This document shows positions 1 through 64,000 of a stretch of 64,000 nucleotides of DNA, piece by piece. Both the position numbers and the translations under genes were made by a program. Origin of the DNA: Squalus acanthias (taxonomy: Eukaryota). The notes beneath the pieces were generated by a model. That model searched no databases. It worked only from the letters and a program-made list of their open reading frames with translations, and was not told the DNA's origin. The stretch is taken from contig CM059431.1 in NCBI GenBank assembly GCA_030390025.1, forward strand, positions 147,500,001 through 147,564,000, written 5' to 3'. Every line of letters begins with the position of its first letter. Within the stretch, counting starts at the first letter, position 1.

Positions 1-186
1 TAATGTGCACAGTTCTGGTCTCCTTATCACACTTGGAGAACTGTGCACAGTTCTGGTCTCCATGTCACAATTTGAGTACTCTGCACAGTTCTGGTCTCCA
101 TATCACACTTGTAATACGGAGCACATTTTTCGTCTCCATATCACACTAGGATCACTCTGCACAGTTCTGGTCTCCATATCACAACA
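1..186 (+). repeat. 38-bp minisatellite derived from CR1 LINE RT segment (RPHLEYCVQFWSP)
   Basis: Tandem units CACACTTGGAGCACTGTGCACAGTTCTGGTCTCCATAT; translation HLEHCAQFWSPY matches the CR1 ORF2 motif at 8509-9954. Confidence 0.85.
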
Positions 187-204
187 CAAGCAGGATCCCA
201 TATA

Positions 205-376
205 CTTTATTAACCACTTTGTTAACCTGTCCTACCTCCTTCAAAGATTTGTGCACCAACACCCCCAGGTCTCTCTCTTCTTGCACCCCCTTTAATATTG
301 TACCATTTCCCCTGAATTGTCTCTCCTCATTCTTCCGAGCAAAATGTATCACCTCACGCTTCTCTGCGTTGAACTT
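205..376 (-). mobile_element. CR1 LINE RT fragment, interrupted by the solo LTR and resuming at about 2102-2130
   Basis: Minus strand resembles the 'KFNAEKxEVIHF...YNxxGxxLK' region of the other CR1 copies in the window. Confidence 0.65.
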
Positions 377-2097
377 TGTAAGGGTTTCTCTGAACCTGTG
401 AGATTCGTGTGGCTCTGTGCTCAGCCTGGGTGCTAGTGCGAGGTTAGGCCTTGTCGCCTGTTCTGGTCTCCAGCCAGTCTGGGAGCACTAGACACCTGTG
501 AGTGGTTCGACCCACTCGCCCTTACGGTTCTGACACTGGACTTAGATGCGAGAGCAGTAATGGAGAGAAAACTCAGGTAGACCCGGTTGAATGATACGAA
601 ATGGAAAATCTTTATTGCATGTTATTTAAGATTACGAAATACATGTCATAAGCACAGATTAATGACAGTACAATCTTACACGCAGTTATGTAACTAATTT
701 CAGGGAAACGAGGAACGAACGACACATCGTAAATGGGGGCACACATTACAATTATCCTTAAAACTTAAACCCTCCCCTGTCAATACCTACTCTAAACTAG
801 ACTTGTAGGATCGAGACTCATGCTCACCACTCGTGATAACTCGGAGAATTCCGAAAACTCTGATCGGATGTTTTTCACCGCAGCACCTGATCACCCACGT
901 GTTGGTCAGGGGTCTCTGTACCCCACTTGTTTACTCGTTTCTGCTCCGGCTAGCAGGCTGGACCGTCTGCTGTCATGAAGATCTGTGTTGTCCTCGGAGT
1001 TCCGACTCTACTCAAAAAAGAGTCTTCCTGTGCCCTCGCACTGATGCGATAAAATTCGAATAATAGTCATCCTGGCTGTTCTGTAAAATTCAAAGATGGT
1101 CTTCCTGGGCAAGGAAAGTGTCTATTCGACCTACAGGCGCGGTCGGAGCTTACTGACCGTGGCGATACGTATGGTCTTCTTCTCTTCTCATCTCATCTCA
1201 TCTCATCTCATCTCATCTCATCTCGGGCCTTCAGTTCCAACACCGTTTACCGACTTCTCGGGATGGTGCGCCCGTTTCAAGGCTTCACAGCCCAGTTCCA
1301 CACAGATCTTCGCGGCACGCCACGAGGCAGATCCGGGCGGATCGTAAAGTTCAACAGTCTTTTGAAAAGAGACACGAGGCAAACGGCACGGAGTCGAAAG
1401 GATAAGACCACAGGAGCAGCCACGAGGATAAACGCCAGCAGGATAAGAGTCAACCGAATAAGAGAAAGATGGACGGTTGGAGCTTGCAGTTATAGAGCAA
1501 AATCTTCCTTTTCCCGCCCAACCTTAATGTCTTTTCTTTTGTTAGGGTTTGGCGCTCAAATTTCTTGTATAGGGTGATCTCCGTTTTAATGGGTTTCGGG
1601 GATACTCGTAACTGTCTGAGTACCTGTTAATACTTTTCCCATTGTTTAATCGGTCGGTGTTCTCCCTGGAGGGGTTTTGGGGCTTCCAAATGTTTTCTGT
1701 AACTACCCGCTAACGGCTCTCTCATCGTAGAGTCGTTGGGATTTTGCATATTAATGTCTTTGGATGGGTTCTTGATTACTTGGTACAATAGCCCTTATTC
1801 GCACCTGGGAGACCGATTTCAGTATTTGTGTGTATACTGCAAACCCATGATGTCTCGTGTATTATCTTAAATGTGCTTTGTCTTGATCGATCTTGCACAA
1901 ATGTTTATTGGAACGCCATCTTGTCTGCCTGTCGAAGAATCTAGAATGTTCTGCCACGAGGCGTGGCGGCCATTTTACAGGCTGCCTGTGTCCACTTTGA
2001 AAACCTGACAGCATTCTGCTGAAATAAAAGCTGTTTGAACGAAACTATGATGTTTTTCTCCTTATTTATAAAATCGCGATATATTGCGAATTCTACA
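377..2097 (-). mobile_element. Long (1721 bp) solo LTR of an LTR retrotransposon or endogenous retrovirus
   Basis: TGTA...TACA termini, 4-bp TSD ACTT (373-376 and 2098-2101), minus-strand AATAAA at 611-616 and TATAA-like motif near 1490, no coding capacity, flanks rejoin as CR1. Confidence 0.75.
1186..1223. repeat. (CATCT)n microsatellite inside the LTR
   Basis: About 7 direct copies of TCTCA. Confidence 0.9.
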
Positions 2098-2295
2098 ACT
2101 TCATGTCATGTGTCCGCCCATTCCACCAGCTGAACCTCGGGTCTGGAAGGGCCAAGGTTCCAGCTCAATGTCTAGGCCCAGCTATCTCTCCTGCAGCGAA
2201 GGGTGCAGATGGATTAGTCATTCAGAGAGATGCCCACCGTATTCTACACCCATTGCACAACTGGCCTTTGCTACTGGGGTTTCCCACCTCTCTAC

Positions 2296-4107
2296 CAGCC
2301 GTGGCTCAGTTGGGTAGCACTCACGCCTCTGAGTCAGACGGTTGTGGGTTCAAGTCCCACTCCAGAGACTTGAGCACAAAAATCTAGGCTTACACTCCAG
2401 TGCAGTACTGAGGGAGCGCTGCACTGCCGGAGGGGCAGTACTGAGGGAGCGCTGCACTGCCGGAGGGGCAGTACTGAGGGAGCGCTGCACTGTCGGAGGG
2501 CTAGTACTGAGGGAGCGCTGCACTGTCGAAGGGCTAGTACTGAGGGAGCGCTGCACTGTCGGAGGGACAGTACTGAGGGAGCGCTGCACTGTCGGAGGGG
2601 CAGTACTGAGGGAGCGCCGCACTGTCGGAGGGGCAGCACTGAGGGAGCGCTGCACTGTCGGAGGGGCAGTACTGAGGGAGCGCCGCACTGTCGGAGGGGC
2701 AGTACTGAGGGAGCGCTGCACTGTCGGAGGGGCAGTACTGAGGGAGTGCTGCACTGACGGAGGGGCAGTACTGAGGGAGCGCTGCACTGTCGGAGGGGCA
2801 GTACTGAGGGAGCGCTGCACTGTCGGAGGGGCAGTACTGAGGGAGTGCTGCACTGACGGAGGGGCAGTACTGAGGGAGCGCTGCACTGTCGGAGGGGCAG
2901 TACTGAGGGAGCGCTGCACTGTTGGAGGGGCAGTACTGAGGGAGCGCTGCACTGTCGGAGGGGCAGTACTAAGGGAGCGCCGCACTGTCAGAGGGGCAGT
3001 ACTGAGGGAGCGCTGCACTGTCGGAGGGGCAGTACTGAGGGAGTGCTGCACTGTCAGAGGGGCAGTACTGAGGGAGTGCTGCACTGTCGGAGGGGCAGTA
3101 CTGAGGGAGTGCTGCACTGACGGAGAGGCAGTACTGAGGGAGCGCTGCTCTGTCAGAGGGACAGTACTGAGGGAGCGCTGCACTGTCGGAGGGGCAGTAC
3201 TGAGGGACTGCTGCACTGTCGGAGGGGCAGGACTGAGGGAGCGCTGCACTGTCGGAGGGGCAGTACTGAGGGAGCGCTGCACAGTCGGAGGGGCAGTACT
3301 GAGGGAGCAGCGCACTGTCGCAGGGCAGTACTGAGGGAGCTTTGCACAGTCGGAACATCAGTACTGAGGGAGCGCTGCACTGTTGGAGGATTAGTGCTGA
3401 GGGAGCGCTGCACTGTCGGAGGGGCAGTACTGAGGGAGCGCCGCACTGTCGGAGGGGCAGTACTGAGGGAGGGTTAAACTGTCGTTGGGGCAGTACTGAG
3501 GAAGCGCTGCACTGTCGTAGGGCAGGACTGAGGAAGCGCCGCACTGTCAGATCGGCAGCACTGAGGGAGCGCCGCACTGTCGTAGGGCAGGACTGAGGGT
3601 GTGTCGCACTGTCGGACGGGCAGTACTGACGGTGTGCTGCACTGTCGTAGGGCAGGACTGTGGGTGTGCTGCACTGTCGTAGGGCAGGACTGTGGGTGTG
3701 CCGCACTGTCAGATGGCCAGTACTGTGGGTGTGCCGCACTGTCGGATGGCTAGTACTGTGGGTGTGCTGCACTGTTGGAAGTGCCATCTTTCAGATGAGA
3801 CTTGAAACTGAGTCCCCATCTGCTCCCTCAGGAGGACGTGAAAGATCCCATGGCACTATTGGAAGAAGAGCAGGGGAGTTCTCCCCGCTGTCCTGGGGCC
3901 AATATTTATTCCTCAATCAACATCACTAAAACAGATTCTCTGGTCATTATCACATTGCTGTTTGTGGGAGCTTACTGTGCACAAATTGGCTGCTGCCTTT
4001 CCTACAACAGTGACCTCATCTCGAAAAGTTCTTCATTGGCTGTGAAGCACTTTGGGACGACCTGAGATCGTGAAAGGCACTGTAGAAATGTGAGTCTTTC
4101 TTTCTGT
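2296..4107 (+). mobile_element. tRNA-derived Deu-SINE-like element (SacSINE1/AmnSINE1-like) with internal 33-bp expansion
   Basis: Head with A box (GTGGCTCAGTTGG) and B box (GGTTCAAGTCC); body resumes at about 3780 (GATCCCATGGCACTATT...AAATTGGCTGC) and ends in a (TCTT)n tail. Confidence 0.8.
2400..3780 (+). repeat. 33-bp minisatellite (CAGTACTGAGGGAGCGCTGCACTGTCGGAGGGG)n, about 40 copies
   Basis: Direct tandem repeat; gives 11-aa periodic ORFs. Confidence 0.95.
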
Positions 4108-4227
4108 CTGCACGGAAAAGGAAGGCTGCAAAGTGACCTGATAGAGGGCTTTAAGATTATGAAGGGGTTTTAATATCTTCAGCAAAACTGTTCCGATTGT
4201 TTTCGATATATATATATTACTCAAACA

Positions 4228-5095
4228 CAAACCTTAGGAAGGATGTGAAGGCCCTCGAGAGGGTGCAGTGGAGATTTACCAGAATGGTTCCGGGGATGGG
4301 CGATCTTCGCTACAAGGACAGGTTGGAGAAGCTGGTTTTGTTTTCATTAGGGCAAAGGAGGTTGAGGGGTGATTTGATAGAGGTGTACAAGATTATGACG
4401 GGTTTGGATAGGCTCGACGGGGAAACACAGATTTAAGGTTTTGGGCAAGAGAAAAGCAAGGAACCTAGTACGGAGCCCTGCGGAACCCCACTGGAGACAG
4501 CCTTCCAGTCACAAAAACACCCGTCGACCATTACCCTTTGCTTCCTGCCACTGATCCCATATTGTAATGGGTGATGAATAAATCCAATAGCGAATTCAGA
4601 AGAAACTTCTTCACCAAAACAAAAGAAAAATACTGTGGATGCTGGAATAAAAACAGAAAATGCTAGAAATAGGGAAAGTCAAGCGAAAGTCTTTCTTGAC
4701 CAACCTTATTTAATTTTTTGAAGCAGTAACAGAGAGAGTAGACAAGAGCAATGCAGTAGATGTAATTTACCTAGATTTTCAAAAGGCCTTCAGTCAGGTA
4801 CCACATAATAGAGGAATGAATGAGGTCAGAGAATGCGGCGTCAAGGGACAAGTAGCAGATTGGATAGCGAGCTGGCTTCAAGACAGAAAGCAGAGAGCAG
4901 GGGGTAAAGGGTAGCTATTCAGAGTGGCAGAAGGTGGATAGTGGTGTTCCACAAGGATCAGTGCTGGGACCACTGTTGTTTACGATTTATATTAACGATT
5001 TAGACTTTAGAATCAAAAACACAATTTCGAAATTACGGACAACAACAAATTGGAAGGTGTCAATAATGAGGAGGACACAATAAATTACAAGAAAA
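4228..5095 (+). mobile_element. Mosaic of degraded CR1 RT fragments (one short inverted piece at about 4455-4555)
   Basis: KDVKALERVQxRFTRM...RLRGDLIEVYKI and YLDFQKAF...SGVPQGSVLGPLLF motifs. Confidence 0.8.
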
Positions 5096-5159
5096 AAAAG
5101 GAAAGACTTGCATTTATATAGCGCCTTTTCCAACCACCAGACATCTCAAAGCGCTTTAC

Positions 5160-5665
5160 AGCCATATCACACATGGAGAAATGTGCACAGTTCTGGTCTC
5201 CATATCGCACCTGGAGCACTGTGCACAGTTCTGGTCTCCATATCACACCTGGAGCACTGTGCACAGTTCTGTCTCCATATCACACTTGGAGCACTGTGCA
5301 CAGTTCTGGTCTCCATATCACACTTGGAGCACTGTGCACAGTTCTGGTCTCCATATCACACCTGGAGCATTGTGCACAGTTCTGGTCTCCATATCGCGCC
5401 TTGAGCACTGTGCACAGTTCTGGTCTCCATATCACACCTGGAGCACTGTGCACAGTTCTGTCTCCATATCGCACTTGAAGCACTGTGCACAGTTGTGGTC
5501 TCCATATCACACTTGGAGTACTGTGCACTGTTCTGTCTCCATATCACACTTGGAGCATTGTGCACAGTTCTGGTCTCCATATCACACTTGGAGTATTGTG
5601 CACAGTTCTGGTCTCCAGATCACACTTGGAGCACTGTTCACTGTTCTGTTCACCATATCACACTT
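5160..5665 (+). repeat. 38-bp CR1-derived minisatellite
   Basis: Same unit as 1-186; followed by the unique spacer GATCTTGGxTCAGCCTGCCTCCAGCCCAG also seen at about 20390, 25752 and 37641. Confidence 0.9.
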
Positions 5666-5896
5666 TGATCTTGGTTCAGCCTGCCTCCAGCCCAGTTTGG
5701 GAGGGGAGCTTGCTGTGAGCAGATTGGGTCACACATTTCCCTTCATTGAAAGACTTTTGTATTTCTACAGCGCCTTTCACCCCCTCCGGCATGTCCCAAA
5801 GTGCTTCACAGTGAATGAAGTGCTTTGTTTTTGAAGTGTTGTAATGCAGGGAACGCGGCAGCCCATTGGCGCACAGCAAGATCCCAATGTGACAAT

Positions 5897-6320
5897 TTAC
5901 AGAGATAGGGAGGGTTGTAGGTGCTGGAGGAGGTTACAGAGATAGGGAGGGTTGTAGGGCTGAAGGAGGTTACAGAGATACGGAGGGCTGTAGGTGTTGG
6001 AGGAGGTTACAGAGATAGGAAGGGTTGTAGGGGCTGGAGGAGTTTACAGAGATGAGGAGGGTTGTAGGGGCTGGAGGAGGTTACAGAGATAGGGAGGGTT
6101 GTAGGTGTTGGAGGAGGTTACAGAGATAGGGAGTGGGCTAGGGGCTGGAGGAGTTTACAGAGATAGGGAGGGTTGTCGGGCTAGAGGAATTTACAGAGAT
6201 AGGGAGGGGTGTAGGTGTTGGAGAAGATTACAGAAACAGTGAGGGTTGTTGAGGCTGGCGGAGGTTACAGAGAAAAGGGAGGGTTATATGGGCTGGAGGA
6301 GTTTACAGAGATAGGGAGAC
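5897..6320 (+). repeat. 36/37-bp purine-rich minisatellite derived from L2 LINE
   Basis: GGAGGAGGTTACAGAGATAGGGAGGGTTGTAGGGCT units; reverse translation PPYLCNLLQPYN. Confidence 0.9.
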
Positions 6321-6369
6321 GGGTGAGGCTTTCAGAGATTTGTTGTGTCCCTAAACGTCACTCCCGAGC

Positions 6370-6800
6370 GAACTCAGGCCGAGGATGGAGCCTGGGCCTT
6401 TCCTGCTCTGTGTGTGTGTGTGTGGGGCTCAGTACCACACCGGGTGTGAGATCAGGCTAACTCAGCACAGGCCGGGGATGGAGCCTGGGCCTTTCCTGCT
6501 CTGTGTGTGTGTGTGTGGGGCTCAGTACCACACCGGGTGGGAGATCAGGCGAACTCAGCACAGGCCGGGGATGGAGCCTGGGCCTTTCCTGCTCTGTGTG
6601 TGTGTGTGTGAGGCTCAGTACCACACCAGGTGAGAGAACAGGCTTACTCAGCACTAGGCCGGGGATGGAGCCTGGGCCTTTCCTGCTCTGTGTGTGTGTG
6701 TGTGGGGCTCAGTACCACACCGGGTTTGAGATCAGGCTAACTCAGCACAGGCCGGGGATGGAGCCTGGGCCTTTCCTGCTCTGTGTGTGTGTGTGTGTGG
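6370..6800 (+). repeat. About 91-bp repeat containing (TG)n and GGGATGGAGCCTGGGCCTTTCCTGCT
   Basis: Five tandem units; same core as the inverted about 55-bp arrays at 48.5, 52.4 and 56.3 kb. Confidence 0.85.
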
Positions 6801-7089
6801 GGTCTGATCATTGGAACTCAAATCAGGAGATGACCAAACGCCCTCTGGTTCCTCCTCATCAATAAACCGCCCGCACTCCTCGATTAGATTCCAGACTTTA
6901 ACGGTCAAACTTTAATCTTTAAACAAGTATAATAAACGGCCTTAAACATTCGGGAAAACAATTCAGAAACAGTTCCCAGACAATGGAGCATTCTGGAATA
7001 GTTTGTTGTTCTTTGGAATAAAACGACGGAGAAACAATCGACCACAAAACGATAACGTGCTCCCGACAAAAGATTCCACCTCAAGGATG

Positions 7090-7585
7090 AAATATTGTCC
7101 TCGGAGTGGGTGCAGCGAAGATTCACCAGAATGATACCGGGGCTAAAAGGGTTAAATTCCGAGGGCAGGTTGCCCAGACTAGGCTTGTATTCCCTCGAGT
7201 GTAGAAGATTAAGGGGCGATCGAATCGAGGTGTTTTAAGATGATTGAAGGAGTTGAGGGGGTCGATAGAGAGAAACTATTTCCTCTGGTGGGGGGAGTCC
7301 AGAACAAGAGGGGCATCGCCTTAAAATTAGAGCCAGGCCGTTCAGGGGTGATGTCAGGAATCACTTCTTCACACAAAGTGGAGTGGAAATCTGGAACTCT
7401 CTCCCCCAATAAAGCTGTTGAGGCTGGTGGGGGGTCAATTGAAAAATTTCAAAACTGTGATTGATAGATTTTTCTTGGGTGAGGGTATTAAGGGTTACGG
7501 AATCAAGGCGGGTAGATGGACATTGCATACTGATCAGCCATGATCTCATTGAATGGCGGAGCAGGCTCGAGCGGACCGAATGAGG
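7090..7585 (+). mobile_element. CR1 LINE 3' end fragment
   Basis: VQRRFTRMIPG...GVDREKLFPL...IKGYG plus 3' UTR GATCAGCCATGATCTCATTGAATGGCGGAGCAGGCTCGA. Confidence 0.85.
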
Positions 7586-8134
7586 GAGCAGTCACTATAG
7601 GTTCATTCAACACCAACAACCTCATTGGCTGATCCCAGGGCCGGTAGAGCAAAGATCTGATTGGTTGAACCCAAGGCTAGGAGATGGATGGTCTGATTGG
7701 TTGATCCCAAGGCTGGTAGATGGATGTTTGATTGGTTGAACCCCAGGCTGGTAGATGGATGTTCTGATTGGTTGAATCCCAGGCTGGTAGAGGAATCTCC
7801 TGATGGGTTTCTGGCCCAGTTGGGAGACAGAGGTGGACAATCCGCAAGAGATCCCGCCCATCTCTGCAAGGTCCTGAGGAACGAAAGGGATCAGAGACCA
7901 ATTTGTGGGTTCCAGTAGTTCTGGATGGAAGTATTGAACCTGCCCTACTGCCCATCGCAAAGCCTCTCCTCCGGATCGTGACTCTCTCACTCATCCTCCA
8001 ATAGCCACAGGTCCTCCACGGTCACATGTACAACCTTGGAAAGGAAGAGATGCAGTCAGCGCAAAAACGGTTCAAGTCACCTCGCCCCCCACCGGCCAAT
8101 CAGTCAACCTCACTAGTAGGAGCAGGATAATTGG

Positions 8135-8420
8135 TCAGTGTAGAGGGAGCTTTACTCTGTATCTAACCAGGGCTGTACCTGCCCTGGGAGTGTTTGATGG
8201 GACAGTGTAGAGGGAGCTTTATTCTGTATGTAACCTATGCTGTACCTGCCCTGGGAGTGTTTGATGGGGCAGTGTAGAGGGAGCTTTACTCTGTATCTAA
8301 CCGATGCTGTACCTGCCCTGGGAGTATTTGATGGGACAGTGTAGAGGGAGTTTTACTCTGTATCTAACCTGTGCTGTACCTCCCCTGGGATTGTTTGATG
8401 GGGCAGTGTAGAGGGATCTT
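8135..8420 (+). repeat. 67-bp satellite
   Basis: GTAGAGGGAGCTTTACTCTGTATCTAACCCGTGCTGTACCTGCCCTGGGAGTGTTTGATGGGACAGT units. Confidence 0.9.
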
Positions 8421-8508
8421 TAAGAACATCAGAAATAGGAGCAGGAATAGGCGACTTGGCCCCTCGAGCCTGCTCCGCCATTCAATAAGATCAGGGCTGA
8501 TCTAGTGC

Positions 8509-11500
8509 TCAAAGGCACTTCCCAGCACGCTCCTCATAACCCTTCACTCCCTTATCTTGCAAAAATCTGTCTATCTCCATTTTAAATGTATTTAATGACC
8601 CAGCCTCCACGGCTCTCTGCGGCGGAGAATTCCACAAATTTACGACCCTCTGAGAGAAGAAGTTCCTCCTCATCTCAGTTCTAAAAGGGCGACCCTTTAT
8701 TCTGAGACTGTGCCCCCGAGTTCTAGATTTCCCCATTAGGGGAAACATCCTCTCTGCATCTACCCTGTTGAGCCCCCTCAGTATCTTATATGTTTCGATA
8801 AGATCACCTCTCATTCTTCTAAATTCCAATGAGTATAGGCCCAGCCTGCTCAACCTTTCCTCATCAGTCAAACCCCTCATCTCTGGAATTAACCGAGTGA
8901 ATCGTCTCTGAACTGCCTCCAATGCAAGTATATCCTTCCTTAAATCAGGAGACCAAAACTGTACGCAGTACTCAAGGTGTGGTCTCACCAATACCCTGTA
9001 CAGTTGTAGCAGGACTTCCCTGCTTTTATACTCCAACCCCCTTGATTTAAATGCCAACATTCCATTTGCCTTTTTGATTACTTGCTGTACCTGCATGCTA
9101 ACTTTTTGTGTTTCATGCACAAGGACCCCCAGATCCCTCTGAAATGTAGCATTTTGTAATCTCTCTCCATTTAAATAATAGTTTGCTTTTTTATTTTCCT
9201 TGCCAAAGTGGATAACCTTGCACTTTCCCACATTATACTCCATCTGCCAAATGTTTGCCCACTCACCTAGGCTGTCTTTATCCCTTTGCAGATTCTTTGA
9301 GTCCTCTGCACAACTTGCTTTCCCACCCATCTTTGTATCATCTGCAAACTTGGCAACATTACACTCCATCCCTTCATCCAAATCATTAATATAGATTGTA
9401 AACAGTTGAGGCCCCAGCACCGATCCTTGTGGCACCCCACTAGTTACCGTTTGCCAACCAGAAAATGACCCATTTATCCCAACTCTCTGCTTTCTGTTAG
9501 TTAGCCAATTCTCTATCCATGCTAATATATTACCTCCAACTCCATCAGCTCTTATCTTGTGCAGTAACCTTTTATGTGGCACCTTATCGAATGCCTTCTG
9601 GAAATCCAAATATACCACATCCACTGGCTCACCCTTGTCCACCCTGCTTGTTACATGCTCAAAGAACTCCAGCAAATTTGTTAAACATGATTTCCCTTTC
9701 CTAAAACCATGCTGACTCTGTTTGACTGCAGTATGTTTTTCTAAATGCCCTGCTACTGCTTCCTTAATGAAGGACTCCAGCATTTTCCCAACGACAGATG
9801 TTAGGCTAACTGGTCTATAGTTTCTTGCTTTCTGTCTCCCTCCTTTCTTAAATAGGGGTGTTACATTGGCGGTTTTCCAATCCGCTGGGACATCTCCAGA
9901 GTCCAGGGAATTTTGGTATATTGCAACTAAAGCATCCACTATCTCTGCAGCCACTTATTTTATGTCCCTGGGATGTAGGCCATCTGGTCCAGGGGACTTG
10001 TCGTCTTTTAGTCCCATTATTTTACCGAGTACTAATTCCTTAGTGATAGTGATTGTCTTTAGTTCCCCACTCCCTGTGGCCCCTTGATTATCCATTATTG
10101 GGATGTTGTTAGTGTCTTCTACCGTGAAGACAGATGCAAAATATTTGTTCAGAGTCTCTGCCATTTCCCCGTTCCCCATTATTAATTCCCCAGTCTCATC
10201 CTCTAAGGGAACCAACATTTACTTTAGCTACTCTCTTCCTTTTTATATACCTGTAGAAGCTTTTACTATCTGTTTTAATGTTTCATGCCAGCTTACTCAC
10301 ATAATTCATCTTCTCTCTCTTTATTTTTTTTTAGTCATCCTTTGCTGGTTTTTAAAAATTTCTCAAACCTTTGGGGGTAAAAATTCAGTTGGATGCGCCT
10401 CCCGTTAGCGCCTTAAGAGGGCGCTAATGGGGCGCAAAGCCGCTAGCGCCCGGGCGCAGCGATGTTTGCGCCGCTCGGGAACTTAACTAGAGATTGTGCG
10501 GCGGCGCTAAACTTTACCGCTGCGAACACCTGCGCGCGCAGATTGTGACGTCATTCCATGGTGCAACGCCGTTGTGGCGCCCCGGAGCGGAAATTGAGTG
10601 GCGCCCCCTGCCTTACCACCTGGCGCATCCAACGACCAGAAGACTGGAACACTATCAATCGCTGTGGGGCTGGGGGGGGGCGCTGTTTAAAGGGGGCCTC
10701 TTCCTGTCTTTTATTGTTGGTGGCATTTTTGAACGACGCATTCTGAGAGAGAGAGGGAGAGACTTCTGGAGAGATTCAACGTTGTGTGAAGGAGTTTTTG
10801 GGTACTGAGCAGCACTTTGCAGGTTCATTTTGATTTGCCATTCCTTGTATCGATTTAGCAGAGACTGTGGGAGCTGCACTCTGAGCTCTTTGCCTGGTAT
10901 TCTCCATTGTTCTTTCCAGCACATTTGATGTGCAAGTCTCTCCAGGCCGAGATTCAAGGCTGCAATGAACAGGATGTGGATGGAAAGCAAGATTAACCAT
11001 CCCCTTTAAGAACTGGCCCGTGCCATTGTGTGTGTGTTCCATTGCTGACTGACATTACATGAGCTTCGCCAGCGCTCTGAGTTAGCGCCTCACTGCTCGG
11101 CCTTTGCGCCTTAAGACAGGTGTGCAGCGCCTGATTTAGCGCTCCACTCACCTCTCGGGGCGGTAAAAGTGAAGTTTCCAGTCAGTGCCGATAATTAGCG
11201 CCAGGCGCTATTATTTGCGTCCAGACGATATTTGCGCCCCAAATGGGGCGCGACCTAATTTTTCCCCCTTGGTCTCCCACCAATCTTGGCAACATTGTAT
11301 GCCTTCGTTTTCAATTTGATACCATCCTTTACTTCCTTAGTTAGCCACGGATGGTGCTCCCTTCTCTTAAAACCTTTCTTTCTCACTGGAATATATTTTT
11401 GTTGAGAGTTATGAAATATCTCCTTAAATGTCCGCCACTGCATTTCAACTTTCTTACCCTTTAATTTGTTTTTCCAGTCCACTTTAGCCAGTTCTGCCCT

Positions 11501-12301
11501 CATGCCATTATAATTGCCTTTATTTAAGATCAGGACACTGGTTTGGGATACAACTTTCTCAACCTCCAGCTGAATTTGAAATTCAACCGTGCTGTGATCA
11601 CTCTTTCCTAGAGGATCCTTTACTATGAGATCATTTATTAATTTTGTCTCATTACATGGTACTAGATCCAAGATAGCCTGCTCCCTGGTTCGTTCCATGA
11701 CATACTGTTCTAGGAAAACATCCCGGATGCACTCTATGAACTCCTCCTCCAGGCTACCATGGCCAATTTGATTTGTCCAATCAATATGGAGATTAAAATC
11801 ACCAATGATTATTACCGTACCTTTTTTACAGGCCTCCATTATTTGTTGATTTATACTCTGTCCAACAGTATTGCTACTGTTCGGGGGCCTGTAGACTACG
11901 CCCACCAGAGACTTTTTCCCCTTATTATTTTTCATCTCCACCCAAACCAATTCTACATCTTGATCTTCTTAGCCAATATTACTTCTCACCAAAGCAATGA
12001 TCCCATCTTTTACCAACAAAGCCACCCCACCTCCCTTTCCTTTCTTTCTATCCTTCCGAGTTATCATATACCCTGGAATATTCAGTTCCCAGCCCTGGTT
12101 GCCTTGCAACCACGGCTCTGTAATGGCGATCAGATCATACCCATTTCTATCTATTTGTGCCGTCATCTCATTTATCTTGTTACGAATGCTGCGTGCATTA
12201 GGATATAGAGCTTTTAACTTTGTCTTTTTACCATTTTTCCTTGTTTTGGCCTTTTTTTCTGTTACACTCTTATTTTTAAACATTCTGTCCCTTCCTGTCA
12301 C
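8509..12301 (-). pseudogene. CR1 ORF2 (APE endonuclease + reverse transcriptase), disrupted
   Basis: NARSI, IAITEPW, GGGV, YRPP, GDFN, SDH (APE); NYRPVSL, QHGF, LDFQKAFD, GVPQGSVLGP, FADD (RT). In-frame stops at 11969 and 9955, frameshift near 10.2 kb, MITE insertion. Confidence 0.92.
10374..11268. mobile_element. Non-autonomous PIF/Harbinger-type DNA transposon (MITE), about 895 bp
   Basis: TIRs GGGGTAAAAATT / AATTTTTCCCCC, 3-bp TSD TTG (10371-10373, 11269-11271), GC-rich subterminal GCGCC repeats, splits CR1 ORF2. Confidence 0.75.
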
Positions 12302-12400
12302 ACTCTGGTAATTATTCCCCCATCTCTAGCCTGCTCTATTGCTTTCTCATTTCTCATTGACTTTTTATTTTCCCGCTAACCTGGATCCTCCCCCCACTAT

Positions 12401-13339
12401 TTAGTTTAAAGCCCTCTCTACAGCCCTAGTTATTCGATTCGCCAGGACTCTAGCTCCAGCATGGTTCAAGTGAAGCCCGTCCAAACGGAACAGCTCCCTC
12501 TTATCCCAGTACTGGTGCCAGAGCCCCACAAATCGAAACCCATTTCTCCCACACCAGTCTTTGAGCCACTCGTTCATTTCTCTGATCTTATTTACCCTAT
12601 TCAAATTCGCTCGTGACTCTGGTACTCATCCAGAGATTATTACCTTTGTGGTTCCGCTTTTTAATTTAGCCCCTAGCTACTCATACTGTCTCAGCAGAAC
12701 CTCTTTCTTTGTCCTACCTATGTCATTGGTACCTATGTGGACCATGACAACTGGATCTTCCCCCTCCCACTCCAAGTTTCTCTCCAGCCCAGAGGAGATG
12801 TCCTCAACCCTGGCACCGGACAGGCAACACAGCCTTCGGGACTCACGCTCTCGGCTGCAGAGAACAGTATCTCTCCCCCTCCCTATACTGTCCCCAATCA
12901 CTATAACATTTCTTTTTGCTCCCCCAACTTGAATGGCTCCCTGTACCACGGTGCTGTGGTCAGTTTGCTCATCCTCCCTGCAGTCCCTGGCCTCGTCCAC
13001 ACAGGGAGCAAGAATCTCATACCTGTTGGACAAGGCCAAGGGCTCCTGCTGGATCCCAATACCTGCCTCGCTTGTAGTCACACCCTCCTGTTCCTGACCA
13101 CGGACCAAATTGGAAGTAATTAGTCTAGTGGGTGTGACTGCCTCCTGGAACATAGTGTCCAGGTAACGCTCCCCCTCCCTAATGTGTCGCAGTGTCTGAA
13201 TCTCGGACTCCAGCTCATCAACTCTGAGCCGAAGGTCCTCGAGCAGCCAACATTTGCTGCAGATGTGGTCGCCTTGGACCTCAATGGTGTCCACCAGCTC
13301 CCACATGCAACAACAACAACACATTGCCTGGTCTCCCAT
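12401..13339 (-). pseudogene. CR1 ORF1: zinc-finger/coiled coil + SGNH esterase domain, one premature stop
   Basis: CxxC...CSKC, coiled coil LRLRVDELESEI, GDS, VHIGTND, DGLHL motifs; in-frame TAG at 12677-12679. Confidence 0.88.
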
Positions 13340-13539
13340 CTCAATTAATTAATTAATTTTAACATTTGGAACGCTTATATCTTTTAATCTACACCAAGGC
13401 ACTTAAATTTTGACGCTCAAGTTTGGAAAAAAGCGAAAAATAGAGAAATACTCGCCAACCAATCACTTACCTGCTTTCTGGTGACGTCACACTTTGATTA
13501 ATTTTTACTTATTGACACTCACCTTTGTATCTCAGCGTC

Positions 13540-14362
13540 TCCCGGATTTTGGCGCTCTCGCTCTGCTCCCGCTGTTTTTGAACTCTCCCGGGTTTTGGCG
13601 CTCTCGTTCTGCTCCCGCTGTTTTTGAACTCTCCCGGGTTTTGGCGCTCTCGTTCTGCTCCCGCTGTTTTTGAACTCTCCTGGGTTTTGGCGCTCTCGCT
13701 CTGCTCCCGCTGTTTTTGAACTCTCCTGGGTTTTGGCGCTCTCGTTCTGCTCCCGCTGTTTTTGAACTCTCCCGGGATTTGGTGCTCTCGCTCTGCTCCC
13801 GCTGTTTTTGAACTCTCCCGGGATTTGGCGCTCTCGCTCTGCTCCCGCTGTTTTTGAACTCTCCCGGGTTTTGGCGCTCTCGCTCTATTCCCAGGTTTTG
13901 AACTCTCCTGGGTTTTGGCGCTCTTGCTCTGCTCCCGCTGCTTTTGAACTCTCCCGGATTTTGGCACTCTCGCTCTGCTCCCGCTGCTTTTGAACTCTCC
14001 CGGGATTTGGTGCTCTCGCTCTGCTCCCGCTGTTTTTGAACTCTCCTGGGTTTTGGCGCTCTCGCTCTGCTCCCGCTGTTTTTGAACTCTCCCGGGTTTT
14101 GTCGCTCTCGCTCTGGTCCCACTGTTTTTGAACTCTCCTGGGTTTTGGCGCTCTCGCTCTATTCCCGGATTTTGAACTCTCCCGGGTTTTGGCGCTCTCG
14201 CTCTGCTCCCGCTGTTTTTGAACTCTCCTGGGTGTTGGCGCTCTCACTCTGGTCCCGCTGTTTTTGAACTCTCCCGGGTTTTGGCGCTCTCGCTCTGCTC
14301 CCGCTGCTTTTGAACTCTCCCGGGTTTTGGCGCTCTCGCTCTGCTCCCGCTGCTTTTGAACT
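13540..14362 (-). repeat. 46-bp tandem repeat at the 5' end of the CR1 element
   Basis: About 18 copies of CTCCCGGGTTTTGGCGCTCTCGCTCTGCTCCCGCTGTTTTTGAACT. Confidence 0.9.
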
Positions 14363-14489
14363 CACTCCCACTCCATACTTGTCCCAAACTATATGAATAA
14401 TAGTCAATAGTTGTTTTTCAGTTCTTCCTTTCAATAGTCTGTCAGTCAGTGGGCCACAAGGCCTGTTACATTCCAAAGTGTGAGGATAT

Positions 14490-15945
14490 TCTAATCTAAT
14501 TGAATTTTTTGATGAAGTAACAGGGAGGTTTGATGAAGGGAATGCAATGGATGTTGTCTACATGGATTTTCCGAAGGCGTTTGACAAAGTACGACATGGC
14601 AACACGGTGGCATAGTGGTTAGCACTGTTGCCTCACAGCGCCAGGGACCCGGGTTTGAATCCGGCCTCCGGGTGACTGTCTGTGTGGAGTTTGCACATTC
14701 TCCCCGTGTCTGCTTGGGTTTCCTCCGGGTGCTCCGGTTTCCTCCCACAGTCCAAAGATGTGCGGGTTAGGTTGATTTGGCTATGATAAATTGACCCTTA
14801 GTGTTAGGGGGATTAAATACGTGGGGTTACGGGGATAGGGTGGGATATGTGTCGGTGCAGGCTCGATGGGCCAAAATGGCCTCTATCTGCACTGTGGGGA
14901 TTCTGTGAGAAGGTTGGTTAACACAATTGAGGCTCATGGAATAGGTGGATCAGTGGCAGCTTGGATAAGGAATTGGCTTAAGGACAGAAAACAGCGAGTT
15001 GTGGTAAATGGCTGTTTTTCAGGCAGGATGGTAGACAGTGGTGTTCCCCAAGGGTCAGTGTTGGGGCCACTGCTTTTTTTGATATATATAAATGAGCTGG
15101 ATATTGGAATATCAAGTAGAATTTCTAAATTTGCCGATGACACCAAACTTGGGGGTGTGGCAAACAGTGAGGATGATACCAATCGACTGCAACAGGACAT
15201 AGAAAGGCTGTCAGAGTGGGCAGACAAGTGGCAGATGGAGTTTAATATAGAGAAGTGTGAGGTGATGCATTTTGGCAGAAGGAACAGGGAGAGGCAATAT
15301 ACACTTAATGGCACAGTTTTAAAGAGTGTGCAGGGACAGAGGGACCTGGGAGTTAATGTGCATAGGTCCCTGAAGGTGGCAGGATATATTGAGAGAATAG
15401 TTAACAAAGCTGATGGGATCTTGGGTTTCATCAATAGAGGTATTGAGTACAAAAGTAGAGAAGTTATGCTGAACCTGTATAAAGCGCTGGTTAGGCCACA
15501 ACTGGAGTATTGTGTCCAGTTCTGGTCACCACACTTTAGGAAGGATGTGAAGGCCCTTGAGAGGGTGCAGAGGAGATTTACCACAATGGTTCTGGGGATG
15601 GGGGATCTTAGCTACAAGGACAGGTTGGAGAAGCTGGATTTGTTTTCATTGGAGTAAAGGAGGTTGAGGGGTGATTTGATAGAGGTGTACAAGATTTTGA
15701 TGGGTTTGGATAGGCTAGATGTAGAAAGGCTGTTCCCACTAGTTGATGGTACAAGGACTAGGGGACACAGATTTAAGGTTTTGGGCAAGAGATACAGGGG
15801 GGATGTGAGGAAAAACTTTTTTATGCAGCGAGTGGTGAGGACCTGGAGTTCGCTGCCGACGGAAGTGGTGGAAGCAGAGATGTTTTCAAGGGGAGACTGG
15901 ATAGGCACTTGAGGGAAATAAACTTGCAGGGATAGAGCGGGGGAA
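14490..15945 (+). mobile_element. 5'-truncated CR1 LINE (RT C-terminal half)
   Basis: ORFs 14866-15657 and 15664-15912 with GVPQGSVLGP, FADD, RPQLEYCVQFWSP, RGDLIEVYKI. Confidence 0.9.
14598..14908 (+). mobile_element. HE1/V-SINE-like SINE inserted in CR1
   Basis: tRNA-like head GGTGGCATAGTGG...GGTTTGAATCC, V-domain TGTGGAGTTTGCACATTCTCCCCGTGTCTGC..GGGTTTCCTCCGGGTGCTCCGGTTTCCTCCCACA, CR1-like tail GGGCCAAATGGCCT. Confidence 0.85.
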
Positions 15946-16135
15946 TGGGGTTAGAGGGGTGAGGGGTGAGGGGGTGAGGGGGTGAGGGGTTAGGTGGGGG
16001 TGAGAGATTAGAGGGTGTGAGGGGTTAGAGGGGGTGAGGGGTGAGGAGTTAGAGGGTTAGAGGGGTGAGGGGTGAGGGGTTAGGTGGGGGTGAGGGGTTA
16101 GAGGGGGTGAGGGGTTAGAGGTGAGGGGTGAGGAG
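15946..16135 (+). repeat. G-rich degenerate telomere-like simple repeat (GGGGTTAGA/GGGGTGA)
   Basis: Direct reading; abuts the stop codon of ART copy 1. Confidence 0.85.
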
Positions 16136-16996
16136 TTAGGTGGGGCTGAGGGGTGCGAGGGTTTGGGGTTGGTCAGGTGGGATTCTGGAGGATTTATTGC
16201 GGCAGTACCAGGTGAGACTCCCACCTCCCCCCAGAATGACTAAGATCCCCAAAGCGGTCGGAAACCAGACCCACCAGGGGGTTATGGAATAAACGATCAG
16301 ACTACCCGACCCGTCCGACCCGAGCCCCACCATCACTCCCTCGTAGCCTGTCGATTCGAGGGTGTATCTGTTCCCTCCTGACAAGGGGATGATGCCTTTG
16401 ATTATGAACTTCTCGTAAGGTGGGATCAAGACCTCCTCTTGCGACGGTCTGAACGAGAACTTTCGGAGGTCGACACCGTACGATGTGCTTATCACAAATA
16501 AAGGCTTTATCCCAAACTTCTCAGCCAGCACCTCATTGAAGGAAGTGGAGGTAAATATTCCAAACCTCATCTCTGTGCCCGGCTTCCCAGGGACCAAACT
16601 CCCAGAGATATTATTCCATGTCCCCCGATACATCAGTCGCCCAATGGAACTGTTTCTCAACTCGTCCAGGGCGACAGATAGAAGGTAGTGAAAGCTCTTC
16701 AGTTTAAAGCAGGCATTGTATTTGTTGAGGTCACCGCCATAGCTTCGAACCCCATCGTTCAAGCTACTGTACAAATCTCCACCAAAGGTGTAGGCGGTCA
16801 TGGCAATGAAATGCTCCTCTCGGAGACCACGAAGCTCTTTGTCTGTGTTGCCTTCCCAACTGTTGGAGGCCTCTTTCCAGATACTCTTAAACACCGGGTC
16901 CCTCCCCAGCTCTTTCTCCAGGGATTTTATCACCAAGTCATCGGACGCCTCGCTCCGCGAGAAGTAATAGGCGGCAGAATTTTCTTCCATGTTCAT
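16136..16996 (-). CDS. Ecto-ADP-ribosyltransferase (ARTC)-like catalytic exon, copy 1, with C-terminal transmembrane helix
   Basis: Open 286-aa frame with ARTC motifs AMTAYT, FKLKSFHYLLSVAL, YRGT (R), RFGIFTSTS (S), SQEEVLIPPYEKF (QxE); hydrophobic WWVWFPTALGILVILGGGGSLTWYC then RNKSSR tail. Confidence 0.88.
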   Translation of the reverse strand: MNMEENSAAYYFSRSEASDDLVIKSLEKELGRDPVFKSIWKEASNSWEGNTDKELRGLREEHFIAMTAYTFGGDLYSSLNDGVRSYGGDLNKYNACFKLKSFHYLLSVALDELRNSSIGRLMYRGTWNNISGSLVPGKPGTEMRFGIFTSTSFNEVLAEKFGIKPLFVISTSYGVDLRKFSFRPSQEEVLIPPYEKFIIKGIIPLSGGNRYTLESTGYEGVMVGLGSDGSGSLIVYSITPWWVWFPTALGILVILGGGGSLTWYCRNKSSRIPPDQPQTLAPLSPT

Positions 16997-17054
16997 CTCT
17001 GCTTGGAGTTAGAATCTGACAATCTGTACCCTCGGGAGTCACTGGTATACTTAC

Positions 17055-17065
17055 CAGACTTCTAC
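17055..17065 (-). other. Candidate 11-nt micro-exon upstream of ART copy 1 (identical copy at 19095-19105)
   Basis: Minus strand TTTCTGTCTTTCTGATTGGCAG|GTAGAAGTCTG|GTAAGT: good acceptor and consensus donor, but the following intron would be only 53-58 nt. Confidence 0.35.
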
Positions 17066-17107
17066 CTGCCAATCAGAAAGACAGAAATCCAACTTATACA
17101 GCGACTT

Positions 17108-17452
17108 TCACTCCCTCAGTACTGCCCCTCCGACAGTGCAGCGCTCCCTCAGTACTGACCCTCCGACAGTGCAGCGCTCCCTCAGTACTGCCCCTCCGAC
17201 AGTGCAGCAGTCACTCAGTACTGCCCCTCCGACAGTGCAGCGCTCCCTCAGTACTGACCCTCCGACAGTGCAGCGCTCCCTCAGTACTGTCCCCCGACAG
17301 TGCAGAGCTCCCTCAGTACTGCCCCTCCGACAGTGCAGCAATCCCTCAGTACTGTCCCCCGACCGTGCAGTGCTCCCTCAGTACTGCCCCTCCGACAGTG
17401 CAGAGGTCCCTCAGTACTGCCCCTCCGACAGTGCAGCGCCCCCTCAGTACTG
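17108..17452 (-). repeat. 33-bp SINE-derived minisatellite
   Basis: Reverse complement of the 2400-3780 unit. Confidence 0.92.
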
Positions 17453-17475
17453 GGCAACAGGGGATTGTCAGCCTG

Positions 17476-18175
17476 GGTTAGAGGGGATGAGGGGTTAGAG
17501 GGGATGAGCGGTTAGAGGGGATGAGGGGTTAGAGAGGATGAGAGGTTAGAGGGGATGAGGGGTTAGAGGGGGTGAGGGGGTAGAGGGGGTGAGGGGTGAG
17601 GGGCTGGAGGGTTAGAAGGGGTGAAGGCTGAGGGGTTAGAGGGGGTGAGGGGTGAGGCGTTAGAGGGTGAAGGGCTGAGGGGTGAGGGGTTAGGTGGGGG
17701 TGAGAGATTAGAGGGTGTGAGGGTTAGAGGGTGTGAGGGGTTAGAGGGGGTGAGGAATGAGGAGTTAGAGGGTTAGAGGGGTGAGGGGTGAGGGGTTAGA
17801 GGGTGAGGGGTTAGAGTGTGAGGGGTTAGGTAGGGGTGAGTGGTGAGGGGTTAGAGGGTGAGCGGTGAGGGATTAGGTGGGGTTGAGGGTTTAGAGGGGG
17901 TGAGGGGTTAGAGGGGGTGAGGGGTGAGGAGTTAGATGGTTCGGGGGTGAGGGGTTAGGTGGGGGTGAGGAATTAGAGGGGCTGAGGGGTTAGAGGGGTG
18001 AGGGGTGAGGGGGGTGAGGGGGTGAGGGGTTAGGTGGGGGTGAGAGATTAGAGGGTGTGAGGGGTTAGAGGGGGTGAGGGATGAGGAGTTAGAGGGTTAG
18101 AGGGGTGAGGGGTGAGGGGTTAGGTGGGGGTGAGGGGTTAGAGGGGGTGAGGAGTTAGAGGTGAGGGGTGAGGAG
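17476..18175 (+). repeat. G-rich degenerate telomere-like simple repeat
   Basis: GGGGTTAGA/GGGGTGA mixture abutting the stop codon of ART copy 2. Confidence 0.85.
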
Positions 18176-19036
18176 TTAGGTGGGGCTGAGGGGTGCGAGG
18201 GTTTGGGGTTGGTCAGGTGGGATTCTGGAGGATTTATTGCGGCAGTACCAGGTGAGACTCCCACCTCCCCCCAGAATGACCAAGATCCCCAAAGCGGTCG
18301 GAAACCAGACCCACCAAGGGGTTATGGAATAAACGATCAGACTACCCGACCCGTCCGACCCGAGCCCCACCATCACTCCCTCGTAGCCTGTCGATTCGAG
18401 GGTGTATCTGTTCCCTCCTGACAAGGGGATGATGCCTTTGATTATGAACTTCTCGGAAGGTGGGATCAAGACCTCCTCTTGCGATGGTCTGAACGAGAAC
18501 TTTCGGAGGTCGACACCGTACGATGTGCTTATCACAAATAAAGGCTTTATCCCAAACTTCTCAGCCAGCACCTCATTGAAGGAAGTGGAGGCAAATATTC
18601 CAAACCTCAATTCTGTGCCCGGCTTCCCAGGGACCAAACTCCCAGAGATATTATTCCATGTCCCCCGATACATCAGTCGCCCAATGGAACTGTTTCTCAA
18701 CTCGTCCAGGGCGACAGATAGAAGGTAGTGAAAGCTCTTCAGTTTAAAGCAGGCATTGTATTTGTTGAGGTCACCGCCATAGCTTCGAACCCCACCGTTC
18801 AAGCCACTGTACAAATCTCCACCAAAGGTGTAGGCGGTCATGGCGATGAAATGCTCCTCTCGGAGACCACGAAGCTCTTTGTCTGTGTTGCCTTCCCAAC
18901 TGTTGGAGGCCTCTTTCCAGATACTCTTAAACACCGGGTCCCTCCCCAGCTCTTTCTCCAGGGATTTTATCACCAAGTCATCGGACGCCTCGCTCCGCGA
19001 GAAGTAATAGGCGGCAGAATTTTCTTCCATGTTCAT
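18176..19036 (-). CDS. Ecto-ADP-ribosyltransferase (ARTC)-like catalytic exon, copy 2
   Basis: 286-aa ORF, 5 aa differences from copy 1; YRGT, FASTS, SQEEVLIPPSE; same TM and tail. Confidence 0.88.
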   Translation of the reverse strand: MNMEENSAAYYFSRSEASDDLVIKSLEKELGRDPVFKSIWKEASNSWEGNTDKELRGLREEHFIAMTAYTFGGDLYSGLNGGVRSYGGDLNKYNACFKLKSFHYLLSVALDELRNSSIGRLMYRGTWNNISGSLVPGKPGTELRFGIFASTSFNEVLAEKFGIKPLFVISTSYGVDLRKFSFRPSQEEVLIPPSEKFIIKGIIPLSGGNRYTLESTGYEGVMVGLGSDGSGSLIVYSITPWWVWFPTALGILVILGGGGSLTWYCRNKSSRIPPDQPQTLAPLSPT

Positions 19037-19147
19037 CTCTGCTTGGAGTTAGAATCTGACAATCTGTACCCTCGGGAGTCACTGGTATACTTACCAGACT
19101 TCTACCTGCCAATCAGAAAGACAGAAATCCAACTTATACAGCGACTT

Positions 19148-19908
19148 TCACTCCCTCAGTACTGCCCTACCGACAGTGCAGCGCTCCCTCAGTACTGACC
19201 CTCCGACAGTGCAGCGCTCCCTCAGTACTGCCCCTCCGACAGTGCAGCAGTCACTCAGTACTGCCCCTCCGACAGTGCAGCGCTCCCTCAGTACTGACCC
19301 TCCGACAGTGCAGCGCTCCCTCAGTACTGACCCTCCGACAGTGCAGCGCTCCCTCAGTACTGCCCCTCCGACAGTGTAGCACTCACTCAGTACTGCCCCT
19401 CCGACAGTGCAGCGCTCCCTCAGTACTGACCCTCCGACAGTGCAGCGCTCCCTCAGTACTGACCCTCCGACAGTGCAGCGCTCCCTCAGTACTGCCCCTC
19501 CGACAGTGCAGCGCTCCCTCAGTACTGACCCTCCGACAGTGCAGCGCTCCCTCAGTACTGCCCCTCCGACAGTGCAGCGCTCCCTCAGTACTGCCCCTCC
19601 GACAGTGCAGCACTCCCTCAGTACTGCCCCTCCGACAGTGCAGCGCTCCCTCAGTACTGCCCCTCCGACAGTGCAGCGCTCCCTCAGTACTGCCCCTCCG
19701 ACAGTGCAGCACTCTCTCAGTACTGCCCCTCCGACAGTGCTGCGCTCCCTCAGTACTGCCCCTCTGACAGTGCGGTGCTCCCTCAGCACTGCCCCTCCGA
19801 CAGTGCGGCACTCCCTCAGTACTGCCCCTCCGACAGTGCGGCGCTCCCTCAGTACTGCCCCTCCGACAGTGCGGCGCTCCCTCAGTACTGTCCCTCCGAC
19901 AGTGCAGT
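19148..19908 (-). repeat. 33-bp SINE-derived minisatellite
   Basis: Tandem unit as above. Confidence 0.92.
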
Positions 19909-20019
19909 GTAGCAGGAGAGGACAAAAGGTTTGTGGAATTGAAGTCAGCGTTGTGGTTTTGTGCTCTGTCTCAGCATTCACTGCACTTTAAACATCTTCT
20001 CACTGTCAACATGCAAACG

Positions 20020-20390
20020 TACTGAACCTTATTTAGACCGCACTTGGAATACTGTGCACCGTTCTGGTCTCCAGACCGCACTTGGAGCACTGAGCACAGT
20101 TCTGGTCTCCATATCACACTAGGAGAACTGTGCACAGTTCTGGTCTCCATATCACATTTGGAGCACTGTGCACAGTTCTGGTCTACATATCACACTAGGA
20201 GAACTGTGCACAGTTCTGGTCTCCATATCACACTTGGAATACTGTGCACAGTTCTGGTCTCCATATCACACTTGGAGCACTGTGCACAGTTCTGGTCTCC
20301 CTATCACACTTGGAGCACTGTGCACAGTTCTGGTCTCCATATCACACTTGGAGCACTGTGTACAGTTCTGGTCTCCATACCACACTTAGA
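20020..20390 (+). repeat. 38-bp CR1-derived minisatellite with native CR1 lead-in (copy at 25383-25750)
   Basis: CTTATTTAGACCGCACTTGGAATACTGTGCACCGTTCTGGTCTCC precedes the array. Confidence 0.88.
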
Positions 20391-20719
20391 TCTTGGCTCA
20401 GCATGCCTCCAGCCCAGTTTGGGAGGGGAGCTTGCTGTGAGCAGATTGGGTCACACATTTCCATTCATTGAAAGACTTTTCCATTTCTACAGCGCCTTTC
20501 ACCTCCCCCGGCACGTCCCAAAGCGCTTCACAGCCAATGAAGTGCTTTGTTTTTGAAGTGTTGTAATGCAGGAAATGCGGAAGCCATTTGCACACAGCAA
20601 GATCCCAGTGTGATAATGACCAGATCATCTGTTTTAGTGATGTTGTTGGAGGGATTAATATTGGCCCCAGGACACCGGGGATAACTCTCCCCAGCTCTTC
20701 TTCGCAATCGTAAAACAAG

Positions 20720-21180
20720 AAAGACTTGCATTTCTAGAGCGCCTTTCACGACCACCGGACGTCCCAACGCACTTTACAGCCAATGAAGGGCTTGTTTTTT
20801 GTAGTGTAGTCACTGTTGTAGTGTCGGAAACACGGCAACCAATTTGCGCACAGCAAGCTCCCACAAACTGCAACATGATAATGATCAGGGCATCTCATTT
20901 TTAGTGATGTTGGTTGAGGGATAAATATTGCCCGCAGGATACCGGGGAGAAGTCCCTGCTGCCCTTATTCGAAATAGTGCCCATGGGATCTTTAACACCT
21001 GAGAGAGCAGACGGTTTAACATCACATCTGAAAGACAGCCCCTCCGGCAGTGCAGCACTCCCTCAGCACTGCACTGGAGTGTCAGCCTAGATTTCTGAGC
21101 TAAAGTCTCTGGAGTGGGACTTGAACCCACAACCTTCTGACTCAGAGGTGAGAGTGCTGCCCACGGAGCCTCCGCTGACA
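20720..21180 (-). mobile_element. Unexpanded Deu-SINE-like copy (duplicate at about 26083-26543)
   Basis: Head, one single 33-bp hairpin unit, central body and tail match 2296-4107. Confidence 0.82.
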
Positions 21181-21184
21181 CATA

Positions 21185-21925
21185 TTAGGGTTGGTGACCT
21201 ATAGCTTGGTCAAAGAGGGAGGCTTTAAGGAGAATCTTAAAGGAGGAGAGAGAGGCGGAGAGGTTTAGGGTGGGAATTCCAGAGCTTAGTGGCCCAGGCA
21301 GCTGAAGGCACGGCCGCCAATAGTGGAGCGATGGAAATCGGGGGATGCACAAGAGGCCAGAATTGGGGGAGCGCAGAGACCTTAGAGGGATGTAGGGCTG
21401 GAGGAGGTTACAGAGATAGGGAGGGTTGTAGGGGCTGGAGGAGTTTACAGAGATAGGGAGGGTTGTAGGGGCTGGAGGAGGTTACAGAGATAGGGAGGGT
21501 TGTAGGGCTGGAGGAGGTTACAGAGATAGGGAGGGTTGTAGGGCTGGTGGAGGTTACAGAGATAGGAAGGGTTGTAGGGGCTGGAGGAGTTTACAGAGAT
21601 AGGGAGGGTTGTAGGGGCTGGAGGAGGTTACAGAGATAGGGAGGGTTGTAGTGCTGGAGGAGGTTACAGAGATAGGGAGGGTTGTAGGGGCTGGAGGAGG
21701 TTACAGAGATAGGGAGGGTTGTAGGGCTGGAGGAGGTTACAGAGATAGGGAGGGATGTAGGGCTGGAGGAGGTTATAGAGATAGGGAGGCTTGTAGGGCT
21801 GGAGGAGGTTACAGAGATAGGGAGGGTTGTAGGGCTGGAGGAGGTTACAGAGATAGGGAGGGTTATAGGGGCTGGAGAAAGTTACAGCGATAGGGATTGT
21901 TGTAGGGCTGGAGGAGGTTACAGCG
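21185..21925 (-). mobile_element. L2 LINE 3' fragment running into the 36-bp minisatellite (duplicate at about 26548-27250)
   Basis: Minus strand reads PPYLCNLLQPY..LRSPNSGLLCIP..GGRAFSCLG..WNS, typical of the L2 ORF2 end. Confidence 0.75.
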
Positions 21926-21929
21926 CCCC

Positions 21930-23432
21930 ATCAGTGCTGCCCCTCCGACAGTGCAGCACTCCCTCAGTACTGCCCCTCCGACAGTGCGGCGCTCACTCAG
22001 TACTGTCCCTCCGACAGTGCAGCGCTCCCTCAGTACTGCCCCTCCGACAGTGCGGCGCTCACTCAGTACTGTCCCTCCGACAGTGCAGCGCTCCCTCAGT
22101 ACTGCCCCTCCGACAGTGCAGCACTCCCTCAGTACTGCCCCTCCGACAGTGCAGGACTCCCTCTGTACTGCCCCTCCGACAGTGCGGCGCTCACTCAGTA
22201 CTGTCCCTCCGACCGTGCGGCGCTCCTTCAGTACTGCCCCTCCGACAGTGCAGCGCTCACTCAGTTCTGCCCCTCCGACAGTGCTGCGCTCCCTCAGTAC
22301 TGCGCTCCCTCAATACTGCCCCTCTGACAGTGCAGCGCTCCCTCAGTACTGCCCCCACCGACAGTGCAGCGCTCCCTCAGTACTGCCCCTCTGACAGTGC
22401 AGCGCTCCCTCAGTACTGCCCCTCCGACAGTGCAGCGCTCCCTCAGTACTGCCCCTCCGACCGTGCAGCGCCCCCTCAGTACTGCCCCTCCGACAGTGCA
22501 GCGCTCCCTCAGTACTGCCCCTCCGACAGTGCAGCGCTCCCTCAGTACTGCATGTCCGACAGTGCAGCACTCCCTCAGTACTGCCCCTCCGACAGTGCAA
22601 CGCTCCCTCAGTACTGCCTTAACGATGGTGCAGCACTCCCTCAGTACTGTCCCTTTGACAGTGCAGCGCTCCCTCATTACTGCCCCACCGACAGTGCAGC
22701 GCTCCCTCAGTACTGGCCCTCTGACAGTGTGGCGCTCCCTCAGTACTGCTCCTCTGACAGTGCAGCGCTCCCTCAGTACTGCTCCTCCGACAGTGCAGCG
22801 GTCCCTCAGTACTGCCTCTCCAACAGTGCAGCGCTCCCTCAGTACTGCCCCTCCGACAGTGTAGCGCTCCCTCAGTACTGCCCCTCCGACAGTGCAGCGC
22901 TCCCTCAGTACTGCCCCTCCGACAGTGCAGCACTCCCTCAGTGCTGCCCCTCCAACAGTGCAGCGCTCCCTCAGTACTGCCCCTCCGACAGTGCAGCGCT
23001 CCCTCAGTACTGCCCCTCCGACAGTGCAGCGCTCCCTCAGTACTGCACCTCCGACAGTGCAGCGCTCCCTCAGTACTGCCCCTCTGACAGTGCAGTGCTC
23101 CCTCAGTACTGCCCATCTGACAGTGCAGCACTCCCTCAGTACTGTCCCCCGACAGTGCAGAGCTCCCTCAGTGCTGCCCCTCCGACAGTGCAGCACTCCC
23201 TCAGTACTGTCCCCCGACCGTGCAGTGCTCCCTCAGTACTGCCCCTCCGACAGTGCAGAGGTCCCTCAGTACTGCCCCTCCGACAGTGCAGCGCCCCCTC
23301 AGTACTGGGCAACAGGGGATTGTCAGCCTGGGTTTATGGGGCTCGAGTCCCTGGAGTGGAGAATCTGGAACCCACGACCGTCTGACTCAGAGGCGAGAGA
23401 GACTGAGACCCACTGAGCCACGACTGACAGGT
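21930..23432 (-). repeat. 33-bp minisatellite with SINE head at about 23310-23432 (duplicate at 27258-28758)
   Basis: Array followed by reverse-strand head with GTGGCTCAGTGGG and GGTTCCAG. Confidence 0.9.
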
Positions 23433-23517
23433 AGGAAAGAATGTCATTGATGAGGAAGATATGTAGCAGGAGAGGACAAAGGGTTTGGGGAATTGGAGTC
23501 AGCGTTGTGGTACTCGC

Positions 23518-23554
23518 AGGACGTCAGGAACAGAATGTGAAACAGCCTCTCCAT
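23518..23554 (-). CDS. Putative leader (signal-peptide) exon copy A, MERLFHILFLTS, GC donor
   Basis: AAGATGG Kozak context, hydrophobic 12 codons + 1 nt, donor GCGAGT (GTGAGT in copies C and D). Confidence 0.45.
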
Positions 23555-23659
23555 CTTTACTTCAACACAAGGATTCCGGCAATAAAACAACTTTTCCTCA
23601 CAATCAGCTACACTCTGCAAGAAAATAGTCGCTCAACTGAATTACTATAATCCACGGGA

Positions 23660-23834
23660 GGAAGTGAAACCACCTGCCACTATTTTAATCTTTTCAATCT
23701 CGAGTCTCACACATCAGATTGGTCTGTGGGCAATGAATAATGCTCTAAAACATCATCCTGTCCACTTTAAACATCTGTTCACTATCAACATGCAAACATA
23801 CTGAACCTTGTTTAAACAGTGGGAGGAAGTGAAA
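23660..23834. promoter_or_regulatory. Two Ets-IRF composite (EICE-like) motifs GGAAGTGAAA upstream of leader exon A (copies at 28987-28996 and 29152-29161)
   Basis: GGAAGTGAAAC at 23660 and 23825. Confidence 0.5.
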
Positions 23835-26800
23835 CTTTGTTGGTTTCTGGTTTGTGGCGAGTTGGCAGTGGGCAGATGGGTCACACATTTCCCTTCATTG
23901 AAAGACTTTTGCATTTCTACAGCGGCTTTCACCTCCTCCGGCACGTCCCAAAGCGCTTCACAGCCAATGAAGTGCTTTGTTTTTGAAATGTTGTAGTGTG
24001 GGAAACGCGGAAGCCATTTGCGCACAGCAAGATCCCAGCGTGATAATGACCAGATCATCTGTTGTAGTGATGTTGTTGGAGGGATTAATATTGGCCCCAG
24101 GACACCGGGGATAACTCTCCCCAGTTCTTCTTCGCAATAGTAAAAAAAGAAAGACTTGCATTTCTATAGCGCCTTTCACGACCACTGGACGTCCCAACGC
24201 ACTTTACAGACAATGAAGTGATTTTTTTTTGGAGTGTAGTCACTGTTGTAATGTAGGAAACTCGGCAGCCAATTTGCGCACAGCAAGCTCCCACAAACAG
24301 CAACATGATAATGATCAGGTCATCTCATTTTTAGTGATGTTGGTTGAGGGATAAATATTGCCCGCAGGATACCGGGGAGAAGTCCCTGCTGCCCTTATTC
24401 GAAATAGTGCCCATGGGATCTTTGACACCTGAGAGAGCAGACGGTTTAACGTCTCATCCGAAAGACAGCACCTCCGGCAAGCCCCTTCACAATCTTATAT
24501 GTTTCAATAAGATCGCCTCTCCTTCTTCTGAACTCCAATGAGTAGAGTCCCAATCTACTCAACCTCTCCTCATATGTCCACCCCCTCATCCCCGGGATTA
24601 ACCGAGTGAACCTTCTTTGTACTGCCTCGAGAGCAAGTATGTCTTTTCTTAAGTTTGGACACCAAAACTGTATGCAGTATTCCAGGTGCGGTCTCACCGA
24701 TACCTTATATAACTGCAGCAATACCTCCCTGTTTTTATAATCTATCCTCCTAGCAATAAAAGCCAACAATCCGTTGGCCTTCTCAGTACTGACCCTCCGA
24801 CAGTGCAGCGCTCCCTCAGTACTGACCCTCCGACAGTGCAGCGCTCCCTCAGTACTGCCCCTCCGACAGTGCAGCGCTCCCTCAGTACTGACCCTCCGAC
24901 AGTGCAGCGCTCCCTCAGTACTGCCCCTCCGACAGTGCAGCGCTCCCTCAGTACTGCCCCTCCGACAGTGCAGCACTCCCTCAGTACTGCCCCTCCGACA
25001 GTGCAGCGCTCCCTCAGTACTGCCCCTCCGACAGTGCAGCGCTCCCTCAGTACTGCCCCTCCGACAGTGCAGCACTCTCTCAGTACTGCCCCTCCGACAG
25101 TGCTGCGCTCCCTCAGTACTGCCCCTCCGACAGTGCGGTGCTCCCTCAGCACTGCCCCTCCGACAGTGCGGCACTCCCTCAGTACTGCCCCTCCGACAGT
25201 GCGGCGCTCCCTCAGTACTGCCCCTCCGACAGTGCGGCGCTCCCTCAGTACTGTCCCTCCGACAGTGCAGTGTAGCAGGAGAGGACAAAAGGTTTGTGGA
25301 AATGAAGTCAGCGTTGTGGTTTTGTGCTCTGTCTCAGCATTCACTGCACTTTAAACATCTTCTCACTGTCAACATGCAAACGTACTGAACCTTATTTAGA
25401 CCGCACTTGGAATACTGTGCACCGTTCTGGTCTCCAGACCGCACTTGGAGCACTGAGCACAGTTCTGGTCTCCATATCACACTAGGAGAACTGTGCACAG
25501 TTCTGGTCTCCATATCACATTTGGAGCACTGTGCACAGTTCTGGTCTCCATATCACACTAGGAGAACTGTGCACAGTTCTGGTCTCCATATCACACTTGG
25601 AATACTGTGCACAGTTCTGGTCTCCATATCACACTTGGAGCACTGTGCACAGTTCTGGTCTCCCTATCACACTTGGAGCACTGTGCACAGTTCTGGTCTC
25701 CATATCACACTTGGAGCACTGTGTACAGTTCTGGTCTCCATACCACACTTAGATCTTGGCTCAGCATGCCTCCAGCCCAGTTTGGGAGGGGAGCTTGCTG
25801 TGAGCAGATTGGGTCACACATTTCCATTCATTGAAAGACTTTTCCATTTCTACAGCGCCTTTCACCTCCCCCGGCACGTCCCAAAGCGCTTCACAGCCAA
25901 TGAAGTGCTTTGTTTTTGAAGTGTTGTAATGCAGGAAATGCGGAAGCCATTTGCACACAGCAAGATCCCAGTGTGATAATGACCAGATCATCTGTTTTAG
26001 TGATGTTGTTGGAGGGATTAATATTGGCCCCAGGACACCGGGGATAACTCTCCCCAGCTCTTCTTCGCAATCGTAAAACAAGAAAGACTTGCATTTCTAG
26101 AGCGCCTTTCACGACCACCGGACGTCCCAACGCACTTTACAGCCAATGAAGGGCTTGTTTTTTGTAGTGTAGTCACTGTTGTAGTGTCGGAAACACGGCA
26201 ACCAATTTGCGCACAGCAAGCTCCCACAAACTGCAACATGATAATGATCAGGGCATCTCATTTTTAGTGATGTTGGTTGAGGGATAAATATTGCCCGCAG
26301 GATACCGGGGAGAAGTCCCTGCTGCCCTTATTCGAAATAGTGCCCATGGGATCTTTAACACCTGAGAGAGCAGACGGTTTAACATCACATCTGAAAGACA
26401 GCCCCTCCGGCAGTGCAGCACTCCCTCAGCACTGCACTGGAGTGTCAGCCTAGATTTCTGAGCTAAAGTCTCTGGAGTGGGACTTGAACCCACAACCTTC
26501 TGACTCAGAGGTGAGAGTGCTGCCCACGGAGCCTCCGCTGACACATATTAGGGTTGGTGACCTATAGCTTGGTCAAAGAGGGAGGCTTTAAGGAGAATCT
26601 TAAAGGAGGAGAGAGAGGCGGAGAGGTTTAGGGTGGGAATTCCAGAGCTTAGTGGCCCAGGCAGCTGAAGGCACGGCCGCCAATAGTGGAGCGATGGAAA
26701 TCGGGGGATGCACAAGAGGCCAGAATTGGGGGAGCGCAGAGACCTTAGAGGGATGTAGGGCTGGAGGAGGTTACAGAGATAGGGAGGGTTGTAGGGGCTG

Positions 26801-28844
26801 GAGGAGTTTACAGAGATAGGGAGGGTTGTAGGGGCTGGAGGAGGTTACAGAGATAGGGAGGGTTGTAGGGCTGGAGGAGGTTACAGAGATAGGGAGGGTT
26901 GTAGGGCTGGTGGAGGTTACAGAGATAGGAAGGGTTGTAGGGGCTGGAGGAGTTTACAGAGATAGGGAGGGTTGTAGGGGCTGGAGGAGGTTACAGAGAT
27001 AGGGAGGGTTGTAGTGCTGGAGGAGGTTACAGAGATAGGGAGGGTTGTAGGGGCTGGAGGAGGTTACAGAGATAGGGAGGGTTGTAGGGCTGGAGGAGGT
27101 TACAGAGATAGGGAGGGATGTAGGGCTGGAGGAGGTTTTAGAGATAGGGAGGGTTGTAGGGCTGGAGGAGGTTACAGAGATAGGGAGGGTTGTAGGGCTG
27201 GAGGAGGTTACAGAGATAGGGAGGGTTATAGGGGCTGGAGGAGGTTACAGCGCCCCATCAGTGCTGCCCCTCCGACAGTGCAGCACTCCCTCAGTACTGC
27301 CCCTCCGACAGTGCGGCGCTCACTCAGTACTGTCCCTCCGACAGTGCAGCGCTCCCTCAGTACTGCCCCTCCGACAGTGCGGCGCTCACTCAGTACTGTC
27401 CCTCCGACAGTGCAGCGCTCCCTCAGTACTGCCCCTCCGACAGTGCAGCACTCCCTCAGTACTGCCCCTCCGACAGTGCAGCACTCCCTCTGTACTGCCC
27501 CTCCGACAGTGCGGCGCTCACTCAGTACTGTCCCTCCGACCGTGCGGCGCTCCTTCAGTACTGCCCCTCCGACAGTGCAGCGCTCACTCAGTTCTGCCCC
27601 TCCGACAGTGCTGCGCTCCCTCAGTACTGCGCTCCCTCAATACTGCCCCTCTGACAGTGCAGCGCTCCCTCAGTACTGCCCCCACCGACAGTGCAGCGCT
27701 CCCTCAGTACTGCCCCTCTGACAGTGCAGCGCTCCCTCAGTACTGCCCCTCCGACAGTGCAGCGCTCCCTCAGTACTGCCCCTCCGACCGTGCAGCGCCC
27801 CCTCAGTACTGCCCCTCCGACAGTGCAGCGCTCCCTCAGTACTGCCCCTCCGAAAGTGCAGCGCTCCCTCAGTACTGCATGTCCGACAGTGCAGCACTCC
27901 CTCAGTACTGCCCCTCCGACAGTGCAACGCTCCCTCAGTACTGCCTTAACGATGGTGCAGCACTCCCTCAGTACTGTCCCTTTGACAGTGCAGCGCTCCC
28001 TCATTACTGCCCCACCGACAGTGCAGCGCTCCCTCAGTACTGGCCCTCTGACAGTGTAGCGCTCCCTCAGTACTGCTCCTCTGACAGTGCAGCGCTCCCT
28101 CAGTACTGCTCCTCCGACAGTGCAGCGGTCCCTCAGTACTGCCTCTCCAACAGTGCAGCGCTCCCTCAGTACTGCCCCTCCGACAGTGTAGCGCTCCCTC
28201 AGTACTGCCCCTCCGACAGTGCAGCGCTCCCTCAGTACTGCCCCTCCGACAGTGCAGCACTCCCTCAGTGCTGCCCCTCCAACAGTGCAGCGCTCCCTCA
28301 GTACTGCCCCTCCGACAGTGCAGCGCTCCCTCAGTACTGCCCCTCCGACAGTGCAGCGCTCCCTCAGTACTGCACCTCCGACAGTGCAGCGCTCCCTCAG
28401 TACTGCCCCTCTGACAGTGCAGTGCTCCCTCAGTACTGCCCATCTGACAGTGCAGCACTCCCTCAGTACTGTCCCCCGACAGTGCAGAGCTCCCTCAGTA
28501 CTGCCCCTCCGACAGTGCAGCACTCCCTCAGTACTGTCCCCCGACCGTGCAGTGCTCCCTCAGTACTGCCCCTCCGACAGTGCAGAGGTCCCTCAGTACT
28601 GCCCCTCCGACAGTGCAGCGCCCCCTCAGTACTGGGCAACAGGGGATTGTCAGCCTGGGTTTATGGGGCTCGAGTCCCTGGAGTGGAGAATCTGGAACCC
28701 ACGACCGTCTGACTCAGAGGCGAGAGAGACTGAGACCCACTGAGCCACGACTGACAGGTAGGAAAGAAAGTCATTGATGAGGAAGATATGTAGCAGGAGA
28801 GGACAAAGGGTTTGGGGAATTGGAGTCAGCGTTGTGGTACTCGC

Positions 28845-28881
28845 AGGACGTCAGGAACAGAATGTGAAACAGCCTCTCCAT
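28845..28881 (-). CDS. Putative leader exon copy B, MERLFHILFLTS, GC donor
   Basis: Identical to copy A within the 5.3-kb duplication. Confidence 0.45.
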
Positions 28882-29805
28882 CTTTACTTCAACACAAGGA
28901 TTCCGGCAATAAAACAACTTTTCCTCACAATCAGCTACACTCTGCAAGAAAATAGTCGCTCAACTGAATTACTATAATCCACGGGAGGAAGTGAAACCAC
29001 CTGCCACTATTTTAATCTTTTCAATCTCGAGTCTCACACATCAGATTGGTCTGTGGGCAATGAATAATGCTCTAAAACATCATCCTGTCCACTTTAAACA
29101 TCTGTTCACTATCAACATGCAAACATACTGAACCTTGTTTAAACAGTGGGAGGAAGTGAAACTTTGTTGGTTTCTGGTTTGTGGCGAGTTGGCAGTGGGC
29201 AGATGGGTCACACATTTCCCTTCATTGAAAGACTTTTGCATTTCTACAGCGGCTTTCACCTCCTCCGGCACGTCCCAAAGCGCTTCACAGCCAATGAAGT
29301 GCTTTGTTTTTGAAATGTTGTAGTGTGGGAAACGCGGAAGCCATTTGCGCACAGCAAGATCCCAGCGTGATAATGACCAGATCATCTGTTGTAGTGATGT
29401 TGTTGGAGGGATTAATATTGGCCCCAGGACACCGGGGATAACTCTCCCCAGTTCTTCTTCGCAATAGTAAAAAAAGAAAGACTTGCATTTCTATAGCGCC
29501 TTTCACGACCACTGGACGTCCCAACGCACTTTACAGACAATGAAGTGATTTTTTTTTGGAGTGTAGTCACTGTTGTAATGTAGGAAACTCGGCAGCCAAT
29601 TTGCGCACAGCAAGCTCCCACAAACAGCAACATGATAATGATCAGGTCATCTCATTTTTAGTGATGTTGGTTGAGGGATAAATATTGCCCGCAGGATACC
29701 GGGGAGAAGTCCCTGCTGCCCTTATTCGAAATAGTGCCCATGGGATCTTTGACACCTGAGAGAGCAGACGGTTTAACGTCTCATCCGAAAGACAGCACCT
29801 CCGGC

Positions 29806-32235
29806 AAGCCCCTTCACAATCTTATATGTTTCAATAAGATCGCCTCTCCTTCTTCTGAACTCCAATGAGTAGAGTCCCAATCTACTCAACCTCTCCTCAT
29901 ATGTCCACCCCCTCATCCCCGGGATTAACCGAGTGAACCTTCTTTGTACTGCCTCGAGAGCAAGTATGTCTTTTCTTAAGTTTGGACACCAAAACTGTAT
30001 GCAGTATTCCAGGTGCGGTCTCACCGATACCTTATATAACTGCAGCAATACCTCCCTGTTTTTATAATCTATCCTCCTAGCAATAAAAGCCAACAATCCG
30101 TTGGCCTTCTTGATCACCTGCTGCACCTGGATACTAACTTTTTGATTTTCTTGCACTAGGACCCCCAGATCCCTTTGTACTGCAGTACTTTCCAGTTTCT
30201 CGCCATTAAGATAATAACTTGCTCTCTGATTTTTCCTGCCAAAGTGCATCACCTCACATTTTCCAATATTGTATTGCATCTGCCAAATGTCCGCCCACTC
30301 ACCCAGCCTGTCTATATCCCCTTGTAGGTTTTTTATGTCCTCCTCACTTTCTACTTTCCCTCCCATCTTTGTTTCATCTGCAAACTTTGATATGTTACAC
30401 TCGGTCCCCTCCTCCAAATCGTCAATATAGATTGTAAAGAGTTGGGGACCCAGCACTGACCCCTGCGGAACACCACTGGCTACTGGTTGCCAGTCCGAGA
30501 ATGAACCATTTATCCCAACTCTCTGCTTCCTGTTAGATAACCAATTCTCCACCCATGCCAGAATATTACCCCCAATCCAGTGATTTTTTATCTTGAGCAA
30601 TAATCTTTTATGTGGCACCTTGTCGAATGCCTTCTAGAAGTCTAAATACACTACGTCCACTGGTTCCCCTTTATCCACCCTGTACGTTATGTCCTCAAAG
30701 AACTCAATCAAATTTGTCAGACATGACTTCCCCTTCATAAAGCCATGCTGACTTTGTCCTATTAAATTATGTATATCTAAATGTTCCGTTACTGTCTCCT
30801 TAATAATAGACTCCAAAATTTTACCCACCACAGATGTTAGGCTAACTGGTCTATAATTTCCAGCCTTCTGCCTACTACCCTTTTTAAATAAGGGTGTTAC
30901 ATTCACAGTTTTCCAATCTGCCGGGACCTTTGCTGAGTCCAGGGAATTTTGGAAAATGATTACCAAAGCATCCACAATCCCAACTGCCACTTCCCTCAAG
31001 ACCCTAGGATGTAAGTCATCAGGTCCAGGGGATTTATCCGCCTTGAGTCCCATTATTTTACTGAGTACCAATTCCTCAGTGATTTTAATCGTATTTAGTT
31101 CCTCCCCCCCTAGAGCCCCCTGTTTGTCCAGTGTTGGGATGTTCTTAGTGTCCTCTACCGTAAAGACTGAAACAAAATATTTGTTCAGCATTTTTGCCAT
31201 CTCCATGTTTCCCACCATTAATTTCCCGGTCTCATCCTCTAAGGGACCTATGTTTGCCTTAGCCACCCTTTTTCTTTTTATATAACTATAGAAACTCTTG
31301 CTATCTGTTTTTATATTTTTTGCTAATTTATTTTCATAATCTATCTTCCCTTTCTTAATCAATCCTTTAGTTACTTTTAGCTGTCTTTTGAAGACTTCCC
31401 AATCTTCTATCCTCCCACTAAGTTTGGCTACCTTATATGTCCTTGTTTTTAGTCGGATACTATCCTTAATTTCTTTACTTAGCCACGGATGGCTGTCATT
31501 TCTTTTACACCCTTTTTTCTTCAGTGGAATATATATCTTTTGAAAGTTGTAAAATAACTCCTTGAATGAACACCACTGCTCATGTACCGTCTTACCCTTT
31601 AATCTATTTTCCCAGTCCACTTTAATCAATTCCGCTCTCATACCATCATAGTCTCCTTTATTCAAGCTCAGTACGCTTGTTTGAGAACCAACCTTCTCAC
31701 CCTCTAATTGGATAGGGAACTCAACCATGTTATGGTCACTCATTCCAAGGGGATCCTTAACTAGGACATTATTAATTAATCCTGACTCATTACACAGGAC
31801 CAGGTCCAAGGTTGCTTGCCCCCTTGTAGGATCAGTTACATACTGCTCAAGAAATCCATCCCGAATACACTCAATAAACTCTTCCTCAAGGCTGCCCTGC
31901 CCAATTTGATTTGTCCAGTTATTATGTTAGTTAAAATCCCCCATAATTATAGCTGTTCCCTTATTACATGCCCCAACTATTTCCTTATTAATACTTCTTC
32001 CAGCAGAGTTGCAAATATTAGGAGGCCTATATACTACTCCCACTAGTGTTTTTTTCCCCTTATTATTCCTTATCTCCACCCAAACTGTTTCATTATCCTG
32101 ATCCTTTGACCCAATATCATTTCTCTGTATTACAGTGATTCCTTCCTTTATTAACATAGCCACCCCACATCCCCTTCTTTCCTGCCTGTCCTTCCTGATT
32201 GTTAAATAACCTGGCCTATTTAATTCCCAATCGTT
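29806..32235 (-). mobile_element. CR1 ORF2 fragment (APE C-terminal part + RT), truncated at both ends; partial copy at 24479-24781
   Basis: ORFs 31927-32163, 30634-31809, 29773-30618 with YRPP, GDFN, SDH, NYRPVSL, QHGF, GVPQGSVLGP, FADE. Confidence 0.92.
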
Positions 32236-32244
32236 GTCACCCTG

Positions 32245-33785
32245 CAGGTTGTATGGGCTGGAGGAGGTTACAGAGATAGGGAGAGTTGTAGGGCTGGAGG
32301 AGGTTACAGAGAAAGGGAGGGTTGTAGGGCTGGAGGAGGTTATAGAGCTAGGGAGGGTAATAGGGGCTGGTGAAGGTTACAGCGATAGGGATTGTTGTAG
32401 GGCTGGACGAGGTTACAGCACTCCCTCAGTACTGCCCCTCCGACAGTGCAGCGCTCCCTCTACTGCCCCTCCGACAGTGCGGCGCTCCCTCAGTACTGCC
32501 CCTCCGACAGTGCAGCGCTCCCTCAGTACTGCCCCTCCGACAGTGCGGCGTTCCCTCAGTACTGCCCCCCCCCCGACCGTGCGGCGCTCCCTCAGTACTG
32601 CCCCTCCGACAGTGCAGCGCTCACTCAGTTCTGCCCCTCCGACAGTGCAGCGCTCCCTCAGTACTGCCCCCTCCGACAGTGCAGCGCTCCCTCAGTACTG
32701 CCCCTCTGACAGTGCAGCGCTCCCTCAGTACTGCCCCTCCGACAGTGCAGCGCTCCCTCAGTACTGCCCCTCCGACAGTGCAGCGCCCCCTCAGTACTGC
32801 CCCTCCGACAGTGCAGCGCTCCCTCAGTACTGCATGACCGACAGTGCAGCACTCCCTCAGTACTGCCTCTCCGACAGTGCAGCGATCCCTCAGTACTGCC
32901 CCTCCGACAGTGGGGCGATGCCTCAGTACAACCCCTCTAACAGAGCAGTGCTCCCTCAGTACTGAGCCTCCGACAGAGCAGCGCTCCCTCAGTACTGCCC
33001 CAACGAAGGTGCAGCACTCCGTCAGTACTGTCCCTTCGACAGTGCAGTGCTCCCTCAGTACTGCCCCTCCGACAGTGCAGCGTTCCCTCAGTACTGCCCC
33101 TCCGACAGTGCAGCGCTCCCTCAGTACTGCCCCTCCGACAGTGCAGCGCTCCCTCAGTACTGCCCCTCCGACAGTGCAGCACTGCCTCAGTACTGCCCCC
33201 CCGACAGTGCAGCGCTCCCTCAGTACTGCCTCTCCAACAGTGCAGCGCTCCCTCAGTACTGCCCCTACGACAGTGCAGCGCTCCCTCAGTACTGCCCTCC
33301 GACAGTGCAGCGCTCCCTCAGTACTGCCCCTTCGGCAGTGCAGCGCTCCCTCAGTACTGGCCCTCTGACAGTGCGGTACTCCCTCAGTACTGCCCCTCCG
33401 ACAGTGCGGCACTCCCTCAGTACTGCCCCTCCGACAGTGCAGCGCTCCCTCAGTACTGCCCTCCGACAGTGCAGCGCTCCCTCAGTACTGCCCCTCCGGC
33501 AGTGCAGCGCTCCCTCAGTACTGGCCCTCTGACAGTGCGGCACTCCCTCAGTACTGGCCCTCCGACAGTGCAGCGCTCCCTCAGTACTGGCCCTCTGACA
33601 GTGCGGCGCTCCCTCAGTACTGCCCCTCCGACAGTGCGGCGCTCCCTCAGTACTGGGCAACCAGGGAGTGTCAGCCTGGGATTATGGGGCTCGAGTCTCT
33701 GGAGTGGAGAATCTGGAACCCACGACCGTCTGACTCAGAGGCGAGAGAGAGAGAGAGTCTGAGACCCACTGAGCCACGACTGACA
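32245..33785. repeat. 36-bp L2-derived repeat (32245-32415), 33-bp minisatellite (32416-33655) and minus-strand SINE head
   Basis: Same arrangement as 21400-23432. Confidence 0.88.
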
Positions 33786-33873
33786 GGTAGGAAAGAAAGT
33801 CATTGATCAGGAAGATATGTAGCAGGAGAGGACAAAGGGTTTGGGGAATTGAAGTCAGCGTTGTGGTACTCAC

Positions 33874-33910
33874 AGAACGTCAGGAACAGAATGTGAAACA
33901 GCCACTCCAT
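33874..33910 (-). CDS. Putative leader exon copy C, MEWLFHILFLTF, GT donor
   Basis: ATGGAGTGGCTGTTTCACATTCTGTTCCTGACGTTCT|GTGAGT; IRF-like AAAGTGAAA at 34017-34025. Confidence 0.55.
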
Positions 33911-34547
33911 CTTTACTTCAACGCAAGGATTTCGGCAATAAACCAACTTGTCTTCACAATCAGGTACACTCTGCAAGAAATTAGTCGCTCAACTGCATTA
34001 CAGTATTCCACGTGACAAAGTGAAACCACCTCCTCCTATTATAATCTTTTCAATCTCGCACCTCACACATCTGACTGTCTGAGGGAAATGAATTAATGCG
34101 TTCTATCTCATCTTCTCACTGTCAACATGCAAACGTACTGAACCTTATTTAGACCGTACTTGGAGTACTCTGCACAGTTCTGGTCTCCATATCACACTTG
34201 GAGCACTCTGCACAGTTCTGGTCTCCATATCACACCTGGAGCACCGTGCACAGTTCTGGTCTTCATATCACACTTGGAGCACTCTGCACAGTTCTGGTCT
34301 CCATATCACACCTGGAGCACCGTGCACAGTTCTGGTCTTCATATCACACTTGGAGCACTGTTCATTGTTCTGGTTTCCATATCACACTTGGAGCACTGTG
34401 CACAGTTTTGGTCTCCATATCACACTTGGAGCACTCTGCACAGTTCTGGTCTCCATATCACACTTGGAGCACCGTGCACAGTTCTGGTCTTCATATCACA
34501 CTTGGAGCACTGTGCACAGTTCTGGTCTCCATATCACACTTGGAGTA

Positions 34548-37187
34548 CAGGAAACTCTTTATTAACCGGGACCGGCGTGGTGCCGGTTTATCGAAGGTAC
34601 CGGATAACGGAGAGTTATATCTACCGAGGCTATTTTTAACAAAGAAAAATAAATAAATCAAGAAATGTGCAGTATACAGTATTTGGGTACTCACCTACAG
34701 AATGTTGTGTTAAATGGATAGTGGAAGATGCTTGATTAAGTACAGTACTGCCAGTTGAGGGTAATCCATAACTCTTTAATTACTTAACAGTAAAACAAAA
34801 CTTATAAACGACTGTCTACAGTACTGTAATTGACTGTACACTTATTCCGAGTCATCTGGTTCATCAGAAATATCCGTGCCAGCTGGGTCATCAGGAACAC
34901 GCAGTTGCACCGATGCCACAGATTCTTCAGGCACTTCCGCTGCTGCGACTCTTTTGGAAGCTTTCTTAAACATGTTGCGGATGTCGGTTTGCTTAGTGGA
35001 CTCTTGCCTTTTCTGGAGAAAGGTGGAATGCAGAATATGGAGTTGCATAACTTCTTGTGCAGAGTAGCAAGTCTGCCTTTCAGCAAATTTGAGGATTGTA
35101 GAAAATCCGTCTGCAGCTTTAGCCCAAGAAATCTTCTCTTCTTCAGAAATCTCATCCTCTTCACTTTCCATCTCGCTTTCCTTTTCTTTCTTTGGATTCA
35201 AAACATCCTGAATTATTTCATCATCACTTAGCATATGCACAACACCAACTTCTCTATCTGCATCAACCCACTGCTCGATATCACTTTCACTGAGGTGATG
35301 TAGAGGGTTTGCTGGGCCTGCATTATTCACCATTCCAGCCACTTCCATTATTGTACTCTTCTTGGGACGAACACTGAACCCATGAAATTCCTCCTCTGAA
35401 GAAGAACCTTCAGCAAACATTACAGAAGGCCACAATTTGCGCCAGGCTTGCCTCAGAGTGTGACCTTTCACCAATTTCCAGGAACATGCAACATTATAGA
35501 TGGCATCTTTAATATTGTATTACTTTTGCAAATCTTGAATATTCTCATCTTGGCTTAGCAGTTTACATAGGAAGTCTTTCTTGTAATGACACTTCAGATT
35601 TTGGATAACGCCCTGGTCCATGGGTTGGATGAGAGAAGTTACATTTGGTGGCAAATAAATGGTGAAAATATTTCCCGAAACCAACTGGGATTCATGCGGA
35701 TGGTCTCTGCAATTATCAAGCAATAAAATGCATTTGCTATCTTCAGGTTTCCCTATTTTGCGGAAATGTTCCTTCACAGATGGAACAAAAATATGATGGA
35801 ACCAATCGGAGAAGATTTCCTTATCCATCCAAGCATTTTTTTGAGCTTTGTACTCAACAGGTAAGTGCCTCACATTTTTAAATGCACGGGGATTTTTATA
35901 CTTCCCGATAACAAGAAGTTTAACCCGGTGTGATCCAGCGGCGTACGCACAAGTTAGCACGGTTACACGATCTTTATTTTTCTTGTAACCTGAAGCATTA
36001 GCCTCACTAGCCCCAGCAAGCGTTGATTCTGGCAAAAACCTCCAAAACAAGCCAGTTTCATCGACATTGTAGATCTGTGCTGGCGACAAATCATGTTGCT
36101 GCACAATCCGATTGAAATAATCGCAGTATTCTTCTGCGGCGTCGTGATCAGCTGATTTCTTCTGCCCAGAAATATCGAGTCGTCGTATCCCGTGCCGTAA
36201 CTTGAAGCACGTTAGCCATCCATCAGAGAAAGCACACTTGTCAGTGAGCTCCATCCTTTCGGAGAAATCCTTCGCTTTCTCGATTAGCATGGGTCCGGAA
36301 ATTGGAACACCCTCTTAACGCTTAAGAGAAAACCATTCATAAAGCACGGTATCCAGCTCTTCAAGCTTAGGCTTACGAAGCGTACGCCGTTTCTCTACAC
36401 TCTTAGATGTCTCCGAGCTTGAATAAAACTTGAGCAGCTTATCCTTCTGCGATTTGATGTCGTAGATTGTTGACGAACCGATTTTGAATTCATTCATAAT
36501 GTTGATACGCTTCTCTCCCCTTTCTAGTCGTTGGCATATCTCGATTTTCTGTTTTAAAGTTAAGACCACTCTCTTCCTTTTGCTTGGACCAGCTTTTGGG
36601 AATTCCATAATGCAAGATGGAGGAGATAATTGCCGATGAAGATGGAAAGACACATAGAACAATGGTGGATCGGAAGAGACTACCAGCAGCGTGGCAGACA
36701 CACAGCAAAATGGTGGATCAGAAGAGACTACAGTACCAGCAGCGTGGGAGACACACAGCAAAATGGTGGATCGGAAGAGACTACCAGTACCGGCAGCGTG
36801 GGAGACACACAGCAAAATGGTGGATCAGAAGAGACTACAGTACCAGCATCGTGGGAGACACACAGCAAAATGGCCGATCAGAAGAGACTCCCGGCAGCGC
36901 GGGAGAATCTACTCCTGCTACTGCAGTGTTTCGGACTTCCGACAGCGCCAGGAGGCCGAGTAGTGGCACTTTTGAAAACTACCCCTACTGACTAAATCGG
37001 CGTTCGCGGACTCGGGATCGGCAACATTGCCGGTTATTTGAGAGGAGTTTTCGGAGTACTCGGCGTTCGCGGGAGACTCGGACTCGGCAACATCGCCGGT
37101 TATTTGAGAGGAGTTTTTGGAGGATGATTTTTGTCGGTTAAGCGAGAATTCCGGATATTTGGGTGCCGGATAAACAAAAGTTTCCTG
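34548..37187 (-). mobile_element. Full-length Tigger/pogo (Tc1/mariner superfamily) DNA transposon, 2640 bp
   Basis: Imperfect TIRs CAGGAAACTCTTTATTAACCGG / CCGGATAAACAAAAGTTTCCTG, TA TSD at 34546-34547 and 37188-37189. Confidence 0.93.
34842..36608 (-). pseudogene. Tigger-type transposase (CENP-B-like HTH + DD32D), two in-frame stops
   Basis: [43 protein letters not shown]; single frame broken only by TAA at 36315 and 35520. Confidence 0.92.
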
Positions 37188-38094
37188 TACTGTGCACAGT
37201 TCTGGTCTCCATATCACATTAGGAGCACTGTGCACAGTTCTGGTCTCCATATCACACTTGGAGCACTGTGCACAGTTCTGGTCTCCATATCACACTTGGA
37301 GCACTGTGCACAGTTCTGGTCTCCATATCACACTTGGAATACTGTGCACAGTTCTGGTCTCCATATCACACTTGGAGCACTGTGTACAGTTCTGGTCTCC
37401 ATATCACACTTGGAGCACTGTGCACAGTTCTGGTCTGCATATCACACTTGGAGCACTGTGTATAGTTCTGGTCTCCATATCACACTTGGAGCACTGTGCA
37501 CAGTTCTGGTCTCCATATCACACTTAGAGCACTGTGCACAGTTCTGGTCTCCATATCACACTTGGAGCACTGTGCACAGTTCTGGTCTCCATATCACACT
37601 CGGAGCACTGTGCACAGTTCTGGTCTCCATATCACACTTTGATCTTGGCTCAGCCTGCCTCCAGCCCAGTTTGGGAGGGGAGCTTGCTGTGAGCAGATTG
37701 GGTCACACATTTCCCTTCATTGAAAGACTTTTGCATTTCTACAGCGCCTTTCACCTCCTCCGGCACGTCCCAAAGCGCTTCACAGGCAATGAAGTGCTTT
37801 GTTTTTGAAGTGTTGTAATGTAGGAAACGCGGCAGCCCATTGGCGCACAGCAAGATCCAATGTGATAATGACCAGATCGTCTGTTTTAGTGATGTTGTTG
37901 GAGGGATTAATATTGGCCCCAGGACACCGGGGATAACTCTCCCCAGCTCTTCTTCAGAATAGTAAAAAAAGAAAGACTTGCATTTCTATAGCGCCATTCA
38001 CGACCACCGGTCGTCCCAACGCACTTTACAGCCAATGAAGTACTTTTGAAATGTATTCATCTGAGAGGGCAGACAGGGCCCTGGTTTAATGTCT

Positions 38095-39772
38095 CCTCCG
38101 ACAGTGCAGCACTCCCTCAGTACTGACCCTCCGACAGTGCAGCGCTCCCTCAGTACAGCCCCTCCGACAGTGCAGTGCTCCCTCAGTCCTGCCTCTCCGA
38201 CAGTGCAGCACACCCTCACTACTGACCCTCCGACAGTGCAGCTCTCCCTCAGTACTGCCCCTCCGACAGTGCAGCGCTCCCTCGGTACTGACCCTCTGAC
38301 AGTGCAGCGCTCCCTCAGTACTGCCCCTCCGACAGTGCAGCGCTCCCTCAGTACTGCCCCTCCGACAGTGCTGCGCTCCCTCTGTACTGACCCTCCGGCA
38401 GTGCAGCGCTCCCTCAATACTACCCCTCCGACAGTGCAGCGCTCCCTCAGTACTGCCCTTCCGACAGTGCGGCGCTCCCTCAGTACTGCCCCTCCGACAG
38501 TGCAGCGCTCCCTCAGTACAGCCCCTCCAACAGTGCAGCGCTTCCTCAGTACAGCCCCTCCGACAGTGCAGCGCTCCCTAAATACAGCCCCTCCGACAGT
38601 GCGGCGTTCCCTCAGTACTGCCCCTCCGACAGTGCAGCGCTCCCTCAGTACAGCCCCTCTGACAGTGCGGCGCTCCCTCAGTACTGCCCCTCCGACAGTG
38701 CAGCGCTCCCTCAGTACAGCCCCTCCGACAGTGCGGCGTTCCCTCAGTACTGCCCCCCCCGACATGCGGCGCTCCCTCAGTACTGCCCCTCCGACAGTGC
38801 AGCGCTCCCTCAGTACTGCCCTTCCGACAGTGCGGCGCTCCCTCAGTACTGCCCCTCCGACAGTGCAGCGCTCCCTCAGTACAGCCCCTCCGACAGTGCA
38901 GCGCTTCCTCAGTATAGCCCCTCCGACAGTGCAGCGCTCCCTAAATACAGCCCCTCCGACAGTGCGGCGTTCCCTCAGTACTGCCCCTCCGACAGTGCAG
39001 CGCTCCCTCAGTACAGCCCCTCTGACAGTGCGGCGCTCCTCAGTACTGCCCCTCCGACAGTGCAGCGCTCCTCAGTACAGCCCCTCCGACAGTGCGGCGT
39101 TCCCTCAGTACTGCCTCCCCCGACATGCGGCCTCCCTCAGTACTGCCCCTCCACAGTGCCGCGCTCCCTCAGTACTACTGCCCCTCCGACAGTGCAGCTT
39201 TCCCTCAGTACTGCCCCTCCGACAGCAGCGCTCCTCAGTACTGCCCTCCGACAGTGCAGCGCTCCCTCAGTACTGCCCCTCCGACTGTGCAGCACTGCCT
39301 CAGTACTGCCCTCCGACAGTGCAGCGTTCCCTCAGTACTGACCCTCCGACAGTGCAGCGCTCCTCAGTACATCCCCTCCGACAGTGCAGCGCTCCCTAAA
39401 TAAGCCCCTCGACAGTGCGGCGTTCCCTCAGTACTGCCCTCCGACAGTGCAGCGCTCCCTCAGTATAGCCCCTCTGACAGTGCGGCGCTCCCTCAGTACT
39501 GCCCCTCCGACAGTGCAGCGCTCCCTCAGTACAGCCCCTCCGACAGTGCGGCGTTCCCTCAGTACTGCCTCCCCCGACATGCGGCGCTCCCTCAGTACTG
39601 CCCCTCCGACAGTGCCGCGCTCCCTCAGTACTGCCCCTCCGACAGTGCAGCGTTCCCTCAGTACTACCCCTCCGACAGTGCAGCACTGCTTCAGTACTGC
39701 CCCTCCGACAGTGCAGCGTTCCCTCAGTACTGACCCTCCGACAGTGCAGCGCTCCCTCAGTACTGCCCCTCC
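38095..39772 (-). repeat. 33-bp SINE-derived minisatellite (a further array at 40830-41152 with SINE head to about 41285)
   Basis: Tandem unit as above, preceded by SINE tail fragments at 37725-38090. Confidence 0.92.
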
Positions 39773-39774
39773 GT

Positions 39775-40772
39775 ACTCCCTACCTAACAGCACTGTGGGA
39801 GTATCTTCACCACACGGACTGCAGCGGTTCAAGAAGGCAGCTCACCACCACCTTCTCAAGGGCAACTAGGGATGGGCAATAAATGCTGGCCTTGCTAGCG
39901 ACGCCCACATCCCACAAACAAATGAAAAAAATGTGCTGTTAGGGAGGGACTTCCAAGATTTTGACCCAGCGACGATGAAGGATCGGCAATATACTTTTAA
40001 TCAGGATGGTGTGTGACTTGGAGAGGAACTTGGAGGTGGTGGTGTTCCCAAGCGCCTGCTGCCCTTGTCCTTCTAGGTGGAAGAGGTCGCGGGTTTGGGA
40101 GGTGCTGCCGAAGAAGCCTTGGCGAGTTGCTGCAGTGCATCTTGTAGATGGTACACACTGCAGCCACAGTACGCCGGTGGTGGAGGGAGTGAATGTTTAA
40201 GGTGGTGGATGGGGTGCCAATCAAGCGGGCTGCTTTGTCCTGGATGATATCGAGCTTCTTGAGTGTTGTTGGAGCTGCAACTCATCCAGGCAAGTGGAGA
40301 GTATTCCATCACACTCCTGACTTGTGCCTTGTAGATGGTGGAAAGGCTTTGGGAAGTCAGGAGGTGAGACACTCGCCGCACAATACCCTACCTCTGACCT
40401 GCTCTTGTTGCCACAGTATTTATGTGGCTGGTCCAGTTAAGTTTCTGATCAATGGTGACCCCCAGGATGTTGATGGTGGGGGATCCGGCGATGGTGATGC
40501 CATTGAATGTCAAGGGGAGGTGGTTAGACTCTTGCTTGTTGGCGATAGTCATTGCCTGGCACTTCTGTGGCGAGAATATTACCTGCCACTTATCAGCCCA
40601 AGCCTGAACGTCGTCCAGGTCTTGTTGCATGCAGGCATGGACTGCTTCATTGTCTGAGGAGCCTGTGAATGGCGCTGAACACTGTGCAGTCATCAGCGAA
40701 CATCCCCATTTCTGACCTTATGTTGGAGGGAAGGTCATTGATGAAGCAGCTGAAGACAGTTGGGCCTAGGAC
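39775..40772 (-). mobile_element. CR1/L2-group (Jockey-like) LINE 3' fragment with inverted 3' terminus
   Basis: QQDLDDVQAWADKWQ, ILGVTIDQKLNW, YKAQVRSVMEYS on minus strand; 3' UTR + A-rich tail on plus strand at 39775-39931. Confidence 0.8.
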
Positions 40773-41372
40773 ACTTTTGAAGTGTATTCACCTGAGGGGA
40801 CAGTCGGGGCCTCGGTTTAATGTATCATCCAACAGTGCAGCACTCCCTCAGTACTGCCCCTCCGACAGTGCAGCGCTCCCTCAGTACTGCCCCATCCGAC
40901 AGTGCAGCACTCCCTCAGTACTGCCCCTCAGACAGTGCAGCTCTCCCTCAGTACTGCCCCTCCGACAGTGCAGTGCACCCTCAGTGCTGCCCCTCCGACA
41001 GTGCAGGGCTCCCTCAGTACTGCCCCTCCGACAGTGCGGCGCTCCCTCAGTACTGTCCCTCCGACAGTGTAGCACTCCCTCAGTACTGCCCCTCCGACAG
41101 TGCGGCACTCCCTCAGTACTGACCCTCCGACAGTGCAGCACTCCCTCAGTCCTGGACAACCAGGGAGTGTCAGCCTGGGATTATGGAGCTCGAGTCTCTG
41201 GAGTGGAGAATCTGGAACCCACGACCGTCTGACTCAGAGGCGAGAGAGAGAGAGAGACTGAGACCCACTGAGCCACGACTGACAGGTAGGAAAGAAAGTC
41301 ATTGATCAGGAAGATATGTAGCAGGAGAGGACAAAGGGTTTGGGGAATTGAAGTCAGCGTTGTGGTACTCAC

Positions 41373-41409
41373 AGGACGTCAGGAACAGAATGTGAAACAG
41401 CCACTCCAT
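41373..41409 (-). CDS. Putative leader exon copy D, MEWLFHILFLTS, GT donor
   Basis: ATGGAGTGGCTGTTTCACATTCTGTTCCTGACGTCCT|GTGAGT. Confidence 0.55.
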
Positions 41410-41495
41410 CTTTACTTCAACGCAAGGATTTCGGCAATAAACCAACTCGTCTTCACTATCAGGTGCATTCTGCAAGAAATGAGTCGACTACGTGA

Positions 41496-41515
41496 GAAAG
41501 TGAAACCACTTCCTG
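41496..41515. promoter_or_regulatory. ISRE-like GAAAGTGAAA plus adjacent ETS site ACTTCCTG upstream of leader exon D
   Basis: GAGAAAGTGAAACCACTTCCTG about 90 bp upstream of the ATG. Confidence 0.55.
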
Positions 41516-42070
41516 TGGGTGGTTCGAATCACCCCTTCTACTTAGTTCCAGACGACAGGAATTGCAGTGAACAGGGTTGGAACACAGACAAGCTTTTCAG
41601 ACTCAACCGTACGGTGTTTAATAATAACACACACACCCGCCTCCAGTATGTAAAATGCCTGGTGGCGTACCACAAACTACAACAATACAACTTGGCCCGT
41701 CGAACAGGCCCCTGTCTGGTGTTAAGACGCCTAAAATCGCACTGTGTTGCTATACAGAGTACAACATGAACTTGTTCCACAAACCCCGGAACATACACTA
41801 TATAATACACACACAACCTCCCCACTAAACCCCTCTGGATTGGTTGGGACACACAACACCCCCTCACACAGTACCGGTGGTCTTAAGGATGCGTGGGCTT
41901 GGACAATGCTCGCCCCGATTGTCCGTTTTCTTGCTCGCTGCTCCCCCGTGTAGAGCGCGTCTCCTGGTTCCGGATCGCCGATGCAGTATCCAGGTCCCAG
42001 TTTCGAGGTTCGTTCCTACAGTCGAAGAGCAGGGCGAGGCTCTTGTCGCTCGTGGTGGCTTAGAGCAAGC

Positions 42071-42104
<34 letters not shown>

Positions 42105-42110
42105 GGCCAA
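41514..42110 (-). mobile_element. Possible truncated LTR-like insertion
   Basis: Begins with TG where homology with the other leader-exon units stops; minus-strand ATTAAA near 41617; (GA)n tract; no second terminus or TSD seen. Confidence 0.3.
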
Positions 42111-42114
42111 ATCT

Positions 42115-44080
42115 GAAGGAGGTTACAGAGATAGGGAGGGTTGTAGGGGCTGGAGGAGGTGACAGGGATAGGGAGGGTTGTAGGGGCTGGAGGAGGTTAC
42201 AGAGATAGTGAGGGTTGTAGGGCTGGAGTAGGTGACAGAGATAGGGAGAATTGTAAGGCTGGAGGAGGTTACAGAGATAGGGAGGATTGTAGGGCTGGAG
42301 GAGGTTACAGAGATAGGGAGGGTTGTAGGGCTGGAGGAGGTTACAGAGATAGGGAGAATTGTAAGGCTGGAGGAGGTTACAGAGATAGGGAGGGTTGTAG
42401 GGCTGGAGGAGTTTACAGAGATAGGGAGAATTGTAAGGCTGGAGGAGGTTACAGAGATAGGGAGGGTTTTAGGGCTGGAGGAGGTTACAGAGATAGGGAG
42501 GGTTGTAGGGCTGGAGGAGGTTACAGAGATAGGGTGGGTTGTAGGGCTGGAGGAGGTTACAGAGATAGGGAGGGTTGTTGGGGCTGGAGGAGGTTACAGA
42601 GATAGGGAGATGGGTGATGCCGTCAGGGACTTGTTGTTTCCTAAACCTCACTCCTCAGCTAACTCAGCACAGGCCGGGGATGGAGCCTGGGCCTTTCCTG
42701 CTCTGTGTGTGTGTGTGTGGGGTCTGATCATTGGAACTCAAATCAGGAGATGACCAAACGCCCTCTGGTTCCTCCTCATCAATAAACCGCCCGCACTCCT
42801 CGATTAGATTCCAGACTTTAACGGTCAAACTTTAATCTTTAAACAACGATAATAAACGGCCCTAAACATGCGGGAAAATAATTCAGAAACCGTTCCCAGA
42901 CAATGGAGCATTCTGGAATAGTTCTTTGCCTCTTTGGAAAAAAACGATGGAGAAACAATCGACCACAAAACGATAACGTGCTCCCGACAAAAGATTCCAC
43001 CTCAAGGGTGAAATATTGTCCTCGGAGTGGGTGCAGCGAAGATTCACCAGAATGATACCGGGGCTAAAAGGGTTAAATTCCGAGGGCAGGTTGCACAGAC
43101 TAGGCTTGTATTCCCTCGAGTGTAGAAGATTAAGGGGCGATCGAATCGAGGTGTTTTAAGATGATTAAAGGAGTTGAGGGGGTCGATAGAGAGAAACTAT
43201 TTCCTCTGGTGGGGGGAGTCCAGAACAAGGGGGGCATCGCCTTAAAATTAGAGCCAGGCCGTTCAGGGGTGATGTCAGGAAGCACTTCTTCACACAAAGG
43301 GGAGTGGAAATCTGGAACTCTCTCCCCCAACAAAGCTGTTGAGGCTGGTGGGGGGTCAATTGAAAATTTCAAAACTGAGATTGATAGATTTTTCTTGGGT
43401 GAGGGTATTAAGGGTTACGGAACCAAGGCGGGTAGATGGACATAGCACACAGATCAACCATGATCTCATTGAATGGCGGAGCTGGCTCGAGGGGACCGAA
43501 TGAGGGAGCAGTCACTATAGGTTCATTCAACACCAACAACCTCATTGGTTGATCCCAAGGCTGGTAGATGGATGTTCTGATTGGTTGAACCCCAGGCTGG
43601 GATATGGATGTTCTGATTGGTTGATCCCAAGGCTGGTAGATGGATGTTCTGATTGGTTGATCCCGAGGCTGGGAGTTGGATGTTCTGATTGGTTGAATCA
43701 CAAGGCTGGTAGAAGGATCTCCTGATGGGTTTCTGGCCCAGTTGGGAGACGGAGGTGGACAATCCGCAGGAGATCCCGCCCATCTCTGCAAGGTCCTGAG
43801 GAACGAAAGGGATCTGAGACCACTTTGTGAGTTCCAGTGGTTCTGGATCCATTCTGGAACAGGATGGAAGTATTGAACCTGCCCTACTGCCACTCGCAAA
43901 GCCTCTCCTCCGGATCGTGACTCTCTCACTCATCCTCCAATAGCCACAGGTCCTCAACGGTCACATGTACAACCTTGGAAAGTAAGAGCGTACAGTCAGC
44001 GCAAAAACGGTTCAAGTCACCTCGCCCCCCACCGGCCAATCAGTCAACCTCACTAGTAGGAGCAGGATAATTGGTCAGTG
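42115..44080 (+). repeat. Diverged dispersed duplicate of about 5897-8140 (L2 repeat, unique sequence, CR1 3' end, CCAAT repeats)
   Basis: Collinear match such as GGTCTGATCATTGGAACTCAAATCAGGAGATGACC at 6800 and 42721. Confidence 0.9.
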
Positions 44081-45085
44081 TGAAGGGATCCTTACTCTGT
44101 ATCTAACCCGTGTTGTACCTGCCCTGGGAGTGTTTGATGGGACAGTGTAGAGGGAGCATTACTCTATATTTAACACTGTGCTGTACCTGCCCTGGGATTG
44201 TTTGATGGTACAGTTTAGAGGGAGCTTTACTCTGTATCTAACCCTTGCTGTACCTGCCCTGGGAGTGTTTGATGGGACAGTGTAGAGGGAGCTTTACTCT
44301 GTGTCTAACCCGGTGCGGTACCTGCCCTGGGAGTGTTGGATGGGACAGTGTAGAGGGAGCTTTACTCTGTATCTAACCCGTGCTGTACTTGCCCTGGGAT
44401 TGTTTGATGGAACAGTTTAGAGGGAGCTTTTCTCTGTATCTAACCCGTGCTGTACCAGCCCTGGGAGTGTTTGATGGGGCAGTGTAGAGGGATCTTTACT
44501 CTGTACTTAACCTGTGCTGTACCTTCCCTGGAAGTGTTTGATGGGACAGTGTAGAGGGAGCTTTACTCTGTATCTTATCCGTGCTGTACCTGCCCTGGGA
44601 TTGTTTCATGGGACAGTGTAGAGGGAGCTTTACTCTGTATCTAACCCGTGCTGCACCTGCCCTGGGAGTGTTTGATGGGACAGTTTAGAGGGATCTTTAC
44701 TCTGTACTTAACCTGTGCTGTACCTTCCCTGGAAGTGTTTGATGGGACAGCGTAGAGGGAGCTTTACTCTGTATCTTATCCGTGCTGTACCTGCCCTGGG
44801 ATTGTTTCATGGGACAGTGTAGAGGGAGCTTTACTCTGTATCTAACCCGTGCTGTACCTACCCTGGGAGTGTTTGATGATGCGGAGATGCCGGTGTTGGA
44901 CTGGGGTGGACAAAATTGGGAGGTCGCACAACACCAGGTTATAGTCCAACAGTTTTATTTTAAATCACAAGCTTTCGGAGTTACAACTCCTTCGGCGGGT
45001 GATGTGAGGAGATGGGACAGTGCAGAGGGAGCTTTACTCTGTATCTAACCCGTGCTGTACCTGCCCTGGGAGTGTTGGATGGGAC
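44078..45085 (+). repeat. 67-bp satellite
   Basis: Same unit as 8135-8420. Confidence 0.92.
44875..45005 (-). mobile_element. Isolated terminal fragment of the Penelope-like element
   Basis: Reverse complement matches 63444-63570. Confidence 0.8.
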
Positions 45086-46745
45086 TAATCCAAACTAATC
45101 CACTGCCCCGCTGTCTCCCCATAGCCCTGTATCTATCCCAAACTAATCCCACTGCCCCACTCTCTCCCCATTGCCCTGTATCAAACCCAAACTAGTCCCA
45201 ATGCCCCACTCTCTCCCCATAGCCCTGTATCAATCCCAAACTAATCCCACTGCCCCGCTCTCTCGCCATAGCCCTTTATCAATCCCAAACTAATCCCACT
45301 GCCCCGCTCTCTCCCCATAGCCCTGTATCAATCCCAAACTAATCCCATTGCCCTACTCTCTCCCCATAGCTCTCTATCAATCCCAAACTATTCCCACTGT
45401 CCCGCTCTCTCCGCATACCCCAGTATCAATCCAGAACTAATACCACTGCCCTGCTCTCTCCCCATAGCTCTCTATCAATCCCAAACTAATCACACAGCCC
45501 CGCTCTCTCCCCATAGCCCTGTATCATTCACAAACCAATCCCACTGCCCCGCTCTCTCCCCATAGCCCTGTATCATTCCTAAACTAATCCCACTGCCCCA
45601 CTCTCTCCCCATAGCCCTGTATCAATCCCAAATTAACCCGACTGCCCCGCCCTCTCCCCATAGCCCTGTATCAATCCCCAAACTAATCCCACTGCCCCGC
45701 TCTCTCCCCATAGCCCTGTATCAATCCCAAACTAATCCCACTGCCGCTCTCTCTCCCCATAGCCCTGTATCAATCCCAAACTAATCCCATTGCCCTGCTC
45801 TCTCCCCATAGCCCTGGCTCAATCACAAACTAATCACACTGCCCTACTCTCTCCCCATAGCTCTCTATCAATCCCAAACTATTCCCACTGTCCCGCTCTC
45901 TCCGCATACCCCAGTATCAATCCCAAACTAATCACACAGCCCCGCTCTCTCCCCATAGCCCTGTATCATTCACAAACCAATCCCACTGCCCCGCTCTCTC
46001 CCCATAGCCCTGTATCATTCCTAAACTAATCCCACTGCCCCACTCTGTCCCCATAGCCCTGTATCAATCCCAAATTAACCCGACTGCCCCGCTCTCTCCC
46101 CATAGCCCTGTATCAATCCCCAAACTAATCCCACTGCCCCGCTCTCTCCCCATAGCCCTGTATCAATCTCAAACAAATCCCACTGCCCCTCTCTCTCCCT
46201 ATAGCCCTGTATCAATCCCAAACTAATCCCACTACCCCTCTCTCTCCCCATAGCCCTGTATCAATCCGCAAATTAATCCCACGCCCCGCTCTCTCCCCAT
46301 AGCCCTGTATCAATCCCAAACTAATCCCAGTACACCGCTCTCTCCCCATAGCCCTGTATCAATCCCCAAACTAATCCCACTGCCCCACTCTCTCCCCATA
46401 GCCCTGTATCAATCCCAAACTAATCCCACTGCCCCACTCTCTCCCCATAGCCCTGGATCAATCCCAAACTAATCCCACTGCCCCGCTCTCTCCCCATAGC
46501 CCTGTATCAATCCCCAAACTAATCCCACTGCCCCGCTCTCTCCCCATAGCCCTGTATCAATCCCAAACTAATCCCACTGCCCCACTCTCTCCCCATAGCC
46601 CTGTATCAATCCCCAAACTAATCACACTGCCCCGCTCTATCCCCATAGCACTGTATTAAACCCAAGCTAATCCCACTGCCCCGCTCTATCCCCATAGCAC
46701 TGTATCAATCCCTAACTAATCCCACTGCCCCGCTCTCCATCCATA
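45085..46745 (-). repeat. 47-bp minisatellite derived from the CR1 ORF2 end (further arrays at 49345-50015, 52990-54250, 61868-62817, 63573-64000)
   Basis: CCCAAACTAATCCCACTGCCCCGCTCTCTCCCCATAGCCCTGTATCAAT; minus translation IQGYGERAGQWD matches CR1 terminal KGYEERAGK. Confidence 0.88.
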
Positions 46746-47475
46746 GGTTATGCAGATAGGGATGGTTGTCGGGCTGGATGAGGTTACAGAGACAGGGAGG
46801 GTTGTAGAGGCTAGAGGAGGTTACTGAGATAGGGATGGTTGTGGGGGCTGGAGGAGGTTACAGAGATAGGGAGGGTTGTAGGGGCTGGAGGAGGTTACAG
46901 AGATAGGGAGGGTTGTAGGGGCTGGAGGAGGTTACGGAGATAGGGATGGTTGTAGGGGCTGGAGCAGGTTACAGAGACAGGGAGGGTTGTAGGGGCTGGA
47001 GGAGGTTACAGAGATAGGGAGGGTTGTAGGGGCTGGAGGAGGTTACAGAGATAGGGATGGTTGTAGGGGCTGGACGAGGTTACAGAGATAGGGAGGGTTG
47101 TAGGGGCTGGAGGAGGTTACAGAGATAGGGAGGGTTGTAGGGGCAGGAGGAGGTTACAGAGATAGGAAGGGATTTAGGGCTGGAGGAGGTTACAGAGATA
47201 GGGAGGGTTGTAGGGCTGGAGGAGGTTACAGAGATAGGGAGGGTTGTAGGGGCTGGAGGAGTTTAAAGAGATAGGGAGGGTTGTAGGGGTTGGAGGAGGT
47301 TACAGAGAAAGGGAAGGTTGTGGGGCTGGAGGTGGTTACAGAGATAGGGAGGGTTGTGGGGCTGGAGGAGGTTACAGAGATAGGGATTGTTGTAGGGGCT
47401 GGAGGAGTTTAAAGAGATAGGGAGGAGTTGGGGTCATGAAAGGGTTTGAAAACAAGATGAGAATTTTAAAGTTGT
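46746..47475 (+). repeat. 36/37-bp L2-derived minisatellite with L2 flank (further arrays at 50017-51605 and 54252-55125)
   Basis: Array ends in GGCCATGAAAGGGTTTGAAAACAAGATGAGAATTTTAAA, reading FKILILF on the minus strand as in L2 FKILILVFKSLHG. Confidence 0.88.
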
Positions 47476-47639
47476 CAGACATCCATTGCCTCGAAGGCAG
47501 CTCATGTATGTCCGGCCTGATCTCCTGGAGTGTGTGGGGAAACCAGGCTGTATTAATTGTTGGCCGTTTAATGTAACAGTGTCGAACAGCGATAGAAGAA
47601 CAATACTGTTAATAGTCAATACATTGAAGCTTGTTGTTT

Positions 47640-47745
47640 AAACTACCCGGGCCGGAAGTTCTTGTTGAAGGAAGAACAACCCAACATGGCGACGGTAACT
47701 ACGGGGAAGAAATCCGCCAACAAGAAGTTTTTCGGATAAGGAATT
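47640..47745 (+). promoter_or_regulatory. Housekeeping-type promoter/first-exon-like fragment (copies at about 51772-51875 and 55290-55395)
   Basis: CCGGAAGT (ETS/GABPA) followed 30 bp later by CAACATGGCG (YY1-like/ATG) and a possible donor ACG|GTAACT. Confidence 0.4.
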
Positions 47746-47819
47746 GGGCTAAATATTTGATGGTCAGTGTCAAGTTAGTTTAAGTGTTGGGTTTATAGTG
47801 TTTTTAGAGTTTTATTTTG

Positions 47820-48325
47820 ACAGGTCAGTGCCTGACCCCCAGTACCAGAGGGTGAGAGGTCAGTGCCTGACCCCCAGGCCCAGAGTGTGAGAGGTCAGTG
47901 CCTGACCCCCAGGCCCAGAGTGTGAGAGGTCAGTGCCTGACCCCCAGTCCCAGAGGGTGAGAGGTCAGTGCCTGAGCCACAGTCCCAGAGGGGGAGAGTT
48001 CAGTGCCTGACCCCCAGTCCCAGAGGGTGAGAGGTCAGTGCCTGAGCTCCAGTCCCAGAGGGTGAGAGGTCAGTGCCTGACCCAAAGTCCCAGAGGGTGA
48101 GAGGTCAGTGCCTGACCCCCAGTCCCAGAGTGGGAGAGGTCAATGCCTGACCCCCAGTCCCAGAGGGTGAGAGGTCAGTGCCTGAGCCCCAGTCCCAGAT
48201 TGTGAGAGGTCAGTGCCTGAGCTCCAGTCCTGGAGGGTGAGAGGTCAGTGCCTGACCCAAAGTCCCAGAGGGGGAGAGGTCAGTGCCTGACCCCCAGTCC
48301 CAGAGAGTGAGAGGTCAGTGTCTGA
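47820..48325 (+). repeat. 35-bp minisatellite (also 52165-52250 and 55690-56125)
   Basis: GAGGTCAGTGCCTGACCCCCAGTCCCAGAGGGTGA units. Confidence 0.9.
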
Positions 48326-48504
48326 CCTACTTTCTGGTATTGATGTTCCACACCATTAATGCTGGGTGGCTGTTCCTTTAAGATGGGAGGCCCTGCAGTT
48401 CCCCAGTGCTGCCACAAGAGGGACATTGGCCTGCTCCCTGGGTCTCTGAGGGCATCTGGTGGCCGCGGCCTGGTACTGCGGCTCACCCAGTGTGTGGACC
48501 TCAG

Positions 48505-49159
48505 ACCAAACACACACACAGAGCAGGAAAGGCCCAGGATCCATCCATGGAATAGAGCCCCACACCCACACACAGAGCAGGAAAGGCCCAGGCTCCATCC
48601 CCGGACTAGATACCCACACATACACAAACAGAGCAGGAAAGGCCCAGGCTCCATCACCGGACTAGCGCCCCCCACACACACACACACACAGAGCAGGAAA
48701 GGCCCAGGCTCCATCACCGGACTAGCGCCCCACACACACACACACACAGAGCAGGAAAGGCCCAGGCTCCATCACCGGACTAGCGCCCCACACACACACA
48801 CACACAGAGCAGGAAAGGCCCAGGCTCCATCCCCAGACTAGCGCCCCACACACACACAGAGCAGGAAAGGCCCAGGCTCCATCCCCAGACTAGAGCCCCA
48901 CACACACACAGAGCAGGAAAGGCCGAGGCTCCATCCCCAGACTAGAGCCCCACACACACACAGAGCAGGAAATGCCCAGACTCCATCCCCAGACTAGAGC
49001 CCCCCACACACACAGAGCAGGAAAGGCCCAGACTCCATCCCCAGACTAGAGCCCCACACACACACAGAGCAGGAAAGGCCCAGGCTCCATCACTGGGACT
49101 AGTGCCCCACACACACAGACAGAGCAGGAATGGCCCAGGCTCCATCCCCGGACAAGAGC

Positions 49160-49190
<31 letters not shown>

Positions 49191-49220
49191 ACAGCAGGAA
49201 AGGCCCAGGCTCCATCACTG
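48505..49220 (-). repeat. About 55-bp (CA)n-containing minisatellite (also 52435-52865 and 56310-56971)
   Basis: CACACAGAGCAGGAAAGGCCCAGGCTCCATCCCCGGACTAGAGCCC units. Confidence 0.9.
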
Positions 49221-51899
49221 GGATTGCACTGTGTGTGGTTACACTGGGATTGCACTGTATTGATACAGGGCGATGGGATGTCAGCCTTGTCTCAGATGGA
49301 CACACTCTGACCTCTGCTCCAGAAGGTCGAGTGTTTAAGAGACTATCCCAAACTAATCCCACTGCCCCACACTCTCCCCATAGCCCTGTACCAATCCCAA
49401 ACTAATTCCACTGCCCCACACTCTCCCCATAGCCCTGTACCAATCCCAAACTAATCCCACTGGCTCACACTCTCCCCATAGCCCTGTACTAAACCCAAAC
49501 TAATCCCACTGCCCCACACTCTCCCCATAGCCCTGTACCAATCCCAAACTAATCCCACTGCCTCACACTCTCCCCATAGCCCTGTATCAATCCCAAACTA
49601 ATCCCACTGCCCTGGGCTCTCCTGTAGCCCTGTATCAATCCCACGCTAATCCCACTGCACCGCTCTCCCCCATAGCCCTGTGTCAATCCCCAAACTAACC
49701 TCATGCCCCGCTCTCTCCCCATAGCCCTGTATCAATCCCAAACTAATCCCACTGTCCCACTCTCTCCCCATAGCCCTGTATCAATCCCCAAACTAATCCC
49801 ACTACCCCGCTCTCTCCCCATAGCCCTGTATCAATCCCAATCTAATCCCACTGCCCCACTCTCTCCCCAGAGCCCTGTATCAATCCCAAACTAATCCCAC
49901 TGCCCCACTCTCTCCCCATAGCCCTGTATCAATCCCAAACTAATCCCACTGACCCGCTCACTCCCCATAGCCCTGGATCAATCCCAAACTTATACCACTG
50001 CTCCGCTCTCCATCCATAGGTTACAGAGATAGGGATGATTGTAGGGGCTGGAGGAGGTTACAGAGATAGGGAGGGTTGTAGGGGTGGAGGAGGTCACAGA
50101 GATAGGGAGGGTTGTAGGGCTGGAGGAGGTTGCAGAGATAGGGAGAGTTGAAGGGCTGGAGGAGGTTGCAGAGATAGGGAGAGTTGTAGGGCTGGAGGAG
50201 GTTACAGAGATAGGGAGGGATGTAGGGCTGGAGGAGGTTACAGAGATAGGGCGGGTAGTAGGGGCTGGAGCAGGTTACAGAGATAGGGAGGGATGTAGGG
50301 CTGGAGGAGGTTACAGAGATAGGGAGGGTTGTAGGGGCTGGAGGGGGTTACAGAGATAGGGAGGGTTGTAGGGGCTGGAGGGGGTTAAAGAGATAGGGAG
50401 GGTTGTAGGGGCTGGAGGAGGTTACAGAGATAGGGAGGGTTGTAGGGCTGGAGGAGGTTACAGAGATAGGGAGGGTTGTAGGGGCTGGAGGGGGTTAAAG
50501 AGATAGGGAGGGTTGTAGGGGCTGGAGGAGGTTACAGAGATAGGGAGGGTTATGGGGCTGGAGGAGGTTACAAAGATTGGGAGTATTGTGGCGCTGGAGG
50601 AGGTTACAGAGATAAGGAGGATTGTAGGGCTGGAGGAGGTTACAGAGATAGGGAGGATTGTAGGGTTGGAGGAGGATACAGAGATAGGGACTGTTGTAGG
50701 GCTGGTGGGGTTTACAGAGATACAGAGGATTGTAGGGCTGGAGGAGGTTACAGAGATAGGGAGGGTAGTAGGGCTGGAGGAGGTTACAGAGATAGGGAGG
50801 ATTGTAGGGGGTTACAGAGATAGGGAGGGTCGTAGTGGCTGGCCGAGGTTACAAAGTTCAGGAGAGTTGTAGGGGTTGGAGGTGGTTCCAGAGATAGGGA
50901 GGGTTGTAGGGCTAGAGTAGGTTACAGAGATCGCGAGGATTGTAGGGCTGGAGGAGGTTACAGAGATAGGGAGGGTTGTAGTGGCTGGAGGAGGTTACAG
51001 AGATAAGGAGGGTTGTAGGGGTTGGAGGTGGTTCCAGGGATAGGGAAGGTTGTGGGGCTGGAGGAGGTTACAGAGAAAGGAGGTGTTGTGGGGCTGGAGG
51101 AGGTTACAGAGATAGGGAGGGTTGTAGGGGCTGGAGGAGGTTACAGAGAAAGGAGGTGTTGTGGGGCTGGAGGAGGTTACAGAGATAGGAAGGGTTGTAG
51201 GGGCTGGAGGAGTTTAAAGAGATAGGGAGGGTTGTAGGGGTTGGAGGTGGTTCCAGAGATAGGGAAGGTTGTGGGGCTGGAGGTGGTTCCAGAGATAGGG
51301 AGGGTTGTGGGGCTGGAGGAGGTTACAGAGATAGGGAGGGTTGTAGGGGCTGGAGGATGGTTACAGAGATAGGGAGTGTTGTAGGGCTGGAGGAGGTTAC
51401 AGAGATAGGGAGTGTTGTAGGGCTGGAGGAGGTTACAGAGATAGGGAGGGTTGTAGGGCTGGAGGAGGTTACAGAGATAGGGAGGGTTGTAGGGCTGGAG
51501 GAGGTTACAGAGATAGGGAGGGTTGTAGGGCTGGAGGAGTTTAAAGAGATAGGGAGGGGTGAGGGCCATGAAAGGGTTTGAAAACAAGATGAGAATTTTA
51601 AAGTTGTCAGACATCCTTTGCCTCGAAGGCAGCTCATGTATGTCCGGCCTGATCTTCTGGAGTGTGTGGGGAAACCAGGCTGTATTAATTGTTGGCCGAT
51701 TAATGTAACAGTGTCGAAAAGCAATAAAAGAACAATTCTGTTAATAGTCAATACATTGAAGCTTGTTGTTTAAACTACCCGGGCCGGAAGTTGTTGTTGA
51801 TGGAAGAACAACCCAACATGGCGACGGTAACTACTGGGAAGAAATCCGCCAACAAGAAGTATTTTGGATAAGGAATTGGGCTAAATATTTGATGGTCAG

Positions 51900-52115
51900 T
51901 GACATGAATCTTGTCATTCATGTATGAAGTAATACTGGGCGGCCTGCTGGTGGCGCTGTCCAGGGAGAGTATAAATACTCGGGCATGGGCCCAGCTTGCT
52001 CAGGACGTTCCTCAACAGGAACTAGAGAAGGACACCTAGATCTCCATGTTGAAAAACCGTTGATTAAAGCTTTGTTTAATGCTTAGACTGAGTGCCGAGT
52101 AGAATCCTTTTGTCA
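51900..52115 (+). mobile_element. Short solo LTR, 216 bp
   Basis: TGACA...TGTCA termini, 5-bp TSD GTCAG, TATAAAT and ATTAAA; empty site at 47763-47767. Confidence 0.8.
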
Positions 52116-55100
52116 GTCAGTGTCAAGTTAGTTTAAGTGTTTGGTTTAATAGTGTTTTAGTGAGACAGGTCAGTGCCTGACCCCCAGTCCCAGAGGGGGA
52201 GAGTTCAGTGCCTAAGCCCCAGTCCCAGAGGGTGAGAGGTCAGTGCCTGAGCTACTTTATGGTATAGCTGTTCCACACCGTTAATGCTGGGTGGCTGTCC
52301 CTTTAAGATGGGAGGCCCTGCAGTTCCCCAGTGCTGCCACAAGAGGGACATTGGCCTGCTCAGTGGGTCTCTGAGGGCATCTGGTGGCCGTGGCCCGGTA
52401 CTGCGGCTCACCCAGTGTGTGGACCTCAGACCCAAACACACACACAGAGCAGGAAAGGCCCAGGATCCATCCCTGGAATAGAGCCCCACACACACACACA
52501 CAGAGCAGGAAAGGCCCAGGCTCCATCCCCAGACTAGAGCCCCCCACACACACACACAGAGCAGGAAAGGCCCAGGCTCCATCCCCAGACTAGAGCCCCC
52601 CACACACACACACAGAGCAGGAAAGGCCCAGGCTCCATCCCCGGACTAGAGCCCCACACACACACACAGAGCAGGAAAGGCCCAGGCTCCATCCCTGGAC
52701 TAGAGCCCCACACACACACACAGAGCAGGAAAGGCCCAGGCTCCATCCCCGGACTAGAGCCCCCCCACACACACACACAGAGCAGGAAAGGCCCAGGATC
52801 CATCCCCGGACTAGAGCCCCACACACACACACACACAGAGCAGGAAAGGCCCAGGCTCCATCACTGGGATTGCACTGTGTGTGGTTACACTGGGATTGCA
52901 CTGTATTGATACAGGGCGATGGGATGTCAGCCTTGTCTCAGATGGTCACACTCTGACCTCTGCTCCAGAAGGTCGATGGTTCAAGAGACTATCCCAAACT
53001 AATCCCACTGCCCCACACTCTCCCCATAGCCCTGTACCAATCCCAAACTAATCCCACTGCCCCACACTCTCCCCATAGCCCTGTACCAATCCCAAACTAA
53101 TCCCACTGCCCCACACCCTCCCCATAGCCCTGTACCAATCCCAAACTAATCCCACTGCCCCGCTCTCTCCCCATAGCCCTCTATCAAACCCAAACTAATC
53201 CCACTGCCCCACACTCTCCCCATAGCCCTGTACCAATCCCAAACTAATCCCACTGCCACACACCCTCCCCATAGCCCTGTACCAATCCCAAACTTATCCC
53301 ACTGCCCCGCTCTCTCCCGATAGCCCTGTATCAAACCCAAACTAATCCCACTGCCCCGCTCTCTCCCCATCGCCCTATATCAATCCCAAACTAATTCCAC
53401 TGCCCCGTGCTCTCCTGTAGCTCTGTATCAATCCCACGCTAATCCCACTGCTCCGCGCTCTCCCATAGTCCTGTGTCAATCCCCAAACTTACTTTATGCC
53501 CCGCTCTCTCCCCTTAGCCCTGTATCAATCCCAAGCGAATCCCACGGCCACGCTCTCCCCCCATAGCCCTGTACCAATCCCCAAACTAATCCCACTGCCC
53601 CGCTCTCTCCCCTTAGCCCTGTATCAATCCCAAACTAATCCCACGGCCCCTCTCTCTCCCCATAGCCCTGTATTAATTCCAAAATAATCCCACTGCCCCG
53701 AGCTCTCCCCATAGCCCTGCATCAATCTCAAAATAATCCCACTGCCCTGCTCTTTCCCCATAACCTTGTTCCAAATCCCAAACTAATCCCACTGCCCCGC
53801 TCTCTCCCCATCGCCCTGGATCAATCCTAAACTAATCCCACTTCCCCGCTCTCTCCCCAGAGCCCTGTATCAATCCCAAACTAATCCCACTGCCCCGGGC
53901 TCTCCTGTAGCCCTGTATCAATCCCACGCTAATCCCACTGATCCGCTCTCTCCCCATAGCCCTGTATCAATCCCAAACTAATCCTTCGGCCCCACTCTCT
54001 CAATATAGCCCTGTATCAATATCAAACTAATCCCACTGCCCTGCTCTTTCCCCATAGCCCTGGATCATTCCTAAACTAATCCCACTGCCCCGCTCTCTCC
54101 CCATAGCCCTGTATCAAACTCAAACTAAACCCACTGCCACGCTGTCTGCCCATAGCCCTGTATCAATCCCAAACTAATCACACTGCCCTGCTCTCACCCC
54201 ATAGACCTGTGTCAATCCCAAACTAATCCCACTGCTCCGCTCTCTATCCATAGGTTACAGAGATAAAGATGATTGTAGGGGCTGGAGGAGGTTACAGAGA
54301 TAGGGATGGTTGTAGGGCTGGAGGAGGTTACAGAGATAGGGAGGGTTGTAGGGGCTGGAGGAGGTTACAGAGATAGGGAGGGTTGTAGGGGCTGGAGGAG
54401 TTTAAAGAGATAGGGAGGGTTGTAGGGGCTGGAGGAGTTTAAAGAGATAGGGAGGGTTGTAGGGGCTGGAGGAGGTTACAGAGATACGGAGGGTTGTAGG
54501 AGCTGGAGGAGGTTACAGAGATAGGGTGGGTTGTGGGGCTGGAGGAGGTTACAGAGATAGGGAGTATTGTAGGGCTGGAGAAGGTTACAGAGATAGGGAG
54601 GGTTGTAGGGGCTGGAGGAGTTTAAAGAGATCGGGAGGGTTGTAGGGGCTGGAGGAGTTTAAAGAGATAGGGAGGGTTGTAGGGGCTGGAGGAGGTTACA
54701 GAGATACGGAGGGTTGTAGGGGCTGGAGGAGGTTACAGAGATACGGAGGGTTGTAGGGGCTGGAGGAGGTTACAGAGATAGGGAGGGTTGTGGGGCTGGA
54801 GGAGGTTACAGAGATAGGGAGGGTTGTAGGGCTGGAGAAGGTTACAGAGATAGGGAGGGTTGTGGGACTGGAGGAGGTTACAGAGATAGGGAGGGTTGTG
54901 GGGCTGGAGGAGGTTACAGAGATAGGGAGGGTTGTAGGGCTGGAGGAGGTTACAGAGATAGGGAGGGTTGTGGGGCTGGAGGAGGTTACAGAGATAGGGA
55001 GGGTTGTAGGGGCTGGAGGAGGTTACAGAGATAGGGAGTGTTGTAGGGCTGGAGGAGTTTAAAGAGATAGGGAGGGGTGAGGGCCATGAAAGGGTTTGAA

Positions 55101-55417
55101 AACAAGATGAGAATTTTAAAGTTGTCAGACATCCATTGCCTCGAAGGCAGCTCATGTATGTCCGGCCTGATCTCCTGGAGTGTGAGGGGAAACCAGGCTG
55201 TATTAATTGTTGGCCGTTTAATGTAACAGTGTCGAACAGCGATAGAAGAACAATACTGTTAATAGTCAATACATTGAAGCTTGTTGTTTAAACTACCCGG
55301 GCCGGAAGTTCTTGTTGATGGAAGAACAACCCAACATGGCGACGGTAACTACGGGGAAGAAATCCGCCAACAAGAAGTATTTTGGATAAGGAATTGGGCT
55401 AAATATTTGATGGTCAG

Positions 55418-55635
55418 TGACATGAATCTTGTCATTCATGTAAGAAGTAATACTGGGCGGCCTGCTGGTGGCGCTGTCCTGGGAGAGTATAAATACTCGG
55501 GCATGCGCCCAGCTTGCTCAGGACATTCCTCAACAGGAATTATTGAAGGACACAACTAGATCTCCATGTTGAAAAACAGTTGATTAAAGCTTTGTTTAAT
55601 GCTTAGACCAAGTGCCTAGTAGAATCCTTTTGTCA
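55418..55635 (+). mobile_element. Short solo LTR, duplicated copy of 51900-52115
   Basis: Same termini, TSD GTCAG (55413-55417, 55636-55640) and insertion site. Confidence 0.8.
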
Positions 55636-56971
55636 GTCAGTGTCAAGTTAGTTTAAGTGTTTGGTTTAGAGTGTTTTAGTGTTTTAGTGAGACAGGTCAG
55701 TGCCTGACCCCCAGTCCCAGAGGGGGAGAGTTCAGTGCTTGACCCCCAGTCCCAGAGGGTGAGAGGTCAGTGCCTGACCCCCAGTCCCAGAGGGGGAGAG
55801 TTCAGTGCTTGACCCCCAGTCCCAGAGGGTGAGAGGTCAGTGCCTGACCCCCAGTCCCAGAGGGTGAGAGGTCAGTGCCTGACCCCCAGTCCCAGAGGGT
55901 GAGAGGTCAGTGCCTGACCCCCAGTCCCAGAGGGGGAGAGTTCAGTGCCTGACCCCCAGTCCTAGAGGGGGAAAGTTCAGTGCCTTAGCCCCAGTCCCAG
56001 AGGGTGAGAGGTCAGTGCCTGAGCCCAGTCCCAGAGGGTGAGAGGTCAGTGCATGAGCCCCAGTCCCAGAGGGGGAGAGTTCAGTGTCTGACCCCCAGTC
56101 CCAGAGAGTGAGAGGTCAATGCCTGACCTACTTTCTGGTATAGCTGTTCCACACCGTTAATGCTGGGTGGCTGTCCCTTTAAGATGGGAGGCGCTGCAGT
56201 TCCCCAGTGGCGCCACAAGAGGGACATTGGCCTGCTCCGTGGTTCTCTGAGGGCATCTGGTGTCCGTGGCCCGGTACTGCGGCTCACCCAGTGTGTGGAC
56301 CTCAGACCCAAACACACACACAGAGCAGGAAAGGCCCAGGCTCCATCCCCGGACTAGAGCCTCCCACACACACACACACACACAGAGCAGGAAAGGCCCA
56401 GGCTCCATCCCCGGACTAGAGCCTCCCACACACACACACACAGAGCAGGAAAGGCCCAGGCTCCATCCCAGGACTAGAGCCCCCCACACACACACACACA
56501 GCAGGAAAGGCACAGGCTCCATCCCCGGACTAGAACCCCCCCCCCCCCCACACACACACACACACAGAGCAGGAAAGGCCCAGGCTCCATCCCCAGAATA
56601 GAGCCCCCCCCACACACACACACACAGAGCAGGAAAGGCCCAGGATACATCCCTGGACTAGAGCCCCACACACACAGAGCAGGATAGACCCAGGCTCCAT
56701 CCCTGGAATAGAGCCCCCCACACACACTCACACAGAGCAGGAAAGGCCCAGGCTCCATCCCCGGACTAGAGCCCCCCCACACACTCACACAGAGCAGGAA
56801 AGGCCCAGGCTCCATCCCTGGAATAGAGCCCCACACACACACACAGAGCAGGAAAGGCCCAAGCTCCATCCCCGGACCAGAGCCCCACACACTCACACAG
56901 AGCAGGAAAGGCCCAGGCTCCATCCCCGGACTAGAGCCCCACACACACACACACAGAGCAGGAAAGGCCCA

Positions 56972-59900
56972 GTTTGATGGGACAGTGTAGAGGGAGGTTT
57001 ACTCTGTATCTAACCCGTGCTGTACCTGCCCTGCAAGTGTTTGATGGCAGAGTGTAGATGGAGCTTTCCTATTTATCTAACCCGTGCTATACCTGCCCTG
57101 GGAGTGTTTGATGGGACAGTGTAGAGTGAGCTTTACACTGTATCTAACCCGTGCTGTACCAGGCCTAGGAGTGTTTGATGGGACAGTGTAGAAGGAACTT
57201 TACTCTGTATTTAACCCGTGCCTTACCTGCCCTGCGAATGTTTGATGGGACAATGTAGAGGGAGCTTTACTCTGTATCTAACCCTTGCTGTACCTGCCCT
57301 GGGAGTGTTTGACGGGACAGTGTCGAGGGAGCTTTACTCTGTATCTAAGCCCGTTCTGTACCTTGCCTGGGAGTGTTTGATGGGAGAGTGCCGAGGGAGC
57401 TTTTTTCTGTATCTAACCCGTGCTGTACCTGCCCTGGGAGTGTTTGATGGGACAGTGTAGAGGGAGCTTTACTCGGTATCTAACCCGAGCTGTAACTGAC
57501 CTGGGAGTGTTTGATGGGACAGCGTAGCGGGAGCTTTACTCTGTATCTAAGCCGTGCTGTACCTGCCCTGGGAGTGTTTGACGGGACAGTTCAGAGGGAG
57601 CTTTAATCTGTATCTAACCCGTGCTGTACCTGCCCTGGGACTGTTTGATGGGACAGTGTAGAGGGAGCTTTACTCTGTATTTAACCCGTGCTGTAACTGA
57701 ACTGGGAGTGTTTGATGGGTCAGTGTAGAGGGAGCTTTACTCTGTATCTAACCCGTGCTGTAACTGACCTGGGAGTGTTTGATTGGTCAGTGTAGAGGGA
57801 GCTTTTCTCTGTATCTAACCTGTGCTGTACCTGCCCTGGGAGTGTTTGGAGAGAGCTTTACTCTGTATCTAACCCGTGCTGTACTCGGCCTGGGAGTGTT
57901 TGATGGGACTTGTAGAGGGAGCTTTACTCTGTATCTAACCCGTGCCTTACCTGCCCTGGGAGTGTTTGATGGGACAATGTAGAGGGAGCTTTACTGTGTA
58001 GCTAACCCGTGCTGTAACTGACCTGGGAGTGTTTGACAGGACAGTGCAGAGGAAGCTTTACTCTGTATTTAACCCATGCTGTACCTGACCTGGGAGTGCT
58101 TGATGGGACAGTGTAGAGGGAGCTTTACTCTGTATCTAACCCGTGCTGTACCAGGCCTGGGAGTGTTTGATAGGACCTGTAGAGGGAGCTTTATTCTGTA
58201 TCTAACCTGTGCTGTACCTGCCCTGGGAGTGTTTGATGGGACAATGTAGAGGGAGCTTTACTCTGTATCTAACCCATGCAGTACCTGCCCTGGGAGTGTT
58301 TGACGGGATAGTATAGAGGGAGCTTTACTCTGTATCTAAGCCCGTTCTGTACCTTGCCTGGGAGTGTTTGATGGGAGAGTGCCGAGGGAGCTTTTTTCTG
58401 TATCTAACCCGTGCTGTACCTGCCCTGGGAGTGTTTGATGGGACAGTGTAGAGGGAGCTTTACTCGGTATCTAACCCGAGCTGTAACTGACCTGGGAGTG
58501 TTTGATGGGACAGCGTAGCGGGAGCTTTACTCTGTATCTAAGCCGTGCTGTACCTGCCCTGGGAGTGTTTGACGGGACAGTTCAGAGGGAGCTTTAATCT
58601 GTATCTAACCCGTGCTGTACCTGCCCTGGGACTGTTTGATGGGACAGTGTAGAGGGAGCTTTACTCTGTATTTAACCCGTGCTGTAACTGAACTGGGAGT
58701 GTTTGATGGGTCAGTGTAGAGGGAGCTTGACTCTGTATCTAACCCGTGCTGTAACTGACCTGGGAGTGTTTGATTGGTCAGTGTAGAGGGAGCTTTTCTC
58801 TGTATCTAACCTGTGCTGTACCTGCCCTGGGAGTGTTTGGAGAGAGCTTTACTCTGTATCTAACCCGTGCTGTACTCGGCCTGGGAGTGTTTGATGGGAC
58901 TTGTAGAGGGAGCTTTACTCTGTATCTAACCCGTGCCTTACCTGCCCTGGGAGTGTTTGATGGGACAATGTAGAGGGAGCTTTACTGTGTAGCTAACCCG
59001 TGCTGTAACTGACCTGGGAGTGTTTGACAGGACAGTGCAGAGGAAGCTTTACTCTGTATTTAACCCATGCTGTACCTGACCTGGGAGTGCTTGATGGGAC
59101 AGTGTAGAGGGAGCTTTACTCTGTATCTAACCCGTGCTGTACCAGGCCTGGGAGTGTTTGATAGGACCTGTAGAGGGAGCTTTATTCTGTATCTAACCTG
59201 TGCTGTACCTGCCCTGGGAGTGTTTGATGGGACAATGTAGAGGGAGCTTTACTCTGTATCTAACCCATGCAGTACCTGCCCTGGGAGTGTTTGACGGGAT
59301 AGTATAGAGGGAGCTTTACTCTGTATCTAACCCGTGCTGTACCTGCCATGGGAGTGTATGATGGGACAGTGTAGAGGGAGCTTTACTCTGTATCTAACCC
59401 CGTTCTGTACCTTCCCTGGGAGTGTTTGCTGGGACAGTGTAGAGAGAGCTTTACTCTGTATTTAACCCGTGCTGTACCTGCCCTGGGAGTGTTTGATGGG
59501 AGAGTGTAGAGGGAGCTTTACTCTGTATATAACCCGTGCTGTAAATGACCTGGGATTGTTTGGTGGGACAGTGTAGACGGAGCTTTACTCTGTATCTATA
59601 CCGTGCTATACCTGCCCTGGGAGTGTTTGACAGGACTGTGTAGAGTGAGTTTTACTCTGTATCTAACCCATGCTGTACCAGGCCTGGGAGTGTTTGATGG
59701 GACATTTCAAGGGAGCTTTACTCTGTATCTAACCCGTGCTGTTCTCGGCCTGGGAGTGTTTGATGAGACCTGTAGAGGGAGCTTTACTCTGGATCTAACC
59801 CGTGCTGTACCAGGCCTGGCAGTCTTTGATGGGACAGTGTAGATGGAGCTTTACTCTGTATTTTACCCGTGCTGTAACTAACCTGGGAGTGTTTGATGGG

Positions 59901-61868
59901 TCAGTGTAGAGGGAGCTTTACTCTGTATCTAACCTGTGCTGTACCTGCCATGGGAGTGGGAGTGTATGATGGGACAGTGCAGAGGGAGCTTTACTCTGTA
60001 TCTAACCCCGTTCTGTACCTTCCATGGGAGTGTTTGATGGGAGAGTGTAGAGGGAGCTTTACTCTGGATCTAACCCTTGCTGTGCCTGCCCTGGGATTGT
60101 TTAATTGGACAGTGTAGAGGGGGCTTTACTCTGGATCTAACCCTTGCTGTGCCTGCCCTGGTATTGTTTGATGGGACAGTGTAGAGGGAGCTTTACTTTG
60201 TATCTAAACCGTGCTGTACCTGTCCTGGGAGTGTTTGACAGGACAGTGTAGAGTGAGTTTTACTCTGTATCTAACCCGTGCTGTACCAGTCCTGGGCGTG
60301 TTTGATGGGACATTTCAAGGGAGCTTTACTCTGTATCTAACCCGTGCTGTACTAGGCCTGGGAGTGTTTGATGGGACCTGTAGAGGGAGCTTTACTCTGT
60401 ATCTAACCCGTGCTGTACCTGGCCTGGCAGTGTTTGATGGGACAGTGTAGATGGAGCTTTACTCTGTATTTTACCCGTGCTGTAACTGACCTGGGAGTGT
60501 TTGATGGGTCAGTGTAGAGGGAGCTTTACTCTGTATCTAACCCGTGCTGTACCAGGCCTGGGAGTGTTTGATGGTACAGTGTAGAGGGAGCTTTACTCTG
60601 GATCTAACCCTTGCTGTGCCTGCCCTGGGATTGTTTGATGGGACAGTGTAGGGGGAGCTTTACTCTGGATCTAATCCTTGCTGTGCCTGCCCTGGGATTG
60701 TTTGATGGGACAGTGTAGAGGGAGCTTTACTCTGTATTTAACCCGTGCTGTAACTGACCTGGGAGTGTTTGATGGGTCAGTGTAGAGGGAGCTTTACTCT
60801 GTATCTAACCCGTGCTGTAACTGACCTGGGAGTGTTTGATGAGACAGTGTAGAGAGAGCTTTACTCTGTATCTAACCCACGCTGTACCAGACCTGGGAGT
60901 GTTTGATGGGACCAGTAGAGGGAGCTTTACTCTGTGTCTAACCCGTGCTGTACCAGGCCTGGGAGTGTTTGATGGGACAGTGTAGATGGAGCTTTACTCT
61001 GTATTTAACCCGTGCCTTACCTGCCCTGCGAATGTTTGATGGGACAATGTAGAGGGACCTTTACTTTGTATCTAACCCGTGCTGTAACTGACCTGGGAGT
61101 GTTTGATGGGTCAGTGTAGAGGTAGCTTTACTCTGTATCTAACCCGTGCTGTACTTGCCCTGGGAGTGTTTGACAGGACAGTGTAGAGGGAGCATTACTC
61201 TGTATCTAACCCATGCTGTACCTGGCCTCGGAGTGTTTGATGGGACATTGTAGAGGGAGCTTTACTCTGTACCTAACCCGTGCTCTACCAGGCCTGGGAG
61301 TGTTTGATAGGACCTGTAGAGGAAGCTTTACTCTGTATCTAACCCGTGCTGTATCAGGCCTGGGAGTGTTTGATGGGACAGTGTAGAGGGAGCTTTACTC
61401 GGTATCTAACCCGAGCTGTAACTGACCTGGGAGTGTTTGATGGGACAGCGTAGAGGGAGCTTTACTCTGTATCTAAGCCGTGCTGTACCTGCCCTGGGAG
61501 TGTTTGACGGGACAGTTCAGAGGGAGCTTTAATCTGTATCTAACCCGTGCTGTACCTGCCCTGGGACTGTTTGATGGGACAGTGTAGATGGAGTTTTACT
61601 CTGTATTTAACCCGTGCTGTAACTGACCTGGGAGTGTTTGATGGGACAGCGTAGAGGGAGCTTTACTCTGTATCTAAGCCGTGCTGTACCTGCCCTGGGA
61701 GTGTTTGACGGGACAGTTCAGAGGGAGCTTTAATCTGTATCTAACCCGTGCTGTACCTGCCCTGGGACTGTTTGATGGGACAGTGTAGATGGAGTTTTAC
61801 TCTGTATTTAACCCGTGCTGTAACTGACCTGGGAGTGTTTGATGGGTCAGTGTAGAGGGAGCTTTACC
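56972..61868 (+). repeat. 67-bp satellite array (about 4.9 kb) with higher-order duplications
   Basis: About 73 units; identical ORFs at 57779 and 58770 mark a 991-bp internal duplication. Confidence 0.95.
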
Positions 61869-62817
61869 AAACTAATCCCACTGCCCCACACCCTCCCCAT
61901 AGCCCTGTACCAATCCCAAACTAATCCCACTGCCCCGCTCTCTCCCCATAGCCCTGTATCAAACCCAAACTAATCCCACTGCCCCGCTCTCTCCCCATAG
62001 CCCTGTACCAATCCCAAACTAATCCCACTGCCCCACACTCTCCCCATAGCCCTGTACCAATCCCAAACTAATCCAACTGCCCCACACCCTCCCCATAGCC
62101 CTGTACCAATCCCAAACTAATCCCACTGCCCCGCTCTCTCCCCATAGCCCTGTATCAAACCCAAACTAATCCCACTGCCCCGCTCTCTCCCCATCGCCCT
62201 ATATCAATCCCAAACTAATTCCACTGCCACGTGCTCTCCTGTAGCTCTGTATCAATCCCACGCTAATCCCACTGCTCCGCGCTCTCCCATAGTCCTGTGT
62301 CAATCCCCAAACTAACCTTATGCCCCGCTCTCTCCCCTTAGCCCTGTATCAATCTCAAACTAATCCCACTGCCCCGCTCTCTCCCCTTAGCCCTGTATCA
62401 ATCCCAAGCGAATCCCACGGCCATGCTCTCCCCCCATAGCCCTGTACCAATCCCCAAACTAATCCCACTGCCCCGCTCTCTCCCCTTAGCCCTGTATCAA
62501 TCCCAAGCTAATCCCACGGCCCCTCTCTCTCCCCATAGCCCTGTATTAATTCCAAAATAATCCCACTGCTCCGGGCTCTCCCCATAGCCCTACATCAATC
62601 TCAAAATAATCCCACTGCCCTGCTCTTTCCCCATAGCCTTGTTACTAATCCCACTGCCCCGCTCTCTCCCCATCGCCTTGGATCAATCCTAAACTAATCC
62701 CACTGCCCCGCTCTCTCCCCAGAGCCCTGTATCAATCTCAAACTAATCCCACTGCCCCGCTCTCTCCCCAGAGCCCTGTATCAATCTCAAACTAATCCCA
62801 CTGCCCTACTCTCTCCA

Positions 62818-63572
62818 GATCATCAACACAGATACCATCATCACACGTGAGGACACTACCCACCAGGTACATGGTACATACTCATGTGACTCGGCCAACG
62901 TTGTCTACCTCATACGTTGCAGGAAAGGATGCCCCAGAGCATGGTACATCGGCGAGACCATGCAGACACTGCGACAACGTATGAACGGACACCACGCAAC
63001 AATCGCCAGGCAGGATTGTTACCTCCCAGTCGGGGAACACTTCAGCAGTCAAGGACATTCAGCCTCGGATCTGCGGTTTAGCGTTCTCCAAGGCGGCCTT
63101 CGAGACACACGACAACGCAAAATCATCGAGCAGAAACTGATAGCCAAGTTCCGCACCCATGAGGACGGCCTCAATAGGGATCTCGGTTTCATGTCACACT
63201 ACATAAAGTGACTCGACATCGTTGTCTGGTTCACAGATGTGATTTCCAGTTTTTTTTTAAAAAGTAAAAAGCTTAACTGCAGACTGCAGCATTTGACGCG
63301 TTGGACCCCCTGTGACCCTACCTCATTGTCTTAGCTGTATTCTGCTGTGTCTTTGATGTAATGCCTCCCTGACGGATTGTATCTCTGCAGACACATTGTT
63401 CTCTGTCTATATATACTTTGTAACCGACTTGTAGTCCCTCACTTCACCTGATGAAGGAGCAGCGCTCCGAAAGCTCGTAATTTCAAATAAAACTGTTGGA
63501 CTATAACCTGGTGTTGTGCGACTTCTCATTTTTGTCCACCCCAGTCCAACACCGGCATCTCCGCATCATGAT
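62818..63572 (+). mobile_element. Penelope-like retroelement 3' fragment (GIY-YIG endonuclease + terminal repeat)
   Basis: Frame reads YSCDSANVVYLIRCRKGCPRAWYIGETMQTLRQRMNGH...EQKLIAKFRTHEDGLNRD, stop at 63209-63211. Confidence 0.88.
63444..63480 (+). ncRNA. Minimal hammerhead-ribozyme-like motif in the Penelope-like terminal repeat
   Basis: CTGATGA (63448-63454) + A + stem GGAGC/GCTCC + GAAA (63469-63472). Confidence 0.55.
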
Positions 63573-64000
63573 CACTCTCTCCCCATAGCCCTGTATCAAT
63601 CCCCAAACTAATCCCACTGCCCCACTCTCTCGCCATAGCCCTTTATCAATCCCCAAACTAATCCCACTGCCCCTCTCTCTCCCCATAGCCCTGTATCAAT
63701 CCCAAACTAATCCCACTGCCCCGCTCTCTCCCCATAGCCCTGTATCAATCCCAAACTAATCCCACTGCCCCGCTCTCTCCCCATAGCCCTGGATCAATCC
63801 CCAAGCTAATCCCACTGCCTCACTCTCTCCCCATAGCCCTGTACCAATCCCAAACTAATCCCACTGCCCCTCTCTCTCCCATAGCCCTGTATCAATCCCA
63901 AGCTAATCCCACTGCTCCTCTCTCTCCCCATAGCCCTGTATCAATCCCAAACGAATCCCACTGCCCCGCTCTCTCGCCATAGCCCTGGATCAATCCCAAG

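Follow-up and report, generated by a model that had tools for sequence, protein, structure and literature searches.

Identity of the two reading frames

Two neighboring minus-strand open reading frames in a 64,000-nucleotide stretch of the Squalus acanthias genome (here called the window) raise the question of whether they encode working ADP-ribosyltransferases (ARTs) and, if they do, of what specificity. In our ORF reading of the window, the frames span positions 16136-17008 and 18176-19048, with 290 codons each from stop to stop, and the two copies are identical at 285 of the 290 residues. A 2,040-bp tandem duplication (15947-17452 versus 17986-19494), with 98.0% identity over 1,509 bp, contains them both. 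The first-pass annotation had assigned both to the ARTC family and proposed a search with the Pfam ART profile PF01129; at a cut-off of 22.3 bits, copy 1 scored 135.3 bits (E value of 2.5e-39) and copy 2 scored 127.8 bits (4.9e-37), matches far beyond chance that bear out the assignment. The motifs it had listed (YRG, STS, and EVLIPP, with SQEE in the ARTT loop) were seen again on rereading, as MYRG, F(T/A)STS, and PSQEEVLIPP in both copies. The frames are exon frames and incomplete genes, out of phase with the conserved start of the exon (Table 1). The earlier feature ended at position 19036, where copy 2 has its first ATG.

Table 1. Coordinates of features in the window
Feature	Position	Strand	Remarks
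ART exon, copy 1	16136-17065	-	Begins at 17065, right behind the conserved acceptor, and ends with the stop codon at 16138-16136; ART frame open 17008-16139
ART exon, copy 2	18176-19105	-	Layout as in copy 1
Splice-acceptor AG, copy 1	17066-17067	-	Preceded by TTCTGTCTTTCTGATTGGC; copy 2 acceptor 19106-19107
2-bp deletion site, copy 1	17001-17002	-	From here onward, ART frame out of phase with canonical exon start; copy 2 19041-19042
Premature TGA in canonical frame, copy 1	16938-16940	-	42 codons behind the acceptor; copy 2 18978-18980
R128 codon, copy 1	16627-16625	-	Copy 2 at +2040
S154 codon, copy 1	16549-16547	-	Copy 2 at +2040
ARTT codons Q190-E191-E192 (CAA GAG GAG), copy 1	16433-16441	-	Q190 16441-16439, E192 16435-16433; copy 2 18473-18481
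Predicted transmembrane helix (TPWWVWFPTALGILVILGGGGSLT), copy 1	16211-16282	-	Model helix at 245-260; same hydrophobic stretch in aligned shark proteins; copy 2 18251-18322
Remnant of signal-exon region nearest copy 2, exon missing	19908-20017	-	Second remnant 25271-25380
Degenerate signal exon (MERLFHILFLTS, W>R)	23518-23554	-	Donor GC, not GT; twin 28845-28881
Intact-looking signal exon (MEWLFHILFLTF)	33874-33910	-	GT donor; ~14.8 kb upstream of copy 2
Intact-looking signal exon (MEWLFHILFLTS)	41373-41409	-	GT donor; ~22.3 kb upstream of copy 2
33-bp minisatellite in the duplicated unit, upstream of copy 1	17111-17452	.	Array upstream of copy 2: 19151-19907
Degenerate G-rich array (GGGTTAG/GGGTGAG type) directly downstream of copy 2	17475-18202	.	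Shorter array downstream of copy 1: 15948-16161

Active site and predicted fold

Both copies carry the catalytic-site residues R128, S154, and Q190-E-E192. A phmmer comparison with rat ART2.2 (1gxy; E value of 2.4e-17) aligned FSFRPSQEEVLIPPYE on FSFRPDQEEVLIPGYE, with QEE on QEE. The chain of the E189A mutant (1og4) differs at the residue aligned with E192 of the query; thus, Q190 and E192 correspond to Q187 and E189 of rat ART2.2. R128, S154, and E192 aligned with the ART2.2 triad and were invariant in the family alignment with shark proteins, and the residue two positions before the catalytic Glu is Q190 (CAA) in both copies, the Glu of arginine-specific enzymes being absent there.

The AlphaFold model of the window protein had a pLDDT of 80.1 and a pTM of 0.77. 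Comparison of a predicted structure with rat ART2.2 had also been proposed, and the top three Foldseek matches of the model were all ART2.2 structures (1og4, 1gxy, and 1og3; E value of 1e-14; TM scores of 0.76 to 0.78 on the target). The R-S-QxE site claimed in the first-pass annotation therefore holds both by sequence alignment, with Q190 at the position of Q187, and by best fold match. As modeled, the ART domain of the window copies is a complete ART fold.

Frameshift, splice acceptor, and signal exons

The gene plan of the family consists of a 37-nt signal exon (MEWLFHILFLTS, phase 1) and one large exon, which codes first for about 22 N-terminal residues, a single Cys among them, and then for the ART domain, a beta-hairpin stalk, the transmembrane helix, and a short tail. 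Such a signal exon lies 755 to 2,574 bp upstream of L005, L006, L007, L008, and L011 and matches the N termini of annotated Heterodontus and Mustelus proteins. All 21 aligned paralogue rows have the splice acceptor in common, some 60 nt ahead of the ART frame, and a 2-bp gap behind it occurs only in the two window copies (L001 and L002); L020 has a separate 5-bp gap. The deleted junction (CTCCAAG followed directly by CAGAGATG) occurs twice in the whole 3.7-Gb assembly, both times in the window copies. The signal exons of the window were located by similarity search. The one proximal to the copies is deleted, and L003 and L004 have the same exon-less remnant upstream; the two window copies are separated by satellites only, with no unique sequence and therefore no signal exon. 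With the frame broken by the 2-bp deletion and the proximal signal exon lost, neither window copy has its catalytic exon in frame with a signal peptide, an arrangement present in paralogues such as L007. The surroundings are minisatellites and transposon debris: of 16 other long ORFs scanned in the window, 7 matched Pfam, all with transposon domains.

Our preferred reading, to which we give a probability of about 0.65, is that the ORFs arose by tandem duplication of a main coding exon, that of a cartilaginous-fish ARTC (ART2-like) gene whose active site is R-S-QxE, and that they are likely pseudogenes, because the shared 2-bp deletion splits the enzyme frame from the conserved acceptor and the nearest signal exon is deleted. 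The deletion would have arisen once, prior to the 2-kb tandem duplication, in what was probably a birth-and-death gene cluster full of minisatellites. The same shared deletion, the lost proximal signal exon, and the repeats around the copies make it unlikely that they act as immune effectors, as had been suggested. Reading each ORF as a signal-less gene that starts at its own ATG (M5) was rejected: the acceptor and the next 22 codons are kept in all 21 aligned paralogues, and annotated relatives have signal peptides.

It is also possible, though unlikely, that both copies are working genes in which a distal signal exon (33910-33874 or 41409-41373) is spliced to the AG at 17003-17002 (19043-19042 in copy 2), skipping the first 22 exon codons and restoring the frame, so that the product would be an R-S-QxE membrane ecto-enzyme. 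Two intact-looking signal exons do lie upstream on the same strand, and at that AG (ccaAG/CA) a phase-1 signal exon ending in T would give T plus CA, an in-frame Ser. However, the conserved acceptor, 64 nt farther upstream, remains perfect and lies in a better context (pyrimidines at 12 of 16 positions versus 10 of 16, and C versus A at position -3), the neighboring AG (gcAG/AG) would create a stop (T plus AG), and skipping the segment would remove the one N-terminal Cys, a residue conserved across the subfamily. No stop interrupts either ART frame and no catalytic residue is lost, as in working genes, but this openness proves little, since only about 0.4 stops would be expected between the copies under neutrality by our own arithmetic. 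The copies differ by five synonymous and five nonsynonymous changes (dS of 0.026), and their dN/dS of 0.29, likewise in favor of working genes, leans toward constraint on these 10 changes only.

An assembly or polishing artefact, with the copies being in truth intact exons like L003 and L004, is very improbable. The tandem duplication between satellites is difficult to assemble, and when four small sequencing runs of one study were compared with the window, the contigs of X2 and X3 spanning the site carried the two extra bases; none of the runs listed as containing matching sequence is recorded as RNA. However, the deletion stands in both copies despite 10 other differences between them, there is no homopolymer at the site, and repaired copies would still be without the proximal signal exon. 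The run contigs, which cover 16157-17060 and 18679-19035, are only 95 to 96% like the window, and their variant positions match L002 at 2 of 30, L003 at 11 of 30, and L004 at 9 of 30, which argues for an origin in other copies or in another individual; they say nothing on the window copies. Counting against the pseudogene reading, run X1 had a depth of 6.2 at 16999 without the 2-bp insertion; thus, a contig outside those listed may carry the deleted allele.

Paralogues and family context

We read 22 close paralogue loci of the genome from the acceptor, both window copies included. Seven (L003 to L008 and L011) are intact from the acceptor through R, S, and QxE to the transmembrane stretch, two (L013 and L015) are open only across the motifs, L019 is truncated by a contig end, and 12, with the window copies among them, run into an early stop. 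Q-x-E is present in 20 of the 22. The first-pass annotation had called the site atypical, which is too strong a word: R-S-QxE was found in 29 of the 167 ART-family proteins gathered, from sharks, skates, rays, a teleost, a toad, a lizard, and alligators, and switching between Q and E required at least 26 changes on the family tree.

The four conserved cysteines of ARTCs form two disulfides. In the window protein these columns hold S, G, S, and V, and in the cartilaginous-fish clade all four are missing from 46 of the 48 rows. A polar tail comes after the hydrophobic helix of the window protein (245-260), the arrangement of a transmembrane anchor and not of a GPI signal or a secreted protein; the anchor of the subfamily is a predicted transmembrane helix in place of GPI. 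Pairwise dN/dS values (Nei-Gojobori) between diverged paralogues were 1.0 to 1.2, and values in the catalytic segments were no lower than outside them. A wider reading, which we regard as tentative and rather unlikely, is that of a disulfide-free branch of cartilaginous-fish ecto-ARTs, within which a transmembrane-anchored Q-x-E subfamily of sharks expanded by birth and death at a dN/dS of about 1; its intact members would be surface NADases or non-arginine transferases under diversifying selection in host defense, and the window copies would be recent casualties or rescued by an alternative acceptor.

Predicted activity and significance

The intact members of the family would have type I membrane topology and, as ecto-enzymes, would bind and cleave NAD+. 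They would probably not transfer ADP-ribose to arginine, since they have Gln, not Glu, two residues before the catalytic Glu. PMC3102197 ties Glu at this position to arginine specificity in ARTs and describes how arginine transfer was created or destroyed by mutagenesis of ART2 and C3; it gives QXE as the variant of rat ART2, which only hydrolyzes NAD, and of three enzymes with other acceptors, namely C3 (Asn), pierisin (DNA guanine), and pertussis toxin (Cys), so that the contrast of E-x-E with Q-x-E drawn in the first-pass annotation is stated there. By analogy with rat ART2, intact members may be mainly NAD glycohydrolases or act on another acceptor, and we predict that they hydrolyze NAD rather than modify arginine. 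That they are ordinary arginine-specific transferases despite Q-x-E, as the automatic names (NAD(P)(+)--arginine ADP-ribosyltransferase-like) and the conserved R, S, and catalytic E would have it, is extremely unlikely, since such names are transferred by similarity and, in every pair compared in PMC3102197, only the EXE member modified arginine, with mutagenesis in agreement.

The two window exons themselves are of little import, being most likely recent pseudogene copies. Their family is an uncharacterized vertebrate ARTC lineage without the canonical disulfides, with a transmembrane anchor and mostly Q-x-E, a variant that abolishes arginine transfer in every tested case. The name arginine ADP-ribosyltransferase, given automatically, is probably wrong for about one-sixth of the family, and with Q, E, and H all represented on one scaffold, the family offers a natural series for the study of acceptor specificity and extracellular NAD turnover.

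Comparison with known systems

Rat ART2.2 (RT6; PDB 1gxy/1og1/1og3/1og4) shares with the window protein the Pfam family, the fold, and an R-S-QEE site with nearly identical local sequence. The cysteines of ART2.2 pair as two disulfides; those in ...ngdC-h... and ...ikTClgv... face S/G/S in the window protein. The two proteins also differ in overall identity (27 to 28%), in the anchor (a GPI signal in ART2.2 versus a predicted transmembrane helix and short tail), in about 40 extra residues of the window protein that the model places as beta-hairpins between core and anchor, and in the frameshift of the window copies. The gene plan is the same: according to PMC2576468, mammalian and chicken ARTs have the signal peptide on an exon of its own and the catalytic part on one large exon.

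The arginine-specific ARTCs with R-S-ExE (human ART1 and ART5, mouse ART2, and chicken ART4) belong to the same family and have the same R, S, and catalytic E. In contrast to the window subfamily, they have E, not Q, at position -2, are GPI anchored or secreted, and fall in a bony-vertebrate clade mostly with four cysteines. C3 exoenzymes, pierisin, and pertussis toxin show the same Q-x-E variant of the R-S-E site (PMC3102197), and C3 is a distant structural neighbor of the model in Foldseek. However, these bacterial and insect enzymes have 15 to 17% identity and TM scores of 0.58 to 0.62 on the target, and their acceptors (Asn, DNA guanine, and Cys) cannot be transferred by homology because Q evolved independently in them.

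Further counterparts are shark predictions named ecto-ADP-ribosyltransferase 5-like or ART2-like, from Heptranchias perlo (P0001), Heterodontus francisci (P0003, P0005, and P0007), and Scyliorhinus canicula (P0025). Our literature search found no paper on ARTs of sharks or other cartilaginous fish, its hits dealing with nanobodies, and as far as it shows these five relatives are uncharacterized. Signal peptides are present in P0001 and P0003, both of them continuous ORFs, with a short one in P0005, whereas P0007 has no signal peptide and contains a reverse-transcriptase domain. Their identity to the window protein is 44 to 52%. They fall in the same 18-row subclade as the window copies (99% support), all five have Q-x-E and none of the canonical cysteines, and they share the C-terminal transmembrane stretch with a Cys-rich end.

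Two ART2.2-like frames in a tandem duplication

The window carries two minus-strand ADP-ribosyltransferase (ART) exon frames, copy 1 and copy 2, which lie in a tandem duplication, have only satellites between them, and are identical at 285 of 290 positions. A tblastn search of the window with the ART frame returned these two copies and no third. Both match the Pfam ART family (PF01129), with E values of 2.5e-39 (copy 1) and 4.9e-37 (copy 2), and the only solved structures matched in a sequence search were rat ART2.2 chains (best E value, 2.4e-17). The alignment to ART2.2 places FSFRPSQEEVLIPPYE opposite FSFRPDQEEVLIPGYE, and the E189A mutant chain departs from the other chains precisely at the residue opposite E192 of the query; thus, Q190 and E192 correspond to Q187 and E189 of ART2.2. 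An AlphaFold model built from a 17-row alignment (mean pLDDT, 80.1; pTM, 0.77) gave ART2.2 entries as the three best Foldseek matches (E value, ~1e-14; target TM score, 0.76 to 0.78; rmsd, 3.1 to 3.4), followed by ExoS, XopAI, Vis, HopU1, and C3. The first-pass annotation had described atypical ARTC-family enzymes with an R-S-QxE active site and had proposed a Pfam search and a structure prediction compared with rat ART2.2 as checks; since the Pfam, alignment, and model results all agree with it, the observation was correct in every detail (frames, family, and active site).

Features of the window
Feature	Position	Strand	Remark
ART frame, copy 1	16136-17008	minus	stop-to-stop, 290 codons
ART frame, copy 2	18176-19048	minus	stop-to-stop, 290 codons
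2,040-bp tandem duplication holding both frames	15947-17452 vs 17986-19494		98.0% over 1,509 bp
Conserved acceptor AG, copy 1	17067-17066	minus	
Conserved acceptor AG, copy 2	19107-19106	minus	
TGA in canonical phase, copy 1	16940-16938		after 42 codons
TGA in canonical phase, copy 2	18980-18978		after 42 codons
Alternative AG	17003-17002		
Expected signal-exon site upstream of copy 2	19908-20017		remnant, exon missing
Degenerate signal exons	23554-23518, 28881-28845	minus	W>R in peptide, GC donor
Intact-looking signal exons	33910-33874, 41409-41373	minus	
5.3-kb higher-order repeat	21421-24783 vs 26748-30110		98.9%
33-bp minisatellite arrays	2402-3779, 17111-17452, 19151-19907, 21921-23307, 24782-25270, 27248-28634, 32416-33655, 38095-39773, 40828-41154		
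Degenerate G-rich arrays	15948-16161, 17475-18202		GGGTTAG/GGGTGAG type, directly downstream of each ART exon
Broken pogo/Tigger-type DNA transposon	34845-36824	minus	three consecutive frames, two with a Pfam match
pogo/Tigger frame, CENP-B_N	36318-36824	minus	Pfam
pogo/Tigger frame, HTH_Tnp_Tc5 and DDE_1	35523-36314	minus	Pfam
LINE reverse-transcriptase and endonuclease fragments	8512-9954, 11258-11968, 14839-15654, 29776-31926		Pfam

Both copies carry a deletion behind the splice acceptor

The window corresponds to C7:147500001-147564000 of the assembly (3.7 Gb, 3,882 contigs), a six-frame search of which gave 45 ART matches. Twenty-one close paralogues were aligned over their 5' flanks (locus L010, whose match begins at residue 61, was omitted), and all rows shared the acceptor TTCTGTCTTTCTGATTGGCAG/GT, with the second G replaced by C in L020. 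It is followed by some 22 codons with the pattern RSLVSLPVN..G.DC......LNMEENSA, the counterpart of the mature N termini of annotated shark proteins. The first coding exon, located by pattern search and then by similarity search, consists of ATG plus 12 codons (MEWLFHILFLTS) and one base before GTGAGT; it lies 755 to 2574 bp upstream of L005, L006, L007, L008, and L011 and resembles the N termini of Heterodontus and Mustelus proteins. When the signal exon and the large exon of L007 were joined, an uninterrupted 302-residue frame resulted, in which a signal peptide and R-S-QEE are followed by a transmembrane stretch and a short tail. The sequence alignment and the AlphaFold model likewise give the subfamily a C-terminal transmembrane helix and short tail, with no GPI signal.

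Two bases behind the acceptor are absent from both window copies and present in 18 of the 19 other rows, the remaining one (L020) having a different 5-bp gap at the same place; the canonical phase then meets a TGA. Across the whole assembly, the junction left by the deletion is present in these two copies and nowhere else, so the deletion arose once, before the tandem duplication. Reading from the acceptor at 22 loci, we found seven (L003 to L008 and L011) open through R, S, QxE, and the transmembrane stretch and two (L013 and L015) open through the motifs only; the L019 reading ended at the contig end, and 12, including both window copies, met a stop ahead of the catalytic motifs.

The copies could still function if the alternative AG were joined to a phase-1 signal exon, which would give an in-frame Ser junction. 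Their ART frames are open with all catalytic residues kept, and they differ by five synonymous and five nonsynonymous changes (dN/dS, 0.29). However, at a dS of 0.026, frames free of selection would also be expected to stay open, the context of the alternative AG is poorer than that of the conserved acceptor, and the neighboring AG would produce a stop. Most of the signal-exon sites that lie upstream of copy 2 show damage, and tblastn of the window found no ART exon between any of them and the two copies; an exon-less remnant likewise lies upstream of L003 and L004. Four window signal exons, two intact looking and two degenerate, stand without an ART exon of their own behind them, and both degenerate ones are inside the higher-order repeat. 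Of the sequencing runs in which matching sequence was recorded, none was registered as RNA. Contigs from small sequencing runs that covered ART exons were 95 to 96% like the window and stemmed from other copies; those of runs X2 and X3 have the two bases, and run X1 showed a depth of 6.2 without the insertion at the deletion site, its contig being unlisted. Between diverged paralogues, dN/dS is about 1, core segments included, which fits diversifying selection or decay alike. Overall, the window copies look dead and are new but probably defective members of a known ART family; the family behind them is of moderate interest.

Surrounding repeats and gene models

Minisatellites, fragments of LINEs, and one broken transposon of the pogo type make up the remainder of the window, and 7 of the 16 other long open reading frames scanned match Pfam, all with transposon domains. 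The 33-bp minisatellite also adjoins ART exons on other scaffolds; its word depth in the four small runs was 10^4 to 10^5, versus 5 to 25 for the ART exon. Several paralogues that lost the ancestral TGA after ...NKSS have a Pro-rich tail encoded by G-rich sequence of the type found here. L005 (C1296:332035-332862) and L006 (C1296:756195-757022) are ART exons 424 kb apart, with zero differences across the aligned coding part and the last 2.8 kb of upstream flank 100% identical; their frames continue for 560 to 610 codons, crossing a duplicated transmembrane segment before entering satellite, and the pair reflects either recent segmental duplication or duplication in the assembly. The 415-amino-acid "uncharacterized protein" P0007 of Heterodontus francisci fuses the subfamily ART domain to a reverse-transcriptase domain (PF00078) and is probably a gene model running from an ART exon into the adjoining LINE, as could also happen in the window.

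A cartilaginous-fish subfamily in which Q is probably old

Among named proteins, those closest to the window protein are predictions from sharks (Heptranchias perlo, 51%; Carcharodon, 50%; Heterodontus, 46%; Mustelus, 44 to 46%), and in a tree it branches among cartilaginous-fish sequences. This tree, built with FastTree from 185 rows without the Q/E column, split into two groups with 99% support. One is a 48-row clade that takes in all sampled cartilaginous-fish ARTCs (database proteins P0001 to P0046, loci L003 to L031, and the window copies). It includes this genome's 18 rows, and all 21 members whose names were seen are cartilaginous-fish proteins, with the chimaera Callorhinchus among them; the four canonical ARTC cysteines are all absent from 46 of its rows, and most rows of the other group, the 137-row bony-vertebrate clade, have three or four.

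Close loci in this genome read QEE or QQE in 20 of 22 cases and EEE in 2 (L019 was scored by eye), and the distant loci read E-x-E in 8 of 10 and Q-x-E in 2. Exhaustive searching brought up 439 relatives with an E value of ≤0.001; the 167 proteins gathered from this and the nearest-protein search included 117 with R-S-ExE, 29 with R-S-QxE, and 4 with R-S-HxE. Nine of the ten Q-x-E representatives looked up come from Scyliorhinus, Leucoraja, Pristis, Chiloscyllium, Sardina, Bombina, Anolis, and two Alligator species. The tree calls for at least 26 changes of Q/E state, 20 of them forced by starred branches. The window's 18-row clade (99% support) has Q in 13 rows, E in 3, H in 1, and one unscorable row, and its 10-row clade with Heptranchias has Q in 9 and E in 1. 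Thus, Q is probably the old state of the window subfamily, and the position is labile across the ART family.

Comparison with known ARTs

Our literature search found no paper on shark or other cartilaginous-fish ARTs; public databases already contain predicted members of the subfamily, named by similarity. According to passages of PMC3102197, Glu at position -2 determines arginine specificity, rat ART2 (QXE) hydrolyzes NAD without protein modification, and mutagenesis of ART2 and C3 gains or abolishes arginine transfer. By analogy with rat ART2, intact members of the subfamily may be membrane-bound NAD glycohydrolases or may use another acceptor.

Follow-up and report, generated by a model that had tools for sequence, protein, structure and literature searches.

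A predicted type I cell-surface ARTC gene of Squalus acanthias, frameshifted as assembled, and its cartilaginous-fish relatives

The canonical cysteines of ARTC ecto-ADP-ribosyltransferases are joined by a disulfide, and the same holds for the canonical pair of the ecto-NAD glycohydrolase rat ART2.2 (RT6.2, PDB 1gxy). Rat ART2.2 was the top match, both in sequence (E = 2.4e-17, ~30% identity) and in fold, to two exon copies in a 64-kb stretch of Squalus acanthias DNA (the window), with which it shares the R-S-Q-x-E motif and an extracellular ART domain, but it differs from them in having a GPI anchor and the canonical N-to-C cysteine pair, and neither the added hairpin nor the membrane helix. 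Mammalian and avian ARTC1-5 have in common with the window the domain PF01129, a signal peptide on a small first exon and a mature protein encoded mostly by exon 2. For chicken ART4, the accessible part of the source describes a three-exon layout with the signal peptide on a small exon 1 (PMC2576468); as described there, intron 1 of ART4 is in phase 0 and its anchor is encoded by the third exon, while intron 1 of the window is in phase 1 and the anchor lies on the catalytic exon. In the available text of two further papers, ARTCs are described as GPI-anchored or secreted (PMC9027952, PMC8038981), and the enzyme for intracellular arginine ADP-ribosylation is said to be still unclear (PMC9027952). 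No publications on shark, cartilaginous-fish or transmembrane ARTCs were found, but most subscription papers fell outside our search and absence from print is not established by it.

Shark proteins with the automatic names 'ecto-ADP-ribosyltransferase 5-like' and 'erythroblast NAD(P)+-arginine ART-like' (P0001 from Heptranchias, P0004 from Heterodontus, P0002 from Cetorhinus, and P0007, P0027 and P0028 from Mustelus) are 40-50% identical to the window. These proteins share with the window the absence of the canonical cysteines, the hairpin, a WW-x-W helix, a similar signal peptide and an N-terminal cysteine. Their models are intact, their helices more hydrophobic and their tails Cys-rich and mostly 5-9 residues long, whereas the window copies are frameshifted, carry a 5-residue insert after YRG and have a longer tail. 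We consider it highly probable that the locus encodes a type I cell-surface ARTC in two exons and consists of partial tandem duplicates that are frameshifted as assembled. Very likely, the ARTC family of cartilaginous fishes is an undescribed part of this enzyme group, i.e., a disulfide-rewired clade with secreted, GPI-like and transmembrane members.

Catalytic exon copies and upstream signal-peptide exons

Both catalytic exon copies lie on the minus strand. Copy B (16136..17065, acceptor at 17065) holds an open reading frame (16136-17008) that encodes the ART domain followed by WWVWFPTALGILVILGGGGSLTWYC, a 21-residue tail starting RNKSSR and a stop; copy A (18176..19105, acceptor at 19105) holds a second copy of this frame (18176-19048) 2,040 bases upstream, with 10 of 873 bases different. 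Across the complete 930-base exons there are 10 differences, five synonymous and five nonsynonymous. The copies are separated by a 33-base minisatellite and a G-rich satellite (17111..18202) that border the 2,040-base duplication, and copy B has no signal exon of its own between itself and copy A. The passage from the catalytic exon into a hydrophobic segment and the RNKSSR tail, on which the original prediction was built, was found in both copies. No further ART exon or remnant was detected in the 64-kb window with tblastn, profile or nhmmer searches.

The Pfam ART match (PF01129, 16352..16924; E = 2.5e-39, 135 bits against a cut-off of 22.3) includes a catalytic triad that aligns to that of ART2.2 and reads YRG (arginine codon 16627-16625), TSTS (ASTS in copy A; S-T-S at 16552-16541) and QEE (Q-x-E at 16441-16433), with Cys97 encoded near 16711. 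The N-terminal motif L-x-M...NSAAY (16952..16996) contains both internal ATGs (16996 and 16990) as well as the serine that occupies the first canonical cysteine site. On the other side of the domain, STGYEG, with glycine at the second canonical site, and a beta-hairpin common to cartilaginous-fish ARTCs (16286..16354) are followed by the membrane helix PWWVW...WYC, recognized by hydropathy and modelling and ending in a single juxtamembrane cysteine (16202..16279), and by the tail and stop (16136..16201). The internal ATGs and the NSS and NIS sequons were present as originally predicted. A charged tail had also been proposed: the tail exists, but its charge is mild and its last 6-8 codons are part of a GAGGGGT satellite (15954-16155/16161). 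An AATAAA at 16198, considered as a poly(A) site, was rejected because it lies inside the tail codons.

The exon starts at the acceptor 17065, 69 bases ahead of the first ATG, and its 5' part (17003..17065), which would encode the end of the signal peptide and the mature N-terminus with the subfamily cysteine (codon 17021-17019), is open in the signal-exon frame and out of frame with the ART domain. Between the two parts (16997..17002; about 19037-19042 in copy A, where the frameshift is identical) the sequence is two bases short of related copies. The first 20 codons of the two exon copies resemble homologue N-termini (ranks 9 and 10 among 62,115 20-mers, with all eight higher-ranking ones coming from repeat sequence), and BLASTP of the 20-residue 5' segment against P0004 gave no alignment. 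The acceptor (17065, and 19105 in copy A) is in phase 1, which fits a phase 1 donor, and is the pyrimidine-richest of 11 AGs tested.

Such donors were found on a 37-base signal-peptide exon further upstream, the copies of which were ranked among 81,005 stop-free 12-mers scored against four homologue N-termini. The top-ranking copy, MEWLFHILFLTF (33874..33910, minus strand), has a phase 1 GT donor, an ATG flanked by A (-3) and G (+4), and a tblastn match to the N-terminus of P0004 (E = 0.012). The near-identical copy starting at 41409 (41373..41409, minus) ranks second, again with a phase 1 GT donor and with 12 hydrophobic codons. Two other copies on the same strand, at 28845..28881 (rank 4, within a 5.3-kb segmental duplication) and 23518..23554 (rank 5), have GC donors and are probably dead. 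Both this exon and the frameshift of the two catalytic copies against it had been overlooked in the original prediction. Contigs from four of 15 public runs (X1, X6, X7 and X8; 31 of 277 records listed) were compared with the window, and none among those listed joins exon 1 to exon 2 or reaches exon 1. None of the 15 runs is on record as RNA, and the RNA status of X7 and X8, which belong to one study, is a guess. For this reason the absence of X7 and X8 cover beyond 17068 was given no weight.

Several other elements were recorded around these exons. The 5-residue insert after YRG (16613-16599 region) holds an NIS sequon, is absent from all 50 aligned relatives and is spanned gap-free by X7 and X8 contigs. 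A consensus GT donor is located 11 bases into the catalytic exon, at 17054 and 19094, and its use for a micro-exon would be hypothetical. LINE reverse-transcriptase fragments occur at 8509-9954, 14839-15657 and 29773-31926, the first and last with RVT_1, and one of them is reached on the 3' side of the ART copies. A tandem segmental duplication (19419-30110, unit ~5.3 kb, 95-99% identical) carries both GC-donor signal-exon copies, and a Tigger/pogo-type DNA transposon with in-frame stops (34842-36824, minus; CENP-B_N, HTH_Tnp_Tc5 and DDE_1) sits between the GT-donor ones. A 154-codon frame at 62747-63211 (plus), which we take to resemble the endonuclease end of Penelope-type elements, had no Pfam match.

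Relatives, canonical cysteines and fold

A first search returned 24 matches, all from cartilaginous fishes (top identity 50%), which together with 81 matches of a profile search gave 90 proteins, 47 of them treated as cartilaginous (46 by name, one by tree position) and 43 as bony-vertebrate. A cluster-representative search added seven high-ranking proteins, five of them similar in kind, that were used only for alignment depth. In a quick tree (91 rows, midpoint root, SH-aLRT support) the window and the 47 cartilaginous proteins form one side of a branch with a support of 99, and the window belongs to a 10-row group (SH-aLRT 95) in which nine rows have the helix and tail. Its partners in this group are proteins of Heptranchias, Heterodontus, Cetorhinus, Carcharodon and Mustelus, a position that by itself would mark the window as most likely shark DNA. 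A signal-like N-terminus is present in six of the nine (P0001, P0002, P0004, P0007, P0027 and P0028), and the models of P0003, P0005 and P0006 start at or after the L-x-M motif; the P0006 model also joins LINE reverse-transcriptase sequence to a helix-bearing ART, which is probably an annotation error. Among all 47 cartilaginous relatives, 29 have a hydrophobic N-terminus. Models starting at or after the motif are similarly frequent in both groups (11/47 cartilaginous, 7/43 bony-vertebrate), which points to missed small exons. By hydropathy, judged by eye, helix and tail are present in 11 of the 47 and a GPI-like end in 19, and the other 17 are anchorless.

The canonical cysteines were counted by position in the alignment. 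At the sites of the DDQYxxC and S-x-x-N-C cysteines the window has Ser and Gly, so that the replacement reported earlier (NSAAYYFSRS, STGYEG) stands, and no cartilaginous protein (0/47) has a cysteine at either site, the first being covered in 45 of them. The bony-vertebrate proteins have it in 41 of 43 cases at each site, with the misses made up of three without cover and one Tyr. Alignment with chondrichthyan ARTs, asked for in the original prediction, thus gave no retained cysteine at the equivalent sites. Since the cysteines are absent in secreted, GPI-like and helix-bearing members alike, their loss characterizes the clade independently of how its members are anchored. The idea that a cytosolic location explains the loss does not survive this count (47 of 47 whatever the anchor), nor the protein P0073 of the rockfish Sebastes umbrosus, which has a membrane helix and a basic tail and keeps both canonical cysteines. 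If its model is right, P0073 represents an independent gain of a transmembrane anchor.

AlphaFold2 models of the window ART frame (pLDDT 90.1) and of P0001 (91.1) both show a short N-terminal strand and a beta-hairpin after the last canonical strand. In the window frame of 287 residues, the hairpin strands (222-228 and 234-238, pLDDT 91-96) run straight into a helix (242-270), and the segment formerly read as a 'GS-rich linker' forms the turn between the two strands in the model. The best fold match was rat ART2.2 (Z 25.6, rmsd 2.3, 213 aligned residues), and the next entry family had a Z of 17.0.

Other cysteines recur in the helix-bearing proteins. An N-terminal cysteine precedes L-x-M by nine residues in six of the seven close partners that have this region and by seven in the other one, and it lies 11 residues before the motif in all three members of the second helix-bearing group. 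In the window the codon for a cysteine nine residues before L-x-M is present, though not in frame as assembled. This residue and the cysteine of Y-N-A-C-F are the only ones in the P0001 ectodomain, the window pattern is the same, and the ectodomains of P0027 and P0028 have only the N-terminal cysteine and one in G-G-R-C. An odd number of ectodomain cysteines was counted in four of ten relatives (P0007, P0012, P0017 and P0021), as well as in the N-terminally truncated P0003. An alternative disulfide from the N-terminal cysteine is probably the simplest reading of these patterns, with the pairing deduced from sequence. The anchorless shark proteins P0022, P0032 and P0035-P0041 show a third cysteine pattern, a C-terminal C-P-x-x-C-x-C plus an extra cysteine in G-C-Q-G.

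As a whole, the cartilaginous proteins appear to be a separate clade that lacks the cysteine pair of nearly all bony-vertebrate members, has an extra beta-hairpin and is anchored in three ways, with helix and tail in two groups, and it holds both E-x-E and Q-x-E active sites. It offers a natural test of the purpose of the canonical disulfide.

Membrane anchor, topology and predicted activity

By hydropathy, the window frame ends in a helix followed by a 21-residue polar tail, unlike a GPI signal or an anchorless end. This helix is weaker than each of the ten others in the comparison (Kyte-Doolittle mean of the best 19 residues 1.64 vs 2.16-3.16), and being also Gly-rich it could be taken for an atypical GPI signal or for a segment that splicing removes so that a GPI exon is used instead, all the more as 19 of the 47 relatives, judged by eye, have a hydrophobic C-terminus followed by a very short tail or none. 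Both forms of this explanation are highly improbable given the polar tail after the helix, the retention of helix and Cys/Lys-rich tail in close relatives and the absence of any consensus-like donor in the exon beyond 17054; moreover, one X8 contig (RNA status guessed) is gap-free over 16202-16696.

The type I membrane ART that had been put forward as one of two options is supported by the signal exon, the helix-bearing partners and the enrichment in sequons. The 11 helix-bearing ectodomains contain 47 sequons, compared to 19.1 ± 3.9 after shuffling, a 2.5-fold excess that none of 1,000 shuffles reached. Judged from these features, the helix-bearing subfamily is a group of type I ecto-enzymes facing the lumen and the outside. 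In an intact member, the signal peptide of exon 1 would bring the chain into the ER, where the ART domain would be luminal, and later extracellular, and presumably N-glycosylated at the enriched sequons. The canonical disulfide would be replaced by the hydrophobic N-terminal strand and the modelled C-terminal hairpin, and probably by another disulfide from the cysteine nine residues before L-x-M. The predicted C-terminal helix would serve as stop-transfer signal and membrane anchor, leaving a short tail in the cytosol, and palmitoylation of the juxtamembrane cysteines is possible. With a membrane-spanning anchor, an ecto-ART would behave differently in raft targeting, in shedding and in its access to substrates on the surface.

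The second option, an enzyme that is translated from ATG 16996 or 16990 without a signal peptide and is tail-anchored with its domain in the cytosol, is very improbable. Its geometry is that of a tail anchor (a single C-terminal helix with a 21-residue tail), ATG 16990 has a good context with an in-frame stop just upstream, the frameshift uncouples the signal peptide, and copy B has no exon 1 of its own. However, its cysteine argument fails with the clade-wide loss, the gene has a signal exon upstream, sequons are enriched in the subfamily and 29 of the 47 relatives begin with a hydrophobic N-terminus. The internal ATGs belong to the conserved L-x-M motif, and in two paralogous loose ends, translated by hand, the position of ATG 16996 is a Leu codon, with a Cys nine codons upstream of it. 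Models lacking a signal are about as frequent in bony (7/43) as in cartilaginous (11/47) proteins. The ATG of exon 1 lies in a strong context and opens a frame of 54 codons that runs past both internal ATGs, so that these could be reached by leaky scanning or a new promoter only. A related scenario, in which a real frameshift switched the topology and a tail-anchored, cytosol-facing ARTC arises by leaky scanning or from a transcript lacking exon 1, has an equally slim chance. If true, the clade-wide disulfide loss would have let the domain fold in the cytosol, and the product would be an intracellular NAD-depleting enzyme; a cytosol-facing ARTC is the more striking claim, and an unlikely one.

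For the type I ecto-enzyme, the active site suggests which reaction an intact copy would catalyse. Both window copies have R-S-Q-x-E, the arginine-specific R-S-E-x-E motif being absent, and among the 47 relatives E-x-E occurs in 33 and Q-x-E in 12. According to the accessible part of one source, arginine specificity requires E-x-E, rat ART2 with its Q-x-E hydrolyses NAD and does not modify target proteins, and other Q-x-E enzymes act on Cys, Asn or DNA (PMC3102197). By analogy with rat ART2.2, the intact enzyme would most likely be an ecto-NAD glycohydrolase, an assignment we hold with moderate confidence. A transferase for a non-arginine acceptor is possible but clearly less likely, and from the motif both an arginine transferase and an inactive protein appear doubtful, to the same degree.

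Frameshift and state of the copies

Spliced as assembled, exons 1 and 2 give a frame of 54 codons with a stop near 16940. The distance from the N-terminal Cys codon (17021) to the L-x-M motif is 25 bases in the window and not the expected 27. Contigs of all four runs contain two extra bases behind 16999 (three in X1, two in X6, one each in X7 and X8), and the three records that, among those listed, bridge 16999 by at least 31 letters all have the longer form. With 8-24 letters out of 111-176 unlike those of the window, the bridging records are paralogues, which fix the frame of the family but not the state of the window locus.

We lean towards the view that the window copies are dead members of a birth-and-death family. 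The signs of decay are a Val at a position that is Ala in 48 of 50 relatives, a Pro in the helix at a position that is Leu in eight of nine close relatives, and the two GC-donor copies of exon 1; the Pro is not private to the present assembly, because an X6 contig is identical to the window over 16156-16372, i.e., the helix and tail. Between the window and a long X7 contig with its helix-region partner, 18 codons differ in the encoded residue and seven only silently, a near-neutral ratio that fits a fast-changing family. Because they look broken, the copies matter mainly as a sign of the fast turnover of this family.

It is possible, if rather unlikely, that the type I architecture is kept in a working gene and that the two-base shortfall is a consensus error. 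The catalytic residues are retained, no stop interrupts the 290 codons of either copy, the proportion of synonymous changes separating A from B exceeds the expectation for neutral decay (P = 0.054), and the longer form appears in every listed record that bridges 16999. Set against this, the break is common to both copies despite 10 other differences, which fits a deletion predating the duplication, and there are changes at conserved positions and dead exon-1 copies nearby.

A real break could also be bypassed by splicing, either through a cryptic acceptor at 17001 or through an 11-base micro-exon (17065-17055) joined to 16996, and the product would still be a signal-bearing type I protein, lacking the N-terminal Cys. 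The AG at 17001 is the only one of 11 that yields a long frame (288 codons) from the phase 1 donor, and 17054 is the sole consensus-like donor of the exon. By the usual splice rules, though, splicing to 17001 would use an AAG with a poor pyrimidine tract and pass over a stronger site 64 bases ahead of it, the micro-exon would depend on an intron of 58 bases and on the last of three closely spaced AGs, and an X7 contig (RNA status guessed) is unbroken over 16954-17060, all of which makes a bypass improbable.

Run X1 contributed 218 contigs over 16145-17105, 53 of them at ≥ 99% identity, followed by 72, 59 and 34 under 90%. This spread suggests many paralogues in that organism, although the figure is not a copy number. 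One X1 DNA contig skips 130 bases (16193-16322), which in a related copy would delete the end of the hairpin and the whole helix.

Follow-up and report, generated by a model that had tools for sequence, protein, structure and literature searches.

The locus analysed here, a 64,000-nucleotide stretch of the genome of the shark Squalus acanthias (hereafter, the window), raises the question of why several copies of the exon that starts a gene should be stacked in front of the same catalytic exon. The original prediction had described four copies of a 37-nt coding leader upstream of two ART catalytic exons and on their strand, along with two units that keep the intron side but lack the leader, and all of these elements were recovered (Table 1). 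Both catalytic exons match PF01129 with E values of 2.5e-39 and 4.9e-37 (135 and 128 bits, respectively, against a cut-off of 22.3) and, containing the ART domain, belong to the vertebrate ecto-ART family (ARTC1-5; PF01129). The leaderless units are remnants of cassettes from which the exon is missing; the deletion listed in Table 1 was measured against the nearest intact cassette, and the intact flank closest to the remnant belongs to the leader at G000:C1296:396.9 kb. The cassettes of leaders W1 and W2 represent a single tandem duplicate (5317 matches and 10 mismatches over 5327 aligned bases, 99.8% identity), the junction of which (24781/24782) falls within a LINE fragment. Upstream of W4, just beyond the IRF-like site, the sequence is swapped for other DNA. 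Tandem repeats account for over half of the window (33,299 of the 64,000 bases). Separately, a block at 47.4-55.4 kb that is present three times is an interspersed repeat with local copies and no tie to the ART genes.

Table 1. Features of the ART locus in the window (positions are those of the whole stretch)
Feature	Position	Strand	Description
ART catalytic exon A	16136..17065	-	terminal exon; hydrophobic anchor and stop
ART catalytic exon B	18176..19105	-	duplicate of A, same frameshift
33-nt minisatellite array	19151..19907		intron before exon B
Remnant of nearest cassette	19908..20044	-	228-nt deletion took upstream motifs, exon and donor
36-nt satellite fused to 33-nt satellite	21391..23307		common fusion point
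Leader exon W1	23518..23614	-	60-nt UTR + MERLFHILFLTS; ATG 23554, last base 23518; GC donor; acceptor AG 23615-23616
Ets-IRF-like variant GGAAGTGAAA	23660..23669	+	same variant at W1 and W2
5.3-kb tandem duplicate of 19419-24781	24782..30108		99.8%; carries second remnant and W2
Second remnant	25271..25407	-	copy of first remnant
Leader exon W2	28845..28941	-	same as W1 across cassette core; ATG 28881, last base 28845; GC donor
Leader exon W3	33874..33970	-	MEWLFHILFLTF; ATG 33910, last base 33874; GT donor; acceptor position 33971-33972
IRF-like site upstream of W3	34017..34026	+	CAAAGTGAAAC / AAAGTGAAAC
Leader exon W4	41373..41469	-	MEWLFHILFLTS; ATG 41409, last base 41373; GT donor
IRF-like site upstream of W4	41497..41506	+	GAAAGTGAAAC / AAAGTGAAAC

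The leader was found 31 times in the genome, and all 31 candidates scored lie in ART-bearing regions, at C7:147.34-147.54 Mb and on six unplaced contigs, which rules out a genome-wide interspersed repeat. The 23 catalytic exons of the subfamily (counted with split pieces merged) are located in the same places. When the W4 region served as the query, dispersed matches in the genome came only from query bases 1-44, upstream of W4. Most genes of the subfamily show a simple layout that consists of an upstream block, the leader exon, an intron harbouring a 33-nt satellite and, in phase 1, a single catalytic exon, and in the single-leader paralogs the leader, a short intron and the ART exon are all in phase (the single-leader loci C1296 241k, 332k, 685k and 756k and that on C2664 were read within 1.5 kb, their status being taken from the genome-wide leader search). 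A similar leader starts one ART of Heterodontus (P0004). Given the in-phase layout of the paralogs, the confinement to ART regions and the shark ART relatives, the leader represents the ordinary signal-peptide exon in a subfamily of shark ecto-ARTs, as opposed to an interspersed repeat. Mammalian ecto-ART genes are built alike, the signal peptide having an exon of its own and the catalytic part lying in one large exon. The 12-residue leader peptides are nearly invariant across the 31 copies, the ATG is kept in 30 and a GT donor in 29, a retention that use, but also recent copying, would explain. The leader feature is real, and its support at the level of the family goes beyond what the original prediction could draw on.

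The splice donors of the window leaders stood up to scrutiny in part. W3 and W4 have GT, and W1 and W2, the only two of the 31 leader copies without GT, have GC (CCT/GCGAGT, following 23518 and 28845) next to a poor exon end. Decay in the extra cassettes further includes a TTG start (C1296:407k) and an ATA start (in one RNA copy).

The closest relative of the catalytic exons with a solved structure is the T-cell ecto-ART2 (PDB 1gxy; E 1.3e-16), and the best named relatives are shark 'ART5-like' proteins (43-50%, with 50% for the Heptranchias protein). The triad motifs read YRG, STS and QEEVLIP in the window exons and YRG, STS and QQEVLIP in the paralog P0001 aligned with ART2; the window exons and the C464 paralog have R, S and a Q-x-E loop, like the solved ART2. 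With Q at the first position of the E-x-E loop, arginine transferase activity is not assured. A hydropathy scan detected, within the catalytic exon, a C-terminal hydrophobic stretch followed by a short tail, which is also present in 8 of 9 other elasmobranch homologs and paralogs, and the product is accordingly predicted to be a type I membrane protein with a transmembrane anchor. This would set the shark subfamily apart from the mammalian enzymes, of which ARTC1-4 are GPI-anchored and ARTC5 is secreted (PMC8415550). The subfamily is also expanded, with 23 exons compared to about five ecto-ART genes in mammals. Among its eight open paralogs, dN/dS exceeds 1 in all 28 pairs, and codon models yield an omega near 2, with lnL values 9.4-14.1 above those with omega fixed at 1; the catalytic exons are under diversifying selection.

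Expression of the family was examined in five (X1-X5) of six public runs that were taken as RNA by guess, with no RNA status on record; X1, X2, X3 and X5 were compared with exon A, and X1-X4, all from one study, with W3. Coverage of exon A stops at the acceptor (X1, X2, X3 and X5), and coverage of the leader stops at the donor, leaving the intron start uncovered in 4 of 4 runs, the pattern expected of spliced RNA. The loose ends at the donor correspond, again in all four runs, to the beginning of an ART exon from a paralog class. The link between leaders and ART exons, which the original prediction had drawn from strand and position, therefore holds at the family level, where RNA contigs join the leader to paralog-class exons. 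No window-type exon start was found among the donor loose ends of the four runs, and the W1/W2 variant set occurs on no RNA piece. Compared with the window exon, the longest exon contigs show 3-5% divergence, and none is an exact match to an assembled paralog, so that they derive from a closely related species or a different haplotype; of 26 tested differences in the RNA exon variants, no paralog shares more than 16.

The same contigs bear on the claim that the cassettes serve as alternative first exons. Multiplied cassettes recur at other loci. They are more than alternative first exons, because they also splice to one another. In three of the four runs (X2, X3 and X4, not from the haplotype of the window), contigs join leader to leader precisely at the donor and acceptor: the last base of the leader is joined to position 33970, directly after TTTCTTGCAG and 60 nt before the ATG. 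The acceptor position of W3 is the one used by related copies in the RNA contigs, and all 31 copies retain the acceptor motif, differing from it by one substitution at most. The junction contigs of X2 and X4 are 97-nt loops, a product that would also result if a single exon were back-spliced. X3 record 12 is the only contig with two different leader copies; its downstream copy equals W3 over 91 bases, and its upstream copy carries 14 differences, including ATG to ATA. Assignment of the RNA to one genomic copy failed, since the upstream copy of this record is at least 7 of 137 bases away from every assembled cassette (the nearest, at C1296:403k, C348:17k and C464:69k, show 7-8 differences per 137). 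We take the end of this contig to be Illumina adapter. Some contigs reach positions 164 nt or more upstream of the ATG; as a class, the contigs map neither start sites nor levels, and they have limited power to reveal an upstream non-coding exon, none of which was seen in the loose ends.

The junction itself has a coding consequence. Joining the final T of the leader to AG creates a TAG stop, and such a stop arises at the leader-leader junction for 28 of the 31 acceptors and within three codons for two more. Hence, judging from the sequence, an upstream leader that retains its ATG would constitute a 12-codon uORF, with 58 nt between its end and the next ATG.

What, then, could the window itself encode? 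Both catalytic exons are two bases shorter near the 5' end than the in-frame paralogs, and reading on from the acceptor in the leader phase meets a stop after 41 codons in exon A and in exon B alike. An in-frame combination of signal peptide and catalytic exon is thus absent for the window exons; it is present, at other loci, for 10 of the 22 family exons tested, which stay open for at least 200 codons from the shared acceptor (the other 12 are broken). The proposal that the window leaders feed two working catalytic exons is contradicted by both frameshifts, and no contig junction leads into a window-type exon start. In its full form, the original prediction (four interferon-responsive alternative first exons, each spliced to either window exon and producing working enzymes) agrees with the strand, order and splice phase typical of the family, and with the splicing of the leader to ART exons in the family. 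Set against the stop after 41 codons, the two GC donors with their poor exon end, the lack of any RNA piece with the W1/W2 variants, and the two RNA contigs listed across the frameshift site (records 8 and 24), which are two bases longer than the window, it appears extremely improbable. The ART copy of the window is most likely a pseudogene, as its sequence suggests. Between exons B and A, which differ at 10 of 946 bases, there is no AATAAA or ATTAAA.

An assembly error behind the frameshift is possible, and some of the breaks and duplicates in the region may be errors of this kind. Carried through, this explanation would attribute the W1/W2 duplicate, the A/B duplicate and the frameshift to assembly or polishing, and the true locus would look like that on C464 and comprise three leaders and a single open exon. 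Such an error would fit the 99.8% identity of the 5.3-kb duplicate, the colinearity of C464 with the window at about 97% with a single exon, the tandem-repeat content of the window and the placement of many paralogs on unplaced contigs. We nevertheless consider it quite improbable, given the 10 differences between exons A and B and the presence of a multi-leader layout at five other contigs or places. Moreover, the window exon differs from the C464 exon at 27 of 946 sites, several of them beside the break, which gives it the look of a separate allele or paralog.

The upstream motifs require a similar reassessment. GAAA motifs are indeed present 88-115 nt upstream of all four ATGs; they are one inherited site, not four independent ones. 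Four independent IRF sites are ruled out because the copies have a common ancestor and the count in the window is not above that in shuffles: AAANNGAAAC was observed three times against 1.31 expected, and 16 of 100 shuffles contained three or more. Judged by the consensus for an IRF-type motif, the core TTTCNNTTY is kept in 22 of the 31 leader copies and absent from nine (a stricter form is kept in 17), and three of the seven open-frame single-leader genes lack the motif. The IRF-like site of W3 is covered by the RNA contig of a related copy, which then splices on; as the X3 contig extends upstream of the ATG by 164 nt or more, the motif is transcribed within the exon in that copy. A possible alternative is a role in splicing, given that the motif, on the sense strand, is also a pyrimidine-rich stretch 30-55 nt before a used acceptor. 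Interferon responsiveness of the shark ART leaders is plausible by analogy with mouse Art2a (ARTC2.1), like the shark genes an immune ecto-ART; interferon induction is known for the mouse gene, for which it was demonstrated with IFN-beta in microglia (PMC5705771). The portion of a zebrafish ISG preprint that was available contains no whole-word mention of ART.

Stacked leaders are not confined to the window. Two or more intact cassettes precede one exon at C464:56k, C1296:393k, C514:61k and C7:147349k as well as in the window, and C348:46k carries one intact cassette and two remnants. The 33-nt satellite comes after the intron start of the leader in every mapped cassette, and the junctions between the 36-nt and 33-nt satellites share a common fusion point in all nine cases examined, on four contigs; a second junction type is common to W4 and several orphan leaders. 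At C464:25k, the leader goes directly into the satellite that normally comes after the stop, and C1296:412.7k retains the acceptor and about 30 exon bases; both are direct relics of lost catalytic exons. C464, colinear with the window, has one open exon and another number of cassettes. At C1296:393k, a four-cassette array precedes an exon whose sister exons, 98-99% identical, belong to single-leader genes; compared with two of these sisters, the 3' part of the intron is 97-98% identical and the leader cassette only 78%. Among intact cassettes, this leader cassette matches the window remnant most closely, and exons bearing arrays of the C1296:393k type fall into two separate clades. Most simply, crossing-over within the intron satellite would have joined one ancestral array to two clades of exons. 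A single clade of extra cassettes is not supported: resolution in the cassette tree is poor, and five changes on it are required for the label.

Taken as a whole, the stack is probably for the most part a tolerated by-product of birth-and-death turnover, with real chained splicing, in front of two frameshifted exons. In this scenario, satellite-mediated duplication, deletion and unequal crossing-over would be likely to pile up signal-peptide exons, and the arrays would stem from one or two old fusions and be swapped among catalytic exons through crossing-over in the intron satellite. As the RNA contigs from related copies show, the acceptor 60 nt before the ATG can give entry to each cassette exon, so that leaders splice either to leaders or to catalytic exons. 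An upstream leader, acting as a uORF, may lower translation or trigger decay, and the last leader alone would give the signal peptide. Where the nearest leader is lost, distal cassettes may stand in; the frameshifted exons of the window would yield no enzyme with a signal peptide. The reach of this reading is narrowed by the RNA, which comes from one study, is 3-5% off and represents related copies and not these exact cassettes. A separate observation speaks against pure debris and fits use: arrays persist before open catalytic exons at C464:56k and C1296:393k. The nearest leader at these loci is lost (C464) or diverged, and because it is deleted at C464, a product bearing a signal would there require a distal cassette.

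The same facts could be read as a selected regulatory device, in which promoter-leader cassettes drive one exon, the nearest giving a translatable mRNA and farther starts giving uORF-laden chains that damp output, with interferon-type signals shifting the balance. Arrays at five loci, and at one more with remnants, are consistent with this idea, as are the common array ancestry across catalytic exons about 79% identical in DNA, the leader-to-leader junctions in three of four runs, the acceptor motif kept in 31 of 31 copies, the expressed upstream copy without an ATG, diversifying selection on the catalytic exons and the interferon inducibility of mouse ARTC2.1 (PMC5705771). Array content varies, however, among loci that are 97% alike (the window, C464 and C348), 9 of 31 copies lack the IRF core, the two exons of the window carry frameshifts and the kept acceptor may serve an unseen upstream non-coding exon, so that we view selection for regulation as somewhat unlikely. 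A more specific proposal, a copy-number rheostat in which each chained cassette would add a junction-ended 12-codon uORF and stacks swapped by satellite crossing-over would tune the output of a transmembrane ecto-ART under strong diversifying selection, possibly switched by interferon, seems unlikely.

Comparison with known systems helps to place a stack that we consider to be chiefly a by-product. Clusters that have several variable first exons, such as UGT1, the clustered protocadherins and GCNT2, contain tandem first exons and pseudogene relics and undergo birth-and-death turnover, as described in one study (PMC1885805). In the shark locus, too, first-exon cassettes, each accompanied by upstream sequence, are arrayed in tandem ahead of a common exon. 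However, the variable exons of these clusters encode distinct domains and are spliced separately to constant exons, whereas the shark leader consists of 12 near-invariant residues and has its own acceptor, its exons inter-splice, and diversification between loci affects the downstream exon instead. The shark locus is thus no member of this type, because its first exons splice together and add no diversity to the protein. Genes with uORF-bearing alternative 5' leaders and long repressive isoforms, as portrayed in two papers (PMC5655150, PMC6469420), offer a second parallel, in that an upstream start in the shark would also put a uORF before the main frame. In the shark, unlike in those genes, the uORF comes from duplication of the start exon of the gene itself, a splice junction provides its stop and repression is hypothetical. 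A literature search whose coverage mostly left out subscription journals yielded no report of ART clusters in sharks or other cartilaginous fish or of such an architecture, and nothing specific on duplicated signal-peptide first exons, ART gene structure or Q187 of rat ART2.

The features that go beyond the original prediction are the acceptor 60 nt before each ATG and the leader-to-leader junctions. Should the regulatory reading be true, partial gene duplication would have made a start exon into a translational brake, and the locus would show regulatory arrays moving between paralogs. Even as a by-product, the stack brings to light an expanded subfamily of shark ecto-ARTs, predicted to have a transmembrane anchor and evolving with an omega near 2, as a candidate for an immune effector engaged in an arms race.

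Selection on the ART catalytic exons was assessed with eight open paralogs, that is, catalytic exons with an unbroken frame from the shared acceptor, and the locations given for this analysis are 147.31-147.52 Mb of contig C7 in the genome assembly (G000) and contigs C1296, C464, C348, C514, C363 and C2664. The dN/dS ratio exceeded 1 in 28 of the 28 pairs, which are not independent of each other (median 1.86), and codon models yielded omega values of 1.96-2.09; fixing omega at 1 resulted in a worse fit, by 9.4-14.1 lnL units. Apart from these paralogs, there are other clusters made up of more distantly related ART exons, of which there are at least 11 (see table). P2X7 is named as a target of mouse ARTC2 (PMC8415550).

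The transposase remnant upstream of W3, one of the four leader exons of the window, is also present in C464. One group of array cassettes (W1, W2, C464:69k, C1296:403k and C1296:407k) is distinguished by a CCAAT-like GACCAATC/CACCAATC variant approximately 165 nt upstream of the ATG, and this group is the match for the loose ends of X2, the contig parts that continue beyond the cassette match in this presumed RNA sequencing run. The triplicated unit of the window, which contains the ETS- and YY1-like elements CCGGAAGT and CAACATGGCG, has 9 close copies, located on C7 and C514, and many genome-wide copies at about 75 % identity.

Coordinates of the repeat features and of the distant ART clusters
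Feature	Location	Strand	Remarks
DDE_1/Tc5-type transposase remnant	window 34800-36640	-	inserted upstream of W3
Triplicated unit	window 47435-47772, 51567-52130, 55085-55650		3.5-4.1 kb
More distant ART exon clusters	G000:C7:136-154 Mb, C3:115.5 Mb, C3726, C3114		33-42% identity

In the two identical paralogs L035 and L036 (C1296:332k and 756k), with an open frame of at least 499 codons, the anchor segment is doubled and there is a long tail of repeat origin. In the window (16139-16280, minus strand) and in the shark homologs P0002-P0006, P0016 and P0017, a short tail, either basic or containing cysteine, comes after a hydrophobic C-terminal segment, an arrangement suggesting that the anchor across shark ARTs is transmembrane rather than GPI.
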